Shown here: positions 1 to 64,000 of the stretch, one piece after another
Numbering within the stretch: the first letter of the stretch is position 1
Layout of the letters: the number at the start of each line of letters is the position of its first letter
Origin: Pseudomonadota bacterium
GTDB lineage: Bacteria > Pseudomonadota > Gammaproteobacteria > Xanthomonadales > Rhodanobacteraceae
Direction of reading: 5' to 3'
Assembly: GCA_048498135.1 (NCBI GenBank)
Contig: JBEHYO010000001.1
Coordinates: forward strand, 45,022-109,021
DNA: 64,000 nucleotides
The notes under the pieces: generated by a model
The model's database searches: none
The model's input: only the letters and a program-made list of their open reading frames with translations
Told to the model about the DNA's origin: nothing
Translations under genes and position numbers: made by a program

Positions 1-1824
1 CGCGTGCGCGAGCAATCGTACGAAGCGCTGGTCGCCGATCCGGACGGCGAATCGCGCGCGCTGCTCGCCTTCGCCGGTCTCGCGTTCGATCCGGCCGTGC
101 TGCGCTTCCATGAAGCCGGACGCAGCGTACGCACCGCGAGCGCCGCGCAGGTGCGCGAGCCATTGCGCGCCGACACCGCGCGCAGCGCCGCCTACGCCGA
201 CCTGCTCGACCCGCTGCGCCGCATGCTCGCGGCGCGCGAAGACGCGCCGGCCGTCGCATCGGATGAAGCGCGCATCGCCGCCGCGACGCAGCGCGGCGAG
301 CGCGTGCAGGGCCTCGATCCCGACCTCGCGCGCGACGTGCTGCGCGCCGCCGCGCTGCTCGGCAGCGGACGTCCCGACGATGCCGCGCCGCTCGTCGAAC
401 GCGCGCGTGCCGCCGCACCCGCGCACGCCGAAGTGCTGCGCCTGTCGGGCACGCTCGACAGCGCCCGGGGCCGCCACGCCGAAGCGATCGCCGCGCTTCG
501 CAGCGCCGACGCAGCGAAGCCCGGCGACGCCTTGATCCTCAACACGCTCGGCGCGGCCGAGGCCGCCGCCGGCGAAACCGATCGCGCGCTCGCGACGTTC
601 GTGCGCGCAGCCGCGGCCGATCCGCGCTTCGCCGGCGCCCGCTACAACCTCGGCACGCTGCTGGCGACACGCGGCGACGTCGATGCCGCGCGGGCCGCGT
701 TCGAGGAAGCCGTCGCGATCGATCCCGCCTTCACGCCCGCGCGCGTCGCGCTCGCCGGCGTGCTCATTCGTCTCGACCGCACCGACGAGGCGAAGGCAGC
801 GCTCCGCGCCGCGCTCGCCGGCACGCCCGCGCCCGCCGCCTGGGAAATGCTCGCGGAGATCGCTGCCGGCGAGCTCACCGCCGCCGAGCGCGGCGCGCTC
901 GAAGACGAATACCGGCGCCCGCGACGTTCCACCCAGGAGCGCGCCGGACTGGCCTATGCGCTGGCGAACGTGCTCGAGAGTCGGGCGCAGTATCAGGAAG
1001 CGTTCGCGCTCTTCGCCGAAGCGAACGCGCTGCGCCGGCGCGACATCGAATGGGACGCCGCGCGCCACGCGCGCCGTTGCGAGCGCATCCTCGAAGCGTT
1101 CCCTGCGCATCCCGAGATCACGTCGACGTCGACGCTCGGCGAAGGCTGCATCTTCGTGCTCGGCCTGCCCGACGACGTCGCGGCCGCCGTCGCGCGCGTG
1201 CTGCGCGCGCATCCGTCGATCGGCCATGCGGGCGCACCGGATCCGGCGCGCCGGATCGCCGCCGAATCCGACCGGCGCCAGCAGACGTTCGCGCAGTGGG
1301 CGCGGCAGGCGACGCCCGCCGAGTGGCTGCGCCTCGGCCGCGAATACCTGGCCGAGCCGACGCCAGCCGGCGCAGGCTCGCATCGACTGTTCGATGCCGC
1401 CGCGCTTCGCCCCGAGCTTGCCGGCGCAATCGCGGCGATGCTGCCGGCCGCGCGCTTCGTCGCGATCGGCAACGACGCGCTCGAAAGCTGCTGGTCGTGC
1501 TTCCGCGCCGATTTTCACGACGGCGAACGCTACAGCGCCGATCTGGCCGAGCTCGCGCACTATCATCGCGACTTCGAACGGCTGCTCGCGCGCTGGCAGG
1601 CGCGATTCGGCGCTCGCATCCACCGCGTCGATGCCGATGCGTTGCGCAGCGATTCCACGGGCGCGATCGCGGCACTCTTCGCGCACTGCGGCCTCGATGC
1701 CGCCGACGCCGCGCCGTCGGCCGATCTGCTGCGCCTTCGCGCGCATCCCGAAGCGCGTGTCTACGGCGATCTTCTGAAGCCTCTCGCGCGCATGCTCGCC
1801 GCGCAGCCCGCCGAGAACGCGTAG
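1..1824 (+). CDS. TPR/sulfotransferase-family protein, 5'-partial: the C-terminal tail of an upstream sulfotransferase module is fused in frame to a second, motif-degenerate TPR + sulfotransferase-like module
   Basis: The frame is open from base 1 (ORF track 4..1824). The first ~75 aa (YEALVADPDGE...FDPAVLRFHEAGRSVRTASAAQVREPLRADTARSAAYADLLDPLRRML) match the C-terminal ends of the five downstream paralogs. No stop follows. The frame continues into TPR-like repeats (HAEVLRLSG..., YNLGTLLATRGDVDAARAAFEEAVAIDP) and then a sulfotransferase-like half with altered motifs: GLPDDVAAAV instead of LPRSGSTL, and IGNDALESCWSCF instead of RRDPVETCLSCF. Confidence 0.75.
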   Translation, partial: RVREQSYEALVADPDGESRALLAFAGLAFDPAVLRFHEAGRSVRTASAAQVREPLRADTARSAAYADLLDPLRRMLAAREDAPAVASDEARIAAATQRGERVQGLDPDLARDVLRAAALLGSGRPDDAAPLVERARAAAPAHAEVLRLSGTLDSARGRHAEAIAALRSADAAKPGDALILNTLGAAEAAAGETDRALATFVRAAAADPRFAGARYNLGTLLATRGDVDAARAAFEEAVAIDPAFTPARVALAGVLIRLDRTDEAKAALRAALAGTPAPAAWEMLAEIAAGELTAAERGALEDEYRRPRRSTQERAGLAYALANVLESRAQYQEAFALFAEANALRRRDIEWDAARHARRCERILEAFPAHPEITSTSTLGEGCIFVLGLPDDVAAAVARVLRAHPSIGHAGAPDPARRIAAESDRRQQTFAQWARQATPAEWLRLGREYLAEPTPAGAGSHRLFDAAALRPELAGAIAAMLPAARFVAIGNDALESCWSCFRADFHDGERYSADLAELAHYHRDFERLLARWQARFGARIHRVDADALRSDSTGAIAALFAHCGLDAADAAPSADLLRLRAHPEARVYGDLLKPLARMLAAQPAENA

Positions 1825-1827
1825 ACG

Positions 1828-3459
1828 ATGATCGCAGGCGGCAAGCCGACGCGCACGTTCGCGAACCTGCCCGACGCCGCGCACGCGCAGGCGGGAGATC
1901 GCCTGAGCGGCCTCTCGGCCGACGAGCGCGCCGCGATCGTCGAGGCCTCGCAGCGCATTTCGCGCGGCGAGCTCGGCGTCGCCGAGCAGATGCTGCGCGG
2001 CATCCTCGCGGCGCATCCCGATCACACCGAGACGCTGCGCATGCTGGCGGTCGCATACCAGATCGGCGGCCACACGGGCGAAGCGATCGGCGTCGTGCGG
2101 TACGCGCAGCGCTCGAATCCGTCCGATGCGCTGCTGATGAACACGCTCGGCTCGCTGCTGCAGAGCGCCGGCGACATCGCCGGCGGCGGCGCGGCGTTCC
2201 GGCGCGCCTGCGAGCTCGATCCGAATCTCGCGTCGGCGTGGACGAATCTCGGCACGAACCTGTCGATGCAGTTCGACGTGCGCCAGGCGGAATCCGCCTT
2301 CGCGCGCGCCGTCGAGGTGCAGCCGACAGATGTCGCCGCGCGCATCCTGCATGCGAACGCGCTGAACGCGCTCGGGCGCACCGACGAAAGCATCGCCGAG
2401 TTCCGCGCTGCGATCGCGACGAATCCGCGCTCCGCGCACGCATGGGCGGGGCTGGCCGAGATCAAGACCGTCGCTCTCACGGCCGCTGACGTCGCCGCGC
2501 TCGAACGACTCCTCGCCGATCCCGCCCTCGGCGAGGAAGAGCGCGCCGTCGCGGGCTTCGCGCTCGGACGCGGCCTCGAGGGCCAGCAGCGTTACCCCGA
2601 CGCATTCGCCGCGTTCGCGCGCGCGAATGCCGCGATGCGCAGCCTCATGCCGTGGGATTCGACCGCGCATTCGGCCTACGTCGCCTCGATCGCCGCCGTG
2701 TTCGAAACGTCGCCAGCGATCGCGGGCGACGCCACGCGCGGCAGCGACGTCGTCTTCGTGATCAGCCTCCCGCGCGCGGGCTCGACGCTCGTCGAGCAGA
2801 TCCTCGGCGCGCATCCCGACGTCGAAGGCGCCGGCGAGCTCAACGAGCTCGCGGTCATCGTGCAGGAGGAATCCTCGCGCCGCGGCGAGCCGTATCCCGA
2901 CTGGATCGGCAAGGCGACGCCGGACGATTTCGAGCGCCTCGGCGCGCAGTATCTCGAACGGACCGCGCGCTGGCGCACGACGCGGCGCGTGCACGTCGAC
3001 AAGGCCGTGTTCAACTTTGCATTCGTCGGCGCGATCGCGGCGATGCTGCCCGGCGCGCGCATCGTCAACGTGCGGCGCGATCCGCTCGAGACGGGCTGGT
3101 CGTGCTTCAAGCAGAGCTTCGCGCGCGGCCAGCAGGTGTTCTCGTACGCGCTCGACGACATCGGCGCGTACTGGATCGACTACGACCGGCTGATGTTCTT
3201 CTGGCACGCGCGCTTCCCCGGGCGCATCTACGATCTCTCCTACGAAGCGCTCGTCGCCGCACCCGAGGCCGAGATCCGCCGCCTCCTCGATTTCTGCGCG
3301 CTGCCGTTCGCGGCGAGCTGCCTCAGGTTCCACACGAGCGCGCGCGTCGTCCGCACCGCGAGCGCAGCGCAGGTGCGCCAGCCGATGCGCGTCGATACCG
3401 CGCGCGCCGCGAGCTACGGCGCGCTGCTCGATCCGTTGCGCCGCGCGCTCGGCATGTAG
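1828..3459 (+). CDS. TPR repeat-containing sulfotransferase family protein (paralog 2)
   Basis: ATG lies 3 nt after the previous stop. N-terminal TPRs (HPDHTETLRML..., AWTNLGTNL...). C-terminal sulfotransferase motifs SLPRAGSTLVEQILGAHP, RRDPLETGWSCFKQSF and VRTASAAQVRQPMRVDTAR. Confidence 0.85.
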   Translation: MIAGGKPTRTFANLPDAAHAQAGDRLSGLSADERAAIVEASQRISRGELGVAEQMLRGILAAHPDHTETLRMLAVAYQIGGHTGEAIGVVRYAQRSNPSDALLMNTLGSLLQSAGDIAGGGAAFRRACELDPNLASAWTNLGTNLSMQFDVRQAESAFARAVEVQPTDVAARILHANALNALGRTDESIAEFRAAIATNPRSAHAWAGLAEIKTVALTAADVAALERLLADPALGEEERAVAGFALGRGLEGQQRYPDAFAAFARANAAMRSLMPWDSTAHSAYVASIAAVFETSPAIAGDATRGSDVVFVISLPRAGSTLVEQILGAHPDVEGAGELNELAVIVQEESSRRGEPYPDWIGKATPDDFERLGAQYLERTARWRTTRRVHVDKAVFNFAFVGAIAAMLPGARIVNVRRDPLETGWSCFKQSFARGQQVFSYALDDIGAYWIDYDRLMFFWHARFPGRIYDLSYEALVAAPEAEIRRLLDFCALPFAASCLRFHTSARVVRTASAAQVRQPMRVDTARAASYGALLDPLRRALGM

Positions 3460-3535
3460 CGCCGCGCCGGCGCCCGGCTGGACAAAAGCGGCTCCAGCGG
3501 CAATTCTTGCCGGCACGTTCGTCCCGATACCCACG

Positions 3536-5173
3536 ATGACCACCTCCGCAAGCGCCGGCAGACCGGCTCCCGCCGACGATGCCGCGGCAGCGCGATTCGA
3601 TCGCGCCGAAGGCCTTTCCGAAAGCGGGCGTCGCCTCCTGCAGCAGGCGGCCGAAAGCATCCGCCAGCGCCAGCCCGATGCTGCCGAGGCGCATCTCGCC
3701 TCCGTCGGCGCGCTGGCGCCTGCGCATCCGGAAGTGCTGCGCCTGCGCGCGCTCGTCGCGCAGATCCGCGGCAAGCACGAAGACGCGGTGACGCTCCTTC
3801 GCCGCGTCGTCGAAGCGACGCCCTACGATGCGCTGCCGTGGAACAACATCGGCACCTCGTTCGCCGAAACCGGCGATCTCGACGCGGCGATCGCGGCGTT
3901 CAGGCGCGCGGCCGAGCTCGCGCCCCGGCGCGCCGCGCCGTGGTTCAATCTCGGCCGCGCGCTCGACAGCGCCGGCCGCATCGACGAGGCGCACGAGGCG
4001 CTGACGAACGCGCTTGCGCACGATCCCGGGCACGTCGCCGCACGCTTGACGCTCGGGCGCGTCCTGCAGTTCATGGGCCGCATCGACGAAGCGGAAGCCG
4101 AGTTCCGGCGCGTGCTCGCCGCGCATCCGGATTCCGCGCTCGCCTGGTATGGCCTTTCGACCGTGCGCACGGCGCGCTTCGACGCCGACGAGACGCGCAC
4201 GATCGAGCGCGTCTACGGGCGCGGCGATCTCACGCGCGAGGAGCGCATCGGCGCGGGCTTCGCGCTCGCCAAGGCGCTCGAAGATCAGCAGCGCTACGGC
4301 GAAGCATTTGCCGTGCTGACCGCGGCGAACGCGACCAAGCGCCGCACGCTGCTGTGGGATGCGCGCGCCTTCGCGTATCACACGACCAATATCGCGACGG
4401 CGTTCGCCAGACCCGCCGCGACCAGCGCGCCGCCCGATCTCGGCAGCGAAGTCATCTTCGTGTTCGGCCTGCCGCGCTCGGGCTCGACGCTGGTCGAGCA
4501 GATTCTCGCCGCGCATCCCTCGGTGACCGGCGCGAACGAGCTCGACGAGCTCAATCTCGTCATCGCCGACGAATCGCGCCGGCGCCGCAAGCCGTTCCCG
4601 ATCTGGGTGCCGGACGCCGGTCCCGGCGACTGGGAGCGGCTCGGCCGCGACTATCTCGCGCGCACGGCGCGCTGGCGCGAGGAGCGCCCGGTCTTCACCG
4701 ACAAGGGCCTCACGAACTGGGGTTACGTCGGCGCGCTCGAAGCGATGCTGCCCGGCGCGCGCCTCGTGAACACGCGCCGCGATCCGGTCGAGAACTGCCT
4801 CGCGTGTTTTCGCCAGTCGTTCGCGCGCGAGCTCGGCTTCACGTACGACCTGGCCGAGATGGCCGCGTTCTGGCGCGACTACGACCGTCTCATGCGGCTC
4901 TGGCAGCAGCGCTATCCCGGCCGGATCCACGACGTCGTTCATGAGCGGCTCGTCGTGGAACCGGAAGCCGAGATCCGCGCGCTGCTCGCATCGTGCGGCC
5001 TCGCGTTCGACGCGGCGTGCCTGCGCTTCCACGAGGTCGAGCGCAACGTGCGCACCGCGAGCGCGGCGCAGGTGCGCCAGCCGCTCCGCGCCGACACCGC
5101 GCGCGCGTCCCGCTACGGCACGCTGCTCGATCCGCTGCGCGCGATGCTGGCCGAGGCGCCCGCGCCGCACTGA
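3536..5173 (+). CDS. TPR repeat-containing sulfotransferase family protein (paralog 3)
   Basis: 545-aa ORF. TPRs (HPEVLRLRALVAQIRGKHEDA, PWFNLGRALDSAGRIDEA). Motifs GLPRSGSTLVEQILAAHP, RRDPVENCLACFRQSF and VRTASAAQVRQPLRADTAR. Confidence 0.85.
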   Translation: MTTSASAGRPAPADDAAAARFDRAEGLSESGRRLLQQAAESIRQRQPDAAEAHLASVGALAPAHPEVLRLRALVAQIRGKHEDAVTLLRRVVEATPYDALPWNNIGTSFAETGDLDAAIAAFRRAAELAPRRAAPWFNLGRALDSAGRIDEAHEALTNALAHDPGHVAARLTLGRVLQFMGRIDEAEAEFRRVLAAHPDSALAWYGLSTVRTARFDADETRTIERVYGRGDLTREERIGAGFALAKALEDQQRYGEAFAVLTAANATKRRTLLWDARAFAYHTTNIATAFARPAATSAPPDLGSEVIFVFGLPRSGSTLVEQILAAHPSVTGANELDELNLVIADESRRRRKPFPIWVPDAGPGDWERLGRDYLARTARWREERPVFTDKGLTNWGYVGALEAMLPGARLVNTRRDPVENCLACFRQSFARELGFTYDLAEMAAFWRDYDRLMRLWQQRYPGRIHDVVHERLVVEPEAEIRALLASCGLAFDAACLRFHEVERNVRTASAAQVRQPLRADTARASRYGTLLDPLRAMLAEAPAPH

Positions 5174-5221
5174 GCCGGGCGTTTGCTAAGCTCGCGCTCC
5201 GACATTTCGACCGATTCGACG

Positions 5222-6859
5222 ATGAGCCTTCCCGAAACCGAGGCGCCGCCCCAGGCGACGCGCGATGCGGACGCGCCGGCGCAGCTCGACGTGCGCTTCG
5301 CCGACTTGCCGCTGCGCGCGCAACGACTCCTGCGCGATGCGCGGCGCGCCCTCGACGCACGCGACATGCGGCAGGCCGATGCGCTGCTGGAGCGCGGCAA
5401 GAGCTGGGCCGGCGATCATCCGGAATACCTTCGCCTGTTCGCGATCGCGCGCCAGCTGCAGGGCCGCCCCGCCGAGGCGGTCGCGGCGCTGCGCCGCGCG
5501 CTCGAAATACGGCCGGGCGACGCGCTCCTGCTGATGAACCTCGGCACCGCGCTGCGCGGCGCGGGCGATCTCGACGCGGCGGTCGTCGCGCTGCGCCGCG
5601 CCTGCGAGCTCGCGCCCGACCTTGCTGCCGCCTGGTACAACCTCGGCCGCACGCTCGGCCAGGCCGGGCGCACCGGCGAGGGACACGAGGCCTACGAACG
5701 TGCGCTCCGCCTCGATCCCGGTCACGTCCGCGCGCGCATCGGCCTCGCCGACACGCTGCGCACGTTCGGCCGCATCGACGACGCCGCGAAGGAATACCGC
5801 AGCGTGCTCGGCAAGCCGGGCTCGATGCAGGCGTGGCTGCGCATCGCGAACATGAAGACGGTGCGCTTCACGGCCGAGGAGACGAAGGACCTCGAGCGGC
5901 TCTTCGCGATGCCTGGCACGAGCGACGACGATCGCGTCGTCGTCGGCTTCGCGCTCGCCAAGGCGCTCGAGGACGCGAACCGCTATCCCGAAGCGTTCAC
6001 CGTGCTCAGCACCGCGAATGCGATCAAGCGCCGCCACGTGCAGTGGGACGCGCACCAGTTCAGCGATCGCATCGACGGCATCATGAAGGCGTTCGCGCAG
6101 CCGCCCGCGAGCGCGTCGCCGCCCGACCTCGGCCACGAAGTCATCTTCATCGTGAGCCTGCCGCGCTCGGGCTCGACGCTGACCGAGCAGATCCTCGCCT
6201 CGCATCCCGACGTCGAAGGCGCCAACGAGCTGCCCGATCTCGGCAACGTGCTCGAAGCGGAATCCAGGCGCACCGGCCTCGAGTTTCCGGACTGGGTGCC
6301 GAAGGCGACGCCGGAGGACTGGCGCCGCATGGGCGAGTCGTACCTCGAGCGCACCGCGCGCTTTCGCCGCGAACGCGGCCGTTCCACGGACAAGGCGCTT
6401 TCGAATTGGCGCGTCATCGGCGCCGCGATGGCGATGCTGCCCGGCGCACGCTTCGTGAATTGCCGGCGCGATCCGGTCGAGACGTGCCTGTCGTGCTTCC
6501 GCCAGGTGTTCTCGCGCGGCCAGGCGTTCACGTACGACCTTTCCGATCTCGCCGCCTACTGGCGCGACTACGACCGCACGATGCGCTTCTGGCATCCGCG
6601 CTATCCGCACGCGGTGCGCGATCAGGTCTATGAAAAGCTGCTCGCGGATCCCGAAGCTGAGACGCGCGCGTTGCTGCAGTTCTGCGGGCTCGAATGGGAT
6701 CCGGCCTGCCTTCGCTTCTACGAGACGCCGCGCCACGTGCGCACGATCAGCGCCGCGCAGGTGCGCGAGCCGCTGCGCGGCGACACCGCGCGCGCGCCGC
6801 TGTATCGCGAACTATTGACGCCGCTGCGCCTCGCACTCGGTATCCGCCGAGAGCAATGA
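5222..6859 (+). CDS. TPR repeat-containing sulfotransferase family protein (paralog 4)
   Basis: The ORF track frame is 5183..6859 with a TTG start. The first ATG is at 5222 (MSLPETEAPP...). Motifs HPEYLRL, AWYNLGRTLGQAGR, SLPRSGSTLTEQILASHP, RRDPVETCLSCFRQVF and VRTISAAQVREPLRGDTAR. The start is ambiguous (5183 or 5222). Confidence 0.8.
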   Translation: MSLPETEAPPQATRDADAPAQLDVRFADLPLRAQRLLRDARRALDARDMRQADALLERGKSWAGDHPEYLRLFAIARQLQGRPAEAVAALRRALEIRPGDALLLMNLGTALRGAGDLDAAVVALRRACELAPDLAAAWYNLGRTLGQAGRTGEGHEAYERALRLDPGHVRARIGLADTLRTFGRIDDAAKEYRSVLGKPGSMQAWLRIANMKTVRFTAEETKDLERLFAMPGTSDDDRVVVGFALAKALEDANRYPEAFTVLSTANAIKRRHVQWDAHQFSDRIDGIMKAFAQPPASASPPDLGHEVIFIVSLPRSGSTLTEQILASHPDVEGANELPDLGNVLEAESRRTGLEFPDWVPKATPEDWRRMGESYLERTARFRRERGRSTDKALSNWRVIGAAMAMLPGARFVNCRRDPVETCLSCFRQVFSRGQAFTYDLSDLAAYWRDYDRTMRFWHPRYPHAVRDQVYEKLLADPEAETRALLQFCGLEWDPACLRFYETPRHVRTISAAQVREPLRGDTARAPLYRELLTPLRLALGIRREQ

Positions 6860-6863
6860 CCGC

Positions 6864-8531
6864 ATGGCCGACGAACGTACCGGGAGCGCGACACCGTCGA
6901 ACAGGCCGTGGCAGGCCAACGTTCGCATCGACCGCGCAGCCGTGCCGGCCGACCGCGCGATGAATCCGCGCATCGCCGGGCTGCCGCAGCGCGCGCAGAG
7001 GCTTTTCGTCCGCGCCGAACGCTGGATCGAGCGGCGCGAGTTCGACGTCGCCGAGCGCATGCTGCGCGAAGCGCTCGACGCCGCGCCGGGCCACGCCGAG
7101 GTGTTGCGGCTGCTGGCCGTCACGCAGCACGTGCGCCAGCGCTATCCGCAGGCGATCGAGCTGTTGCGCCGTGCCGAGGCCGCGCAGCCGGCCGACGCGC
7201 TGATCCAGAACAATCTCGGCAGCGCGCTCGCCGAAATGCGCGACATGGACGGCGCAATCGCCGCATTCCGCCGCGCGACCGAGCTTGCACCCGAGATTCC
7301 GACGTCGTGGTTCAACCTCGGCAAAGCCTACGAGGCGACGCTGCGTCACGACGACGCCGAAGCGGCGTATGCACGAGCGATCGCCGTCGATCCGGACGGC
7401 TTCCCGGCCTACGAGCAGCGCGGCAAAGCGCTCCGCGCGATGGGCCGCATCGACGAAGCCGCGGCCCAGTTCCGTCGCGCGATCGAGCTCGCGCCGACAT
7501 CGGCCGAAGCGTGGGCCGGCCTCGCCGGGCTCGACGCATCGAAGCTCGACGATGGCGATGTCGCGCGGATCGCGGCGCTTTATGCGCGCCGCGACCTCAC
7601 GACATCCTCGCATTGCCTGTTCGGCCTTGCCTACGCGCTCGCGCTCGAAGCGCGCGGCCGCTATCGGGAGGCGTTCGACACGACGCTTGCCGTGCACGCG
7701 ATCCGTCGCCGGCAGAACGGCTGGAACGCGGCCGACGCGAGCCGCGTCGTCGACGACATCGCGGATGCGTTTGCCGCACCGGCAGCCGGCGCCGGCGATG
7801 CGTCGCTCGGCAGCGAGGTGATCTTCATCGTCGGCATGCCGCGCTCGGGCTCCACGCTCGCCGAGCAGATTCTCGCCGCGCACTCGCAGGTGCAGGGCGC
7901 GGGCGAGCTGAGCGCATTGCCGGACATCATCCGCGAGGAATCGGCACGCCGCGGCGTCGATTTCCCGCATTGGGTCGACGATGCGACGCCGGACGACTGG
8001 TCGCGACTCGGCCGCGAATACCTTGCACGCACGGCGCGCTGGCGCACGACGCACGCGCGTTCCACCGACAAGAACCTCCAGAACTGGCAGCTCGTCGGCG
8101 CGATCCGCGCCATGTTGCCGGGCGCACGCATCGTCGATTGCCGGCGCGACGCGCTCGAAGCCGCGTGGAGCGCCCTCAAGCTCCAGTACGGCAACGTGCT
8201 GCCGTTCACCTGCGGCATCGACGAGATCGCGAGCTGGCGACGCGACTACGAGCGGCTGATGCGCCACTGGGATGCGATCGCGCCCGGCGCGGTGCTGCGC
8301 TTCGAGTACGAGGCGCTTGTCGCCGAGCCTGACGCACGCATCCGCGCATTGCTCGATTTCTGCGTCCTTCCGTTCGATGCGGCGTGCCTCGCGTTCCACG
8401 ACGTCCAGCGCGATGTGCACACGGCGAGCGCGGCGCAGGTCCGTTCGCCGCTGCGTCGCGATACCGCGCGCGCGGAGCGCTACGGCGCGGTGCTGGATCC
8501 GCTCAGGGCCGCGCTCGGATCGCCTGCGTGA
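6864..8531 (+). CDS. TPR repeat-containing sulfotransferase family protein (paralog 5, divergent 3' motif)
   Basis: ATG lies 4 nt after the previous stop. Motifs GHAEVLRLLAV, SWFNLGKAYEA, GMPRSGSTLAEQILAAHS and VHTASAAQVRSPLRRDTAR. The second PAPS-type motif is altered (RRDALEAAWSALKLQY). Confidence 0.85.
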   Translation: MADERTGSATPSNRPWQANVRIDRAAVPADRAMNPRIAGLPQRAQRLFVRAERWIERREFDVAERMLREALDAAPGHAEVLRLLAVTQHVRQRYPQAIELLRRAEAAQPADALIQNNLGSALAEMRDMDGAIAAFRRATELAPEIPTSWFNLGKAYEATLRHDDAEAAYARAIAVDPDGFPAYEQRGKALRAMGRIDEAAAQFRRAIELAPTSAEAWAGLAGLDASKLDDGDVARIAALYARRDLTTSSHCLFGLAYALALEARGRYREAFDTTLAVHAIRRRQNGWNAADASRVVDDIADAFAAPAAGAGDASLGSEVIFIVGMPRSGSTLAEQILAAHSQVQGAGELSALPDIIREESARRGVDFPHWVDDATPDDWSRLGREYLARTARWRTTHARSTDKNLQNWQLVGAIRAMLPGARIVDCRRDALEAAWSALKLQYGNVLPFTCGIDEIASWRRDYERLMRHWDAIAPGAVLRFEYEALVAEPDARIRALLDFCVLPFDAACLAFHDVQRDVHTASAAQVRSPLRRDTARAERYGAVLDPLRAALGSPA

Positions 8532-10111
8532 CGAGCGCGTCGCCGATCGTTTCGCACGGCCGGCGCAGCGGACTTTCGTCCGAGGTCGCGCGCCTGCTCG
8601 ATCGGGCGGGCGGCTTTCTCGACCGTCGCGATGCGGCAGGCGCCGCGCCGCTGATCGCCGGCGCGCTCGCGCTGGCGCCCGACCATCCCGAAGTGCTCCG
8701 GCTCGCCGCGGTGGCGGCCGTGCTCGAAGGCCGGCCGGCCGAGGCCGTCGCGGCGCTGCGGCGCGCGCTGGCCGCGCGGCCCGACGATGCGCTGCTGTAC
8801 AACAATCTCGGCAGCGCGCTCGCCGCGGCCGGCGACGGCGACGGCGCGATCGAGGCGTTCCGCCATGCATCCGCGCTCGCGCCGGGGCTCGCCGCGTCCT
8901 GGTACAACCTCGGCAAGACGCTGAAGGTGCGGGGCGAATCGGCCGCGGCCGACGACGCGCTCGCGCGCGCGGTCGCCCTCGCACCCGGGCACGTGCCCGC
9001 ACGGATCGTCCGGGGCGACAACCTGAAGGCGCTCGGCCGCATCGACGAGGCCGCAGCCGCGTACCGCGCGGCGATCGCGCGCGATCCGATCGCGGCCCAT
9101 GCTTGGTGGGGACTGGCGAACCTCAAGACCATCCGCTTCGACGCCGCCGACGTCGCCGCGCTCGAACGCGCGTTCGCCCAGTCGCGCGCCCACGACCGGC
9201 CCGCGCTCGGATTCGCGCTCGCCAAGGCGCTGGAGGACCAGGATCGCTACGCCGACGCATTCGCGGTGCTCGAAGCGGCGAATGCGCTGCGGCGGGATCA
9301 GCAGCGCTGGGACGCGGCCGGATTCCGCCGCGAGGTGGACGCCATCGTCGCGGCGTTCTCGACGCCCGCGCCCGCGCCGGCGTCGGCGCTCGGAAGCGAG
9401 GTCATCTTCATCGTCAGCCTGCCGCGCGCGGGATCGACGCTGGTCGAGCAGATCGTCGCGGCCCATGCCGAGGTGGAGGGTGCCGGCGAGCTGCCGGATC
9501 TTTCGATCGTGATCGAGGAGGAATCGCGCCGGCGCGGCACGCCGTTTCCCGGCTGGGTCGGCGAGGCGGACGCGGACGACTGGCGGCGGCTCGGCGAGCG
9601 CTATCTCGAGCGCACGGCGCGCTGGCGCCGACGGCGACCGCGGTTTACGGACAAATCGCTGCTCAATGTGCCCTACGTCGGCGCCGCCGCGGCGATGCTG
9701 CCGGGGGCGCGCTTCATCGATTGCCGGCGCGATCCGGTCGAGACGGCGCTCTCGTGCTACCGGCAATGGTTCGCGCAGGGCCAGGCCTGGAGCTACGCGG
9801 TCGACGACATCGCCGCGCACGCGCAGGGACACGAGCGGCTCATGGCGGCCTGGCGCGCGCGCATCCCGGCGGCTTTGCACACGATCGTCCACGAAACGCT
9901 CCTGGACCGGCCGGAAGCCTCGATCCGGGCCCTTCTCGACTTCTGCGGCCTCGACTTCGACGCGGGCTGCCTCGAGTTTCACCGGAGCGCCCGCAGCGTG
10001 CGGACGGCGAGCGCCGCGCAGGTCCGCGAGCCCCTCCGGCGGGATACCCGCCGAGCCGATCACTATGGCGCGCTGCTCGATCCGTTGCGTCGCGCACTGG
10101 ATGCCTCATGA
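8528..10111 (+). CDS. TPR repeat-containing sulfotransferase family protein (paralog 6)
   Basis: Same frame as ORF 8384..10111. GTG at 8528 overlaps the TGA of paralog 5 (GTGA), a translational-coupling layout. Motifs HPEVLRLAAV, SWYNLGKTLKVRG, SLPRAGSTLVEQIVAAHA, RRDPVETALSCYRQWF and VRTASAAQVREPLRRDTRR. Confidence 0.8.
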   Translation: MTSASPIVSHGRRSGLSSEVARLLDRAGGFLDRRDAAGAAPLIAGALALAPDHPEVLRLAAVAAVLEGRPAEAVAALRRALAARPDDALLYNNLGSALAAAGDGDGAIEAFRHASALAPGLAASWYNLGKTLKVRGESAAADDALARAVALAPGHVPARIVRGDNLKALGRIDEAAAAYRAAIARDPIAAHAWWGLANLKTIRFDAADVAALERAFAQSRAHDRPALGFALAKALEDQDRYADAFAVLEAANALRRDQQRWDAAGFRREVDAIVAAFSTPAPAPASALGSEVIFIVSLPRAGSTLVEQIVAAHAEVEGAGELPDLSIVIEEESRRRGTPFPGWVGEADADDWRRLGERYLERTARWRRRRPRFTDKSLLNVPYVGAAAAMLPGARFIDCRRDPVETALSCYRQWFAQGQAWSYAVDDIAAHAQGHERLMAAWRARIPAALHTIVHETLLDRPEASIRALLDFCGLDFDAGCLEFHRSARSVRTASAAQVREPLRRDTRRADHYGALLDPLRRALDAS

Positions 10112-10114
10112 AAC

Positions 10115-10154
10115 GCAACTAGAAGTTGCATGAAGCATCGCGTGGAGCTTCATG
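10115..10154 (+). terminator. Two adjacent hairpins right after the last sulfotransferase gene (possible operon terminator or RNA structure)
   Basis: GCAACT-aga-AGTTGC (10115..10129) is followed by CATGAAGC-N10-GCTTCATG (10129..10154). They start 4 nt after the stop at 10111. There is no strong U-tract, so the call is weak. Confidence 0.3.
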
Positions 10155-10493
10155 AAGCGTTTCGATTAGACGTTCAGGCAATTCAGAGTTCACGACGGCG
10201 CGCGTTCTGTCGCGCGCGCGATTCCCGATGCTGCGCGCCGGCTCGGATTCGAGCGATTCGATGGGCTTTTTTGCGCCGGTTTTGGCGCAACGACAGCGTA
10301 TTCGCCCCGTGGTGCACTGCGGTATCGAAAGCAGTCTCGCGGCACCCGGCTCGTACATGTTCGCAGCGCTTGAAACCGGGCGCGACAACGGGTGTCGAAA
10401 GAGGTTCAAAAGTCGTTGCAAATCTTGTTCGCACTCTGTTACGTTCCCCGCGCTGTACCGCCCATCACCAACTCATGGGGAGTAGTGACGCTC

Positions 10494-13400
10494 ATGCGCA
10501 AGAGCACAATAGCAATTGGTATTGCGGCGGCCCTGTCAACACAAGCGTTCGTCACCGCGACGAATGCCGATGCGGCCGTCAAAGGTAAGCACCCGCAGAA
10601 AGCCTCCGGGCCCGTCCACCAAACCGCCCACTTCAAGTACCCGAATCATTCGAGCCCGAGTGGCAGCACCGTTCTGTATGACCAGTCGGGCACTGCAGAA
10701 ATCGGTTTCCCGTCCCAGAACTTCGAATCCTCCTACGATGCGTTCGATTCGGCTGGCGCCGACGACTTCGTCGTCTCGGATGCCAACGGCTGGGATGTCA
10801 GTGCATTCAATTTCCAGATTCTCGGCACGGGCGATCCGACGCTCGCGAACTGGACCATCAACGTCTATCCGGACGCGGGCGGCCTGCCCGGCGCCTCGAC
10901 GGTCTGCAGCTACAACGCGATCCCGGGCGTCCTCGACGGCTCGCTCTCGAGCGTCAGCGTCGCACTGCCGAGCACGTGCCATCTCGATCCCGGAACCTAC
11001 TGGTTCTCGGAAGTCGCCGAGCTCGACTTCGCGGTCGGCGGCCAGGTGTTCTGGATGGCCGATTCGCGTTCGCCGACACCCGGCGCCGACCTTGCCTGGG
11101 AAAATCCGGGCGACGGCTTCGGCCTCGGCTGCACGACGTGGACCGACAACGCAAGCTGCGGCGCCGGTAGCGGCCTCGTCACGGCGCTGTTCCAGGTCGT
11201 CGGCGCGGTAGGCACGGGCGGCGGCACGTGCGGTGCGGGTCAGCTCTGCCTCGTCTCGACGGTCGGTACCGACCTCTCGGCGGGCGCGTGCGGCACCGCC
11301 GACACGATCGATGCGACGAACGGCGATCAGCTGAACTTCTGCTACACGATCACGAACAACACCGGCGTCACGCTGAACTACCACACGCTGCAGAACAACG
11401 TCGACGGCACGCTATTCACGCTGTTGAACCAGGCGGTTCCGGACGGCGGCACGTTCCAGTACAACCACATCGAGACAGTCAGCGCGACCAACACGTGGAA
11501 CTCGACGTGGACGGCGCAGGACGTTCCGCCGGGCTACGCGCCGACGGTCGAGACCGGCGGCGGCGGCGGTTGCGCCGATCGCATCTTCGCGGACGGCTTC
11601 GACGGCACGCCGCTGCCCTGTCCGGGCGGCAGCAACTTCGTCGACATCTCCGGCACGGGCACTGCGCTCGGCAACGGCGATGACGAGGCGATCGCGGTCA
11701 CGATGCCGTTCTCGTTCAATTACTACGGCACGTCGAACAACAACCTCTGCGTCGACAACAACGGCTTCATCCTGTTCAACACGACGAACTGCCCGACGTT
11801 CGGTCTCTATACGAACGTCTCGCTGCCGACGACCTCGTTCACCGCGCCGGCGATCATGCCGCTGTGGGACGACTTCGACAGCTCTTCGGGCAACGTGTAC
11901 ACGGATATCCGCGGCACCTCGCCGAACCGTCAGTTCATCGTCGAGTGGTACCAGCGCACTCACTACTCCGGCAACACCGATTCGGCAACGTTCGAAGTGA
12001 TCTTCAACGAAGCCGACGGCACGCTGCAGTTCGAGTACGCCGACGTGGATTACACCGGTGCCAACAACTCGTCGGGCGATCCCGACGTGTGCAACGGCGG
12101 TGTCTGCGCGACGATTGGCCTGCAGAACGATCCGACGCTGTACAACCAGTTCTCGGCGTTCGAAGCTTCGGTGACGAACAACTCGGGCATCCTCTGGACC
12201 CCGACGAACCCGCAGGTCTTCACCGGCACCGATTCGGTCACGGTCAACGTCGGCCAGCCGACGATCGTCGTCAACAACGGCGCGCCGATCACGGGCACGG
12301 TACCGGCAGGCGGGACGAACTCGATCCAGTTCCCGATCGCCAACACCGGCAACCGCGATCTCAACTGGTCGCTGACCGAAGCCGGCCCTGCGAATCTGCA
12401 CTTCCCGCCGCCGGGCACGCGCTTTGCGATGCCGATGGGCGATCCGTCGCTCACCACGTCGCGTCCCGTTCCGCTGGGTCTGCGTCATCCGGACACGAAG
12501 CCGCACCACCCGCTCAGCATCCCGGGCCATGTCAACGGCACGGTGCCGATGTTCGCGGCCGACATCTACAACAACCAGTTCGTCAAGCTCGACGCGCTCA
12601 ACCCCGGAACGGTGAACACGGTCGCTGCGACCGACGGCACGCCGTGGACCGGCGGTGCGTTCGTCGACGGCGACTTCTCGAAGTTGTACGTCATCTCGGG
12701 CAGCTTCGGCGCCAATCCGGATACGTTCGCGTCGGTCGACACGACGACGGGTGCCGTGACCACGATCGGCAACGCGAACAGCGGCGGCCTTGGCTGGAAC
12801 GGCATGGCGTATGACACGACGACCGGCACGATGTACGCGGTCGCGGGTTGTCCGTCGGGCTCGCACCTCTACACCGTCGACATCAACACCGGTGCGGTGA
12901 CCGAGGTCGGCACGATGACGAACGAGGGCTGCTCGGTGTCGATCGCGATCGACTCGGCCGGCCAGATGTACTCGGTCGACATCGTCAACGACGCGCTGTA
13001 TGCGGTCGACAAGACCAACGCGACCGATTCGCTGATCGGCAGCATCGGCTTCAACGCGAACTATGCGCAGGAAATGACCTTCGACCTGTCGACGGACATC
13101 CTGTACTACGCCGCGTTCAACCTCGATCTGTTCGGCGACTTCATGTACACGGTCGACACCACCGACGGCACGACGAGCCTCATCGGCCAGGTCACCGGCG
13201 GCTTCGCCGAGCTCGACGGCATGGGCATCGAGACCGCGGGTGGTCCGTGCGCACAGCCGCAGGATCTGCCGTGGCTCTCGCTCAGCCCGCTCACCGGCAC
13301 GACGGCACCCGGCGATTCCACGCCGATCACGGCGTCGCTCGACGGTACGGGCGCGTCCGATGGCGACGTGCTCTCCGGCACGGTCTGCGCGACGAGCAAC

Positions 13401-13910
13401 GATCCGGCCAACCGCACGGTTGCCACGCCGATCAACGTTACGGTCGGTACGGGCGGCGGCGGTTCGGTCATCGACAGCGGCCCCATCAACCTGGCGGTGA
13501 ATCCGGACTTCACGGGTCTCTACATCAACTGGCTGACGGGCGACTGGTGCTCGTCGAGCGGCGGTCCGTGCGATGGTTCGGGCGGTTACGACTTCAATCC
13601 GTACAGCTCGACGCTGACGTTCTTCTGGCCGAGCGACAACAGCGGCAACTGCGTATCGGATGGGACCTCGTGCCTCATCCTGAACTCGGGCGCCACGATC
13701 GGTCCGGCTTCGACGTTCGGCACCAGCAACTCGGCGAACTTCGTCGGCGGCAACACGACCGGCTTCCTCGGATTCTCGTTCATCAACGCGAACACGAGCA
13801 CGGTCAACTACGGCTACGCGAAGTTCACGACGACGGCCGGAACGGGTTATCCGGCGACCATCGTCGAATACTGGTATGACAACTCCGGCGCGGCGATCAA
13901 CATCCCGTAA
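10494..13910 (+). CDS. Large Sec-secreted multidomain protein (1,138 aa) of unknown function
   Basis: ATG at 10494 is preceded by GGGGAG about 11 nt upstream. Signal peptide MRKSTIAIGIAAALSTQAFVTATNADA. An internal segment (AIMPLWDDFDSSSGNVYTDIRG...FIVEWYQRTHY...TFEVIFNEADGTLQFEY) resembles nidogen-like NIDO domains. It also has two Ig-like 'SNDP' modules, a repeated 'LY(A/T)VD...G' beta-propeller-like region, an ADRIFADGFDG linker and G-rich linkers. Composition is Gly/Thr/Asn/Asp-rich, typical of extracellular proteins. Confidence 0.8.
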   Translation: MRKSTIAIGIAAALSTQAFVTATNADAAVKGKHPQKASGPVHQTAHFKYPNHSSPSGSTVLYDQSGTAEIGFPSQNFESSYDAFDSAGADDFVVSDANGWDVSAFNFQILGTGDPTLANWTINVYPDAGGLPGASTVCSYNAIPGVLDGSLSSVSVALPSTCHLDPGTYWFSEVAELDFAVGGQVFWMADSRSPTPGADLAWENPGDGFGLGCTTWTDNASCGAGSGLVTALFQVVGAVGTGGGTCGAGQLCLVSTVGTDLSAGACGTADTIDATNGDQLNFCYTITNNTGVTLNYHTLQNNVDGTLFTLLNQAVPDGGTFQYNHIETVSATNTWNSTWTAQDVPPGYAPTVETGGGGGCADRIFADGFDGTPLPCPGGSNFVDISGTGTALGNGDDEAIAVTMPFSFNYYGTSNNNLCVDNNGFILFNTTNCPTFGLYTNVSLPTTSFTAPAIMPLWDDFDSSSGNVYTDIRGTSPNRQFIVEWYQRTHYSGNTDSATFEVIFNEADGTLQFEYADVDYTGANNSSGDPDVCNGGVCATIGLQNDPTLYNQFSAFEASVTNNSGILWTPTNPQVFTGTDSVTVNVGQPTIVVNNGAPITGTVPAGGTNSIQFPIANTGNRDLNWSLTEAGPANLHFPPPGTRFAMPMGDPSLTTSRPVPLGLRHPDTKPHHPLSIPGHVNGTVPMFAADIYNNQFVKLDALNPGTVNTVAATDGTPWTGGAFVDGDFSKLYVISGSFGANPDTFASVDTTTGAVTTIGNANSGGLGWNGMAYDTTTGTMYAVAGCPSGSHLYTVDINTGAVTEVGTMTNEGCSVSIAIDSAGQMYSVDIVNDALYAVDKTNATDSLIGSIGFNANYAQEMTFDLSTDILYYAAFNLDLFGDFMYTVDTTDGTTSLIGQVTGGFAELDGMGIETAGGPCAQPQDLPWLSLSPLTGTTAPGDSTPITASLDGTGASDGDVLSGTVCATSNDPANRTVATPINVTVGTGGGGSVIDSGPINLAVNPDFTGLYINWLTGDWCSSSGGPCDGSGGYDFNPYSSTLTFFWPSDNSGNCVSDGTSCLILNSGATIGPASTFGTSNSANFVGGNTTGFLGFSFINANTSTVNYGYAKFTTTAGTGYPATIVEYWYDNSGAAINIP

Positions 13911-13935
13911 TCGCACCGGAACCTGAAGCACTTGC

Positions 13936-13967
13936 AGAGGCGGGGGAAACCCCGCCTCTTTTTCTTT
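13936..13967 (+). terminator. Rho-independent terminator of the large secreted-protein gene
   Basis: AGAGGCGGGG-GAAA-CCCCGCCTCT, a perfect 10-bp GC-rich stem with a GNRA loop, is followed by TTTTTCTTT. It starts about 26 nt after the stop at 13910. Confidence 0.75.
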
Positions 13968-14058
13968 GCGCGGCCGGTTCATGCAGGCGCGCGCCGCAGG
14001 CGAACGCGCGCTCCCGCCTACGCATGCCCCGCACGACCGTGCTTGATATGCTCGCGCG

Positions 14059-14724
14059 ATGAGCGACATGTCCACGCCCCCCCGCATCGCCGAGCGCTTC
14101 CGCGGCTTCCTGCCCGTCATCGTCGATGTCGAGACCGGCGGCTTCGACGTCGAGCGCCATGCGCTGCTCGAGATCGCGGCCGTCGTCGTGCGCATGGACG
14201 AGGAAGGGATGATCCATCCCGAGCCCGTCGTTTCGACGCACGTGCAGCCGTTCGAAGGCTCCGAGCTCGATCCGCGCTCGATGGAGATCACCGGCATCGA
14301 CCCCCACCACCCGTTTCGCGCCGCGCTGCCGGAACGGCAGGCGCTCGACCACATCTTCGGGCCGGTTCGCCGGGCCGTGCGCGATGCCGGCTGCCAGCGC
14401 GCGATCCTGGTCGGGCACAACGCCGCGTTCGACGTCGCGGTGCTGAACGCGGCGATCCGGCGCACGCAGCACAAGAAGAGCCCGTTCCACCCGTTCAGCT
14501 GCTTCGACACCGTGACGCTCGGCGGCCTCGCCTACGGCCAGACCGTGCTGAGCCGCGCCGTCGAGGCATCGGGACAGCGCTGGGACAGCCGCGAGGCGCA
14601 CGCGGCGGTCTACGACGCCGAGCGCACGGCCGAGCTCTTCTGCAGCGTCGTGAACCGCTGGAGGGAGATGAACGAGCTCTGGCGCAACCGTCAGATCAAG
14701 GCGTACACGGCGCTCCCGACTTGA
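14059..14724 (+). CDS. rnt: Ribonuclease T
   Basis: DEDDh exonuclease motifs ([36 protein letters not shown]). Full-length similarity to RNase T. Confidence 0.9.
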
Positions 14725-14755
14725 TCGCAGCGCGCCGCGGGCGCATCTTGCATGC

Positions 14756-15037
14756 ATGCCGATCTACGAATACATGCCCAAGAGCGCCGGCTGTGCGACC
14801 TGCCGCAGCGGCATCGAGCGCCTGCAGAAGCTCTCCGATCCGCCGCTCACCGCATGCCCGGACTGCGGCGCCCCGCTCGAACGCGTGATCAATGCGCCGC
14901 AGGTTGTCGCCGGCCAGTCGCACGTGCTGCGCGAAGGACACCTCGCCAAGCACGGCTTCACGCAATACCGGAAGGTCGGCAAGGGCAAGTACGAAAAGAC
15001 CGCCGGAAACGGCCCGCCGACGATCAGCGACGACTGA
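14756..15037 (+). CDS. FmdB-family zinc-ribbon putative regulatory protein
   Basis: MPIYEYMPKSAGCATC...CPDCGAPLERV: the characteristic MP(I)YEY start and a CxxC...CxxC zinc ribbon. Confidence 0.8.
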   Translation: MPIYEYMPKSAGCATCRSGIERLQKLSDPPLTACPDCGAPLERVINAPQVVAGQSHVLREGHLAKHGFTQYRKVGKGKYEKTAGNGPPTISDD

Positions 15038-15129
15038 CCGAGCGGGCGAAATCGCGCCCGGCTTCAAGATTACGGTCACGTGAAAGCGGCTCAAGGACGT
15101 GACCTATCTCGCTGTTTTGCCTTGTGGAA

Positions 15130-15188
15130 CGGTCACATCGGCGTGTCGCGGCGCCGGTTCTGTCATCTCTGCGAAACAAATCACTCAT
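15130..15188 (+). promoter_or_regulatory. Putative Pho-box region upstream of pstS
   Basis: Pho-box-like heptamers: CGGTCAC (15130), an exact CTGTCAT (15160) and CACTCAT (15182, 22 bp later). CGGTCAC also occurs at 15073, with an inverted copy near 15098. The region lies ~90-145 nt upstream of the pstS GTG. Spacing is not the canonical 11-bp tandem. Confidence 0.35.
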
Positions 15189-15274
15189 CGTTCTGAAACC
15201 TCGCGGGCCTAAAAAACGGCCCGGGGACGGCATCGGCCGCCCGCGATTTTTCCCACTCGCTCGAGGAGCCTCCC

Positions 15275-16300
15275 GTGTTTACTTCGATCAAGACTCGCCT
15301 CATCGGCGTCGGTCTCGCCGCGCTCATCGGTACCGCCGGCATGGCGCAGGCCGCCGACATCACCGGCGCCGGCGCGACGTTCATCTACCCGATCCTCTCC
15401 AAGTGGTCGGACACGTACAACAACAAGACCGGCAACAAGATCAACTACCAGTCGATCGGTTCCGGCGGCGGCATCGCGCAGATCAAGGCCGGCACCGTCG
15501 ACTTCGGCTCGTCGGACAAGCCGCTCGATCCCAAGGAGCTCGACGAGGCGCATCTGGCGCAGTTCCCGTCCGTGATCGGCGGCGTCGTGCCGGTCGCGAA
15601 CATCGAGGGCCTGACGCCGGGCAAGCTCCGCTTCACCGGTCCCCTCCTCGCCGACATCTACCTCGGCAAGATCACCAAGTGGAACGACAAGGCGATCGCG
15701 CAGATCAACCCGGACGTCAAGCTCCCGGACGCGAACATCACGGTCGTGCACCGCTCGGATGGCTCGGGCACGACGTTCAACTGGGTCAACTACCTCTCGA
15801 AGGTCTCGCCGGAGTGGAAGGAAAAGGTCGGCGAAGGCACGTCGGTGCAGTGGCCGGTCGGCGTCGGCGGCAAGGGCAACGAAGGCGTCGCCGCGTACGT
15901 GAACCAGATCAAGGGCTCGATCGGCTACGTCGAGCTCGCCTATGCGCTGCAGAACAAGATGGCGTTCGCGTCGGTGCAGAACAGCGCCGGCAAGTTCGTG
16001 CAGCCGAGCATGGAGAGCTTCCAGGCCGCCGCTGCGAGCGCCGACTGGAAGAACTCGAAGGACTTCTTCCTCGTCATCACGAACGCGCCGGGCGAGAACT
16101 CCTGGCCGATCGCCGCGACGAACTTCATCCTCATCTACAAGCAGCCCAAGGACGCCGCGCGCACGAAGGCCGCGCTCGATTTCTTCAAGTGGGCGTATGC
16201 CGAAGGCGGCAAGCAGGCCGAAGAGCTCGATTACGTGCCGCTGCCGAAGGAACTGACCTCGCAGATCGAGGCGTACTGGAAGTCCGAAATCAAGATGTGA
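15275..16300 (+). CDS. pstS: Phosphate ABC transporter substrate-binding protein PstS
   Basis: GTG start with GAGGAG about 6 nt upstream. Signal peptide ...GTAGMAQA. PstS-typical GAGATFIYPILSKW and SGGGIAQIKAGTVDFGSSD. First gene of pstSCAB-phoU. Confidence 0.95.
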   Translation: MFTSIKTRLIGVGLAALIGTAGMAQAADITGAGATFIYPILSKWSDTYNNKTGNKINYQSIGSGGGIAQIKAGTVDFGSSDKPLDPKELDEAHLAQFPSVIGGVVPVANIEGLTPGKLRFTGPLLADIYLGKITKWNDKAIAQINPDVKLPDANITVVHRSDGSGTTFNWVNYLSKVSPEWKEKVGEGTSVQWPVGVGGKGNEGVAAYVNQIKGSIGYVELAYALQNKMAFASVQNSAGKFVQPSMESFQAAAASADWKNSKDFFLVITNAPGENSWPIAATNFILIYKQPKDAARTKAALDFFKWAYAEGGKQAEELDYVPLPKELTSQIEAYWKSEIKM

Positions 16301-16308
16301 TCGGCGCT

Positions 16309-16422
16309 TTTCCCTTCTCCCGCCTTGCGGGAGAAGGTGCCGAAGGCGGATGAGGGCAACCTCGGAACGCCGTTCCAGAGCTGCCCTCACCCAACCCTCT
16401 CCCGCAAGCGGGAGAGGGGATT
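16309..16422. repeat. Composite palindromic (REP-like) intergenic element, copy 1 (pstS|pstC junction)
   Basis: Terminal hairpins CCTTCTCCCGC-ctt-GCGGGAGAAGG and CCCTCTCCCGC-aa-GCGGGAGAGGG flank an inner inverted pair GAGGGCA...TGCCCTC. The architecture matches the element at 19127..19228. Confidence 0.65.
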
Positions 16423-16449
16423 TCGTTTCCAGCGTTCGATCTCGAGCAC

Positions 16450-17442
16450 ATGGCCGCCGATACCGCCGCAATCGCGATCCCCTCCTCCGTCGTCGACGCG
16501 AAGCGCCGCAATGCGCGCGACGCGCGTGCCGACGGCCTGTTCCGCTGGATCGTCGCAGCGGCCGGCATGTTCGTGCTGCTCACGCTCACGGGCGCCGCGC
16601 TTTCGATGCTCTGGGGCGGACGCGAGGCGTTCTCGACGTTCGGCTTCAGCTTCCTCTGGTCGACCGAGTGGGATGCGGTCAACCACAAGTTCGGCGCGCT
16701 CGTGCCGATCTACGGAACGCTCGTCACCGCGCTGATCTCGATGCTGATCGCGGTGCCGGTCAGCTTCGGCATCGCGCTCTTCCTCACCGAAGTCGCACCG
16801 AACTGGATGCGTCAGCCGGTCGGCGCAGCCATCGAGCTCCTCGCCGGCATCCCGTCGATCATTTACGGCATGTGGGGCCTCTTCGTGTTCGTGCCGATCA
16901 TGGGCGAATACATCAATCCGTGGCTCAACGATCACGTCGGCACCTGGCCGGTGATCGGCGCGCTGTTCCGCGGACCGCCGCTCGGCATCGGCATGCTCAC
17001 CGCCGGCATCGTGCTCGCGATCATGGTGATCCCGTTCATCTCCTCGGTCATGCGCGAGGTGTTCCTGACCGTACCGACGCGGCTCAAGGAATCGGCGTAC
17101 GCGCTCGGCTCGACGACGTGGGAAGTGGTCTGGGACATCGTGCTGCCCTACACCCGCTCGGCCGTGATCGGCGGCGTCTTCCTCGGTCTCGGCCGCTCGC
17201 TCGGCGAGACGATGGCGGTCACCTTCGTGCTCGGCAACGCGCATCGTCTCTCCGCATCGCTGCTCGAGCCCGGCAACTCGATCGCCGCGACGATCGCCAA
17301 CGAGTTCACCGAAGCCGACTCCGACATCTACCGCTCGTCGCTGATCGCGCTCGGCTTCCTGCTGTTCGTCGTCACGTTCATCGTGCTGTCGGTCGCCAAG
17401 CTGATGCTGAACCGCCTGTCGAAGCAGGAGGGCGTGAAATGA
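16450..17442 (+). CDS. pstC: Phosphate ABC transporter permease PstC
   Basis: Multi-TM permease with a PstC-type EAA loop (LGRSLGETMAVTFVLGN). Position in the operon. Confidence 0.95.
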   Translation: MAADTAAIAIPSSVVDAKRRNARDARADGLFRWIVAAAGMFVLLTLTGAALSMLWGGREAFSTFGFSFLWSTEWDAVNHKFGALVPIYGTLVTALISMLIAVPVSFGIALFLTEVAPNWMRQPVGAAIELLAGIPSIIYGMWGLFVFVPIMGEYINPWLNDHVGTWPVIGALFRGPPLGIGMLTAGIVLAIMVIPFISSVMREVFLTVPTRLKESAYALGSTTWEVVWDIVLPYTRSAVIGGVFLGLGRSLGETMAVTFVLGNAHRLSASLLEPGNSIAATIANEFTEADSDIYRSSLIALGFLLFVVTFIVLSVAKLMLNRLSKQEGVK

Positions 17443-18299
17443 GCGCCGTCGCCGAGCGTCTCTATCGCAAGCGCCGCATCGTCAACGCGTGGAATCTCCT
17501 TGCGTCGGGCGCATGCGCGGCGTTCGGCCTGTTCTGGCTGATCTGGATCCTCTGGACGACGCTGAAGACCGGCCTCGCCGCGATGAAGCCGGCGCTCTTC
17601 TACGAGATGACGCCGCCGCCGGGCGCCGACGGCGGCATCGCGAACGCACTCTTCGGCAGCCTCATCATGAGCCTGGGCGCGATCCTGATCGGAACGCCGA
17701 TCGGCGTCGCCGCCGGCACGTATCTCGCCGAGTTCGCGAAGAAGCGCGCGATCGGCGAGACGATCCGCTTCGTCAACGACATCCTCCTGTCCGCGCCGTC
17801 GATCGTGCTCGGCCTCTTCGTGTACACGCTGGTCGTGCGCCAGACCGGGCACTTCTCGGGTTACGCCGGCTCGCTCGCGCTCGCGCTGATCGTGCTGCCG
17901 GTCGTCGTGCGCACGACCGACGAGATGCTGCAGCTCGTGCCGAGCCAGATGCGCGAGGCGGCGCTGTCGCTGGGCATCCCGCAATGGAAGGTGACGATGC
18001 AGGTGCTGTACCGCTCGGCGCTGCCGGGCATCGTCACCGGCATCCTGCTCGCGCTCGCACGCATCTCCGGCGAGACCGCGCCGCTTCTCTTCACCGCGCT
18101 CAACAACCAGTACTGGACGGCCGACCTGACGTCGCCGATGGCGAGCGTTCCGGTCGTGATCTTCCAGTATGCGATGAGCCCGTACGAATCGTGGCATGCG
18201 CTGGCCTGGGCCGGCGCGTTCGTCGTGACCGTATTCGTCCTGCTGCTCAGCGTCGTCTCCCGCGCGATACTTCTGCGCAACAAGGTGCCCAATGACTAA
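17439..18299 (+). CDS. pstA: Phosphate ABC transporter permease PstA
   Basis: The ATG overlaps the pstC stop (ATGA). [16 protein letters not shown]..., permease motif [15 protein letters not shown]. It is the last part of composite ORF 16350..18299. Confidence 0.95.
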
Positions 18300-19122
18300 T
18301 TCCGCCGCCTTCGCTCTCTCGACGCCGGGGCAGTCCGCCGCGGCGGCCGCCTCGCCCGCGGCCGCGCGGGTGCCCAAGATGGCCGCGCGCAAGCTCGATT
18401 TCTTCTACAACGGCTTCCACGCGATCAAGAACGTCAGCCTCGACATCGCCGAGAAGCGCGTCACCGCGCTGATCGGACCCTCGGGCTGCGGCAAGTCCAC
18501 CCTGCTGCGCGTCTTCAACCGGATCTATTCGATCTATCCCAAGCTCGAGGCCAGGGGCGAGGTGATGCTCGACGGCGAGAACATCCTCGACGCGAGGTAC
18601 CCGCTGAACCGGCTGCGCTCGAAGGTCGGCATGGTGTTCCAGAAGCCGGTGCCGTTTCCGATGTCGATCTACGACAACATCGCGTACGGCATCCGGCATT
18701 ACGAAAAGCTCTCGCGCGCCGACATGGACATCCGCGTCGAGCAGGCGCTGCGCCAGGGCGCATTGTGGGAGGAGGCGAAGGACAAGCTGAAGCAAAGCGC
18801 GCTCGGCCTCTCCGGAGGCCAGCAGCAGCGCCTGTGCATCGCGCGCGCGGTCGCGTTGAAGCCCGAGGTGATCCTTCTCGACGAGCCGACCTCGGCGCTC
18901 GATCCGATCGCGACCGGCAAGATCGAACAGCTCGTCGCCGAGCTCAAGGAACACTTCACGATCGCGATCGTCACGCACAACATGCAGCAGGCCGCGCGCT
19001 GCTCGGATTTCACGGCGTTCATGTATCTGGGCGAGCTGATCGAGTTCGGCGCGACCGAGATCCTTTTCACGAAGCCGACGAAGAAGCAGACCGAGGATTA
19101 CATCACCGGCCGCTTCGGATGA
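18292..19122 (+). CDS. pstB: Phosphate ABC transporter ATP-binding protein PstB
   Basis: Walker [10 protein letters not shown], signature [14 protein letters not shown], Walker [12 protein letters not shown]. Overlaps the pstA end by 8 nt. Confidence 0.95.
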
Positions 19123-19126
19123 TCTT

Positions 19127-19228
19127 TTCCCCTCTCCCGCTTGCGGGAGAGGGCTGGGATGAGGGCAAGCGCACGAAAGCCTTCCCTCGCCCGCCCTTCG
19201 GGCGGCCTCACCCGCGCAGCGGGAGAGG
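19127..19228. repeat. Composite palindromic (REP-like) intergenic element, copy 2 (pstB|phoU junction)
   Basis: CCCTCTCCCGC-tt-GCGGGAGAGGG, then GATGAGGGCA, an inner CCGCCC-ttc-GGGCGG hairpin, and a terminal CCCGC-gca-GCGGGAGAGG. Same family as 16309..16422. A single degenerate hairpin of the same type (CCCCTCT-N12-AGAGGGG) lies at ~60989..61014. Confidence 0.65.
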
Positions 19229-19252
19229 CGAAAATCACAGAGGCACAAACGC

Positions 19253-19981
19253 ATGAACGCAAGCCCCGGCACCAGCGACCACATCGTCAAGAGCTACGAC
19301 GACGAGCTCAAGCGCCTCACCGGCGAGATCCAGCGCATGGGCGAGATCGCGCTCGCGCAGCTCGACGCCGCGATCGACGCGGTCATGGAGCGCGACAGCG
19401 AGACCGCGATGCGGATCGTGCAGAGCGACAGCTCCATCGACGCGCTCGAGCACGAGGTCAGCCACGACGTCGTGCGCCTGCTCGCGCTGCGCCAGCCGAT
19501 GGCGCGCGACCTGCGCGAGATCCTCGCGGCGCTGCGCATCGCCGCCGACATCGAGCGCATCGGCGATTACGCGGCGAACGTCGCGAAGCGTTCGATCATC
19601 CTCAACCAGTCCGCGCCGGTGCAGCTCGCGTACGCGCTGCCGCGCCTCGCGCGCATCGCGGAAAATCTCGTGCGCGACGTGCTCGCCGCGTACCACGACA
19701 ACGACGCCGATCGCGCGCTCGCCGCGTGGGCGCGCGACGAGGAGCTCGACGAGCAGTACACGGGCCTGTTCCGCGAACTCCTGACCTACATGATGGAAGA
19801 CCCGCGCAACATCACGCAGTGCACGCATCTCCTCTTCATGGCGAAGAACCTCGAGCGCATCGGCGATCACGCGACGAACATCGCCGAGAACGTCTACTTC
19901 CTCGTGCACGGCGAGCAGATCGCGCAGATCCGCCGCAAGGGCGACACGACCGCGTCGGCGACGGCCGCGCCGTCGAGCTGA
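19253..19981 (+). CDS. phoU: Phosphate signaling complex protein PhoU
   Basis: Two PhoU repeats with ERIGDYAANVAKR and ERIGDHATNIAENV motifs. Operon position after pstB. Confidence 0.95.
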   Translation: MNASPGTSDHIVKSYDDELKRLTGEIQRMGEIALAQLDAAIDAVMERDSETAMRIVQSDSSIDALEHEVSHDVVRLLALRQPMARDLREILAALRIAADIERIGDYAANVAKRSIILNQSAPVQLAYALPRLARIAENLVRDVLAAYHDNDADRALAAWARDEELDEQYTGLFRELLTYMMEDPRNITQCTHLLFMAKNLERIGDHATNIAENVYFLVHGEQIAQIRRKGDTTASATAAPSS

Positions 19982-20097
19982 GGTTCCTCGGCACGGCGAT
20001 TCCGACGCGCACCGCGGAAGGCGCCGCCGTTCGATCTGCTATCCTCTTTCTCGCAAGCGGCACGACTGCACAGGCCGCAATCCGCGAAGAAAGTCCC

Positions 20098-21105
20098 ATG
20101 CTCAGCACCCGAACCACGACGCTCGCCAGGCGCTATGCCGCCGATTTCGCGGCAGCCAGGCCGTTCCGCTACGTCGTCATGGACGACTTCTTCGACGAAG
20201 GCGCCGCAGCCCGGCTTCTGGAGCAGTTTCCCGCCTTCGAAACAGGCAGCGCGCGAACCGAGAGCGGCACGCTCGGCAACAAATCGACCGTCGAGACGAT
20301 CCGCGCGCTCGGCCCCGAATACGCCTTCCTCGACGACCTGGTGCAGTCCGCGCCGTTCCTCGCACTGGTCGGCCGCATCACCGGCATTCCGGATCTTCTG
20401 TACGACCCCTGGTACTTCGGCGGCGGCACGCACGAGAACCGCAACACGCAGGACCTCGACGCGCACATCGATTTCAACCGCCATCCGATCAGGCACTGGG
20501 ACCGGCGCCTCAATCTCATCGTCTACCTCAATCCGGAATGGGAAGACGCGTGGGGCGGATCGCTCGAGCTCCATTCGGATCCGCATTCGCCCGACGATTC
20601 CGTCGTGACGATCACGCCGCTGTTCAATCGCGCCGTGGTGTTCGAGACGACCGAGCACAGCTGGCATGCGTTCCCGGAGATCCGCCTGCCGCCGGACAAG
20701 ACCGCGCTGACGCGCAAGTCGATCGCGCTCTACTTCTATTCCGAGACGCGGCCGGCAGACGAAGTCGCCGACACGCATTCGACGATCTACGTCGACCGCC
20801 CGCTGCCCGACTATTTCGCGCCGGGACGCGTGCTGTCGGAGCAGGACCTGCACGACCTGCGCATCCTCTTGATCCGCCGCGACCAGCACGTCACGCGCCT
20901 CTACGGCGAAATCACCGCGCTGACCAGGCAGCTCGAGGACGCGCAGCGCCACGCGCGCAGGATGGGGTGGCCGGCGGCGCCGATGCCGGGCCCCGGCGCC
21001 GAAGCGACGCAAGCCGGGCCGCCGCCGCTCCGTGCGCTGGCGCAGAAACTGCCGGAATCGCTGAAACGTCCGTTGCGCCGCCTCTGGTACGGCGCGGACG
21101 CCTGA
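20098..21105 (+). CDS. 2OG-Fe(II) oxygenase family protein (prolyl-hydroxylase-like) with a coiled-coil/Pro-rich C-terminal tail
   Basis: Internal ATG of composite ORF 19141..21105. FRYVVMDDFFDE..., HxD (AHIDFN), distal His (EHSWHAF) and Arg (RKSIALYFY), consistent with a P4H-type 2OG oxygenase. The C-terminal ~90 aa are helical (LRILLIRRDQHVTRLYGEITALTRQLEDAQRH). Confidence 0.75.
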   Translation: MLSTRTTTLARRYAADFAAARPFRYVVMDDFFDEGAAARLLEQFPAFETGSARTESGTLGNKSTVETIRALGPEYAFLDDLVQSAPFLALVGRITGIPDLLYDPWYFGGGTHENRNTQDLDAHIDFNRHPIRHWDRRLNLIVYLNPEWEDAWGGSLELHSDPHSPDDSVVTITPLFNRAVVFETTEHSWHAFPEIRLPPDKTALTRKSIALYFYSETRPADEVADTHSTIYVDRPLPDYFAPGRVLSEQDLHDLRILLIRRDQHVTRLYGEITALTRQLEDAQRHARRMGWPAAPMPGPGAEATQAGPPPLRALAQKLPESLKRPLRRLWYGADA

Positions 21106-21110
21106 TCGGC

Positions 21111-21851
21111 CTACGCGCTCCGCTGGCGCAGCGCCTCGAACAGCGCGATGCCTGTCGCGACCGACACGTTGAGACTCTCGATGCCGCCGCGCATCGGAAT
21201 CCGCGCGACGAAATCGCAGGCCTCGCGCGTCAGCCGGCGCATGCCCTCGCCTTCGCTGCCGAGCACGATCGCCATCGGCCCCTTGAGGTCGATCGAATAG
21301 AGCGACGCGTCGACGTCGCCGACGAGGCCGACGAGCCAGACGCCCGAGTCCTTCAGCGCCTTCAGCGCACGCGCAAGATTCGTCGCCGCGACCAGCGGAA
21401 CGCGATCGGCCGCACCCGCCGATGCGCGCCGCACCGTCGGCGTGATGCCGACCGCGCGATCTTTCGGCACGACCACCGCCGTCACGCCGGCCGCTTCGGC
21501 ACTGCGCAGGCAGGCGCCGAGGTTGTGCGGATCGGTGACGCCGTCGAGCACGAGGAACAACGCCGAGGCGCCGCCCTCCTCGACGAGCCTTTGCAAATCC
21601 GCCTCGGACCGTGGCGCCGGCGCGTTGTAGCGCGCGACGACGCCCTGATGCCGTGCGCCGCCCGTCATGCGATCCAGCGCCGCGCGATCGCGTGCGTGCG
21701 GCTTGATGCCGAGGTCGCGCGCGCGATCGGAAAGCTCCTTCAGCCGCGCGTTGTGCGCACCGCTCTCGACATAAAGCTCGACGATGTTGCCCGCGTCGTA
21801 GTTGAGCCCCGCTTCGACCGCGTGGATGCCGATCAGCAGATCCTGGCTCAT
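21111..21851 (-). CDS. rlmB: 23S rRNA (guanosine2251-2'-O)-methyltransferase RlmB
   Basis: SpoU/TrmH motifs (LDGVTDPHNLGACLRSAEAAG, VLGSEGEGMRRLT, IESLNVSVATGIALFE). Immediately downstream of rnr with a 4-nt overlap, the conserved rnr-rlmB pair. Confidence 0.9.
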   Translation of the reverse strand: MSQDLLIGIHAVEAGLNYDAGNIVELYVESGAHNARLKELSDRARDLGIKPHARDRAALDRMTGGARHQGVVARYNAPAPRSEADLQRLVEEGGASALFLVLDGVTDPHNLGACLRSAEAAGVTAVVVPKDRAVGITPTVRRASAGAADRVPLVAATNLARALKALKDSGVWLVGLVGDVDASLYSIDLKGPMAIVLGSEGEGMRRLTREACDFVARIPMRGGIESLNVSVATGIALFEALRQRSA

Positions 21852-24220
21852 CGACGCTTGCGCTCCGCTCGCTGCGGCGCCGGCGCCTCGGCTGTGACCA
21901 GTCGGAAATCGATCTTGCGGTCTTCAAGGCTCGCGCGCAGCACCTGCACGCGCACCGCGTCGCCGAGCCGGAACTTGAGCCCGCGCCGCTCGCCGGTCAG
22001 GAGATGCCGCACGGCGTCGAAGTGGTAGTAGTCGTTCGGCAGCTGCGTGATGTGCACGAGCCCCGTGATCTTCGAGTCGACGAGCTCGACGAAGATGCCG
22101 AACGACGTCACGCCGGACACGATGCCGTCGAACTCGCTGCCGACGTGCTTCTCCATCCAGGCACACTTGTAGCGCTCGTCGACGTCGCGCTCGGCCTCGT
22201 CGGCGCGGCGCTCGTTCTGCGAGCAGTGCACGCACATGCCGGCCATGTCGCTCGCGCTGTACGTGTATTCGGGCAACTTGCCGCCGCCGAGCGCGTAGCG
22301 GATCGCGCGATGGACGAGCAGGTCGGGATAACGCCTGATCGGCGACGTGAAATGCGTGTATGTCGAAAGCGCGAGCCCGAAGTGGCCCGGATCGCCCGGC
22401 TGGTAGACGGCAAGGCTCTGCGAGCGCAGCAGCACCGACTCGATCAGGCTCGCATCGGCGCGCTTTCGCACTTTCTTCAGCAGCGCCGAGAAATCGCCCG
22501 GCGTCACCTGGTCGACCGGCGGCATCGAAAGATGGAACTCCTTCAGGAACTCGAGCAGGTCGTCGTACTTCGACGCCGGCGGCGATGCGTGCACGCGATA
22601 CGGCGCCGGGATGCGCCGCTTGTGCAGGAACTTCGCCGCCTCGACGTTCGCGGCGATCATGCATTCCTCGATCAGCTTGTGCGCCTCGTTGCGCTCGTAG
22701 GCGCCGAGCTGCACCACCTCGCCCGACGGCGCGAGCCGGAACTCGACCTCGCTCGATTCGAAATCGATCGCGCCGCGCCGCTGGCGCGCCCTGGCAAGCA
22801 CCTTGTAGAGCTGATGCAGGTGCTTGAGCTGCGGCAGCACGTCGGCGAGCTCTTCGCAGGCATCGCGATCCTTCTCGCCGATCGCCTGCCAGACGCGGTC
22901 GTACGTCAGCCGCGCGTGCGACCGCATGACGGCGGCGTAGAACTTCGAGCGCTCGACTTCGCCTTCGCGATCGACCTGCATGTCGCAGACCATGCAGAGC
23001 CGCTCGACCCTCGGATTCAGCGAGCAGATCCCGTTCGACAGCGTTTCGGGCAGCATCGGCACGACGAAGCCCGGGAAATACACCGACGTCGCGCGGTTGT
23101 AGGCCTCGGCATCGAGCGCGCTGCCGGGCTTGACGTAATGCGAAACGTCGGCGATCGCCACGATCAGGCGAAAGCCGTTCGCGTTCGGCTCGGCGTAGAC
23201 GGCATCGTCGAAATCGCGCGCATCCGCGCCGTCGATCGTCACCAGCGGCACGGCACGAAGATCGACGCGGCCGGCGATCTCGCCGGCCGCCACCTCCGGC
23301 TCGACGTCGGCCGCCTCGCGCAGCGTCGCCGCCGGCCATTCGTTCGGAAGACCGTGGCTCGCAATCGCCATCTCGACGACGAGCGAGGGCGTCAGGCGCT
23401 CGCCGAGCACGGCGAGAATGCGGCCCATCGGGCCGCGATACGCGGTCGGCTGATCGGTGATCTCGGCGACGACGATCTGCCCCGAGCGCGCGCCGCGATC
23501 CTTGCCGGCCGCGATCATGATGTGCTGATGCAGGCGCCGATCGTCCGGCACGACGCTGACGACGCCGTTCTGCTCGACGACTCGCCCGACGAGCCGCGGC
23601 GAGCGCCGATCGAGAACCTCGACGATCGCGCCCTGGCGCCGGCCGCGCCGGTCGAGGCCGACGACGCTGGCGAGCACGCGATCGCCGTGCAACACCTTGC
23701 GCATCTCGGCCGGCGAGAGATAGAGATCGTCGCCGCCCGCATCGGGACGCAGGAACCCATAGCCCTCCGCGTTCGCGATGACGCCGCCCGGGATCAGGTC
23801 GAGCTTGCTCGCCACGCCGTAGCCGCCGCGGCGGTTCTGGATCAGCTGGCCGTCGCGCAGCATCGCGGCGAGACGCTTCGTCAGCGCGTCGAAGTCCGGC
23901 GCGGCGTTGAGGCCGAGCTCGTCCGCGATCGCCTCGGCCTTCATGAGCTGGCCGTGCTTTTCGAGGAACCCGAGGATCGCCTCGCGGCTCGGAATCGGCC
24001 GTTCGTACCGGCTCGCCTCGCGCAGGGCGTGCGGATCGTCCATGCGCGGCGCGGGCTTGGCGGCCTTGCGCGGGGGCCCGGGCGGCGCGGCGGTCGGCGC
24101 TTCGGGCAGCCATTTCGGCGGACCGGCGCGACGGCCGGGACCGCGCTTTCGCGGCGCGCCTGCATCGCGCCCGGACGAGGTGCGTTTACGTTTCAAGGGA
24201 GACGTCCCGGAGGCATCCAC
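21848..24220 (-). CDS. rnr: Ribonuclease R
   Basis: RNB domain (VTIDGADARDFDDAVYAE, HFGLALSTYTHFTSPIRRYPDL) and an S1 domain (FDGIVSGVTSFGIFVEL). The ORF begins at GTG 24220. An alternative ATG at 24043 (MDDPHALREASRYERPIPSREAIL) matches the E. coli N-terminus, so the 59-aa basic leader is uncertain. Confidence 0.88.
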   Translation of the reverse strand: MDASGTSPLKRKRTSSGRDAGAPRKRGPGRRAGPPKWLPEAPTAAPPGPPRKAAKPAPRMDDPHALREASRYERPIPSREAILGFLEKHGQLMKAEAIADELGLNAAPDFDALTKRLAAMLRDGQLIQNRRGGYGVASKLDLIPGGVIANAEGYGFLRPDAGGDDLYLSPAEMRKVLHGDRVLASVVGLDRRGRRQGAIVEVLDRRSPRLVGRVVEQNGVVSVVPDDRRLHQHIMIAAGKDRGARSGQIVVAEITDQPTAYRGPMGRILAVLGERLTPSLVVEMAIASHGLPNEWPAATLREAADVEPEVAAGEIAGRVDLRAVPLVTIDGADARDFDDAVYAEPNANGFRLIVAIADVSHYVKPGSALDAEAYNRATSVYFPGFVVPMLPETLSNGICSLNPRVERLCMVCDMQVDREGEVERSKFYAAVMRSHARLTYDRVWQAIGEKDRDACEELADVLPQLKHLHQLYKVLARARQRRGAIDFESSEVEFRLAPSGEVVQLGAYERNEAHKLIEECMIAANVEAAKFLHKRRIPAPYRVHASPPASKYDDLLEFLKEFHLSMPPVDQVTPGDFSALLKKVRKRADASLIESVLLRSQSLAVYQPGDPGHFGLALSTYTHFTSPIRRYPDLLVHRAIRYALGGGKLPEYTYSASDMAGMCVHCSQNERRADEAERDVDERYKCAWMEKHVGSEFDGIVSGVTSFGIFVELVDSKITGLVHITQLPNDYYHFDAVRHLLTGERRGLKFRLGDAVRVQVLRASLEDRKIDFRLVTAEAPAPQRAERKRR

Positions 24221-24330
24221 GCGAGCGTCGCCGAGCGACGGTGCGAATGCAAGTCATTGCGTTGACAAGGCCCTCGCCCGGCCAGTATCGTTCGCGCCCC
24301 CGAAAGGATGCCGTCCGGCGTCCGCACCCT

Positions 24331-24415
<85 letters not shown>

Positions 24416-24542
24416 TCTGTGGTTCGCCGTCGAAGGCTCACCGACGTCAAGGCACGCGGCCCCAAACCGCGCCAGACGGCCCGCACGCGCGTCGCTGACC
24501 GAGGGCCATGTCGCACCGCATGACATGAAGCCGTCCAGGTTG

Positions 24543-25484
24543 CTACGTCTGGCGCGCGATCGAGCGAGGGCGTGGCTGTGACGCACAGTCGACATCGGCG
24601 GGCATGCCGTCGTCGAGGACGAGCGCCGGATGATCGCCGATCGAACGGCCTTGCTGCGCCGATCGGTCCGGCGCGGCCGATTCGGAGCGGCAACGGCGCG
24701 CAGCCTTGCTGCGGTACATCGAAGCATCGGCGTACCGAAGCAGCGCGTCGCAGTGCTCGCCGTGCGTGGGATAGACAGCGAAGCCGATCGAGGCGCTGAT
24801 GCGGACCTCGTTGTCGTCGATCCCATAGGATCCGTCGATCCGTTCCCGGATCTTCTCGGCGATCGAATCCACCAGTGCCGAATCGCGGATCTTGGACATG
24901 AGCACGACGAACTCGTCGCCGCCATAGCGACACGCGATGTCGTCGACCCGGATCGCCGTCAGAAGTCTGCTGGCCACGACAGCGAGCAGCTTGTCGCCGA
25001 CCGTGTGGCCGAGCTGGTCGTTGACGTCCTTGAAGTCATCGAGATCGATGAACAGCAGTGCGATCTGGCTTTCGCCATTGGACGCGATCGAAATGCTCTC
25101 CTGCAGCCGCGTCATCAACGACAGGCGATTGGGAAGGCCGGTGAGCGCATCGTGATGAGCGAGGTGATACGCGGCCGTTCCGCGCCGCGAGGCGTCGGCC
25201 AATGCGCGCGCCAGTTGCCGGTTCCTTGCCTTCAGGATGAGGTTTTCGCGGTTTGCCGAGCGCAGCTTTTCCTGTACCGCACCGAGCGTGAGCTGTTCGT
25301 CTTCGCAAACGTCCGAGGCCCTGCGCCCACGCGACGGTCGTGCTTGCGCGAACGCTGCCGGCGCGCGGGCCGCCGTCGGCGCGCCGTCGACGATGGCGCT
25401 GTCGCCCTCTCGTTCCTTGTCTTCGGATTGCGGCTGGCGCACCGCGTTGCCGACCGACGATTTCGTACCAAGTTCCGGCATCAT
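24543..25484 (-). CDS. GGDEF-domain diguanylate cyclase with an N-terminal coiled coil
   Basis: HHDALTGLPNR, FIDLDDFKDVNDQLGH, RYGGDEFVVL and ADASMYRSK motifs. Start taken as ATG-ATG at 25484. The ORF track extends to GTG 25589, directly abutting the upstream ORF stop. Confidence 0.8.
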   Translation of the reverse strand: MMPELGTKSSVGNAVRQPQSEDKEREGDSAIVDGAPTAARAPAAFAQARPSRGRRASDVCEDEQLTLGAVQEKLRSANRENLILKARNRQLARALADASRRGTAAYHLAHHDALTGLPNRLSLMTRLQESISIASNGESQIALLFIDLDDFKDVNDQLGHTVGDKLLAVVASRLLTAIRVDDIACRYGGDEFVVLMSKIRDSALVDSIAEKIRERIDGSYGIDDNEVRISASIGFAVYPTHGEHCDALLRYADASMYRSKAARRCRSESAAPDRSAQQGRSIGDHPALVLDDGMPADVDCASQPRPRSIARQT

Positions 25485-25589
25485 GCGTGTCCCGACGGCC
25501 GCGACAACAAACGTATGCAAGCGACGAATCTCATGCGAGCGGGCAGCGAAGTGCGCGGGCACGCCTCGCGCGGCGCCGACACGGCCCAC

Positions 25590-26117
25590 CTATTCATCGG
25601 TATTACGCTGCAGCCAGCTCATGAGGTCGCGCAACTGGTCGTAGGCGGTATGCGTCATCTCCATCAAGCGATGCGTCTGCTGCTGCTGCGCGCATGAGGT
25701 GACCTGCTCGTCGAACTGCTCCGCGCGCGCGTTGAGCGCCCATAATGTTTGAGCCAATGTGCCGTCAATGTAATTCTTGATCCACACGAGCTTGGCGCGG
25801 TCGTTGTGCCCGGCGATTGCCGCATTCGTGTGGGGCGCACCATCCGGCGGCTCGATCTTCGGCCGTACTCCGAGTTCCCGCTCCATGCGCGTATTGTCGA
25901 TCGCCAGCAGCTCATTGCTGCGGCGAACATCGGCAAGAAGCGTCTTGTGATTCGAAATGAGGGCTTTGAGCGCGGCAAGATTGCTCGCAGGCGCACAAGT
26001 GGCGGCCTCGGGCCTCGGCGCAGCGCTCGACCGCACGCTGCGGCCGCTTTCGGCGCGCGGCGCTTCCGGCGCCGAGGCGTCGTTCCTGGAAAGATGATCG
26101 GAATTCGTTTCTCGCAT
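25590..26117 (-). CDS. Hypothetical protein (predicted helical, no recognised domain)
   Basis: 175-aa ORF in a visibly more AT-rich stretch, ending 1 nt before the GGDEF frame. The sequence looks protein-like (LAALKALISNHKTLLADVRRSNELLAIDNTRMEREL...). No SD and no family recognised. Confidence 0.45.
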   Translation of the reverse strand: MRETNSDHLSRNDASAPEAPRAESGRSVRSSAAPRPEAATCAPASNLAALKALISNHKTLLADVRRSNELLAIDNTRMERELGVRPKIEPPDGAPHTNAAIAGHNDRAKLVWIKNYIDGTLAQTLWALNARAEQFDEQVTSCAQQQQTHRLMEMTHTAYDQLRDLMSWLQRNTDE

Positions 26118-26246
26118 GGAAGCGACTTCGCATTTCGTGATGCATCGTCAATCGCTGAAAAGATAATCGCCGATGCCCGCGATATCCGTTGGTTGAGATA
26201 CATTGAAAAAGACGATTATCGAGGGCAGACGGCCGCTGCGCCGCGA

Positions 26247-26468
26247 TCACAGGCGATACATGCCTTTGGTGCGCAGAATCCGATCGATCTGATCGAGATG
26301 CTGGCTCGCTTCATTCGACTCGTAACTGAGGTCTGCGCGGTCGATGTACTCACGATCCACGACCGGCGCCGAAACGCCTTTGATCGAAGACAGAATCCTG
26401 TGGACGTCGTTGCCTATCAGATACGAGGACGATCCAGAATCTCGTCGAACCAGTATGGAATTGCGCAT
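26247..26468 (-). CDS. Hypothetical small protein
   Basis: 73-aa ORF with GGGGGA about 8 nt upstream of the ATG. Same strand as the two downstream genes. AT-richer codon usage. No family recognised. Confidence 0.35.
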   Translation of the reverse strand: MRNSILVRRDSGSSSYLIGNDVHRILSSIKGVSAPVVDREYIDRADLSYESNEASQHLDQIDRILRTKGMYRL

Positions 26469-26945
26469 TATCTCGTCCCCCGGTCAGGGTGTTGCGATAT
26501 TCACAATTGAACACTGGCGGTTGTACAACGTCCTGTCCGTTCGCTGCCGCACGCACGCGATCCGACGGTGTTGCGGCCTTAAGCTAGGCGGGCGCCATCT
26601 GCCTACCGGATGCCGCAACCCATCGAAGAAGCCCGCCTTCAATGCAGGCGGCATTGCCTCGACGCCTCGCTCCCTGATGTGCCGCCATTCGGCGTGCGCG
26701 CTCGCCATACGTAGGAAATTTCCTACACGGGTAATCGAACAATTCTTACGTGGTCACACCGGCATCTCGCCGCGCGCGACCGACCGGCGCGCATAGGCAA
26801 GACGTATACGAATGCGCCGTGGCGCTGCGCGAGCGCAACATCGTGTAGCCGCTGCGCCACGTCGCGCGTCGGATATAAACCACCATGTCGCGGCCGCGCG
26901 GCGCTAGCCTTCACGCGCACCGGCAGACCGGTGACGGGGAGTCTC

Positions 26946-29543
26946 ATGAGAGCAACGATCGGATTCCGCACGGCGGCGCTGCTCGCCGTCGCGCTGTCGT
27001 CGATGGCCGGCATCGCAGACGCCGCGATTCCCGCGACCGAACGCGAGGTGCTCGTCGGTCTCTACGCCGCGACGCATGGCGAGGGCTGGGCCATCGCGAC
27101 GAACTGGAACGGCGCGGCCGGCACCGAATGCACCTGGTTCGGCGTCACCTGCGATGCGGCCGGCGGGCACGTCGTCGGCCTCGCGTTGCCGACCAACAGG
27201 CTCGATGGACCGCTCCCCGCGCTCGATGGGCTCACCGAGCTCGCCGTGCTCGACGTGCACAGCGACGATTGCGTGTTCATCGAGCCGCCGGGGGTCTGCC
27301 ACGCGGATCCGAACGCCAATCATCTGCAAGGGCCGCCGCCGTCGCTGGCGGGGCTCGCGCACTTTCAAAGACTGTACGCGCACGCCGCGGGTTTCAGCGG
27401 CCCGATGCCGTCGCTGAGCGGGATGACGACGCTCGTCACGTTCGACGTCAGCGCGAACCTGTTGAACGGTCCGTTCCCTTCGCTCGACGGCCTGGACGCG
27501 CTCGAGGATTTCCTTGTCAGCGACACCACGTTCGTCGGATCGATCCCCCCGCTGAGGGCAGCGAACCTGCGCAACTTCGACGTGTCGGGAATGCAGCTCG
27601 ACGGATCGATTCCGGCGCTGGATCAGCTGCCTCGGCTCGAGACTTTCAAGGCGCGCTGCACGACGCTGACCGGTTCGATTCCAAGTCTCGACGGCCTCAC
27701 CCATTTGCAGACGTTCGACGTCGGGCTCTCGTTGCTGGACGGCGCGATCGGGTCGCTCGCCGGGGCCACGAATCTCGTCACGTTCGATGCCGACGAAAAC
27801 AGGTTGACGGGATCGATTCCGCCGCTTGCGGGACTCGTGCACCTCGCCACGTTCGACGTACACCGCAATCGCCTGAGCGGACCGATTCCCGCGCTGTCCG
27901 GCCTCGCCGCACTGCGCGACTTCATCGTCTGGGGCAATCGGCTGTCGGGGCCGATCCCCAGCCTTGCCGGCCTCACGCAGCTCGCGATGTTCGACATCTC
28001 GGCGAACCAGCTCACCGGGCCGATTCCGCCGCTCGCCGGACTCACTTCGCTGCAGTGGCTCATGGCCTATCAGAATCAGCTGAGCGGACCGATCCCGCCG
28101 CTCGCCCATCAGGGCATCGACGCGTTGTTCTGGTTCGTCGCATTCGAAAATCAGCTGACCGGCCCGATCCCCTCGCTCGAAGGTCTTTCGCACTTGAATT
28201 ACTTTTCGGTGCGCGACAACCGGCTGACAGGGTCGCTGCCGGCGCTCGCGGGGCAATCGCTGGACGCGCTGACGCAGTTCGAAGCGGACCGCAACCAGCT
28301 GACCGGCTCGATTCCGGAACTGTCGGACGTCAACGTCTACATCCTCACCGTGAGCTCGAATGCGCTGACGGGCCCCATTCCAGGGATTCCGGCGACGCTG
28401 TATCAGTTCGACGCCAGCGACAACCATCTCAGCGGCCCGATCCCCGATCTCTCGCACGCCGACGCGTTGCAAGGATTCAATGTCGGGTTCAACGATCTGA
28501 GCGGATCCCTTCCCGCGCCGGCCGCGCGCATGGATCAGCAGCCGAATGTTGCCGGCGTCTCCGTCTGCCCGAACCACCTGACGCCGTCGCCATCCGCGGC
28601 ATGGGACGCGATCGTCGGCCACTCGCCGTGGTACGAGGGCTGCGCCGACAGCTACGTCGATCCGGACCAGTTCGGCCTCACCGGCGCGTGGTACGACACC
28701 GCCGATCCCGGCAAGGGATTCTTGATCGACGCGATGCCCGATCACGTCGCGCCCGGCGTCGGCACCTACTTCGGCGGCTGGTTCAATTTCCTGTGCGACG
28801 TCTACAGATGTCCTGACGGAACGCCCGACGACGAGCAAGGCCGCCAACAGTGGTTCAGTTTCCAGGAAAACGTCGACGCTGCGAATGCGTACCCGCGCCT
28901 GACCGTCTACGAAAGCCGCAGCGGCAATTTCGACGCGCCGCCCGCCGTCGGCGCGACGCCGATCGGCATCTTCGCGCTCGCGTTCGACGATTGCTCGCAC
29001 GGGATGCTGCGCTATCACCTGCCGGGTACGCTCTATCAGGATCGCACGATCCGCCTGACGCGTCTGACGCCGAGCACGCGGTGCACGCCGGACGCCGCTC
29101 CGGCCGCGGTGCCGCCGTCGAACACGTTGCTATCCGGTGCGTGGTACGACCCGACGACGGCGGGACAGGGGCTCGTCTTCGACATCAACGCGGAGAACGG
29201 CGTGCTGTTCGCCGCGTGGTACACGTACGCGGTGGATGGTGCCGGGCTGGACCCCGCCGCGGGGCAGCGCTGGTACACGCTGCAGGCCCGGATCGCGCCC
29301 GATGCGCGCACGTTCCCGGGCGTGACGATCTACGACACGATCGGCGGCATCTTCGATGCGGCCTGGCCTCCGGGCCAAAGCGACTTCATGACGACGACGC
29401 CGGTCGGCAGCACCGACATCACGTTCCAGAGCTGCTCGATGCTGACGATCGACTACCGCTTCACGGCCGGCGAGAACGCCGGCCGCACGGGAACGCTGCA
29501 TCTGGCGCGCCTCAGCCCCGTGCCGGCAGGCTGCGTCGGCTGA
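26946..29543 (+). CDS. Secreted leucine-rich-repeat protein (plant-type LRR cap, ~19 x 23-residue LRRs) with a duplicated C-terminal GxWYDP...GQG domain
   Basis: ATG 26946 lies within ORF 26931..29543. Signal peptide MRATIGFRTAALLAVALSSMAGIADA. Cap EREVLVGLYAATHGEGWAIATNWNGAAGTECTWFGVTCD. Repeats fit xLxxFDVxxNxL(T/S)G(P/S)IPxLxGLx, e.g. HLATFDVHRNRLSGPIPALSGLA. Two ~150-aa C-terminal modules each start G-A-W-Y-D and end in Cys. Confidence 0.85.
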   Translation: MRATIGFRTAALLAVALSSMAGIADAAIPATEREVLVGLYAATHGEGWAIATNWNGAAGTECTWFGVTCDAAGGHVVGLALPTNRLDGPLPALDGLTELAVLDVHSDDCVFIEPPGVCHADPNANHLQGPPPSLAGLAHFQRLYAHAAGFSGPMPSLSGMTTLVTFDVSANLLNGPFPSLDGLDALEDFLVSDTTFVGSIPPLRAANLRNFDVSGMQLDGSIPALDQLPRLETFKARCTTLTGSIPSLDGLTHLQTFDVGLSLLDGAIGSLAGATNLVTFDADENRLTGSIPPLAGLVHLATFDVHRNRLSGPIPALSGLAALRDFIVWGNRLSGPIPSLAGLTQLAMFDISANQLTGPIPPLAGLTSLQWLMAYQNQLSGPIPPLAHQGIDALFWFVAFENQLTGPIPSLEGLSHLNYFSVRDNRLTGSLPALAGQSLDALTQFEADRNQLTGSIPELSDVNVYILTVSSNALTGPIPGIPATLYQFDASDNHLSGPIPDLSHADALQGFNVGFNDLSGSLPAPAARMDQQPNVAGVSVCPNHLTPSPSAAWDAIVGHSPWYEGCADSYVDPDQFGLTGAWYDTADPGKGFLIDAMPDHVAPGVGTYFGGWFNFLCDVYRCPDGTPDDEQGRQQWFSFQENVDAANAYPRLTVYESRSGNFDAPPAVGATPIGIFALAFDDCSHGMLRYHLPGTLYQDRTIRLTRLTPSTRCTPDAAPAAVPPSNTLLSGAWYDPTTAGQGLVFDINAENGVLFAAWYTYAVDGAGLDPAAGQRWYTLQARIAPDARTFPGVTIYDTIGGIFDAAWPPGQSDFMTTTPVGSTDITFQSCSMLTIDYRFTAGENAGRTGTLHLARLSPVPAGCVG

Positions 29544-29693
29544 CGGCGGTCCGTCCGGCGCCGCCTGGCCTGCCTTCAGCTGCCAGACAGGTTCGCTGCG
29601 CCACAGCATGAACGGCCGATGCCCGCAATCCTTGATTCGCGGGCTTAAGCCCGCCATGCTGAGCCCCGCACCCCCCTAACAAGGACCGACCCC

Positions 29694-29882
29694 ATGACCA
29701 AACTCGACAAGCCCCTGCGTCGTGAGATCGCGATCGGCGATCAGGCTTACACGCTCACGATCGATCCCGATGGTCTCAAGCTCGTGCCGAAGGGCCATCG
29801 CAACGGCGTATCGCTTTCGTGGAAGGACGTCGTCAGCGGCGACGCCGCGATCGCATCGGCGCTGCAGGCCTCGACGCACTGA
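29694..29882 (+). CDS. Small hypothetical protein (62 aa)
   Basis: ATG is preceded by AAGGA about 9 nt upstream. MTKLDKPLRREIAIGDQAYTLTIDPDGLKLVPKG... looks like a real small beta-rich protein. No family named. Confidence 0.5.
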   Translation: MTKLDKPLRREIAIGDQAYTLTIDPDGLKLVPKGHRNGVSLSWKDVVSGDAAIASALQASTH

Positions 29883-29976
29883 GTGTCTCGCGCGCGCCCC
29901 GGCGTGCGCCTGCGCTGCCGGTCCGTTCCCGGCAATCGCTCCCGACGTGAACCACTCCGCGCTGTTCGCCGTCCGG

Positions 29977-31323
29977 TCATTCGGACGGCACAGCGCTTCC
30001 CGCCGCGGTGACGCGCCAGACGCGCCCGCCGACGTCGTCGGCCACCAGCAGCGCGCCGCCCTTTCCTACCGCAACGCCCACCGGCCGGCCCATCGCCTCG
30101 CCCTTGTCGTCGAGGAAGCCGGTGAGGACGTCCTCGGGTTTGCCCGTCGCCCTGCCGTGCTCGAACGGCACGAAGATGACGCGGTAGCCGGAGAACGGCT
30201 TGCGGTTCCACGACCCGTGCTGGCCGACGAACGCGCCGCCGCGATAGCGCGACGGCAGCGCATCGCCCTCGTAGAACGTGAAACCGAGCGAGGCTGTGTG
30301 CGAGCCGACCGCGTAGTCGGGCACGAGCGCACGCGAAACGAGATCGGGCCGCGGCGGCTCGGCGCGCGTGTCCACGTGCTGGCCGTAGTAGCTGTAGGGC
30401 CAGCCGTAGAAGCCGCCGTCGCGCACCGAGGTGATGTAGTCCGGCACGAGATCGTTGCCGAGCTCGTCGCGTTCGTTGACGGCCGTCCATAGCGCGCCCG
30501 TCTCCGGCTCCCAGCCCATGCCGTTCGCATTCCGCAGGCCGCTCGCGAAGACGCGCGACGCGCCCGTCTTCGGATCGATCTCGAGAATGTCGGCGCGATC
30601 CTTCTCGGCCGCGACGCCGTTCTCGAGCACGTTGCTGTTCGAGCCGACCGTGACGTAGAGCTTGCTGCCGTCGCGGCTCGCGATCACGTTCTTCGTCCAG
30701 TGATGGTTGATCGTGCCGGCCGGAAGATCTGCGACCTTCGTGCCGGCGCCGTCGATGTGCGTCGCGCCGGTGTCGTAGCGAAAGCGCAGCAGCGCGTCGG
30801 TATCGGCGACGTAGAAATCGTTGCCGACCAGCGCCATCCCGAACGGCGAATTGAGGTTAGCGATGAAGACGCTGCGCGTCTCGGCGATGCCGTCGCCGTC
30901 CCCGTCGCGCAGCAGCGTGATGCGATTCGCGCTCGGCGCGCCCGAACCCGCCCTGCTCATGAGCTTGGTCATGACGAAGCCCCTGAACCCCTTGCGGTCG
31001 TCGGGTTTCGGCGGGGCGTCGGTCTCGGCGACGAGCACGTCGCCGTTCGGCAGCACGTAGAGCCAGCGCGGGTGTTCGAGATCGGCGGCGAACGCGTTGA
31101 CTGCAAGGCCCTGTGCGGGCGTCGGCTCTGCGCCTTGCGGCCAGTGCGTAGCCTTCGCCACGCGCACCGTCGGAATGAGCGACGGGTCGGGCGCGGGCAG
31201 GACGGGCGCGCTGCCGCTGCCCGCGTCGATCGGCATGGCCTTGTCGGACGCGCACGCGGCCAGCGCGAGCGAGCACGCAAGCGTCACGAGATGCGCGATG
31301 GGGTTTCTGGACGGCTGTTGCAT
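29977..31323 (-). CDS. PQQ-dependent sugar (sorbosone-type) dehydrogenase lipoprotein
   Basis: Lipobox LALAAC after the signal peptide. Beta-propeller sGDH-family motifs ([55 protein letters not shown]). Confidence 0.85.
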
Positions 31324-31648
31324 GGGGTCTCTCCTGCGTGTGTGTCGGCGACCCCCGTCGCCGTCCCTGGTCGAGCTCAGACCGGACGATGGCGCCGCGC
31401 GCTTGGCCTCTGCGTGAACGCACCCGATGCCTGTTCATCGCCGCGACACGTGGCTGAACCGAAGAACCGGCCATGGCATGGAACCTGCAGAAATCGCAGC
31501 CGTAGACGGCGCAAAACCGCGGGCCGTCGGCCCGCGATCGCGCCGGGGAATCCAGGGGCAACGCATGCGTCCGACGAAGCTGCCACGGAGTGTCAGCTAT
31601 CGACGCCGGCTGCACCTGCGAACTTCGATCACTAACCAGGGAAACGTC

Positions 31649-32164
31649 ATGAAGAGCTCGCTGTTGCTCATCCTGCTTGCGGCCGCCGGCTTCGCCTCGT
31701 CCGCGTCCGCGGGTGCGATCTACAAGTGCGCGGCTCCGACGGGCGGAACCGTCTACAGCCAGACGCCCTGCGGCAAGGATGCGGCGCAGATGGCGTCGAA
31801 CGGATCGAAGGCCAGCATGCCTGCCAACGATGCCGGCAACGACAAGGCCGTGCTCGCGCAGATCGAGACGCGTTGCGATGCGGGCTCGCACAAGATCGTC
31901 GACGGCTACAGCGCGCAGTTCGCCGAAGCGAACGCGTCGATCGCCGATCTCCACAGGCGCCTCCTCGTGCAGGGCCCGAACGGCATCGAGAAGGATGCCG
32001 ACGTGCAGAAGAAGATCGACGCGCTCGAAGCGCAGAAGACCGATCTTCTGGGCGCGCAGGACCGCGAGATTTCGACGCTACGCGAGCAGTGCGAGGTCGA
32101 ACGCACGACCGAGATGAAGCGCCAGTCGGACCGCGACGCCGCGCACGCGATGGTCAAGCGTTGA
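31649..32164 (+). CDS. DUF4124 domain-containing secreted protein
   Basis: Internal ATG of ORF 31427..32164. Signal peptide MKSSLLLILLAAAGFASSASA, followed by the DUF4124-type IYKCAAPTGGTVYSQTPCG and then a coiled-coil region. Confidence 0.7.
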   Translation: MKSSLLLILLAAAGFASSASAGAIYKCAAPTGGTVYSQTPCGKDAAQMASNGSKASMPANDAGNDKAVLAQIETRCDAGSHKIVDGYSAQFAEANASIADLHRRLLVQGPNGIEKDADVQKKIDALEAQKTDLLGAQDREISTLREQCEVERTTEMKRQSDRDAAHAMVKR

Positions 32165-32379
32165 CCGTTTTTCCGGAGAAAACGCGTCCGCCCGGCAGGG
32201 CCGGGCGCCGAAACGGGTCAAAAAACGCTTCGGCACAAGGCAATTCGCAAAAAAAGCCCTGAAACAAGGGCTCTCCCGCTGCCTTTTCTCCCGAAACCCC
32301 GCTACGCTTCGCCTGCGGCGCTGCCCTAAGCAGCCGTGAACCGAACCTCATCAAAAAAACCGCAGGAGATCTCCGATCC

Positions 32380-32748
32380 ATGGCAATGAAAAAGAAGGCC
32401 GCAGCCAAGTCCGCCAAGAAACCCGCCGCGATGAAGCCGGTGACGCAAGCCTTGTCGAAGTCGGGACTCGTCAGCCATATCTCGCAGCACACCGGCGTCG
32501 ACACGAAGAGCACGCGTGCGGTGCTCGAGGCGCTCGAGCAGACGATGCACAGCGCCGTGAGCAAGAAGGGCGCGGGCCTGTTCACGATGCCGGGAGCTTT
32601 CAAGATGACTGCGACCGCCGTGGCGGCGAAGCCCAAGCGCAAGGGCATCGATCCTTTCACGAAGGAAGAGCGCTGGTTCGCGGCGAAGCCGGCCAGCGTC
32701 AAGGTCAAGATCCGTCCGCTGAAGAAGCTCAAGGACGCGGCGCTCTAA
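32380..32748 (+). CDS. HU-family DNA-binding protein with a Lys/Ala-rich N-terminal extension
   Basis: AGGAG lies about 12 nt upstream. N-terminus MAMKKKAAAKSAKKPAAMKP, then an HU/IHF-like fold (LVSHISQHTGVDTKSTRAVLEALEQTM..., PFTKEERWFAAKPASVKVKIRPLKKLKD). Confidence 0.8.
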   Translation: MAMKKKAAAKSAKKPAAMKPVTQALSKSGLVSHISQHTGVDTKSTRAVLEALEQTMHSAVSKKGAGLFTMPGAFKMTATAVAAKPKRKGIDPFTKEERWFAAKPASVKVKIRPLKKLKDAAL

Positions 32749-32774
32749 TACGCGTTGCCGCTGCTTTTTTCCGG

Positions 32775-32809
32775 CACCACCGGCCTTGCGGCCGGTGGTG
32801 TTTTCGTTT
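32775..32809. terminator. Bidirectional rho-independent terminator between the HU-like gene and purA
   Basis: CACCACCGGCC-TTGC-GGCCGGTGGTG (11-bp stem) is flanked by CTTTTTTCC upstream and TTTTCGTTT downstream, so it can serve both convergent genes. Confidence 0.65.
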
Positions 32810-32844
32810 CCGCGTCCGGCGCGATGCGCCGCGCGCGCGGAAAA

Positions 32845-34182
<1,338 letters not shown>

Positions 34183-34365
34183 TCAGCGAACCACCTGCAG
34201 CACGACGAGCCCGATCACGATCATGCCCGCCCCGATCATACGCAACGTTCTCTCATCGATTTGTTGCAGCTGCGCGGCCATGCGTTTCCAGAGGCCGGGC
34301 GATGCGAACAGGAAGAGTCCCTCGATCACGAGCACGAGGCAGAGCGCTGCGGCGAGCGTAGTCAC
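34183..34365 (-). CDS. DUF2065 small membrane protein
   Basis: 60-aa protein with two TM segments, in the conserved slot between hflC and purA. Confidence 0.75.
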   Translation of the reverse strand: MTTLAAALCLVLVIEGLFLFASPGLWKRMAAQLQQIDERTLRMIGAGMIVIGLVVLQVVR

Positions 34366-34368
34366 GCG

Positions 34369-35232
34369 TCACTTGCTTTCCGAAAGGTAACGCAGGAACT
34401 CCGATTTCGAATCGAGCACGAGCACGCCGTTCTGCGTCGTCAGCGAATCGCGATACGCCTCGAGGCTCCTGTAGAACGCATAGAACTCGGGATCGCGGCC
34501 GTACACGGCGGCATAGATCTCGGCGGCCTTCGCGTCGCCCTCGCCGCGCGTCTTCGCGGCATCGCGGTAAGCCTCGGCCTTCAGCACCTGCGCCTGGCGA
34601 TCCGCGTTCGACTTGATGCGGAGCGCCGCCTCGTTGCCCTCGGCGCGAAGCGCGTCGGCCACCTGCTTGCGCTCCGAGCGCATGCGCTCGTAGACCGAAC
34701 GCAAGACGAGGCTCTCGTCGGGGAGATCGATGCGCTTGATGCGCACGTCGACGATCTGGATGCCGAGATTCTCGGCGTCCTTGTTGGCGGCCTGCAGCAG
34801 CGCCTGCGTCAGGTCCGAGCGCGCGCTCGAGACGACCTCCTGCAGCGTTCGCGAATTGATCGCGGTGCGAAGGCCGTTCTTGACGATCGGCGTGAGGCGT
34901 TGCTGCGCGCGCGTTTCGTCGCCGCCGACCGACGTGTAGTACGTCGACGGATCCGAGATGCGCCACTTGACGAAGAAATCGACGCTGACGTCCTTGCGCT
35001 CCGACGTCTGCCAGCGCTCCGGCGCCGATTCGAGCGTCAGGATGCGCCGGTCGAAACGCAGCACCTGCTGCAGCGGCGTCGGCAGCTTGAAGTGGAGTCC
35101 CGGCTTGACGCCGGTTTCGACGATGCGGCCGAACTGCACGAGGATCGCGCTCTGGCCTTCGTTGACGATGTAGCCGCACGTGCTCGCGAGCAGCACGATC
35201 AGCACGGCGATGACTGCGCTGGCGGCGCGCAT
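34369..35232 (-). CDS. hflC: Protease modulator HflC
   Basis: The ATG overlaps the hflK stop (ATGA at 35229..35232, minus-strand motif). N-terminal TM plus an SPFH domain (GYIVNEGQSAILVQFGRIVETGVKPGLHFKLP). It is the C-terminal part of composite ORF 34369..36333. Confidence 0.9.
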   Translation of the reverse strand: MRAASAVIAVLIVLLASTCGYIVNEGQSAILVQFGRIVETGVKPGLHFKLPTPLQQVLRFDRRILTLESAPERWQTSERKDVSVDFFVKWRISDPSTYYTSVGGDETRAQQRLTPIVKNGLRTAINSRTLQEVVSSARSDLTQALLQAANKDAENLGIQIVDVRIKRIDLPDESLVLRSVYERMRSERKQVADALRAEGNEAALRIKSNADRQAQVLKAEAYRDAAKTRGEGDAKAAEIYAAVYGRDPEFYAFYRSLEAYRDSLTTQNGVLVLDSKSEFLRYLSESK

Positions 35233-36374
35233 CAGCGGCCTCCCTTGCCGGCGGCATCCGGCGTCACGACGGCCGGCGCGACGGCTTCGACGGTCGGCGC
35301 GTTCCTGCCCGCGTCGATGGGCAGATAAAGGAGGTTCTTGCCGCCCGAGAGATCGATGACCTTGCTGCTCTCGGCGAGCACTTTCTGCATCGTCTCGATG
35401 TAGAGGCGCTTGCGCGTGACTTCCGGCGCGGCCTTGTATTCGGATTCGATCAGGCTGAAGCGCTGCGCGTCGCCTTCGGCGGTCGCGATGCGCTCGGCCT
35501 TGTAGCCTTCGGCTTCGGCGAGGATGCGCGCCGCGTCGCCGCGCGCGTTCGGGATGACGCTCTTCGCGTAGGCGTCGGCTTCGTTGCTGCGCCGCTGGCG
35601 ATCCTCGCGCGCGCTGATCGCGTCGTCGAACGCTTCCTTGACCTCTTGCGGCGGACGCACGTTCTGGAAGTTGAGCTGCTGCACGATCAGGCCCGTGTCG
35701 TAGCGGTTGAGCGTCGCCTGCAGCACCTTCTGCGCCGCGCCGGCGAGCTCGGCGCTCGGGTTCGGCGGCGGCGGCGAGACATCCTGCGGAGCGGCGGGCG
35801 CCGTGCCGCTGTCCTTGGCCGTTTCGGCCTGCGCCGGCGCCTGCTGCTGGTCGGGCATGATCGACGAGAGCCCGCTCGCGCCGATGACTTCGCGCACGGC
35901 GCTCTCGGCGGCCTGCTTGATCGTCTCGTCGGGATCGCGAACGCTGAAAAGATATTGCTGCGGATCGGCGACCGTGTATTGCACGTTGAAATCGACGAGG
36001 ACGATGTTCTCGTCCTTGGTCAGCACGCGCACCTGATCCGATGTCTGTCCGACGTTCTTCGCGTTGACCTTGAGCACGGTCTCGATCGGACGCGGCCACT
36101 TGAGGTTGAAGCCCGGCGCCATCGTGCGCGCGTACTGGCCGAAGCGGAGCACGACGCCCGACTCGTTCGCCTTGATGACGGCGCTCGAATCCCATGCGAT
36201 CCAGACCAGCGCGATCGCGACGATGGCGACACCGGGACCGCCGCCGCCGCTGAAGAGGCGGTTGAAGAAGCTGCCGATGCGCTTGAGGAGCGCGTCGAAA
36301 TCGGGCGATGGACCGCCGCCCGAGTCCTTCCATGGGTCGCGCTGTTTGCCGCTACCGGGTTCGTTCCAGGCCAT
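35232..36374 (-). CDS. hflK: FtsH protease activity modulator HflK
   Basis: MAWNEPGSGKQRDPW..., a TM segment and an SPFH domain (ANESGVVLRFGQYARTMAPGFNLKWP). Follows hflX. Confidence 0.9.
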   Translation of the reverse strand: MAWNEPGSGKQRDPWKDSGGGPSPDFDALLKRIGSFFNRLFSGGGGPGVAIVAIALVWIAWDSSAVIKANESGVVLRFGQYARTMAPGFNLKWPRPIETVLKVNAKNVGQTSDQVRVLTKDENIVLVDFNVQYTVADPQQYLFSVRDPDETIKQAAESAVREVIGASGLSSIMPDQQQAPAQAETAKDSGTAPAAPQDVSPPPPNPSAELAGAAQKVLQATLNRYDTGLIVQQLNFQNVRPPQEVKEAFDDAISAREDRQRRSNEADAYAKSVIPNARGDAARILAEAEGYKAERIATAEGDAQRFSLIESEYKAAPEVTRKRLYIETMQKVLAESSKVIDLSGGKNLLYLPIDAGRNAPTVEAVAPAVVTPDAAGKGGR

Positions 36375-36544
36375 TCCTCGTGTCCTCGTTGCCGGCGGCG
36401 CCGCAACGTCCAGAGCGCTTCTTCGACACTGCGGCTCTTCGTTGAGACCGCGGCCATGGATGGTCGCATCCGGACGTCATCTTGATTGACCGCACCAAGC
36501 GGTGAAGTGCGGCCCTGAAGAAGCGATCAGGGACGATCGCACGA

Positions 36545-37864
36545 CTAATTGTAGGTAGGGGGTGTAGAGGGGGCAAGCAACCGGCGGCGCAGCCAGTCTC
36601 CATCGCCATCCGGGAGGCCGTACAGGGGCTCGACGAGCGCGCGCGGCGCGTCGATGCGGATGCGCCAGCCCGAATCCTCGGGCTCTTCCTCGGCGACGAT
36701 GCCTTGCGCGTGCAGCCGCGCGCGCAGGCGGCCCGACGACGATGGCACGTGCAGCTCGGTGCGAACGCGCTCGGCGCCGAGCTTGTGCTCGATCGCCGCC
36801 TTGAGCCCGTCGAGCCCGGCGCCGGTGACGGCCGAAAGCCACGCACGCGGCGTCCGGCCGCCGTCGATGCTGTCCAGGCGCGGCAGCGCGTCCGGCATCC
36901 GATCGATCTTGTTGAAGACGAGCACCTGCGGCAGATCGCCGGCGCCGATCTCGCGCAGCACCGTATCGACGTCGGCCATGCGATCGTCGCGCTCGGGATC
37001 GGACGCGTCGACGACGTGCAGCAAGAGGTCCGCGTCGCGCGCTTCCGAAAGCGTCGAGCGGAACGCGGCGACGAGATCGTGCGGCAGGTCGCGGATGAAT
37101 CCCACCGTGTCGGCGAGCACGACCGGGCCCGAGGCGAGCCCTTCGAGCCGGCGCACGGTCGGATCGAGCGTCGCGAAGAGCTGGTTCGCCGCGTAGACCG
37201 CCGAACCGGTCAGCGCGTTGAACAGCGTCGACTTGCCCGCGTTCGTGTAGCCGACGAGCGCGACCACCGGCACCGCGTTGCGCTGGCGCGCGCGGCGCGC
37301 CTGGTTGCGCTGCACCTCGACCTTGTCGAGCCGCTTCTTCAAAGCCTTCATGCGCTCGCCGATGATGCGGCGATCGAGCTCGAGCTGCGTCTCGCCCGGG
37401 CCGCGCAGGCCGATGGAGCCGCCGCGCTGGCGCTCGAGATGCGTCCAGCCGCGCACGAGGCGCGTGGACATGTGCTTCAACTGCGCGAGCTCGACCTGCA
37501 GCTTGCCTTCGTGCGAGCGCGCGCGCTGCGCGAAGATGTCGAGGATCAGCCCGGTGCGATCGACGACGCGGCACTCGGTGAGCTTTTCGAGATTTCGTTC
37601 CTGCACGGGCGAGAGCGTGCGATTGACGAGGATCAGGTCGGCGTCGAGCGCCTTCCTCTGCTCGGCGAGCTCCTCGGCCTTGCCGGTGCCGACGAAATAG
37701 CGCGGGTTCGGCTTCTCGACGCGTGCCGTCAGCTGCCCGACGACGCTCGCGCCGGCCGAGCGCGCAAGCTCGCCGAACTCATCGAGAGCGGCGGGGTCGG
37801 CACGGCCCGGCTCCTGCGGCTGCAGCAGCAGCGCGCGTTCGCCTTTTCTGGATCGTTCGAACAG
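36545..37864 (-). CDS. hflX: GTPase HflX (probable non-canonical CTG start)
   Basis: The ORF track begins at GTG 37606. The same frame stays open up to the hfq TAA (37871..37873). That stretch encodes LFERSRKGERALLL...YFVGTGKAEELAE...LSPVQERNLEKL, which aligns with the E. coli HflX N-terminus (MFDRYDAGEQAVLV...YFVGEGKAVEIAE...LSPAQERNLERL). It contains no ATG, GTG or TTG. G-domain motifs GYTNAGKSTLFN, DTVGF and NKID. Confidence 0.85.
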   Translation of the reverse strand: MFERSRKGERALLLQPQEPGRADPAALDEFGELARSAGASVVGQLTARVEKPNPRYFVGTGKAEELAEQRKALDADLILVNRTLSPVQERNLEKLTECRVVDRTGLILDIFAQRARSHEGKLQVELAQLKHMSTRLVRGWTHLERQRGGSIGLRGPGETQLELDRRIIGERMKALKKRLDKVEVQRNQARRARQRNAVPVVALVGYTNAGKSTLFNALTGSAVYAANQLFATLDPTVRRLEGLASGPVVLADTVGFIRDLPHDLVAAFRSTLSEARDADLLLHVVDASDPERDDRMADVDTVLREIGAGDLPQVLVFNKIDRMPDALPRLDSIDGGRTPRAWLSAVTGAGLDGLKAAIEHKLGAERVRTELHVPSSSGRLRARLHAQGIVAEEEPEDSGWRIRIDAPRALVEPLYGLPDGDGDWLRRRLLAPSTPPTYN

Positions 37865-37870
37865 CGGGAT

Positions 37871-38143
37871 TTACTCGTGATGCTCGCCCGCATCGGCCGA
37901 CGCCGGCGCTGTGCCCGTGACGCCTTCGGCGCCGACACGGACATTGCGGGTCGGCACCACGGTCGATATGGCGTGCTTGTAGACCATCTGGCTGACGGTA
38001 TTGCGCAACAGCACGACGAACTGGTCGAACGACTCGACCGTGCCCTGCAGTTTGATGCCGTTGACGAGGTAGATCGATACCGGCACCCGCTCCCGCCGCA
38101 ACGCATTCAGAAAAGGATCCTGCAATGACTGCCCCTTGGCCAT
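37871..38143 (-). CDS. hfq: RNA chaperone Hfq
   Basis: [46 protein letters not shown], with GGAGAAGAAGACC preceding the ATG at 38143. The ORF track start at 38197 is rejected. Confidence 0.95.
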
Positions 38144-38300
38144 GGTCTTCTTCTCCACCAGCAAATCCCCGAACCGGCAAAAAACGGCGCGGCGCAAGCT
38201 GCGCCCGGTCGCCCCGGTTCAACCGTGTACGTGAATCCGTGGAATCATCTTAACGATTTGTTCCGGCAAATAAAATGCCGTACGCCACGGATTCGTCATC

Positions 38301-39251
38301 TCACCGGACGGACGCGAGGAATGCGCCGACCGCCGCGTCGACGCCATGCGCGGCGACCGCCTCGTCGGGATCGAACCAGCGCGCGTCGAGCTCGGCGCGA
38401 AGCCACGTGACCTGGCGCTTGGCGAGCTGCCGGGTCGCGAAGATCGCGCGTTCCCGGAACGTGGGGGCATCCGTCGCGCCCTCAAGATGCTCCCAGGCCT
38501 GGCGGTAGCCGACGGCGCGGAGCGCCGGGAGGTCCGGAGCGAGATCGCCGCGCCGGCGCAGCGCGCGTACTTCGTCGAGGAACCCCGCGGCGAGCATCGC
38601 GTCGAAACGCGCGGCAATGCGCTGATGCAGCGCTCCGCGATCGCGCGGCACGAGCGCGAGCTTGAGGATCCGCCACGGCGGACGCTCGGGCGGGCCGCCG
38701 GTGAGCGCGGACATCGGCCGGCCGGCGAGCTCGATGATCTCGAGCGCGCGCTGGATGCGCTGCGCATCGCCGCGGCGGATGCGTTCGGCCGACGCCGCAT
38801 CGAGCGATCGCAGCCGCTCGTGCAGCGCGGGCCAGCCGATCTTCGCGGCCTCGTCGGCGATGCGCCGACGCACCGCGGGATCGGCCTCGGGCAGCGCGGA
38901 AAGTCCCTGCGCGAGCGCGCGGAAGTAGAGCCCGGTGCCGCCCGCGAGCAGCGGCACGCGCCCTTCGCCCGCGATGGCTTCCATCGCGGCGAGCGCATCG
39001 CTGCGGAACTCGGCGGCCGAGTACGGTTGCGACGGATCGCGAATGTCGATCAGCCGGTGCGGATGGCGCGCGAGCGTCGCCGCGTCGGGCTTCGCCGCGC
39101 CGATGTCGAGCCCGCGATAGACCAGCGCCGAATCGACGCTGACCAGCCCGAGCGGAAACCGCTCGGCGAGCGCGCAAGCGAGCGCGGTCTTGCCGGTCGC
39201 CGTGGCGCCCATGAGGAAGATGGCAAGCGGGCGCGCGTCGGCCTTATGCAT
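38301..39251 (-). CDS. miaA: tRNA dimethylallyltransferase
   Basis: P-loop [30 protein letters not shown] and HHLIDI-type RLIDIRDP. Conserved miaA-hfq order. Confidence 0.9.
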
Positions 39252-39330
39252 CGCGGGAGTTTAGGGCCTCATGCGTGGCCCATATGTTCGCAGCCCCTAT
39301 AATCCGCCACCCCGCAAGGATTCTCCGCAC

Positions 39331-40368
39331 ATGGCCACCGCAACGATGAAGGCGCTCGTCAAGCGCGACGCCGCGCCCGGCATCTGGATGGAGCAGGTGC
39401 CGGTCCCCGAGATCGGCCCGAACGACGTCCTGATCAAGCTCGAGAAGACCGCGATCTGCGGCACTGACCTGCACATCTACAAATGGGACGAGTGGTCGCG
39501 GCGCACGATCAAGCCGGGCCTCGTGATCGGCCACGAGTTCGTCGGCCGCATCGTCGACATGGGCGCGGGCGTGCGCGGCTACACGGTCGGCCAGCGCGTG
39601 TCGGCGGAGGGCCATGTCGTCTGCGGCGTCTGCCGCAACTGCCGCGCCGGCAAGCAGCACCTCTGCCCGAACACGGTCGGCATCGGCGTGACGCGCAACG
39701 GCGCGTTCGCCGAATACGTCGCCGTGCCGTCCTCGAACCTCTGGCCGATCCCGGATCAGATCCCGAGCGAGCTCGCCGCGTTCTTCGATCCGTACGGCAA
39801 CGCGGCGCACTGCGCGCTCGAGTTCGATCTCATCGGCGAAGACGTCCTCATCACCGGCGCGGGCCCAATCGGCATCATCGCAGCCGGCATCGCCAAGCAC
39901 GTCGGCGCGCGCAACGTCGTCGTCACCGACGTCAACGATTATCGCCTCAAGCTCGCCGCCGACATGGGCGCGACGCGCGTCGTCAACGTATCCAAGCAGT
40001 CGCTCAAGGATGTCGTCAAGGATCTCCACATGGAAGGCTTCGACGTCGGCCTCGAGATGAGCGGCAATCCGCGCGCGTTCAACGACATGCTCGACTGCAT
40101 GTACCACGGCGGCAAGATCGCGCTGCTCGGCCTCCTGCCCAAGGGCGCCGGCATCGACTGGGACAAGGTCATCTTCAAGGGCCTCACGCTGCAAGGCATC
40201 TACGGCCGGCGCATGTACGAGACCTGGTACAAGATGACGCAGATGGTGCTCACCGGCTTCCCGCTCGGCAAGGTGCTGACGCACCAGATCCACATCGACG
40301 ACTTCCAGAAAGGCTTCGACCTCATGGATTCGGGCAATTGCGGCAAGGTCGTCTGTTCGTGGAACTAG
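39331..40368 (+). CDS. tdh: L-threonine 3-dehydrogenase
   Basis: ATG 39331 with AAGGA upstream. [51 protein letters not shown], a structural Zn Cys cluster ([15 protein letters not shown]) and GAGPIG. Confidence 0.9.
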
Positions 40369-40428
40369 GCTGCGACGGCGCCGGCGATTCCGCCCGCGCC
40401 GCGACGCCCTGAGCTCCGGGACGCATCG

Positions 40429-41772
40429 ATGTCCGACCGTCGCATCCGCGACCTGATCGAAAACGCGCTCGCCGAGCTCGCGGGCGGCGCGATCGTCGTC
40501 GCGCACAGCGGCGGGCTCGACTCGACGGTGCTCCTGCACGCGCTGGCGCAGTCGCAGCTGGCGCGCGAGCGCGGCCTGCGCGCCGTGCATGTCGATCATC
40601 GCCTGCAGAGCGACAGCGCGATGTGGGCGCGCCACTGCGAAGCGTTCGCCGTGCAGCTCGGCGTGCCGATCGAGATGCTGCGGGCCGACGTCGGGCGCGC
40701 GCCCGGGCTCGGCCTCGAGGCGACGGCGCGCCGCGCGCGCTACGGCGCGATCGAGAGGACGCTCGCCGACGGCGAAATCCTCGCGCTCGCGCACCATCGC
40801 GACGATCAGGCCGAGACGGTCCTGCTGAAACTCCTGCGCGGCGCCGGCCCCGAAGGTCTCGGCGCGATGCGCACGCTGCGCCGCCTCGGCCGCGGCTTCG
40901 CGTGGCGTCCGCTGCTGGCATTGCCGCGCGCGGCACTGCGCAACTACGCCGATCGCCACAAGCTCACGTGGATCGAGGATCCGAGCAACGCGGACGTATC
41001 GCTCGATCGCAATTTCCTGCGCATCGAGGTCCTGCCGCGCATCACGCGGCGCTGGCCCGAAGCCGAGACCAGCATCGCGCAGAGCGCGACATGGGCGCGC
41101 GCGGCCGCCGATTTCATCGACGAGGAAGCCGAGCGCGCGCTCGCGTCGGTGCAGGGTCTCGACCCCGCGACGATGCGCTTTCGCGAATGGCTCGCGCTCC
41201 ACGACGCGCTGCGCGATCCGGTGCTGCGGCGCTGGCTTCGCTCGATCGCGCTGCCGGAGCCGACGCAGTTCCAGGTCGCCGAGCTGGTGCGCCAGCTCGC
41301 CGAAGCGGGCGAGGATCGCCAGCCCTGCGTGCGCTGGCCCGGCGTCGAGGTGCGGCGCTATCGCGATCTTCTCTATGCGCTCGCGCCGCTGCAGTTGCCG
41401 CCGCTCGACTGGACGGACAGCTTCACCGGCGAGCCGCTCGCGCTGCCGGCCGACATCGGCCTCCTGAAGCTCGTACCGCTCGAAGCGCACGCACCGCAGC
41501 CGCGCCTCGCAGAAATCGCGCACGTGCGCTTCCGGCGCGGCGGCGAGAGCCTCAGGCTCGAAGGTGGCGCGCATACGCGCGAGCTCCGCGATCTCCTCCA
41601 GGAAGCGGGCATCCCGCCCTGGCAGCGCAGCCGCCTGCCGCTCGTCTTCGACGGCGACGGCGCACTGCTCGCGGTGGCCGATCTTTGGATCAGCGAGGCG
41701 GGTGCGGCACGCCTCGCGCGCGCAAAAGGCCGGCTCGAATGGTCGGCACGGATCGGTCCCGACGCCCATTGA
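40429..41772 (+). CDS. tilS: tRNA(Ile)-lysidine synthetase
   Basis: PP-loop [20 protein letters not shown] and [18 protein letters not shown]. Confidence 0.85.
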
Positions 41773-41852
41773 CGAGGCGGAGGACGCGGCGATCGACCGG
41801 GCCATCGACAGAGCGATTGATCTCGCAACCTCGCTGCGTTAGCGTGCGCGCC

Positions 41853-42098
41853 ATGGCGGCCGCCGAGACATCCCAGATTGCCGATTTCGAGAAGTCGCTC
41901 GACGAGCTCGAGCAGCTCGTCTCGCGCATGGAGCAGGGTGAGCTCAGCCTCGATGATTCGCTGAAGTCGTTCGAGCGCGGCATTGCGCTCTATCGCAACT
42001 GCCAGAGCGCGCTCGAGCAGGCCGAGCTTCGCGTCAAGCAACTGCTCGATCCATCGGCGCCGGAAAGCGCGGTTCCTTTCAATCCGGACACGCCCTGA
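41853..42098 (+). CDS. xseB: Exodeoxyribonuclease VII small subunit
   Basis: [53 protein letters not shown]. It is the last part of composite ORF 40623..42098, in the xseB-ispA arrangement. Confidence 0.85.
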
Positions 42099-42112
42099 GC
42101 ATTCTGGTTGCC

Positions 42113-42192
42113 GTCATTCCCGCGAAGGCGGGAATCCATTTTTCTTTCCCGCGCGATCACCGAAAGTGGATTTCCGCTTCTGCGGGAATGAC
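42113..42192. repeat. MITE-like 80-bp palindromic intergenic element, copy A (xseB|ispA)
   Basis: Left arm GTCATTCCCGCGAAGGCGGGAATCCAT. Right arm TGGATTTCCGCTTCTGCGGGAATGAC, which is an inverted copy. Each arm is itself a hairpin (ATTCCCGC-N4-GCGGGAAT). The element ends 6 nt before the ispA ATG. Confidence 0.75.
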
Positions 42193-42198
42193 GAAGCG

Positions 42199-43095
42199 AT
42201 GGGCGTGACCGAGCTTCCGAACGAACTTCTCGACCTTTCCGCGCGCGCAGACGCCGTGCTCGCGCGCGTGCTGCCGCCCGAGGACCAGCCGCCCGCCGAG
42301 CTCCATCGCGCGATGCGCTACGCCGTGCTCGGCGGCGGCAAGCGGCTGCGTCCCCTGCTCGTCTACGCGACCGGGACGACCTTCGGCGCGCCGCCCGAAA
42401 CGCTCGATGCAGCGGCCGCCGCCGTCGAGATCATCCATGCGTACTCGCTCGTGCACGACGATCTGCCGGCGATGGACGACGACAGTCTCCGTCGCGGCCG
42501 CGCGACCTGCCATGTCGTGTTCGGCGAAGCGATGGCGATCCTCGCCGGCGACGCGCTGCAGGCGCTCGCGTTCGACGTGCTCGCGCACGATCCGACGCGC
42601 GATGATCCCGCGACGCACGTCGAGATGCTGCGCGTGCTCGCCGTCGCGTGCGGGTCGCACGGCATGGCCGGCGGACAGGCGTTCGATCTCGCCGCCATCG
42701 GCCGCACGCTCTCGCCGGCCGACCTCGAACGCATGCACGTGCACAAGACCGGCGCGCTGATCCGCGCGTCGGTGCGCCTCGGCGCGCTCGCGGCGGGCGT
42801 TCGCGATGCGCCGACGCTCGATGCGCTCGAGCGCTACGGCCATGCGATCGGGCTTGCGTTCCAGATCCGCGACGACCTGCTCGACATAGAAGGCGGCACC
42901 GAGCAGCTCGGCAAGACGGCCGGCAAGGACGCGGCGGCCGACAAGCCGACCTATCCGTCCGTTTTCGGCGTCGCCGGCTCGCGCACCGAGCTCGCCCGGC
43001 TCGCGGCCGATGCGCTCCATGCCATCGAGCCGCTCGGCGCGTCGGCGGCGCCGCTGGCCGCGCTCGCGCGGTTCGTCGTCGAGCGGCAAAGCTGA
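42199..43095 (+). CDS. ispA: (2E,6E)-farnesyl diphosphate synthase
   Basis: Internal ATG of ORF 41983..43095. GGKRLRPLLV, first DDxxD (LVHDDLPAMDDD) and second (FQIRDDLLD). Confidence 0.85.
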   Translation: MGVTELPNELLDLSARADAVLARVLPPEDQPPAELHRAMRYAVLGGGKRLRPLLVYATGTTFGAPPETLDAAAAAVEIIHAYSLVHDDLPAMDDDSLRRGRATCHVVFGEAMAILAGDALQALAFDVLAHDPTRDDPATHVEMLRVLAVACGSHGMAGGQAFDLAAIGRTLSPADLERMHVHKTGALIRASVRLGALAAGVRDAPTLDALERYGHAIGLAFQIRDDLLDIEGGTEQLGKTAGKDAAADKPTYPSVFGVAGSRTELARLAADALHAIEPLGASAAPLAALARFVVERQS

Positions 43096-43186
43096 ACGCG
43101 CGGCCGCGACCATCGCGCGATGCCTGAAATGCGGCGCGGTGGGCCGGACACGCCGCGCGCGCATCGGCGCGCGGCGCGGCAATGGC

Positions 43187-43621
43187 TCACTTCACGAGCC
43201 GGATCGCGAACGGATAGCGATACTGCTCGCCGTTGTTCGCCTTGACGGCCGCGATGATCGTCAGCACGAACCAGCCGACGAACAGGATGCACGCCGCCGG
43301 CACCGTGATCAGCGCGCCGATGCCGAGCGTGATGAACGTGAAGATGACCAGGCCCACCGCGACGATGACCGCGGTGATGTTGAAGTTGAGCGCTTCCTTC
43401 GCCTGATCGCCCGCGAAAGGCATCGTCTCGCGCTTGACGAGCCAGACGATCAGCGGCCCGATCACGCAGCCGAGGCCGGTGATGAACGCGCTGAATGCCG
43501 AGAGATGGCCGAGCATCGCCCACATGCGCTCGTCGGCGTCGCGCGGCGTGACGGCAGGCGCCGCTTCGGGCGGCGGTTGCGGCGGCGGTGTCGTCGGATT
43601 GACGGTGTCGGTGTCGCTCAT
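43187..43621 (-). CDS. DUF4870 domain-containing membrane protein
   Basis: MWAMLGHLSAF...GPLIVWLVKRE...FAGDQAKEALNFNIT...ANNGEQYRYPFAIRLV, the typical DUF4870 signature. Start at MSDTDT (43621) or at 43651. Confidence 0.7.
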   Translation of the reverse strand: MSDTDTVNPTTPPPQPPPEAAPAVTPRDADERMWAMLGHLSAFSAFITGLGCVIGPLIVWLVKRETMPFAGDQAKEALNFNITAVIVAVGLVIFTFITLGIGALITVPAACILFVGWFVLTIIAAVKANNGEQYRYPFAIRLVK

Positions 43622-43776
43622 TCGCGTGGCTCCGTCGGGGTGACGATTCAACTATTGCGCCGGTGCCCGTCCACTTCAACGGGACGAAAGTCACCCGGGA
43701 AGGAAGTCACCCGGACGAAAGTCATGCCTCGTCGCGCGCCCGCCTGGTTCCAGCGCCGCGGCGAGCGGATCGAGGC

Positions 43777-45171
43777 TTACTCGCCGGCGACGGTCATGCG
43801 GCCGATCAGGATCGATCCGGTCAGGATGTGTGAGCGCCTGTCGACGTCGCTGCCGACCGTCTCGATGCGCTCGAACATGTCGCGCAGGTTCGAGGCGATC
43901 GTGATCTCCTCGACCGGATAGGCGATCTCGCCGTTCTCGACCCAGAACCCGGACGCGCCGCGCGAATAGTCGCCGGTGATCAGCGAAACGCCCTGCCCCA
44001 TGAGCTCCGTGACGACTAGGCCGCGGCCCATGCGCTTGAGCAACGCCTCGAAATCCTCGCTGCCGGGCCTGACGACGATGTTGTGCACGCCGCCCGCGTT
44101 GCCGGTCGATTGCAGCCCGAGCTTGCGCGCCGAGTAGCTGCCGAGGATGTAGCGCTGCAGCACGCCGTCGCGGATCAGCTCGGAATCGCGCGTCGCGACG
44201 CCCTCGGAATCGAATGCCGTCGAGCCGTGGCCGCGCGGGATGTGCGGGCGCTCGGCGATCTGCATCCAGTCGGGAAACACGCGCTTGCCGGCATGGTCGA
44301 CCAGGAAGCTCGCACGCCGGTACAACGCGCCGCCGCTGACGGCCGACAGGAAATGACCGATGACGCCGCGCGCCACCTCGGGCACGAACAGCACCGGGCA
44401 CTCGCGCGTCGACAGCTTGCGCGCGCCGAGCCGCGCCACCGTGCGTTCGGCCGTCTTGCGGCCGATCGACTCGGCCGATGCGAACGCGCTCGCGTCGCGC
44501 ACCGTGTCGTACCAGTAGTCGCGCTGCATGCCGGCGTCGTCTTCGGCGATCAGCGCGCACGACAGCGAATGGCGCGTGCCGCGCTCGGTGCCGCTGAAGC
44601 CGAGCGAGTTCGCGTAGGCGGTCATCGACGCGCCGGCCTGCACGGTGGCGCCTTCGGAATTGTCGATGCGCGGGTCGAACGCACGGCCGGCATCTTCGAT
44701 CTCGATGCCGAGCCTGATCGCGTCCTCGGCGGTGACGCGCCACGGATGCCAGAGGTCGAGATCCGGGAACTCGCGCGCCAGCAGCGCCGGATCGGCGAGG
44801 CCGTTCGCCGGATCCTCTTCGGTGTAGCGCGCGATCGCGACGGCGTGCTCGATCGTCTGCTCGATCGATGTCGGATCGAGATCGGCCGTGTGCGCCGAGC
44901 CCTTGCGGCGGCCGAAGTAGACCGAGAGCGAAACGCCGCGGTCGCGCGTGCGCTCGACGGTCTCGACCTCGCCCAGGCGCACGTTGACGCTGAGGCCCTC
45001 GTCGATGCTCGCGGCGACGTCGGCCTCGCTCGCGCCCTTGGCGCGGCAGCGCCGGATCACGTCCTCGGCGATCTGCTGGAGGCGGCCGAGGTCGGCGGAG
45101 CTGGTATCTTTGTCGATGATGATGTCGTTCACCGTGCCGTTGCCAAACGTTGTGATTGCCTGATGCGCCAC
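43777..45171 (-). CDS. pmbA: Metalloprotease PmbA (TldE)
   Basis: Full-length similarity to PmbA (RDYWYD, GGVHN, ELMGQGVSLITGDYSRGASGFWVENGEIAYPVEEITIASNL). An alternative GTG start at 45132 would remove the overlap with yjgA. Confidence 0.9.
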   Translation of the reverse strand: MAHQAITTFGNGTVNDIIIDKDTSSADLGRLQQIAEDVIRRCRAKGASEADVAASIDEGLSVNVRLGEVETVERTRDRGVSLSVYFGRRKGSAHTADLDPTSIEQTIEHAVAIARYTEEDPANGLADPALLAREFPDLDLWHPWRVTAEDAIRLGIEIEDAGRAFDPRIDNSEGATVQAGASMTAYANSLGFSGTERGTRHSLSCALIAEDDAGMQRDYWYDTVRDASAFASAESIGRKTAERTVARLGARKLSTRECPVLFVPEVARGVIGHFLSAVSGGALYRRASFLVDHAGKRVFPDWMQIAERPHIPRGHGSTAFDSEGVATRDSELIRDGVLQRYILGSYSARKLGLQSTGNAGGVHNIVVRPGSEDFEALLKRMGRGLVVTELMGQGVSLITGDYSRGASGFWVENGEIAYPVEEITIASNLRDMFERIETVGSDVDRRSHILTGSILIGRMTVAGE

Positions 45172-45693
45172 CGCGATCCGCCGCCCGAATTACCCGACGA
45201 AGAACTTCCGCCGAGCCGGAGCCAGCAGCGCCGCGAGGCGCTCGAAGTGTTCAAGCTCGCCGAAACGCTCGCTGCGCTCAGCGATGCCGAGCTCGCGCGC
45301 GTGCCGCTCGCCGACGACGTGCGTGCCGAGGTCGTGCGCACGCGCGCCATCACCTCGCACATCGCGCGCAAGCGCGCGACGCAGTTTCTCGCCAAGCAGC
45401 TGCGCAAACTCGATGAATCCGATATCGAGCCTGTGCGCGCCGCGCTCGACAACGATCGCGCGAAAGCGCATCAGGAGGCCGCCGCGCTGCATCGGCTCGA
45501 AGCATGGCGTGCGCGGCTGGTCGACGAAGGCGACGCGGCGCTCGACGAGCTGCTCGCGCTGCATCCTTCGGCCGACCGCCAGCATCTGCGCCAGCTTGCG
45601 CGCAACGCCCGCGTCGAGCGCGATCGCGGCAAGCCGCTGCATGCCTATCGCGAGCTGTTTCGTGCGCTGCGCGGGTTGTTCGACGCCGCGTAA
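45163..45693 (+). CDS. yjgA: Ribosome-associated protein YjgA (DUF615)
   Basis: PSRSQQRREALEVFKLAETLAALSDAEL...RKRATQFLAKQLRKLD...HRLEAWRARLV. Divergent from pmbA as in E. coli. It is the last part of composite ORF 44083..45693. Confidence 0.8.
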   Translation: MRHRDPPPELPDEELPPSRSQQRREALEVFKLAETLAALSDAELARVPLADDVRAEVVRTRAITSHIARKRATQFLAKQLRKLDESDIEPVRAALDNDRAKAHQEAAALHRLEAWRARLVDEGDAALDELLALHPSADRQHLRQLARNARVERDRGKPLHAYRELFRALRGLFDAA

Positions 45694-45695
45694 CT

Positions 45696-45774
45696 GTCGT
45701 CCCGGCGAAAGCCGGGACCCATTTTGCTCTGGCGACACACGATCAAAATGGATTCCGGCTTTCGCCGGAATGAC
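45696..45774. repeat. MITE-like 79-bp palindromic intergenic element, copy B (yjgA|tldD)
   Basis: GTCGTCCCGGCGAAAGCCGGGACCCAT...ATGGATTCCGGCTTTCGCCGGAATGAC. Same architecture and length as copies A and C, with compensatory changes that keep both arm hairpins. It starts 3 nt after the yjgA stop. Confidence 0.75.
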
Positions 45775-45797
45775 GGAGAGTGTGCGTGCGGGGCCGC

Positions 45798-47240
45798 TCA
45801 AGCCGCCGTACCGCCGACGGTCATCCGGTCGATCCGCAACGTCGGCTGCCCGACGCCTACCGGAACGCTCTGTCCGTCTTTCCCGCAGACGCCGACGCCT
45901 TCGTCGAGCCTGAGGTCGTTGCCGATCATCGAGACGCGCTTCAGCACCTCGGGTCCCGAGCCGACCAGCGTCGCGCCCTTGACGGGCCGCGTGATCCTGC
46001 CGTCCTCGATCAGGTACGCCTCGCTCGCCGAGAACGTGAACTTGCCGTTCGTGATGTCGACCTGTCCGCCGCCGAAATTGACCGCGTAGAGGCCCTTCTT
46101 GACCGACGCCAGGATCTCGCCCGGATCGCGTTCGCCCGGCAGCATGTAGGTGTTCGTCATGCGCGGCATCGGCAGGTGCGCGAACGATTCGCGGCGGCCG
46201 TTGCCGGTCGGCGCCATCTTCATCAGGCGCGCGTTGAGCTTGTCCTGCATGTAGCCTTTCATGACGCCGTTCTCGACGAGCACGGTGCAGTTCGTCGGCA
46301 CGCCTTCATCGTCGATCGACAGCGAGCCGCGACGTCCCGCGAGCGTGCCGTCGTCGACCACCGTGACGCCGGGCGCCGCGACCTTCTCGCCGAGCATGCC
46401 GGCGAACGCCGAGGTGCCCTTGCGGTTGAAATCGCCCTCGAAGCCGTGGCCGATCGCCTCGTGCAGCAGCACGCCGGGCCAGCCGGGGCCGAGCACGACG
46501 GGCATGTTGCCGGCGGGCGCATCGACCGAATCGAGATTGACGAGCGCGACGCGCACGGCCTCGCGCGCGAACCCGTGCGCGCGGCCGTTCCCGAGCAGTT
46601 CCTTGAAGCCGTAGCGACCGCCGCCGCCGGCGCTACCCGATTCGCGGCGGCCGTTCTGCTCGGCGATGACCTGCACGTTGATGCGCACGAGCGGGCGCAC
46701 GTCGGCCGCGAGCGTGCCGTCCGACGAGGCGAGCAGGATCGTTTCGAGGCTTGCGGCGACGCTCGCGATGACCTGCTTCACGCGCGGATCGAGCGAGCGG
46801 CAGAGCGCGTCTATTTCGCGCAGCAGCGCGATCTTGTCCTCGCTCGACAGCGTTTCGATCGGATCGATGGCGGGATACAGCGCGCGGCCCGTCGTGACCG
46901 CGAGCGGCTTGCCGATGCCGTTCGCGCTCGCCTGCGCGATCGCGCGCGCGGAGCCCGCCGCTTCGAGCAGCGACGGCAGCACGATCTCGTCCGAATACGC
47001 AAAGCCGGTCTTCTCGCCCGACAGCGCGCGCACGCCGACGCCCTGCTCGATCGAGTGGTTGCCTTCCTTGACGATGCCGTCCTCGAGCACCCAGGACTCG
47101 CTGCGCGAATGCTGGAAGTAGAGATCGGCCGCGTCGATCGACGGGCCGGTCAGCCGCGCGAAGACGCGCTCGAGGTCGTTCGTCGAAAGGCCGCCGGGGC
47201 GCAGCAGGCGGTGTTCGGCCTGCGTCAGGAGTTCGGTCAT
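45798..47240 (-). CDS. tldD: Metalloprotease TldD
   Basis: [13 protein letters not shown]... at the internal ATG (the ORF track TTG start is at 47315). [11 protein letters not shown] zinc motif and [20 protein letters not shown]. Confidence 0.9.
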
Positions 47241-47316
47241 GTGGGGGATATGCGTTTGCGAGAGGGCTCGCGGATAGCCCTCAGGTTGGGCCGGTGAAGG
47301 TAGGCCACAAGGCAAA

Positions 47317-50300
47317 TCAGCGCAACCCGCGCGCTGCGGGCTTCGCGGTCGCGTCGGGCGGCGGTTGCGGCGTCGTGTCGGCCGGGCCCGGCGCCACCGG
47401 CGCGGTGTGCGGCGCCTCCTTCGAAACGAGCGTGATTTCGGGCTTCTCCCAGCTTCCCGTCACCTTGTAGCGCGAGCCGGTGGCCTTGCCCATCGACTTG
47501 CCGAGCACGCCCTGCAGCACGAGGCCGGCCGCGGCGCCGACCGGGCCGGCGGCGATCGCGCCGACGATCGGCAGCGTCGCGCTCGCGTGCGGCGAAACGA
47601 GCATTTCCTGGTCGTAGTCCTTGGCGCGAAGCCCGGTGCGGCCGCTGACCGCGATGTCGGCGGCCGGGCTCTTGATGATGAGGTTCGAGGTGTACGCGTT
47701 GCCCTTGTCGAGGCCGAACGTGCCGGTGATCGAGTTGAAGCCGAGGCCCGACTTGAAGAAATCGCTGAAGTCGAGCGTCAGGCGCCGCGGAATCTCGCTG
47801 AGCGAAAGCAGCCCGAAGATGCGGCCGACGCCGGGCTTCGCTTCGAGGATGCGGCCCTCGGCCACTTTCAGCGTGATCGCGCCCGTCTGCAGCTTCGCCA
47901 TCGCGAACGACGACGGCGGCCCCGGCCAGATCGCGTCGATGTCGGCCGTCGTCTGCCCGCCGTCGATGATGCCGGGGTAGCCGAGCGCATCCATCATGCG
48001 GCCAAGGTTCTGCGCGTTGAGCTGGATGACGAGGTGCGAGGAATTGTCGCGCTCGGTGCCGGTCCAGTTGCCGGTCGCCGTCATCGTGACGTTCGGCGAC
48101 TGCGATTCGAGCTTGTCGACATGCATGCCGTCGGCGATCGGATGGCTCTCGAACTCGGCCTTGCCGAAGCTCGCCTTGCCGAGCATGAAATCGTTGATCG
48201 AAATGTGCAGCGGCGGCAGCGCGGCGGGCGCGATTTCGGGAATCGCGCTGTCGTCGTCGCCGGTTGCGTCGGGTGCCGCTTCGGGCCAATGGAAGCGGTC
48301 GAAGCGCGCCGTGACGCCCTGCCGGCGCAGATCCTGGCCCGGAATGCGCAGCACGCCCGAGATCGCAGCGCCGTCGATGCGCACCTCGGTGGCGCCGCCT
48401 TCGTCGCCGACGAGCAGGCGCGCCGGGCCGAAACTCTTCGCGCCGATCTGGAAGTCGTCGATGTGGAGATCGATGTCGTGCACGAGGCTTCCCGCGCTCG
48501 ACGCGTTGCCGCCCGATCCCGGCTGCATCAGATCGAGCCAGCCGCCGGCATCGAATGTCTTGACCGCGCCGCCGATCGCCGCGCCGCGCGGCGGGAGATC
48601 CGACGCCGACGCCGACGCCGCGCCGACCGCAACGCGCGCCGCGAACGGCGCCGTCGGCGACGGCAAGCGTCCCCGCGCGCTGGCGACATCGCCGAGCCTG
48701 GCGGAGAACGTCTGGCCGACGAACGGGAGATCGAGCGAAAGCTCGAACGGCTCGGCCGCGCCGGCCGGCTTGGCGAGCGGCGTCGGCAGATCGATCGCGA
48801 TGCCGCGCAGGTCGCTCGACAGCGTCAGCAGCTTGCGCCCACCGGTCGGGCCCGGCGCCGAATCGATCGTCAGCCTGGCCGTCCAGTCCGCATCGCCCGG
48901 AAAGTGCGCGAGTGCGGGGGCGAGATCGGGCACGTCCGCGAACACCGCCGTCGCCGGAAACCGGCCGCTGAGGCTTGCCTCGACCGCGTGCGCGGGATCG
49001 GCGACGAATCCGCCGACCGCCATCGACAGCAGCGCCGGCCGCTGCCGGAATCCGAGCGCGAGCGGGCCGGCCTCGAAGCCGGTCTGGTTGAAATGCACGG
49101 CGCCGCCGGCGTCGACGAAGTGGAGGTCGAACGCGGCATCGTCGAGGTTCGCCTGGCCGAGCTGCACGCGGCCGTCGAGCGCGAGCTTCGCCGCATCCTT
49201 GATCGGCAGGTTCAGCGTCATGTCGAATGTGCCCTTGCCGCCGATGGCGAGATCCTTCAGCGTGTCGTCGTAACGCCTGCCGATCGGCGTCGCGCGCAGG
49301 AAGCCGAGCAGGTTCGCGCCGGTGCCTTCGCCCTTCGCGGCGAGATCGAGCACCGGCTCGCCGAGGTTCGCGATCGAGGCGGTCGCGCCGTCTACGCGAA
49401 CGCCCTTGACGTCGGCCGATTGCAGGTCGACGAGCATCGAGTCGTCGATGAAGGTCGCGGTCGCCTCGATGTGCTCGGCGCGCGGCCACTCCTCGTTGTA
49501 GTCGAATGTCGTGTCGGCGATCTGGCCGCGCGCTTCGAAGCGGCCCGCGTTGTCGTGGAACGGCCAGCTGTCGAGATCGCCGCGGACGATGACGCGGCCG
49601 CCGTCGAGATGTCCCTCGACGATCGCGCGATCGAGGAACGCGACCGCCGCCGGCGGCATCACGTTCGTCGGCCAGAAGAGCTTGGCCGCGACGACGTCGG
49701 CGTGCGGGACGAGCGCATAGAGATCGAGCAGCGGTCGCGAGTGGTCGTCCTGGATCTCGGTGCCGCCGCGCAATTCGCCGCCGAAGCCCTGGCCCTGGAA
49801 CGTCAGGCGATCGGTCTCGATGCGCCACGCGCCGTCGGTGCGGTATGCGACGATGTCGCCGTCGAAGTCGGAAAAGAGAAACGGCTTGCGGAACACGTGC
49901 GGATAGTCGACGCGCAGCGCCTGCCGGGGAAGCACCAGCAGCAGCGCGCCGGCGTCGCCGTGCACGTCCGCGTCGAGCCGCTCGACGCCCGGCACGAAAC
50001 CGGCGCTCGAGAACGAGGCTCCGTGCAATGCCGCATCGACGTCGAAATCGTCCGTGCCGCTCCAGCGAAGATCGGCGCCGCCGAGCTCGCCGCGCGGATG
50101 GGCGAGATAGAGCCAGCGGCGCAATCCATCCGGAACGCCGGCGCCCAGCATCGCAAGGCTGCCGATCGGCTCGAGCGAAACGTTGGTCGCCTGCGCGCGG
50201 TAGCGCGCGTGATCCTCGGCGCCGCGGCGCTCGATCGTGAGCCCGGCGGGCGGCAGCGGCGCGCCGTCCTGCGTCACGACGAGATCGGCGACGTCGGCCG

Positions 50301-51237
50301 TCCAGCCGCCGTCGTCGCGCAGCCACCGCGCGACGAATGCGACGCGATCGAAGTGCGTGCGCGGCGCGACGGCGGAGCCTGCGTCGAGCGTGATCGCCTC
50401 GCGCGCCGCGAACGTCGCGTCGTGCAGGTCGACGCGCATGCGCACGGCCTCGGCGCGGGCGGCCTGCACGGCGATCCATATCTGCGCATCGCCGCGGCCG
50501 GCCAGGAGCTCGACGCCGCCGAACGGACGCTGCGCGGCGAAGCGCGCGAGATCGACGTCGCGCCCGCCGGCGTAGAGGATGCCGTTGCGGCGATTGAGAT
50601 CGAGATCGGCGATGAGGTCGACCGGCGTCGGATCGCCGGCGAGATTGCTGACCTTGCCGGCCAGATGCGTGGTCTGGCCCTGGTTGACGACGCGGATCTC
50701 CGACGCGCCGAGCGCGAGGTGCAGATCGTCCTTCGGATCGTCGATCGCGAGCTTGAGATCTTTCAGCACGAGAACGCCTAGCACGCCCATCGACAGTTCC
50801 TGCGGCGAGGACGATGGCGCCGCGCCGACGTCGATCCCGCGCAGGTGCCAGCCGCCGTCGTCGCCGCGCACGAGATCGACGTCGACGCCGACCATGCGGA
50901 ACTCGCTCCAGGCGAGGCCGCGCCGGAACGGCGCGTACACGCTGAGCGCGAGCTCCGCCTTGGGAATCTCGAGCGGGGCCGTGCCCTCGCTGTTGCCGAT
51001 GCGCACGTGCTCCAGCGCCAGCACCGGACCGCCGCCGACCCACGCGCCGGTCACGCCGCCGATCGTCACCGGCTGATGCAGGCGTTCCGAGAGCCAGGCT
51101 TCGATGCGCGCGGGATTGCGCACGAGCCATGGCATCGCGAGCTGCGTGAAGCCCATCAGCACGGCGAGCGCGATGATCGCCGTCGTGATCAGCGCAAACA
51201 GCGCGAGGCGCAGCCGGCGGAGCGTTCGCCGCAGCAT
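47317..51237 (-). CDS. yhdP: YhdP-family (TIGR02099/AsmA-like, DUF3971) envelope lipid-transport protein
   Basis: 1,306 aa. N-terminal TM anchor ([19 protein letters not shown]). Long beta-rich body. C-terminal AsmA2-type end ([17 protein letters not shown]). Conserved tldD-yhdP-rng neighbourhood. Confidence 0.85.
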
Positions 51238-51300
51238 CGACGTCTATCTGCCCGGCCGCGCCGGCGGCGAACGGGACGGCGGCGCCTCCGACCCGCCGCC

Positions 51301-51379
51301 GTCATTCCCGCGAAAGCGGGAATCCATGTTGCTTGTCGTTGCGTTGAAAAAAATGGATGCCCGCTTTCGCGGGCATGAC
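51301..51379. repeat. MITE-like 79-bp palindromic intergenic element, copy C (yhdP|rng)
   Basis: GTCATTCCCGCGAAAGCGGGAATCCAT...ATGGATGCCCGCTTTCGCGGGCATGAC, between the yhdP start and the rng stop. Confidence 0.75.
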
Positions 51380-51400
51380 GGGGCAACAGGCGCCGGCGCG

Positions 51401-52876
51401 TCAGAGCAGCACGACATCGTACTGCTCCTGCGAATAGTGCTCCTCGGGCTGGAAGCGGATCGTCTTGCCGATGAACTCCTCGAGCTCGGCGACTGCCGCG
51501 CTCTCTTCTTCGAGGATCCGGTTGACGACCTTGGGCGCCGCCAGCACGAGGAGCTTCTGCGCCTCGAACTGGCGGACGGCGCGCGTGATCTCGCGAAAGA
51601 TCTCGTAGGTGACCGTCTCGGCGGTCTTGATGCTGCCGCGCCCGGTACACGCCGGGCACGGCTCGCAGAGCTGGCGCTCGAGGCTTTCGGTCGTGCGCTT
51701 GCGCGTCATTTCGACGAGGCCGAGCGGCGACATCTCGTAGACGGTCGCCTTCGCGTGGTCGCGCGCGAGCGATTTCTCGAGCTGGCGCAGCACCTGGCGC
51801 CGGTGCTCCTCGTCGACCATGTCGATGAAGTCGATGATGATGATGCCGCCGAGATTGCGCAGGCGAAGCTGCCGCGCGGCCGCCTGCGCGGCTTCGAGGT
51901 TGGTGCGGAACACGGTCTCCTCGAGGTTGCGCGTGCCGAGGAAGCCGCCGGTGTTGACGTCGATGGTGGTCATCGCTTCGGTCTGGTCGACGATCAGGTA
52001 ACCGCCCGACTTCAGCGGCACGTCCTTGCGCAGCGCGCGCTGGATCTCGTCCTCGACGCCGTAAAGATCGAAGATCGGCCGCTCGCCCGGATAATGTTCC
52101 ACGCGCTCGGCCAACTCCGGCATGAACTGCTGCACGAAGCCCTGCGCGCGCTCGAGCGTCTCGCGCGAATCGATGCGCACCTTCTCGATCGTCGGCCGCA
52201 TCAGGTCGCGGAGCGCGCGCAGCGGGAGGCTGAGATCATCATAGACGCGCATGCCGACGCGCGCCGTGGCGATGTTCTCCTGCACCTGCGTCCACAGCTT
52301 GCCGAGGTAGTCGATGTCCTCGGCGATCGCGTCGCGCGACTCGCCCTCGGCGTTCGTGCGCACGATGTAGCCGAAGCGCGTCTCGCCGACGAGCTCGGCG
52401 AGCAGCTCCTTGAGCCGCGTGCGCTCGACCTCGTCCTCGATGCGCACCGAGACGCCGAGCACTTTCGAGTACGGCAGCAGCACGAGATAGCGCGACGGAA
52501 TCGAAAGATGCGTCGTGAGGCGCGCGCCCTTGGTGCCGATCGGATCCTTGACGACCTGCACGACGATCTCCTGCCCGTCGCGCACCAGCTCGCCGATCGA
52601 CGGCATCGGCAGCGCCGCGTCGCCGTTCTCGGCGATCAGCGGCGAATGCAGGCGGATGATGTCCGACGCATGCAGGAACGCCGCGCGATCGAGCCCGATC
52701 TCGACGAATGCAGCCTGCATGCCCGGCATGACCCGGCTGACCTTGCCCTTGTAGATGTTGCCGACATAGCCGCGCCGCGTCGCCCGCTCGACGTGAACCT
52801 CCTGAAGCATGCCGTTCTCGACCAGCGCGACGCGGGTCTCGCGCGGGGTGACGTTGATCAGGATTTCTTCGGACAT
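51401..52876 (-). CDS. rng: Ribonuclease G
   Basis: S1 domain (NIYKGKVSRVMPGMQAAFVEIG) and RNase E/G catalytic core (IIDFIDM, TIDVNTGGF). Confidence 0.9.
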   Translation of the reverse strand: MSEEILINVTPRETRVALVENGMLQEVHVERATRRGYVGNIYKGKVSRVMPGMQAAFVEIGLDRAAFLHASDIIRLHSPLIAENGDAALPMPSIGELVRDGQEIVVQVVKDPIGTKGARLTTHLSIPSRYLVLLPYSKVLGVSVRIEDEVERTRLKELLAELVGETRFGYIVRTNAEGESRDAIAEDIDYLGKLWTQVQENIATARVGMRVYDDLSLPLRALRDLMRPTIEKVRIDSRETLERAQGFVQQFMPELAERVEHYPGERPIFDLYGVEDEIQRALRKDVPLKSGGYLIVDQTEAMTTIDVNTGGFLGTRNLEETVFRTNLEAAQAAARQLRLRNLGGIIIIDFIDMVDEEHRRQVLRQLEKSLARDHAKATVYEMSPLGLVEMTRKRTTESLERQLCEPCPACTGRGSIKTAETVTYEIFREITRAVRQFEAQKLLVLAAPKVVNRILEEESAAVAELEEFIGKTIRFQPEEHYSQEQYDVVLL

Positions 52877-53060
52877 GAAGGCACTTAACGCTGCGAGTTG
52901 AGGTCACTTATAGCTGCCGCGCGCGGCCATTGTCACCTGCCGTGCGGCCGGCTGCCGGCCGGCGGCTTGACCCAGGCGCTAAACTGCGGGCGTCGTCGCG
53001 TCGATCGGAACCCGATGGGCGCCGACCCGTCTGTCGTCAACCCGCTTTTCGTGAATCCGC

Positions 53061-55403
53061 TTGTCGTCCATCCGTCCGCCATCAAGCCGCCGCTACCGCT
53101 TCGCCGATATCGACATCGACCTCGGCTCGCGCGAAATCCTCCGTAACGGGCTTCGCGTCGACGCGGAAGCAAAAGTTTTCGATCTGATCGAGCTTCTGCT
53201 GCTCGCGCGCGGCCGCGCGCTGACGAAGACTGAACTCGTGAGTGCACTATGGGGCGGCCGGCCGGTCACCGATGCCGCGCTCTCGCAACAGCTGCGCAAG
53301 GCGCGGCGTGCGCTCGGCGACGACGGCGGTGCGCAACGGGTGATCCGGACCGTGCACGGGCGCGGGCTCGTCTGGGTCGCGGATGTTGCCGAAATCGAGG
53401 ATTCGGCCCAGACGCCCCAGGTTGCCGCGTCCGAGGCGTCGCCGGTCGCGCCGGCGCGCGCGAAGCCGCGGCGCTGGTTCCTCGCCGCATCGGCCGGCGC
53501 GCTGCTGCTCGTCGTCGGCATTCTCGCGATGCGCTTTCCGATCCGCGCCGCCATCGATCCGAGTGCGCCGGCGCGCATCGCCGTGCTGCTGGTGGCCGAC
53601 GAGACGGGCGACGCCGATCTCGCCTGGACCGGCGCGGGCCTCATGGGTCTCATGAGCAGCCTGATCGGCGAGTCCGGCGGTCTCGAAGTCGTCTCCGCGC
53701 AGAACGTGCAGGCGGCAGCGGGCTCGGCGCACGCGCCGGCTGCGATCGACCTCGGCGCGATGCGCTCGGCGCTCGGCGCGACGCATTTCGTCAGAAGCGC
53801 GTTGCGACGCGTCGGTCCGATCTACGAGCTCGATCTCGCGCTCGTTGCCGCGGGTGGCGCCGAGCGCCGCGAGCGTCTGCACGGCAGCGCGCCGGCGCCG
53901 CTCGCGGTCGACGCCGTGGCGCGCATCCGGCGCTGGCTCGACCTGACGCCGCTGCCCGACACGCGCGCGAGCGGCATCGCGAGCGCGTTCCTCGCCGAAG
54001 CGTATGCGCGCGGGCTCGATGCGCAACTGCACGGCGATCACGCCAGCGCGAAGAAATATTTCGAGATCTGCCTCGACCACGATCCCGGGCTCGCATGGCC
54101 GCGCCTCGGGCTCGCGATCTCGCAAGCCGCGAGCGGCGAGGACGCGAAGGCCGACGAGAACGCGACGAAAGTCCTCGCCGCCGCGCGCGAGCGCGGCGAT
54201 CGCGAGCTGCTGGTGCCGGCGCTGCGCCAGCGCGCGTCGGCCGCCTACCGCCGCGGCGATCTCGACGGCGCGCAGCGCTTCCTCGACGAAGCGCTGAGCC
54301 ACGTGTCCGCCGCGGACCAGCCGCTCGCGATGAGTGCGCTGCTCGTCGCATCGGCGTCGATCGAGGACGACCGCGGCGATTTCGCCAGGGCGCGCGCCCA
54401 CTTCGACGATGCGCTGACGCTCGCGCGCTCGACCGGCGATCGTCGCGGCGAAGCGAACGCGCTCGCCAATCTCGCCAGCATCGACAACGGCGCCGGCGAC
54501 GCGGCGGGTGCGGCCAGCCGGCTCCGCGATGCCCTCGACGCGGCGCGCGCGGCGGGCGATGCGTATCTCGAAGGCTCGATCCTCGGCAATCTCGGCGCGA
54601 CCGAAGCCAACCAGGGCCGTCTTCTCGATGCGGCCGCGCTGCTGAAGCAGGGTCTGGCGATCGCGCGCGAACGCAACGACACGCGGCTCGAAGCACTGAT
54701 CGGCACGCAGCTCGTCTGGGTGCTGGCGCCGTTCGGCCACGACAAATCGACGCGCGCGCTCGCCGAACGGGTCCTCGCGCTCGGCGACGCCGAGCACAAC
54801 ACGCACTGGCAGGCCGACGGCCACTGGGCGCTCGCGGCGCTCGACGCGCGCGAGCGCGACTGGACGAACGCATTCGCCGAATACGGCCGCGCACGTGCGG
54901 TCTACGCGGCCGAGGGCACGACGCGCAGCCTTGCGCCGCTGCTCGTCGAGCTCGTCGCGACGGCGAGCGATGCGGGCGACGCGGGCGTCGCGCGCGAAGG
55001 CGTCGCGGCATTTCGCGCCATCGCCGACGACGCGCCCGAATGGCGGCCATGGCTGCCGCTGCTCGACGCGCATCTGGCCAAACTCGGCGGCGATGCGGCC
55101 GGTGCCGCCGATGCGCTCGATCGTCTGCTCGACGCAAGCCCGCCGATCGCCGCGCCGATCGCCCAGGCCGCGCTGTTCCAGCTCGGCCACTGGCAGCTCG
55201 CGCTGGGCCGGCCCGATGCGCTGCTCGCGCGCGACGCCTGGCGGCCGTGGCTCGACCAGCAGCCGGATGCGATTGCTGATCGCATTTCGGCGCTGCATGC
55301 GACCGAGCAGACCGCGCTCGCCGACGCCGAGCAGCAGCGGCTCGATGCGCTGCGCGCTGCGCCCGAAATCGCGCTCGACCCGGCGACGCTCGCCGGCAAT
55401 TGA
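53061..55403 (+). CDS. Membrane-anchored winged-helix (OmpR/PhoB-type, ToxR/CadC-like) transcriptional regulator with a large TPR-like C-terminal domain
   Basis: N-terminus YRFADIDIDLGSREILRNGLRVDAEAKVFDLIELLLLARGRALTKTELVSALWGGR...RTVHGRGLVW, a trans_reg_C fold. One TM segment (WFLAASAGALLLVVGILAM). About 600 aa of Ala/Leu/Arg-rich helical repeats follow. TTG start; there is no ATG near the 5' end. Confidence 0.7.
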   Translation: MSSIRPPSSRRYRFADIDIDLGSREILRNGLRVDAEAKVFDLIELLLLARGRALTKTELVSALWGGRPVTDAALSQQLRKARRALGDDGGAQRVIRTVHGRGLVWVADVAEIEDSAQTPQVAASEASPVAPARAKPRRWFLAASAGALLLVVGILAMRFPIRAAIDPSAPARIAVLLVADETGDADLAWTGAGLMGLMSSLIGESGGLEVVSAQNVQAAAGSAHAPAAIDLGAMRSALGATHFVRSALRRVGPIYELDLALVAAGGAERRERLHGSAPAPLAVDAVARIRRWLDLTPLPDTRASGIASAFLAEAYARGLDAQLHGDHASAKKYFEICLDHDPGLAWPRLGLAISQAASGEDAKADENATKVLAAARERGDRELLVPALRQRASAAYRRGDLDGAQRFLDEALSHVSAADQPLAMSALLVASASIEDDRGDFARARAHFDDALTLARSTGDRRGEANALANLASIDNGAGDAAGAASRLRDALDAARAAGDAYLEGSILGNLGATEANQGRLLDAAALLKQGLAIARERNDTRLEALIGTQLVWVLAPFGHDKSTRALAERVLALGDAEHNTHWQADGHWALAALDARERDWTNAFAEYGRARAVYAAEGTTRSLAPLLVELVATASDAGDAGVAREGVAAFRAIADDAPEWRPWLPLLDAHLAKLGGDAAGAADALDRLLDASPPIAAPIAQAALFQLGHWQLALGRPDALLARDAWRPWLDQQPDAIADRISALHATEQTALADAEQQRLDALRAAPEIALDPATLAGN

Positions 55404-55404
55404 C

Positions 55405-55974
55405 CTACGCGCGCACGCCGAAGCGTCGGAGCAGCTGCGCCGTTTCGTGCAGCGGCAGCCCCATCACGCCCGAGTGGCTGCCGTCCAGACGCGCGACGAA
55501 TGCGGCGGCGCGGCCCTGGATCGCGTACGCGCCGGCCTTGCCGAACGCTTCGCCGCTCGCGACATACGCGGCGATATCGTCCTCGCCGAGCGGCATGAAG
55601 TCGACGCGCGTGTCGCTGGTCGCATGCTCCTCGCGCGAGGCGCTGACGCACCACACCGTCGAGATCGCGCGATGCGCGCGGCCCGACAGCAGGCGCAGCA
55701 TGCGCGCCGCATCGGCGGCATCCGCAGGCTTGCCGAACACGGCGTCGCCGAGCACGACTTCGGTGTCGGCGCCGATCACGATCGCGTCCGGCACCGCGAC
55801 CACCTGCATCAAGCCGGCCGCGGCCTTCTCGCGCGCGACGCGGCTGACGTAGTCCTCCGGCGGCTCGCCGGGCGCGCGTTCCTCGGGCACGTCGACGTCG
55901 AGGATCGAGAAGTCGACGCCGAGCTGGCGCAGGAGCTCGCGGCGTCGCGGCGATTGCGAAGCGAGAAAGATCAT
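55405..55974 (-). CDS. maf: Maf-family nucleoside triphosphate pyrophosphatase
   Basis: MIFLASQSPRRRELLRQLGVDF..., GADTEVVLGD and GAYAIQG. The internal ATG at 55974 is preferred over the ORF start at 56013, which lies inside a hairpin. Confidence 0.85.
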   Translation of the reverse strand: MIFLASQSPRRRELLRQLGVDFSILDVDVPEERAPGEPPEDYVSRVAREKAAAGLMQVVAVPDAIVIGADTEVVLGDAVFGKPADAADAARMLRLLSGRAHRAISTVWCVSASREEHATSDTRVDFMPLGEDDIAAYVASGEAFGKAGAYAIQGRAAAFVARLDGSHSGVMGLPLHETAQLLRRFGVRA

Positions 55975-56088
55975 CGCCGCGACCCGCCGAAAAGCCTGAA
56001 CCGCGAAGAACACGAAAAAGCGATCGTGAGCGCTTTTTCTTCGCGCTTTCTTTCTTCGTGTCCTTCGTGTTCTTCGTGGTTCAATCTT

Positions 56089-56559
56089 TCACGCCCGATG
56101 GTACGGATGCCCTGCCAGCATCGTCGCCGCGCGATAAAGTTGCTCGGCGACGACGAGCCTGACGAGCATGTGCGGCAACGTCAGCGGTCCCAGCGACCAC
56201 CGCTGCTGCGCCGAGGCAAGGATTTCGGATGCATGTCCATCCGGGCCGCCGATCAGGAACGCAAGATCGCGTCCTTCCATGCGCCAGCGCCTGAGCTCGG
56301 CGGCGAGCTGTTCGCTCGACCAGCCAGCGCCGCCGCCGTCGAGTGCGACGACATGGGCATCCTTCTGCAGGGCCGCGCGAACGGCGGCGCCTTCGTCGGC
56401 GATCGCGCGTGCCGGATCGCGGCCCTTGCCGCGCACGCCGGCCTTGATCTCGACGAGTTCGAGCGGCAGCTCGTGCGACAGGCGCTTCCTGTACTCGGCG
56501 AATCCGTCGGCGACCCAGGCCGGCATGCGCTCGCCGACGGCGATCAGCCGCGCGCGCAT
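56089..56559 (-). CDS. rlmH: 23S rRNA (pseudouridine1915-N3)-methyltransferase RlmH
   Basis: MRARLIAVGERMPAWVADGFAEYRKRL...FLIGGPDGH...LPHMLVRLVVAEQLYRA. Internal ATG of ORF 56089..56742. Confidence 0.9.
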   Translation of the reverse strand: MRARLIAVGERMPAWVADGFAEYRKRLSHELPLELVEIKAGVRGKGRDPARAIADEGAAVRAALQKDAHVVALDGGGAGWSSEQLAAELRRWRMEGRDLAFLIGGPDGHASEILASAQQRWSLGPLTLPHMLVRLVVAEQLYRAATMLAGHPYHRA

Positions 56560-56572
56560 GCCGGTACCGGGC

Positions 56573-57082
56573 TTAGCCTGCGAGCGCCGTCGGCATGTCG
56601 TCGCCGACGGTCCACAGCCGCTCGAGGCCGTAGAACTCGCGCGTGCGCGGCAGCATGACGTGGACGACGATGTCGCCGAGGTCGACGAGCACCCATTCGG
56701 CTTCGCGCTGGCCTTCGACGCCGATCGGCGGAAGTCCGGCATGCTTGGCCTTCTTGACGACCTCGTCGGCGATCGATTTCACGTGCCGCGACGAGGTGCC
56801 GCTCGCGACGACGAGAAGATCGGTTACCGAGCTCTTGTCGCGTACGTCGATCTCGCGCACGTCGCGCGCCTTCAGATCGTCCAGCGCGGTCAGCACGAGC
56901 GATCGGAGCCGATCGGCGGGCGTCGGGACCGCGGGCGTTTTCTTTCGGGTTCGGGGGGCTTTCAGCGCCTTGGCCGGCGCCGCTTTGGGCTTTCCGGGTT
57001 TGGCGGCGGTCTTGCGGGCACCGGGGGTTTTGCGGGCGGGGGTTCCGGCCTTGGGCCGGGGACGCTTTGCCGACGTAGCCAA
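56573..57082 (-). CDS. rsfS: Ribosome silencing factor RsfS with a ~55-aa Lys/Ala/Pro-rich N-terminal extension
   Basis: The core (LRSLVLTALDDLKARDVREIDVRDKSSVTDLLVVASGTSSRHVKSIADEVV...WVLVDLGDIVVHVM...YGLERLW) aligns with E. coli RsfS from residue ~6. The only start upstream of the core is TTG 57082, with AGAGG about 10 nt upstream. That start gives ATSAKRPRPKAGTPARKTPGARKTAAKPGKPKAAPAKALKAPRTRKK... Confidence 0.8.
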   Translation of the reverse strand: MATSAKRPRPKAGTPARKTPGARKTAAKPGKPKAAPAKALKAPRTRKKTPAVPTPADRLRSLVLTALDDLKARDVREIDVRDKSSVTDLLVVASGTSSRHVKSIADEVVKKAKHAGLPPIGVEGQREAEWVLVDLGDIVVHVMLPRTREFYGLERLWTVGDDMPTALAG

Positions 57083-57397
57083 GTGGGAACGACCTCTGGC
57101 ATATCACGCGCCACGAGCGGCGCCAAGCCAGTATAGGCCCAATTTCATGGCCGTGGTGTTGCGTGCGATCGCGCTGGCGAGCGGCGGCCTCGACCTGCCG
57201 ATCCCTTCCGTTCACGACGACGCGACCTTCCGCTTCCGCGCGGCGCCGATGCACCGACGATCCGTCGTGCGGCGCGCCCCGCCACTCCGGACGCCGCCAT
57301 GCCGCGCGAACGCGCCCGGCCACGCGCGGGACGACGCGCACGCGCATGCGCGATAGACTTGCGCCCCATCCTTCGCGCGGTCCTGCCGCGTTTCCGC

Positions 57398-59281
57398 ATG
57401 ACTTCCGCGCAAGAAGACTCCCCCACCACCACGACGTTCGCCGATCTCGGTCTCGGCGAGGCATTGCTCGCGACGCTTGCCGAGGTCGGCTACGAATCGC
57501 CCTCGCCGATCCAGGCCGCGACGATTCCGCCGCTGCTCGCGGGGCGCGACCTCGTCGGCCAGGCGCAGACCGGCACCGGCAAGACGGCCGCGTTCGCGCT
57601 GCCGATCCTCGCGCGCCTCGACCGCACCAAGACCAAGCCGCAGGCGCTCGTGCTCGCGCCGACGCGCGAGCTCGCGATCCAGGTGGCCGAAGCGTTCCAG
57701 CGCTACGCCGCCAAGCTGCCGGGCTTCCACGTGCTGCCGATCTACGGCGGCCAGAGCTACGGCCCGCAGCTCGGCGGCCTCAAGCGCGGCGCGCACGTCG
57801 TCGTCGGCACGCCGGGCCGCGTCATCGATCATCTCGAACGCGGCTCGCTCGATCTCTCGGAATTGACCACACTCGTGCTCGACGAAGGCGACGAGATGCT
57901 GCGCATGGGCTTCATCGACGACGTCGAAGCGGTGCTGAAGAAGACGCCGCCGACGCGCCAGGTCGCGCTGTTCTCGGCGACGATGCCCTCGCAGATCCGC
58001 CGCATCGCGCAGACGTACCTGCGCGATCCGGTCGAGATCACGATCAAGACGAAGACGACCACCGCCGCGAACATCCGCCAGCGCTACTGGTATGTCAGCG
58101 GCCTGCACAAGCTCGACGCGTTGACGCGCATCCTCGAAGCCGAATCGTACGATGCGATGCTCGTCTTCGCGCGCACCAAGCAGGCGACCGAGGAGCTCGC
58201 CGAGAAGCTGCAGGCGCGCGGACTCTCCGCCGCCGCGATCAACGGCGACATCGTGCAGGCGCAGCGCGAACGCACGATCCAGCAGCTGCGCGACGGCAAG
58301 CTCGACATCCTCGTCGCGACCGACGTCGCCGCGCGCGGGCTCGACGTCGAGCGCATCAGCCACGTGCTCAACTACGACATTCCGTACGACACCGAAGCGT
58401 ACGTGCACCGCATCGGCCGCACCGGCCGCGCCGGACGCAGCGGCGAAGCGATCCTGTTCGTGACGCCGCGCGAGAAGCGCCTGCTGCAGGCTATCGAGCG
58501 CGCGACGCGCCAGCCGATCGCCGAGATGCAGCTGCCGAGCGTCGAGGCCGTCAACGACAAGCGCATCGACAAGTTCAAGCAGCGCATCGGCGCCGCGCTC
58601 GGACGCAGCGAGGATCTCACGCTGTTCCGGCAGATGGTCGAGCAGTACGAAAGCGAGCACAACGTGCCCGCGATCGAGATCGCGGCGGCGCTCGCCAAGC
58701 TGGTGCAGGGCGATGCGCCGTTTCTGCTGCGTGCGCCGGAACGGCGCGAACGCGGCGAGCGCGAGACGAGCGCGCCGATGCCGCCGCCGCGGCGCAAGCC
58801 CGGTGGCAGCGACTTCGCCGCGCGCGGCGAAAACCCGGCGCAATCGCGCCCTCGCGCGAACGACGAGCGCGTCCGCGAACACGAATCGCGCGAAAGCCCG
58901 GTGCGGGAGCGCAAGCCGCCGCGCGGCGAGCCCGAGGCGGGCTTCGAGACGTTCCGCATCGAAGTCGGCCACGATCACGGCGTCAAGCCCGGCAACATCG
59001 TCGGCGCGATCGCCAACGAGGCCGGCCTCGACGCCAAGCACATCGGCCGCGTCGACATCCGTGACGATCACAGCTTCGTCGACCTTCCCGACGGCATGCC
59101 GTCGGATGTGTTCAAGCACCTCAAGAAGGTCTGGGTCGCGGGCCAGCAGCTGCGCATCACGCGCGGCAACGAGCCCGCCGAACCGCGATCGGCCGATCGG
59201 ATGCCGCGGCCGCCTTCGCGAAAGCCGCCTTCGGGATTCGGGTCGCCGAAGCGGCCCAGGCCGGACAAGCGCCGCCGCTAG
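57398..59281 (+). CDS. deaD: DEAD-box ATP-dependent RNA helicase (DeaD/CsdA-like)
   Basis: Q motif (FADLGL...PSPIQ), AQTGTGKTAAF, DEGD (a DEAD variant), SAT, ARGLD and HRIGRTGRAG. Basic linker and a DbpA-like C-terminal RNA-binding domain (FRIEVGHDHGVKPGNIVGAIANEAGL). Confidence 0.9.
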   Translation: MTSAQEDSPTTTTFADLGLGEALLATLAEVGYESPSPIQAATIPPLLAGRDLVGQAQTGTGKTAAFALPILARLDRTKTKPQALVLAPTRELAIQVAEAFQRYAAKLPGFHVLPIYGGQSYGPQLGGLKRGAHVVVGTPGRVIDHLERGSLDLSELTTLVLDEGDEMLRMGFIDDVEAVLKKTPPTRQVALFSATMPSQIRRIAQTYLRDPVEITIKTKTTTAANIRQRYWYVSGLHKLDALTRILEAESYDAMLVFARTKQATEELAEKLQARGLSAAAINGDIVQAQRERTIQQLRDGKLDILVATDVAARGLDVERISHVLNYDIPYDTEAYVHRIGRTGRAGRSGEAILFVTPREKRLLQAIERATRQPIAEMQLPSVEAVNDKRIDKFKQRIGAALGRSEDLTLFRQMVEQYESEHNVPAIEIAAALAKLVQGDAPFLLRAPERRERGERETSAPMPPPRRKPGGSDFAARGENPAQSRPRANDERVREHESRESPVRERKPPRGEPEAGFETFRIEVGHDHGVKPGNIVGAIANEAGLDAKHIGRVDIRDDHSFVDLPDGMPSDVFKHLKKVWVAGQQLRITRGNEPAEPRSADRMPRPPSRKPPSGFGSPKRPRPDKRRR

Positions 59282-59925
59282 ATCGCGGTGCGATACGGTG
59301 CGAGCAGACGCGGATCCGCGAGCACCGCGTCCGGCATCAGGTAGCGCGGCTCGCCGCCCGCGGCGAGCAGGGCCCGCACCTCAGTCGCCGAGATTTCGAG
59401 CGGCGTCACCGGCATCGGCAGCACGCGTCCGCACGGCGATGCGAGCAGGGCATTCGCATCGGCAGTGCGTCGCGAGGCCACCTTGATGCGAAGCTCGGTC
59501 GGCAGCGTCGCGATCTCGTGCCCGGGACGCGTCAGCACGCCGACGTGCGCGTAGTCGAACAGCTCGCCCCAGCGGTGCCACGACGGGAGGCCGAGGAACG
59601 CGTCGGCACCGACGAGCAGCACGAGCGGCCGCTCGGCACCGATCTCGTCGCGAAGCTCGAACAGCGTGTCGATCGTCCAGGAGGGACCCTCGCGGCGAAG
59701 CTCGCGCTCGTCGAGCACCAGCCTGTCCTGTCCCTGCAGCGCGGCGCGCAGGATCGCCGCGCGCTCGTGCGCGTTCGCGACGGGCTGATCGCGATGCGGC
59801 GGTACGTTGGCGGGAACGAGCCGTACTTCCGCATCGAGCCGTTCGGCCGCTTCCCACGCGACGCGCAGATGCGCGTTGTGCACCGGATCGAACGTGCCGC
59901 CGAGGATCGCGAGCGGCTTCGTCAT
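59278..59925 (-). CDS. nadD: Nicotinate-nucleotide adenylyltransferase
   Basis: LGGTFDPVHNAHL, and ISATEVR near the C-terminus. The ATG overlaps the holA stop (ATGA). It is the C-terminal part of composite ORF 59278..60666. Confidence 0.9.
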   Translation of the reverse strand: MTKPLAILGGTFDPVHNAHLRVAWEAAERLDAEVRLVPANVPPHRDQPVANAHERAAILRAALQGQDRLVLDERELRREGPSWTIDTLFELRDEIGAERPLVLLVGADAFLGLPSWHRWGELFDYAHVGVLTRPGHEIATLPTELRIKVASRRTADANALLASPCGRVLPMPVTPLEISATEVRALLAAGGEPRYLMPDAVLADPRLLAPYRTAI

Positions 59926-60965
59926 CAGACGAGCAGGTCCGCCGCGGCGCGCGGCCTGGCAATCGCGGCGACCAGCCGTTCGAGCTCGCGCCAGCCGTCG
60001 CCCCAGGATTTTCCGGCGGTATCGAGATACTGCCCCTTGGCGATGCAGTCGATGCGCGCGGCCTGCGCCAGGCAGCGTTCCCAGTGCGCTTCGTCCGAGC
60101 CCTTGAGCGCGCGGCGATAGATGCCCTCGCGCGCGGGCCAGATGCGCTCGTTGCGGAACGCATTGGCGAGATTCGAGCCCGCGCTCGAAAGGCGGTACAG
60201 CACGCGCAATTCGCGCAGCACCCAGCCGAGCAGCGGGATCAGATCCTCGCCTTCGGCGCGCAGGCCCGCCACGATGCGGAGCGCGCGGCCGGCGTCGCCG
60301 CCGATCGCGGCGTCGGTGAGGCGGAACGCGTCGTAGCGCGCATCGTCGGCGACCAGCGCCTCGAGCGCGGCGACATCGAGCACGCGACCCTCGCCGAGCA
60401 GCGCGAGCTTGTCGATTTCCTGCGCGGCCGCGAGCAGGTTGCCTTCGACGCGGTCGGCGAGCCAGCCGATCGCATCCGGGGACGCGGCGACGCCGCGGCT
60501 CGCGATGCGCGCGCCGATCCAGTCGGGCAATTCCTCGCGCTTCAGCGGCCAGACCGGCACGAACATGCCTGCCTGCTCGACCGCCTTGACCCATGCGCCC
60601 TCGTGCTGCCTGCTCCAGTCGTTCGTCGTGACGAGCAGCAGCGTGTCCGGCGGCGGCGATTCGCAATAGGCGACGATCGCGGCGCTGCCGTCCTTGCCGG
60701 GCTTGCCGGTCGGGAGGCGCAGGTCGATGAGCTTGCGGCTCGCGAAGAGCGACATCGCGCGGCTCGCGTCGCCGAGGCGGTTCCAGTCGAAATGCGCTTC
60801 GACGTCGAGGACTTCGCGTTCCGTGTAGCCGAGCTCGCGTGCGCGCGAGCGGAATGCGTCGGCGGCTTCCAGGACGAGCAGGTGCTCGGCGCCGGCGATC
60901 AGGCAGACCGGCGCGAGGTCGGGCCCGGCGAGTTGCTTTCGGAATGCGGCGAGCGACGTCGGCAT
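59925..60965 (-). CDS. holA: DNA polymerase III subunit delta
   Basis: 346 aa. YLIAGAEHLLVLEA-type N-terminus. Conserved lptE-holA-nadD order. Confidence 0.85.
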   Translation of the reverse strand: MPTSLAAFRKQLAGPDLAPVCLIAGAEHLLVLEAADAFRSRARELGYTEREVLDVEAHFDWNRLGDASRAMSLFASRKLIDLRLPTGKPGKDGSAAIVAYCESPPPDTLLLVTTNDWSRQHEGAWVKAVEQAGMFVPVWPLKREELPDWIGARIASRGVAASPDAIGWLADRVEGNLLAAAQEIDKLALLGEGRVLDVAALEALVADDARYDAFRLTDAAIGGDAGRALRIVAGLRAEGEDLIPLLGWVLRELRVLYRLSSAGSNLANAFRNERIWPAREGIYRRALKGSDEAHWERCLAQAARIDCIAKGQYLDTAGKSWGDGWRELERLVAAIARPRAAADLLV

Positions 60966-61023
60966 TGCCGGATTGTACGTCGCCTTTCCCCCTCTGCCTC
61001 TTGCGTGAGAGGGGAACGCGAGA

Positions 61024-61533
61024 TCATTTCCCGGAGTTGGCGATCGCCTCGAGCCGCCGCAGGATCGTCTGCGTCATGTCGCGCTGAAGCTCCTGCGTCA
61101 GAAGATCGACCTCGGCCGCGACGCCGAGCGCCTGGCTGGCATCGAAGGTGAAATCGCGCGAAAGCTCGATCGTCTGCTTCGGCAGCAGCGCCGTGCCGCC
61201 GGCATCCTGCACCTCGAACTCGACGTGATAGCGCAGCGAATACTCGGTCGCGCGCGCGTTGCCGCCGACCGAGAGCACGTCGGTCGAGAACGCGTTCGCG
61301 CTGATGTTCATGACCGCGACGCCGGGCGCGACCGTGTCCACGACCTCGGTGCCCGAGCGCGGCAGCGCCTTGGCGAGATCCTTCGCGAGCGGGCTCGACG
61401 GATCGGATATCTGGATGTGCACCTGTTTCATGCTCGCCGGGAGATTCGCCTCCTTGCGCAGGTGGAAGCCGCAGCCCGCGAGGGCGAGAGCGGCGACGGC
61501 GCAAACGGCGAGCGAAAGGCGGCGCAGGATCAT
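61024..61533 (-). CDS. lptE: LPS assembly lipoprotein LptE
   Basis: Lipobox LALAGCGFHLR and the size are typical of LptE. It sits in the conserved position between leuS and holA. Confidence 0.8.
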   Translation of the reverse strand: MILRRLSLAVCAVAALALAGCGFHLRKEANLPASMKQVHIQISDPSSPLAKDLAKALPRSGTEVVDTVAPGVAVMNISANAFSTDVLSVGGNARATEYSLRYHVEFEVQDAGGTALLPKQTIELSRDFTFDASQALGVAAEVDLLTQELQRDMTQTILRRLEAIANSGK

Positions 61534-62174
61534 GTGCGGGTTCCGGGGCGGATCGGGAAGCGATCGTCGAGGAGATCATACGGCGCCTGCCAGCGCGGCA
61601 GCGAACGGATGCGCTCGAGCCACGCCGTCACGGCCGGCCACGGCGCCAGATCGACCTCGGCCTGGTCGGCCCAGAAGAGGTAGCCGCAGCACGAGACGTC
61701 GGCGATCGTCGGCGCCGCGCCGACGAGGAAGGGTTCGACGCCGAGCGCAAGGTCGAGCCGGTCGAGGTCGGCGTGCATGCGGTGGGTCCAGTACGCTTCG
61801 AGCGCGTCGCCGGCCGGCGTGAAGCGGCGCGAGAAACGCAGGTGCGGCAGGCTCATCGCGATGCGGTTGGCTTCCCACGCGAGCCACTCGCGCACGCGCG
61901 TCTTCGCGGCGGGCGTCGCGCCGTCGAGCGCGCGGTGGCGGCGCGCGAGGTGATCGAGGATCGCGTTCGACTGGCAGACCGCGAGGCCGTCCTCATCGAC
62001 CAGCGCCGGCACTTCGCCGAACATCGACGCGCGCCGGAAATCGTCGGGACGCTCCGCGCGCGGCAGGTTGAGATCGACGGGCCGCTGCTCGAACGGCACG
62101 CCGATCAGCGTCAGCGCGAGCGCGACCTTGTAGCTGTGGCCCGATTCGCGGTGGCAATAGAGGATCGGTTGCAT
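61530..62174 (-). CDS. Glutathione S-transferase family protein
   Basis: N-terminal thioredoxin-like GST fold (ILYCHRESGHSYKVALALTLIGVPFE...FGEVPALVDEDGLAVCQSNAILDHL) plus a helical C-terminal domain. Overlaps the lptE start by 4 nt. Confidence 0.8.
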   Translation of the reverse strand: MQPILYCHRESGHSYKVALALTLIGVPFEQRPVDLNLPRAERPDDFRRASMFGEVPALVDEDGLAVCQSNAILDHLARRHRALDGATPAAKTRVREWLAWEANRIAMSLPHLRFSRRFTPAGDALEAYWTHRMHADLDRLDLALGVEPFLVGAAPTIADVSCCGYLFWADQAEVDLAPWPAVTAWLERIRSLPRWQAPYDLLDDRFPIRPGTRT

Positions 62175-62187
62175 GGCCGATCGCGAT

Positions 62188-64000
62188 CTACACGACCACG
62201 TTGACGATCTTGCCCGGCACGACGATGACCTTCTTCGGCGTCGCGCCGCCGAGCAGATCGACGACCTTCGGTTCGGCGAGCGCGATGCGCTCGACGTCTT
62301 CGCGCGATGCCGAAACCGAAACGTCGATCGTGCCGCGCAGCTTGCCGTTGACCTGCACGGCGAGCGTAACGGTGTCCTTCGCCAGCGCGGCGGGATCCGC
62401 GCGCGGCCAGGGCTGGTCGTCGAGCGGGCTGGATTTGATCGAACCCGGACCGATCGGATGGCCGAGCGCCTGCCAGAGCGCGAGGCAGATGTGCGGCGTC
62501 ACCGGGTTCAGGAGCAGCACCATCGCTTCGAGCGCTTCGTGGCGCACGGCGCGACCCTGGTCGCTCGCATCGTCGAACCTGGCGAGCGCGTTCAGCAGTT
62601 CCATCAGCGCCGCGATCGCGGTGTTGAACGCGTAGCGGCGGCCGATGTCGTCGGACACCTTGTGGATCGTCTCGTGCGTCTGCCGGCGCATGGCCTTCTG
62701 CGCCGCGTTCAATGCCGATGCGTCGAGCACGGGCGCGGAACCGCCGGCGACGTGCGCGGACACCTCGCGCCAGAACCGCCGCAGGAAACGCGCCATGCCC
62801 TCGACGCCGGCTTCGCTCCATTCGAGCGACTGATCGGGCGGCGCGGCGAACATCGAGAAGAGCCGCACGGTGTCGGCGCCGTACTTGTCCACCATCGACT
62901 GCGGATCGACGCCGTTGTTCTTCGACTTCGACATCTTCTCGGTGGCACCGATCTCAACCGGCTTGCCGTCGGCCTTCAGCACCGCGCCGACGACGCGCGC
63001 GCGCTCGTCGCGCCGGATCTCGACGTCGGCCGGATTGATCCAGGTCTTCGAGCCGTCTTTTTCCTCGCGGTAGAACGTCTCGGCGATGACCATGCCCTGA
63101 CAGAGGAGATTCGTCGCGGGCTCGTCCGAGTGCACGAGGCCTTCGTCGCGCAGGAGCTTGTGATAGAACCGGAAATAGAGCAGATGCAGGATCGCGTGCT
63201 CGATGCCGCCGATGTACTGGTCGACCGGCAGCCAGTAATCCGCGCGGCGGTCGACCATGTCCGCGGCGCCCGGGCTCGTGTAGCGCGCGTAGTACCAGCT
63301 CGATTCCATGAACGTGTCGAACGTGTCGGTCTCGCGCTCGGCCGGGCCGCCGCAGTCGGGGCACGTCGTCTTGCGCCACTCGGCATCGGACTTGATCGGC
63401 GAGCGCACGCCGGTGAATGCGACGTTCTCCGGCAGGAGCACCGGGAGCTGGTCCTCCGGTACCGGCACCGCGCCGCATTTCGCGCAATAGATGATCGGGA
63501 TCGGGCAGCCCCAGTAGCGCTGGCGCGAGACGCCCCAGTCGCGAAGGCGCCAGTTGACGCGCCGCTCGCCGGTGCCGGTCTCCTCGAAGCGTTTCGCGAG
63601 CGCGTCGAACGCACCGCGATAGTCGAGGCCGTCGTACTCGCCCGAGTTCACCAGCCAGCCGTAGCCGGTGAACGCGCCCTTCTCGACGATGTCGCGCTCA
63701 AACTGCTCCACGATCGCGAGCGCCGCAGGCGCCTCGTAGACGTCGAGCCGCGGCTCCTCGCCGAGCGCGCTCGACATCGGATCGACGTTGCGCGTCGCGT
63801 CGCGGCCGAGCTCGCGGATCGCATCGCGCACGGCGTCGCTGACGACGACCATCCTGATCAGGAGGTCGTACTTCGTCGCGAACTCCCAGTCGCGCTCGTC
63901 GTGGCCCGGCACGGCCATGACGGCGCCGGTGCCGTAGCCCATCAGCACGAAGTTAGCGATCCAGATCGGCACTTCCTCGCCGGTGACCGGATGGATTGCG
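62188..64000 (-). CDS. leuS: Leucine--tRNA ligase (3' portion; the N-terminus lies beyond the right edge)
   Basis: KMSKSKNN motif, editing and anticodon-binding regions, and C-terminal VQVNGKLRG. The frame is open to base 64000. Confidence 0.95.

Follow-up and report, generated by a model that had tools for sequence, protein, structure and literature searches.

The window analysed here is a stretch of 64,000 nucleotides from an uncultured, soil-type member of the Rhodanobacteraceae related to Dokdonella. Its first 10,111 nucleotides are occupied by a chromosomal, operon-like array of six genes on the plus strand, which together specify seven modules (M0 to M6), each joining tetratricopeptide repeats (TPRs) to a PF13469-type sulfotransferase domain. 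The features of the array and of its right flank are as follows.

1-1824, plus strand: ORF A, comprising the tail of M0 and M1; 3' part of a 1081-aa fusion gene, open at the left edge of the window
1828-3459, plus strand: M2, 543 aa; TPRs and active-type sulfotransferase (PF13469, E = 2e-40)
3460-3535, no strand: M2-M3 spacer, 76 nt; position of doxX in relatives
3536-5173, plus strand: M3, 545 aa (PF13469, E = 4e-36); module chosen for the AlphaFold model
5222-6859, plus strand: M4, 545 aa from ATG 5222, with an alternative TTG start at 5183 (PF13469, E = 4.5e-38)
6864-8531, plus strand: M5, 555 aa (PF13469, E = 2.6e-39)
8528-10111, plus strand: M6, 527 aa from GTG 8528 (PF13469, E = 8e-35)
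10410-10493, plus strand: conserved non-coding block upstream of the secreted-protein gene
10494-13910, plus strand: gene for a secreted protein of 1138 aa with a Sec signal and an N-terminal domain that is conserved; flanks the array on its right
13936-13959, plus strand: terminator-like hairpin whose GC-rich stem (10 bp) precedes a run of T

Successive genes are separated by 3 nt, 76 nt, 9 or 48 nt and 4 nt, and the GTG start of M6 overlaps the stop codon of M5 (GTGA, 8528-8531). A longer reading of M6, from position 8384, is also open; in the related contig L001, the M5/M6 overlap is again 4 nt and the M6 product again 527 aa, while the ortholog of M4 is called as a gene of 542 aa. Third-codon-position GC (0.84-0.90) favours the plus-strand frames over long antisense shadow ORFs. 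None of the modules has a signal peptide or a hydrophobic, signal-like core at its N-terminus, and all are predicted to be soluble, cytoplasmic proteins. ORF calls, Pfam matches, GC bias and junction sequences thus bear out a first-pass annotation that had described six consecutive same-strand ORFs, the first with parts of two modules, set at operon-like spacing and devoid of signal peptides. That annotation had counted at least seven modules in an array open to the left. Contig L165, which is 100% identical to window positions 1-6170 and reaches 5978 nt further left, closes the count at exactly seven modules in six genes. The exact protein sequence of M2 is present in 47 blocks of the collection.

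In each module, an N-terminal TPR superhelix with some five to six repeats leads through a helical linker to a TPST-like PF13469 domain. TPR models of Pfam match every ORF, and all six ORFs exceed the gathering threshold of PF13469 (Sulfotransfer_3; 27 bits), ORF A scoring 64.5 bits through its M1 domain and the other five 139.8, 125.6, 132.1, 136.2 and 121.5 bits. A 5'-phosphosulfate loop of the PxxGxT type and a 3'-phosphate motif of the RxxD...S type occur in M2, M3, M4, M6 and, as seen on L165, M0; the M2 motifs read LPRAGSTL, GAGEL, VDK and RRDP. In M5 the loop is present and the 3' motif partly altered (RRDALEAAWSALK). The catalytic set, in M3 numbering, comprises the PR314-S-G-S-T loop, Glu335, Asp389-Lys390 and Arg414-Arg415-Asp416. 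Six modules retain it. Across the relatives, R314, G316, E335, D389, K390 and R415 never vary (99 of 99), and four of these residues (R314, E335, K390, R415) are predicted to function in catalysis and PAPS binding.

A profile search of the PDB with the sulfotransferase half produced an alignment to TPST1/2, the tyrosylprotein sulfotransferases of animals, that covers nearly the whole domain. The PRSG, GAGE, TDK and RRD motifs align with R78, E99, K158 and R183 of TPST2, whose counterparts are conserved in all array modules other than M1. The AlphaFold model of M3 (pLDDT 92.6) has a disordered N-terminus followed by 11-12 helices between residues 29 and 208; in Foldseek, its catalytic half matched TPST1 (5wrj) with a TM score of 0.66, and TPST1, TPST2 and tick TPST were the sole sulfotransferases among the top 50 hits (TM 0.55-0.66). 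Sequence profiles and the predicted structure thus agree with the earlier assignment and support the view that the catalytic halves adopt a PAPS-type sulfotransferase fold of the TPST kind. By sequence, CurM ST was the top PDB match (5.7e-10) and scored as well as TPST, so that fold alone leaves the acceptor class unfixed. NCBIfam returned a faint match to NoeE, confined to the 5'-phosphosulfate loop, as the only match of the polysaccharide/lipid type.

The first-pass annotation had ascribed the same architecture, with three sulfotransferase motifs, to every module. This holds for the others and fails for M1. ORF A opens with 84 codons that belong to the end of the active module M0, which runs without a stop codon into M1 (from about nucleotide 253), so that the two form a single protein of 1081 aa; the complete fusion gene lies at positions 4557-7802 of L165. 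In M1, LPDDVAAAV replaces LPRSGSTL, GNDA replaces RRDP, the Glu of GAGE and the Lys of TDK are gone, and the RTASAAQVR tail is wholly absent. With its PAPS and catalytic motifs all missing, the M1 sulfotransferase domain is probably inactive, to judge from its sequence. The stop-less fusion is kept in contigs L001, L085, L087 and L096, where the M1 loop is in each case degenerate, LPD(D/A), and comparison of the M1 sulfotransferase half with that of L001 gives a dN/dS of 0.28. Conservation and purifying selection make M1 look like a maintained pseudo-enzyme, permanently fused behind M0. M0-M1 might then constitute a built-in active/inactive pair mimicking the TPST dimer, with M1 as the fixed partner.

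The TPR half matches the structures of OGT, SPINDLY and CTPR proteins by both sequence and Foldseek. Identity between paralogs ranges from 43 to 55% among M2-M6 and from 35 to 40% between M1 and the others, in keeping with the initial estimate that they differ at roughly half of their positions. Divergence is unevenly distributed: pairwise identity is 27% in the N-terminus, 47% in the TPRs, 40% in the linker and 59% in the sulfotransferase half, and dN/dS is higher in the TPR half than in the sulfotransferase half in every pair. As the paralogs differ mainly in N-terminus, TPRs and linker, they would serve different clients or sites.

We consider it about an even call that the modules act in the cytoplasm as PAPS-dependent sulfotransferases and that protein or peptide clients, the putative acceptors, are selected by the diverged TPR halves. 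An active module would bind PAPS and, as in TPST2, use Glu335 as the base and Lys390 to stabilise the transition state while moving the sulfate onto a hydroxyl group. The TPR half would dock the acceptor in the way that OGT and SPINDLY TPRs do; the most likely acceptor would be an unfolded protein or peptide that is exported after its synthesis in the cytoplasm. The TPRs may also serve oligomerisation or scaffolding.

Several known systems resemble parts of this scheme. The TPSTs, which share PF13469 and give the best fold match to the catalytic half, are type II membrane homodimers of the Golgi lumen and have no TPRs, whereas the array encodes soluble, cytoplasmic proteins with a TPR superhelix, in seven paralogous copies of which one is fused and apparently dead. 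An assignment of the modules as TPST orthologs sharing that location was rejected, given the lack of a signal peptide or hydrophobic N-terminus and a model in which the disordered N-terminus leads into TPR helices. A bacterium of the same order-level group, Xanthomonas oryzae, has RaxST (raxX-raxSTAB), which is PAPS-dependent and sulfates a ribosomal peptide in the cytoplasm prior to its export (PMC4216712), a sulfate-then-export logic that the array would follow. Gene content and context set the two apart: RaxST is a single gene without TPRs beside a peptidase-type ABC exporter, and no raxX-, raxA- or raxB-like genes were found in the window, L001 or L165. OGT and SPINDLY, the best natural match to the TPR half in sequence and fold, likewise place a substrate-recruiting TPR superhelix ahead of a donor-dependent cytoplasmic transferase; they carry a GT41 glycosyltransferase or fucosyltransferase as catalytic domain, so the likeness is an analogy of architecture and not enzyme homology.

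A doubtful though serious alternative is that the modules sulfate small molecules, glycans or lipids (for example a metabolite, an envelope glycolipid or a xenobiotic), the TPRs merely oligomerising or assembling the enzymes and the paralogs covering related acceptors. Most characterised bacterial PF13469/PF00685 sulfotransferases (NodH, Stf0, CurM ST) act on non-protein acceptors. The CurM ST match points the same way, although CurM/OLS enzymes align only over two short stretches, the 5'-phosphosulfate loop and the C-terminal segment, and are absent from the Foldseek top 50; across the whole catalytic domain, TPSTs are best in both alignment span and fold. CurM/OLS domains also reside within PKS modules and sulfate a beta-hydroxyacyl-ACP, unlike a protein side chain. 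The occurrence of the family in many unrelated gene contexts would suit such acceptors, and TonB-dependent receptor neighbours could point to an imported compound; these receptors, however, deliver to the periplasm, and the modules have no signal peptide. The array itself is surrounded by an HvfABC cluster, a porin, the secreted protein, RNase T, pstSCAB-phoU, rlmB and rnr. No glycosyltransferase, polysaccharide-export or lipid-biosynthesis genes lie near it in the window, L001 or L165, which argues against a small-molecule role and led us to reject a sulfated polysaccharide or lipid locus of the NodH, LpsS or Stf type. Finally, the fastest-diverging part of the proteins (TPRs, linker and N-terminus) is a protein-binding scaffold. 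PAPS-synthesis genes are absent from the window.

If the clients are proteins, as we favour, the position of the array directly after the HvfABC cluster suggests candidates. On L165, to the left of the window, the array starts 158 nt downstream of hvfC, on the same strand and with no terminator-like site in the hvfC-M0 gap. The cluster is a copper-peptide cluster of the bufferin-type MNIO class and encodes a RiPP precursor, the MNIO enzyme and a DUF2063 protein; NCBIfam identifies HvfB (432.6 bits, cut-off 360), HvfC (293.3 bits, cut-off 142) and an HvfA-type KCGExKCG domain. The precursor has a Sec signal, an EGKCG/EF-hand character and a mature length of about 110 aa. In canonical HvfABC/bufferin operons doxX follows straight after as the usual fourth gene. 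In the relatives L001, L093, L095 and L096, sulfotransferase genes lie between hvfC and doxX, and the number and identity of the modules change there; this array and its close relatives have one to seven inserted modules. Sulfotransferase genes occupy a same-strand position in the MNIO cluster in L165, L001, L085-87, L090, L093, L095, L096 and L105. The survey of HvfABC/bufferin (MNIO) operons and its supplements do not mention sulfotransferases. In L001, L006, L093 and L096, doxX sits at the M2-M3 position; it is absent from the window and L165, and the 76-nt M2-M3 spacer aligns with the doxX-to-M3 spacer of L001. The window genome has lost doxX.

This arrangement could mean that the array is a tailoring battery of the HvfABC/bufferin pathway which sulfates the EGKCG/EF-hand precursor, or regulates its maturation, before Sec export. 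We regard this as distinctly improbable, despite the linkage and the changing module set at a fixed operon position. The linkage is limited to one clade, with MNIO enzymes at least 77% identical, and is therefore effectively a single evolutionary event; in about 45 more distant clusters doxX directly follows hvfC with no sulfotransferase, and most loci of the sulfotransferase family have no MNIO neighbour. No residue or motif distinguishes the linked precursors, whose one Tyr (in a GYM motif) is equally present where clusters have no sulfotransferase. Seven modules also seem excessive for so short a mature protein, and the loss of doxX counts against the idea as well. An improbable extension of the protein-client reading would make the modules a previously unrecognised class of bacterial protein/RiPP O-sulfotransferases recruited into the HvfABC/bufferin operon, in which the EGKCG/EF-hand metallophore protein, the downstream secreted protein or both would be sulfated in the cytoplasm before Sec export, with paralogs splitting sites or clients and the dead M1 as fixed dimer partner. 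If true, protein sulfation would be a widespread bacterial post-translational modification and not a peculiarity of RaxST.

The 1138-aa protein on the right of the array matches no Pfam/NCBIfam-type family at cut-off. TPR-sulfotransferase genes are immediately followed by homologs of this protein in L001, L006, L007, L010, L012, L015, L028, L060 and L076, and in the tree M6 adjoins sulfotransferase genes paired with such homologs. The protein is a candidate client of M6-type modules. The non-coding block ahead of its gene, AGTTCAAAAGTCGTTGCAAATCTTGTTCGCACTCTGTTACGTTC, shows conservation in L001 and L006 and, in part, in L007, and may be a separate promoter or operator, though no sigma-70 consensus scored there; as the gene has this upstream block of its own, its co-transcription with the array is not assured. 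The hairpin beyond it is the only plus-strand terminator-like site in window positions 1-15200.

The array had been presented as exceptional. The family, however, numbers about 12,236 clusters when grouped at 50% identity; tandem sets of two to five genes are frequent in Lysobacterales, and single polypeptides with two to five modules exist. Homologs in Dokdonella and other Rhodanobacteraceae are named 'tetratricopeptide repeat-containing sulfotransferase family protein' or 'sulfotransferase'; the PGAP-named group contains the window proteins, and its name is descriptive of an uncharacterised group. No published description of the family or its acceptor was found in the literature searched. 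Three features belong to this lineage: the array of seven modules, the dead module fused behind M0 and the linkage to HvfABC. Neighbours of the family are recurrently exported proteins: the HvfA-type precursor, homologs of the 1138-aa protein (at least nine loci), a PDZ lipoprotein and Oar-like TonB-dependent outer-membrane proteins, the last directly adjacent to family members in 21 loci. No motif shared among these exported neighbours was found.

The module copies are old and maintained, as first proposed, and all are under purifying selection. Relative to L001, dN/dS lies between 0.14 and 0.38 across all modules, M1 included; M4 is the most conserved pair (91% identity, dN/dS 0.14), M2 is 78% identical (0.30), and M5 gives 0.24. 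No reading frame is broken, and orthologs match in length, so most copies are not decaying. Assemblers can create or collapse tandem paralogs, and M1 has lost its motifs; even so, an assembly artefact, a recent amplification or a set of mostly decaying pseudogenes can be set aside as extremely unlikely, given paralogs sharing only 35-55% identity, identical or near-identical contigs from independent samples (L165, L166, L167), the selection just described, and an M1 fusion and degenerate loop conserved in five loci. In the tree, every module of the window groups with orthologs from other genomes in a clade of its own, and the sister clade of M3 consists of PDZ-linked singleton genes.

Listing of ORFs and inspection of their junctions recovered the six consecutive plus-strand ORFs claimed in the first-pass annotation, together with its intergenic spacings and the GTGA at 8528-8531 in which start and stop codons overlap. 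The TPR + sulfotransferase modules they encode are designated M0 to M6.

Open reading frames of the array
1-1824 (open at the window edge), plus strand: ORF A, tail of M0 followed by M1
1828-3459, plus strand: M2
3536-5173, plus strand: M3
5183/5222-6859, plus strand: M4
6864-8531, plus strand: M5
8384/8528-10111, plus strand: M6

Several TPR Pfam matches and PF13469 (Sulfotransfer_3) above gathering score were found in every ORF, in agreement with the domain content first described, and ORF A does hold parts of two modules, the M0 tail reading into M1 with no stop codon between. Third-position GC values of 0.84-0.90 identify the six plus-strand frames as the coding frames. Long antisense ORFs (e.g., 3323-5170 and 6747-9002, minus strand) were rejected as shadow ORFs of high-GC DNA (70-74% GC in the array), based on third-position GC and lack of domains. 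Within window positions 1-20000, GC content goes from 0.70-0.74 across the array to 0.63-0.66 over the following genes, those for a secreted protein, RNase T and pstSCAB-phoU. A hydrophobic N-terminal segment is absent from every module, which bears out the absence of signal peptides noted earlier; the array proteins are cytoplasmic. A promoter scan returned no sigma-70 consensus sites. NCBIfam has no specific family for these proteins; TPR models stayed below threshold, and the only other match, to NoeE, was faint and fell on the 5'-phosphosulfate loop.

The first-pass annotation counted at least seven modules and allowed for a longer array. The exact M2 protein is present on many public contigs, one of which (L165; Logan SRR29760033) is 100% identical to window positions 1-6170 and continues for 5978 nt further left. 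From left to right, this contig carries a minus-strand porin gene and then genes for a 141-aa precursor, an MNIO enzyme and an HvfC-type partner; the M0-M1 gene follows after a gap of 158 nt, and then come M2, a 76-nt gap and M3 onwards. M0-M1 is a single 1081-aa gene, in which M0 is intact (LPRSGSTL, GASEL, TDK, RRDA, RTASAAQVR). This layout confirms the count of seven and sets aside the longer array: there are exactly seven modules in six genes.

Searching PDB sequences with profiles of full-length modules gave results swamped by TPR proteins, and the search was repeated with the sulfotransferase half alone. The latter profile matched the CurM ST at 5.7e-10 over two short stretches and TPST1/TPST2 at 2e-9 to 2e-7 in one alignment over nearly the whole domain, with the PRSG, GAGE, TDK and RRD motifs aligning with TPST2 residues R78, E99, K158 and R183. 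A single-sequence AlphaFold model of M3 was unusable in the sulfotransferase half (pLDDT <50) and was replaced by a run on an alignment of 99 homologs (pLDDT 92.6). Foldseek searches with this model returned consensus TPR proteins, OGT and SPINDLY for the N-terminal half and TPST1 (5wrj, TM 0.66), TPST2 and a tick TPST for the C-terminal half. Thus, Pfam, profile and structure comparisons all uphold the sulfotransferase fold first proposed for the C-terminal halves. Residues R314, G316, E335, D389, K390 and R415 (M3 numbering) are invariant in 99 of the 99 aligned relatives. Because of the TPST-like alignment, the fold and these invariant residues, the chemistry of the array is very probably O-sulfation with PAPS as the donor. 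The fold does not identify the acceptor.

Six modules have intact PAPS and catalytic residues; one, M1, is dead and fused. The claim that every module carries the three sulfotransferase motifs was the only one to fail, M1 lacking all three. M1 reads LPDDVAAAV where LPRSGSTL is expected and GNDA in place of RRDP; GAGE has lost its Glu and TDK its Lys, and the RTASAAQVR tail is deleted. Nonetheless, the dead catalytic domain shows a dN/dS of 0.28 in comparison with L001, an orthologous locus about 80% identical to the window, and the uninterrupted M0-M1 fusion with its degenerate LPD(D/A) loop is kept in L001, L085, L087, L096 and L165. M1 thus looks like a retained pseudo-enzyme. Since TPSTs work as dimers, M0-M1 may constitute a fixed active/inactive pair. 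A dead second sulfotransferase domain is essentially limited to the window lineage, whereas elsewhere both domains usually keep their catalytic residues. In L096, an M0-type module (11782-13281) has a partly degenerate 5'-phosphosulfate loop (LPRTEATRVERIL), which suggests that modules in these arrays lose activity repeatedly.

Pairwise identity is 43-55% among M2-M6, close to the initial estimate of differences at roughly half of the positions, and 35-40% between M1 and the other modules. L001 carries the same seven modules, and dN/dS values between the window and this locus range from 0.14 to 0.38; every module is under purifying selection, contrary to what a bank of pseudogenes would show. 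In a neighbour-joining tree, each window module forms a separate clade with its orthologs in other genomes. These dN/dS values, the conserved M0-M1 fusion and the separate ortholog clades substantiate the view that the copies are old and maintained rather than artefactual. The sister group of M3 in the tree consists of singleton genes adjoining a PDZ lipoprotein, and M6 lies beside sulfotransferase genes paired with homologs of the secreted protein encoded downstream of the array.

The suggestion that the array is exceptional had to be toned down. At E <= 1e-30, a search with the sulfotransferase half yielded 12,236 clusters (50% identity). Two sulfotransferase domains are present in about 40% of the best 150 and four or five in some, with examples as long as 2492 aa (cluster P0121) and 2819 aa (cluster P0131). 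Scanning one genome per species gave more than 600 family matches, the best 79 loci all belonging to Lysobacterales and their neighbours (Dokdonella, Rudaea, Dyella, Rhodanobacter, Frateuria, Tahibacter, Thermomonas, Luteimonas, Steroidobacteraceae). Counting 10 kb on each side, 33 of these 79 best loci contained two or more sulfotransferase-like genes, and about 10 contained three to five. Tandem multiplicity is a trait of the TPR-sulfotransferase family, and seven modules stand at the top of the range among the matches listed. The literature searched, including the supplements of an MNIO survey, contained no description of TPR-sulfotransferases and none of an MNIO together with a sulfotransferase; the family is annotated but uncharacterised.

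The array is flanked by an HvfABC cluster on the left and, on the right, by the conserved gene of a secreted protein. On L165, the genes preceding M0-M1 scored above NCBIfam cut-offs as components of a bufferin-type MNIO RiPP cluster: HvfB, the MNIO enzyme (432.6 bits, cut-off 360), HvfC, its DUF2063 partner (293.3 bits, cut-off 142) and, in the precursor, the HvfA-type KCGExKCG domain (22.3 bits, cut-off 19.5). The precursor (L165 2356-2781) carries a Sec signal, an EF-hand region and the motifs EGKCG and AEGSCGG, each present twice. No terminator-like site was found in the 158-nt gap separating the HvfC-type gene from M0-M1. Just past the precursor gene, within the start of the MNIO gene (L165 2825-2856), is a 13-bp GC-rich hairpin with a T-containing tail; by analogy with other RiPP clusters, it could be an attenuator keeping the precursor transcript in excess.

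Metagenome contigs were searched with the MNIO enzyme of L001. In close relatives (MNIO at least 77% identical; L085, L086, L087, L090, L093, L095, L096, L105), hvfC is directly followed by TPR-sulfotransferase genes, the paralogs present at this position differing between genomes. The gene normally found after hvfC, doxX, comes only after two to five sulfotransferase genes in L001, L093, L095 and L096; its place in L006, L093, L095 and L096 is inside the array or behind it. About 45 more distant MNIO clusters have hvfC and then doxX directly, with no sulfotransferase. Comparison of L001 9146-10000 with window positions 3460-3535 places doxX between M2 and M3 in L001 and shows it to be cleanly absent from the window genome and L165; the window spacer (3460-3535) is kept and aligns with the doxX-to-M3 spacer of L001. 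The window genome has lost doxX. The array-HvfABC link is thus tight but, being confined to one clade, amounts to one evolutionary event. No residue distinguishes the sulfotransferase-linked precursors; their single Tyr (in D/N-L-x-x-G-Y-M) was dismissed as a linked feature, as it is universal in the precursor family. The genomic link to an MNIO RiPP operon is newly recognised and testable.

Features to the right of the array
about 10410-10493, upstream of the secreted-protein gene: non-coding block AGTTCAAAAGTCGTTGCAAATCTTGTTCGCACTCTGTTACGTTC; L001 and L006 conserve it, L007 in part
10494-13910 (ORF from 10392), plus strand: secreted protein, 1138 aa, Sec signal, no family above cut-off
13936-13959, plus strand: terminator-like hairpin after the secreted-protein gene, the only one on this strand in positions 1-15200
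14047-19981: RNase T, then pstS, pstC, probably pstA, pstB and phoU, a complete phosphate-uptake operon, followed by rlmB and rnr (minus strand)

The non-coding block, a possible promoter or operator, has no match in Rfam and did not score for a sigma-70 consensus. The secreted protein has a weak DUF4394 match at residues 855-937 and an N-terminal domain of about 250 aa with motifs VLYDQ, SSYDAYD..ADDFVV and NPGDGFG.GCT.W. At nine or more further loci this domain is again encoded immediately after a TPR-sulfotransferase gene, an arrangement seen in many Rhodanobacteraceae; Dokdonella and Tahibacter, which include culturable relatives, have such a pair. Short homologs (L012, L015, L076) end in an IPTL-CTERM-like anchor. 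The stretch from RNase T to rnr is ordinary housekeeping context. Across the rest of the order, genes directly adjoining family members most often encode Oar-like TonB-dependent outer-membrane proteins (21 loci), receptors of another TonB-dependent family (15 loci) or a PDZ lipoprotein. Exported proteins are a common theme among family neighbours; no motif common to the TonB-dependent receptors, the PDZ lipoprotein and the secreted protein was found.

We propose that the modules would transfer sulfate from PAPS to an acceptor, with Glu335 as the likely base, and that the TPR half would pick a protein or peptide client as it does in OGT. Identity among paralogs is 27-47% in the N-terminus, TPRs and linker versus 59% in the catalytic half, with dN/dS higher for the TPR than for the catalytic halves; this divergence suggests that paralogs may differ in client or site. 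The main rival explanation, less likely but plausible, is that the acceptors are small molecules, glycans or lipids and the TPRs are scaffolds; with small-molecule acceptors, the locus would be an ordinary paralog expansion. No polysaccharide or lipid genes were found near the array; PAPS-supply genes (cysDN, cysC) were not found within the window. To our knowledge, bacterial protein sulfation has so far been established for essentially one enzyme-substrate pair, RaxST-RaxX. Were the HvfA-type metallophore precursor or the secreted neighbour sulfated, this would imply that protein sulfation is widespread in bacteria; we consider this proposal, which draws on gene linkage in a single clade, possible but improbable. 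Should the acceptors be proteins, bacterial sulfoproteomes would be worth seeking and MNIO/bufferin biology would gain a tailoring step. The family as a whole is very large (some 12,000 clusters, 50% identity) and has never been characterised; its members combine a TPR domain, which binds proteins, with a catalytic domain of TPST type. The locus offers a convenient start: six of its paralogs are active and one is naturally dead, two candidate clients are encoded next door (the HvfA-type copper/calcium-binding precursor and the conserved secreted protein), and in close relatives module number varies at the same operon position.

In some Rhodanobacter-group genomes, a MATCAP/DUF1704 gene (tyrosine carboxypeptidase family) directly follows TPR-sulfotransferase pairs (L040 13140-14426, L053 11604-12881, L061 13190-14455). 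This adjacency is curious beside a possible tyrosine-directed chemistry; it was rejected as independent evidence, as it probably reflects shared synteny within one genus group. Rfam matched a single locus in the window, a tRNA-Leu (anticodon CAG) at 24331-24415. A leucine-rich-repeat protein of about 940 aa is encoded at 26715-29543; large proteins of this type are unusual in free-living gammaproteobacteria. Finally, a Trans_reg_C + TPR (BTAD-like) regulator is encoded at 53055-55403, and L002 has a similar 811-aa regulator (4189-6624) in the vicinity of a DUF4394-like protein and a singleton TPR-sulfotransferase.
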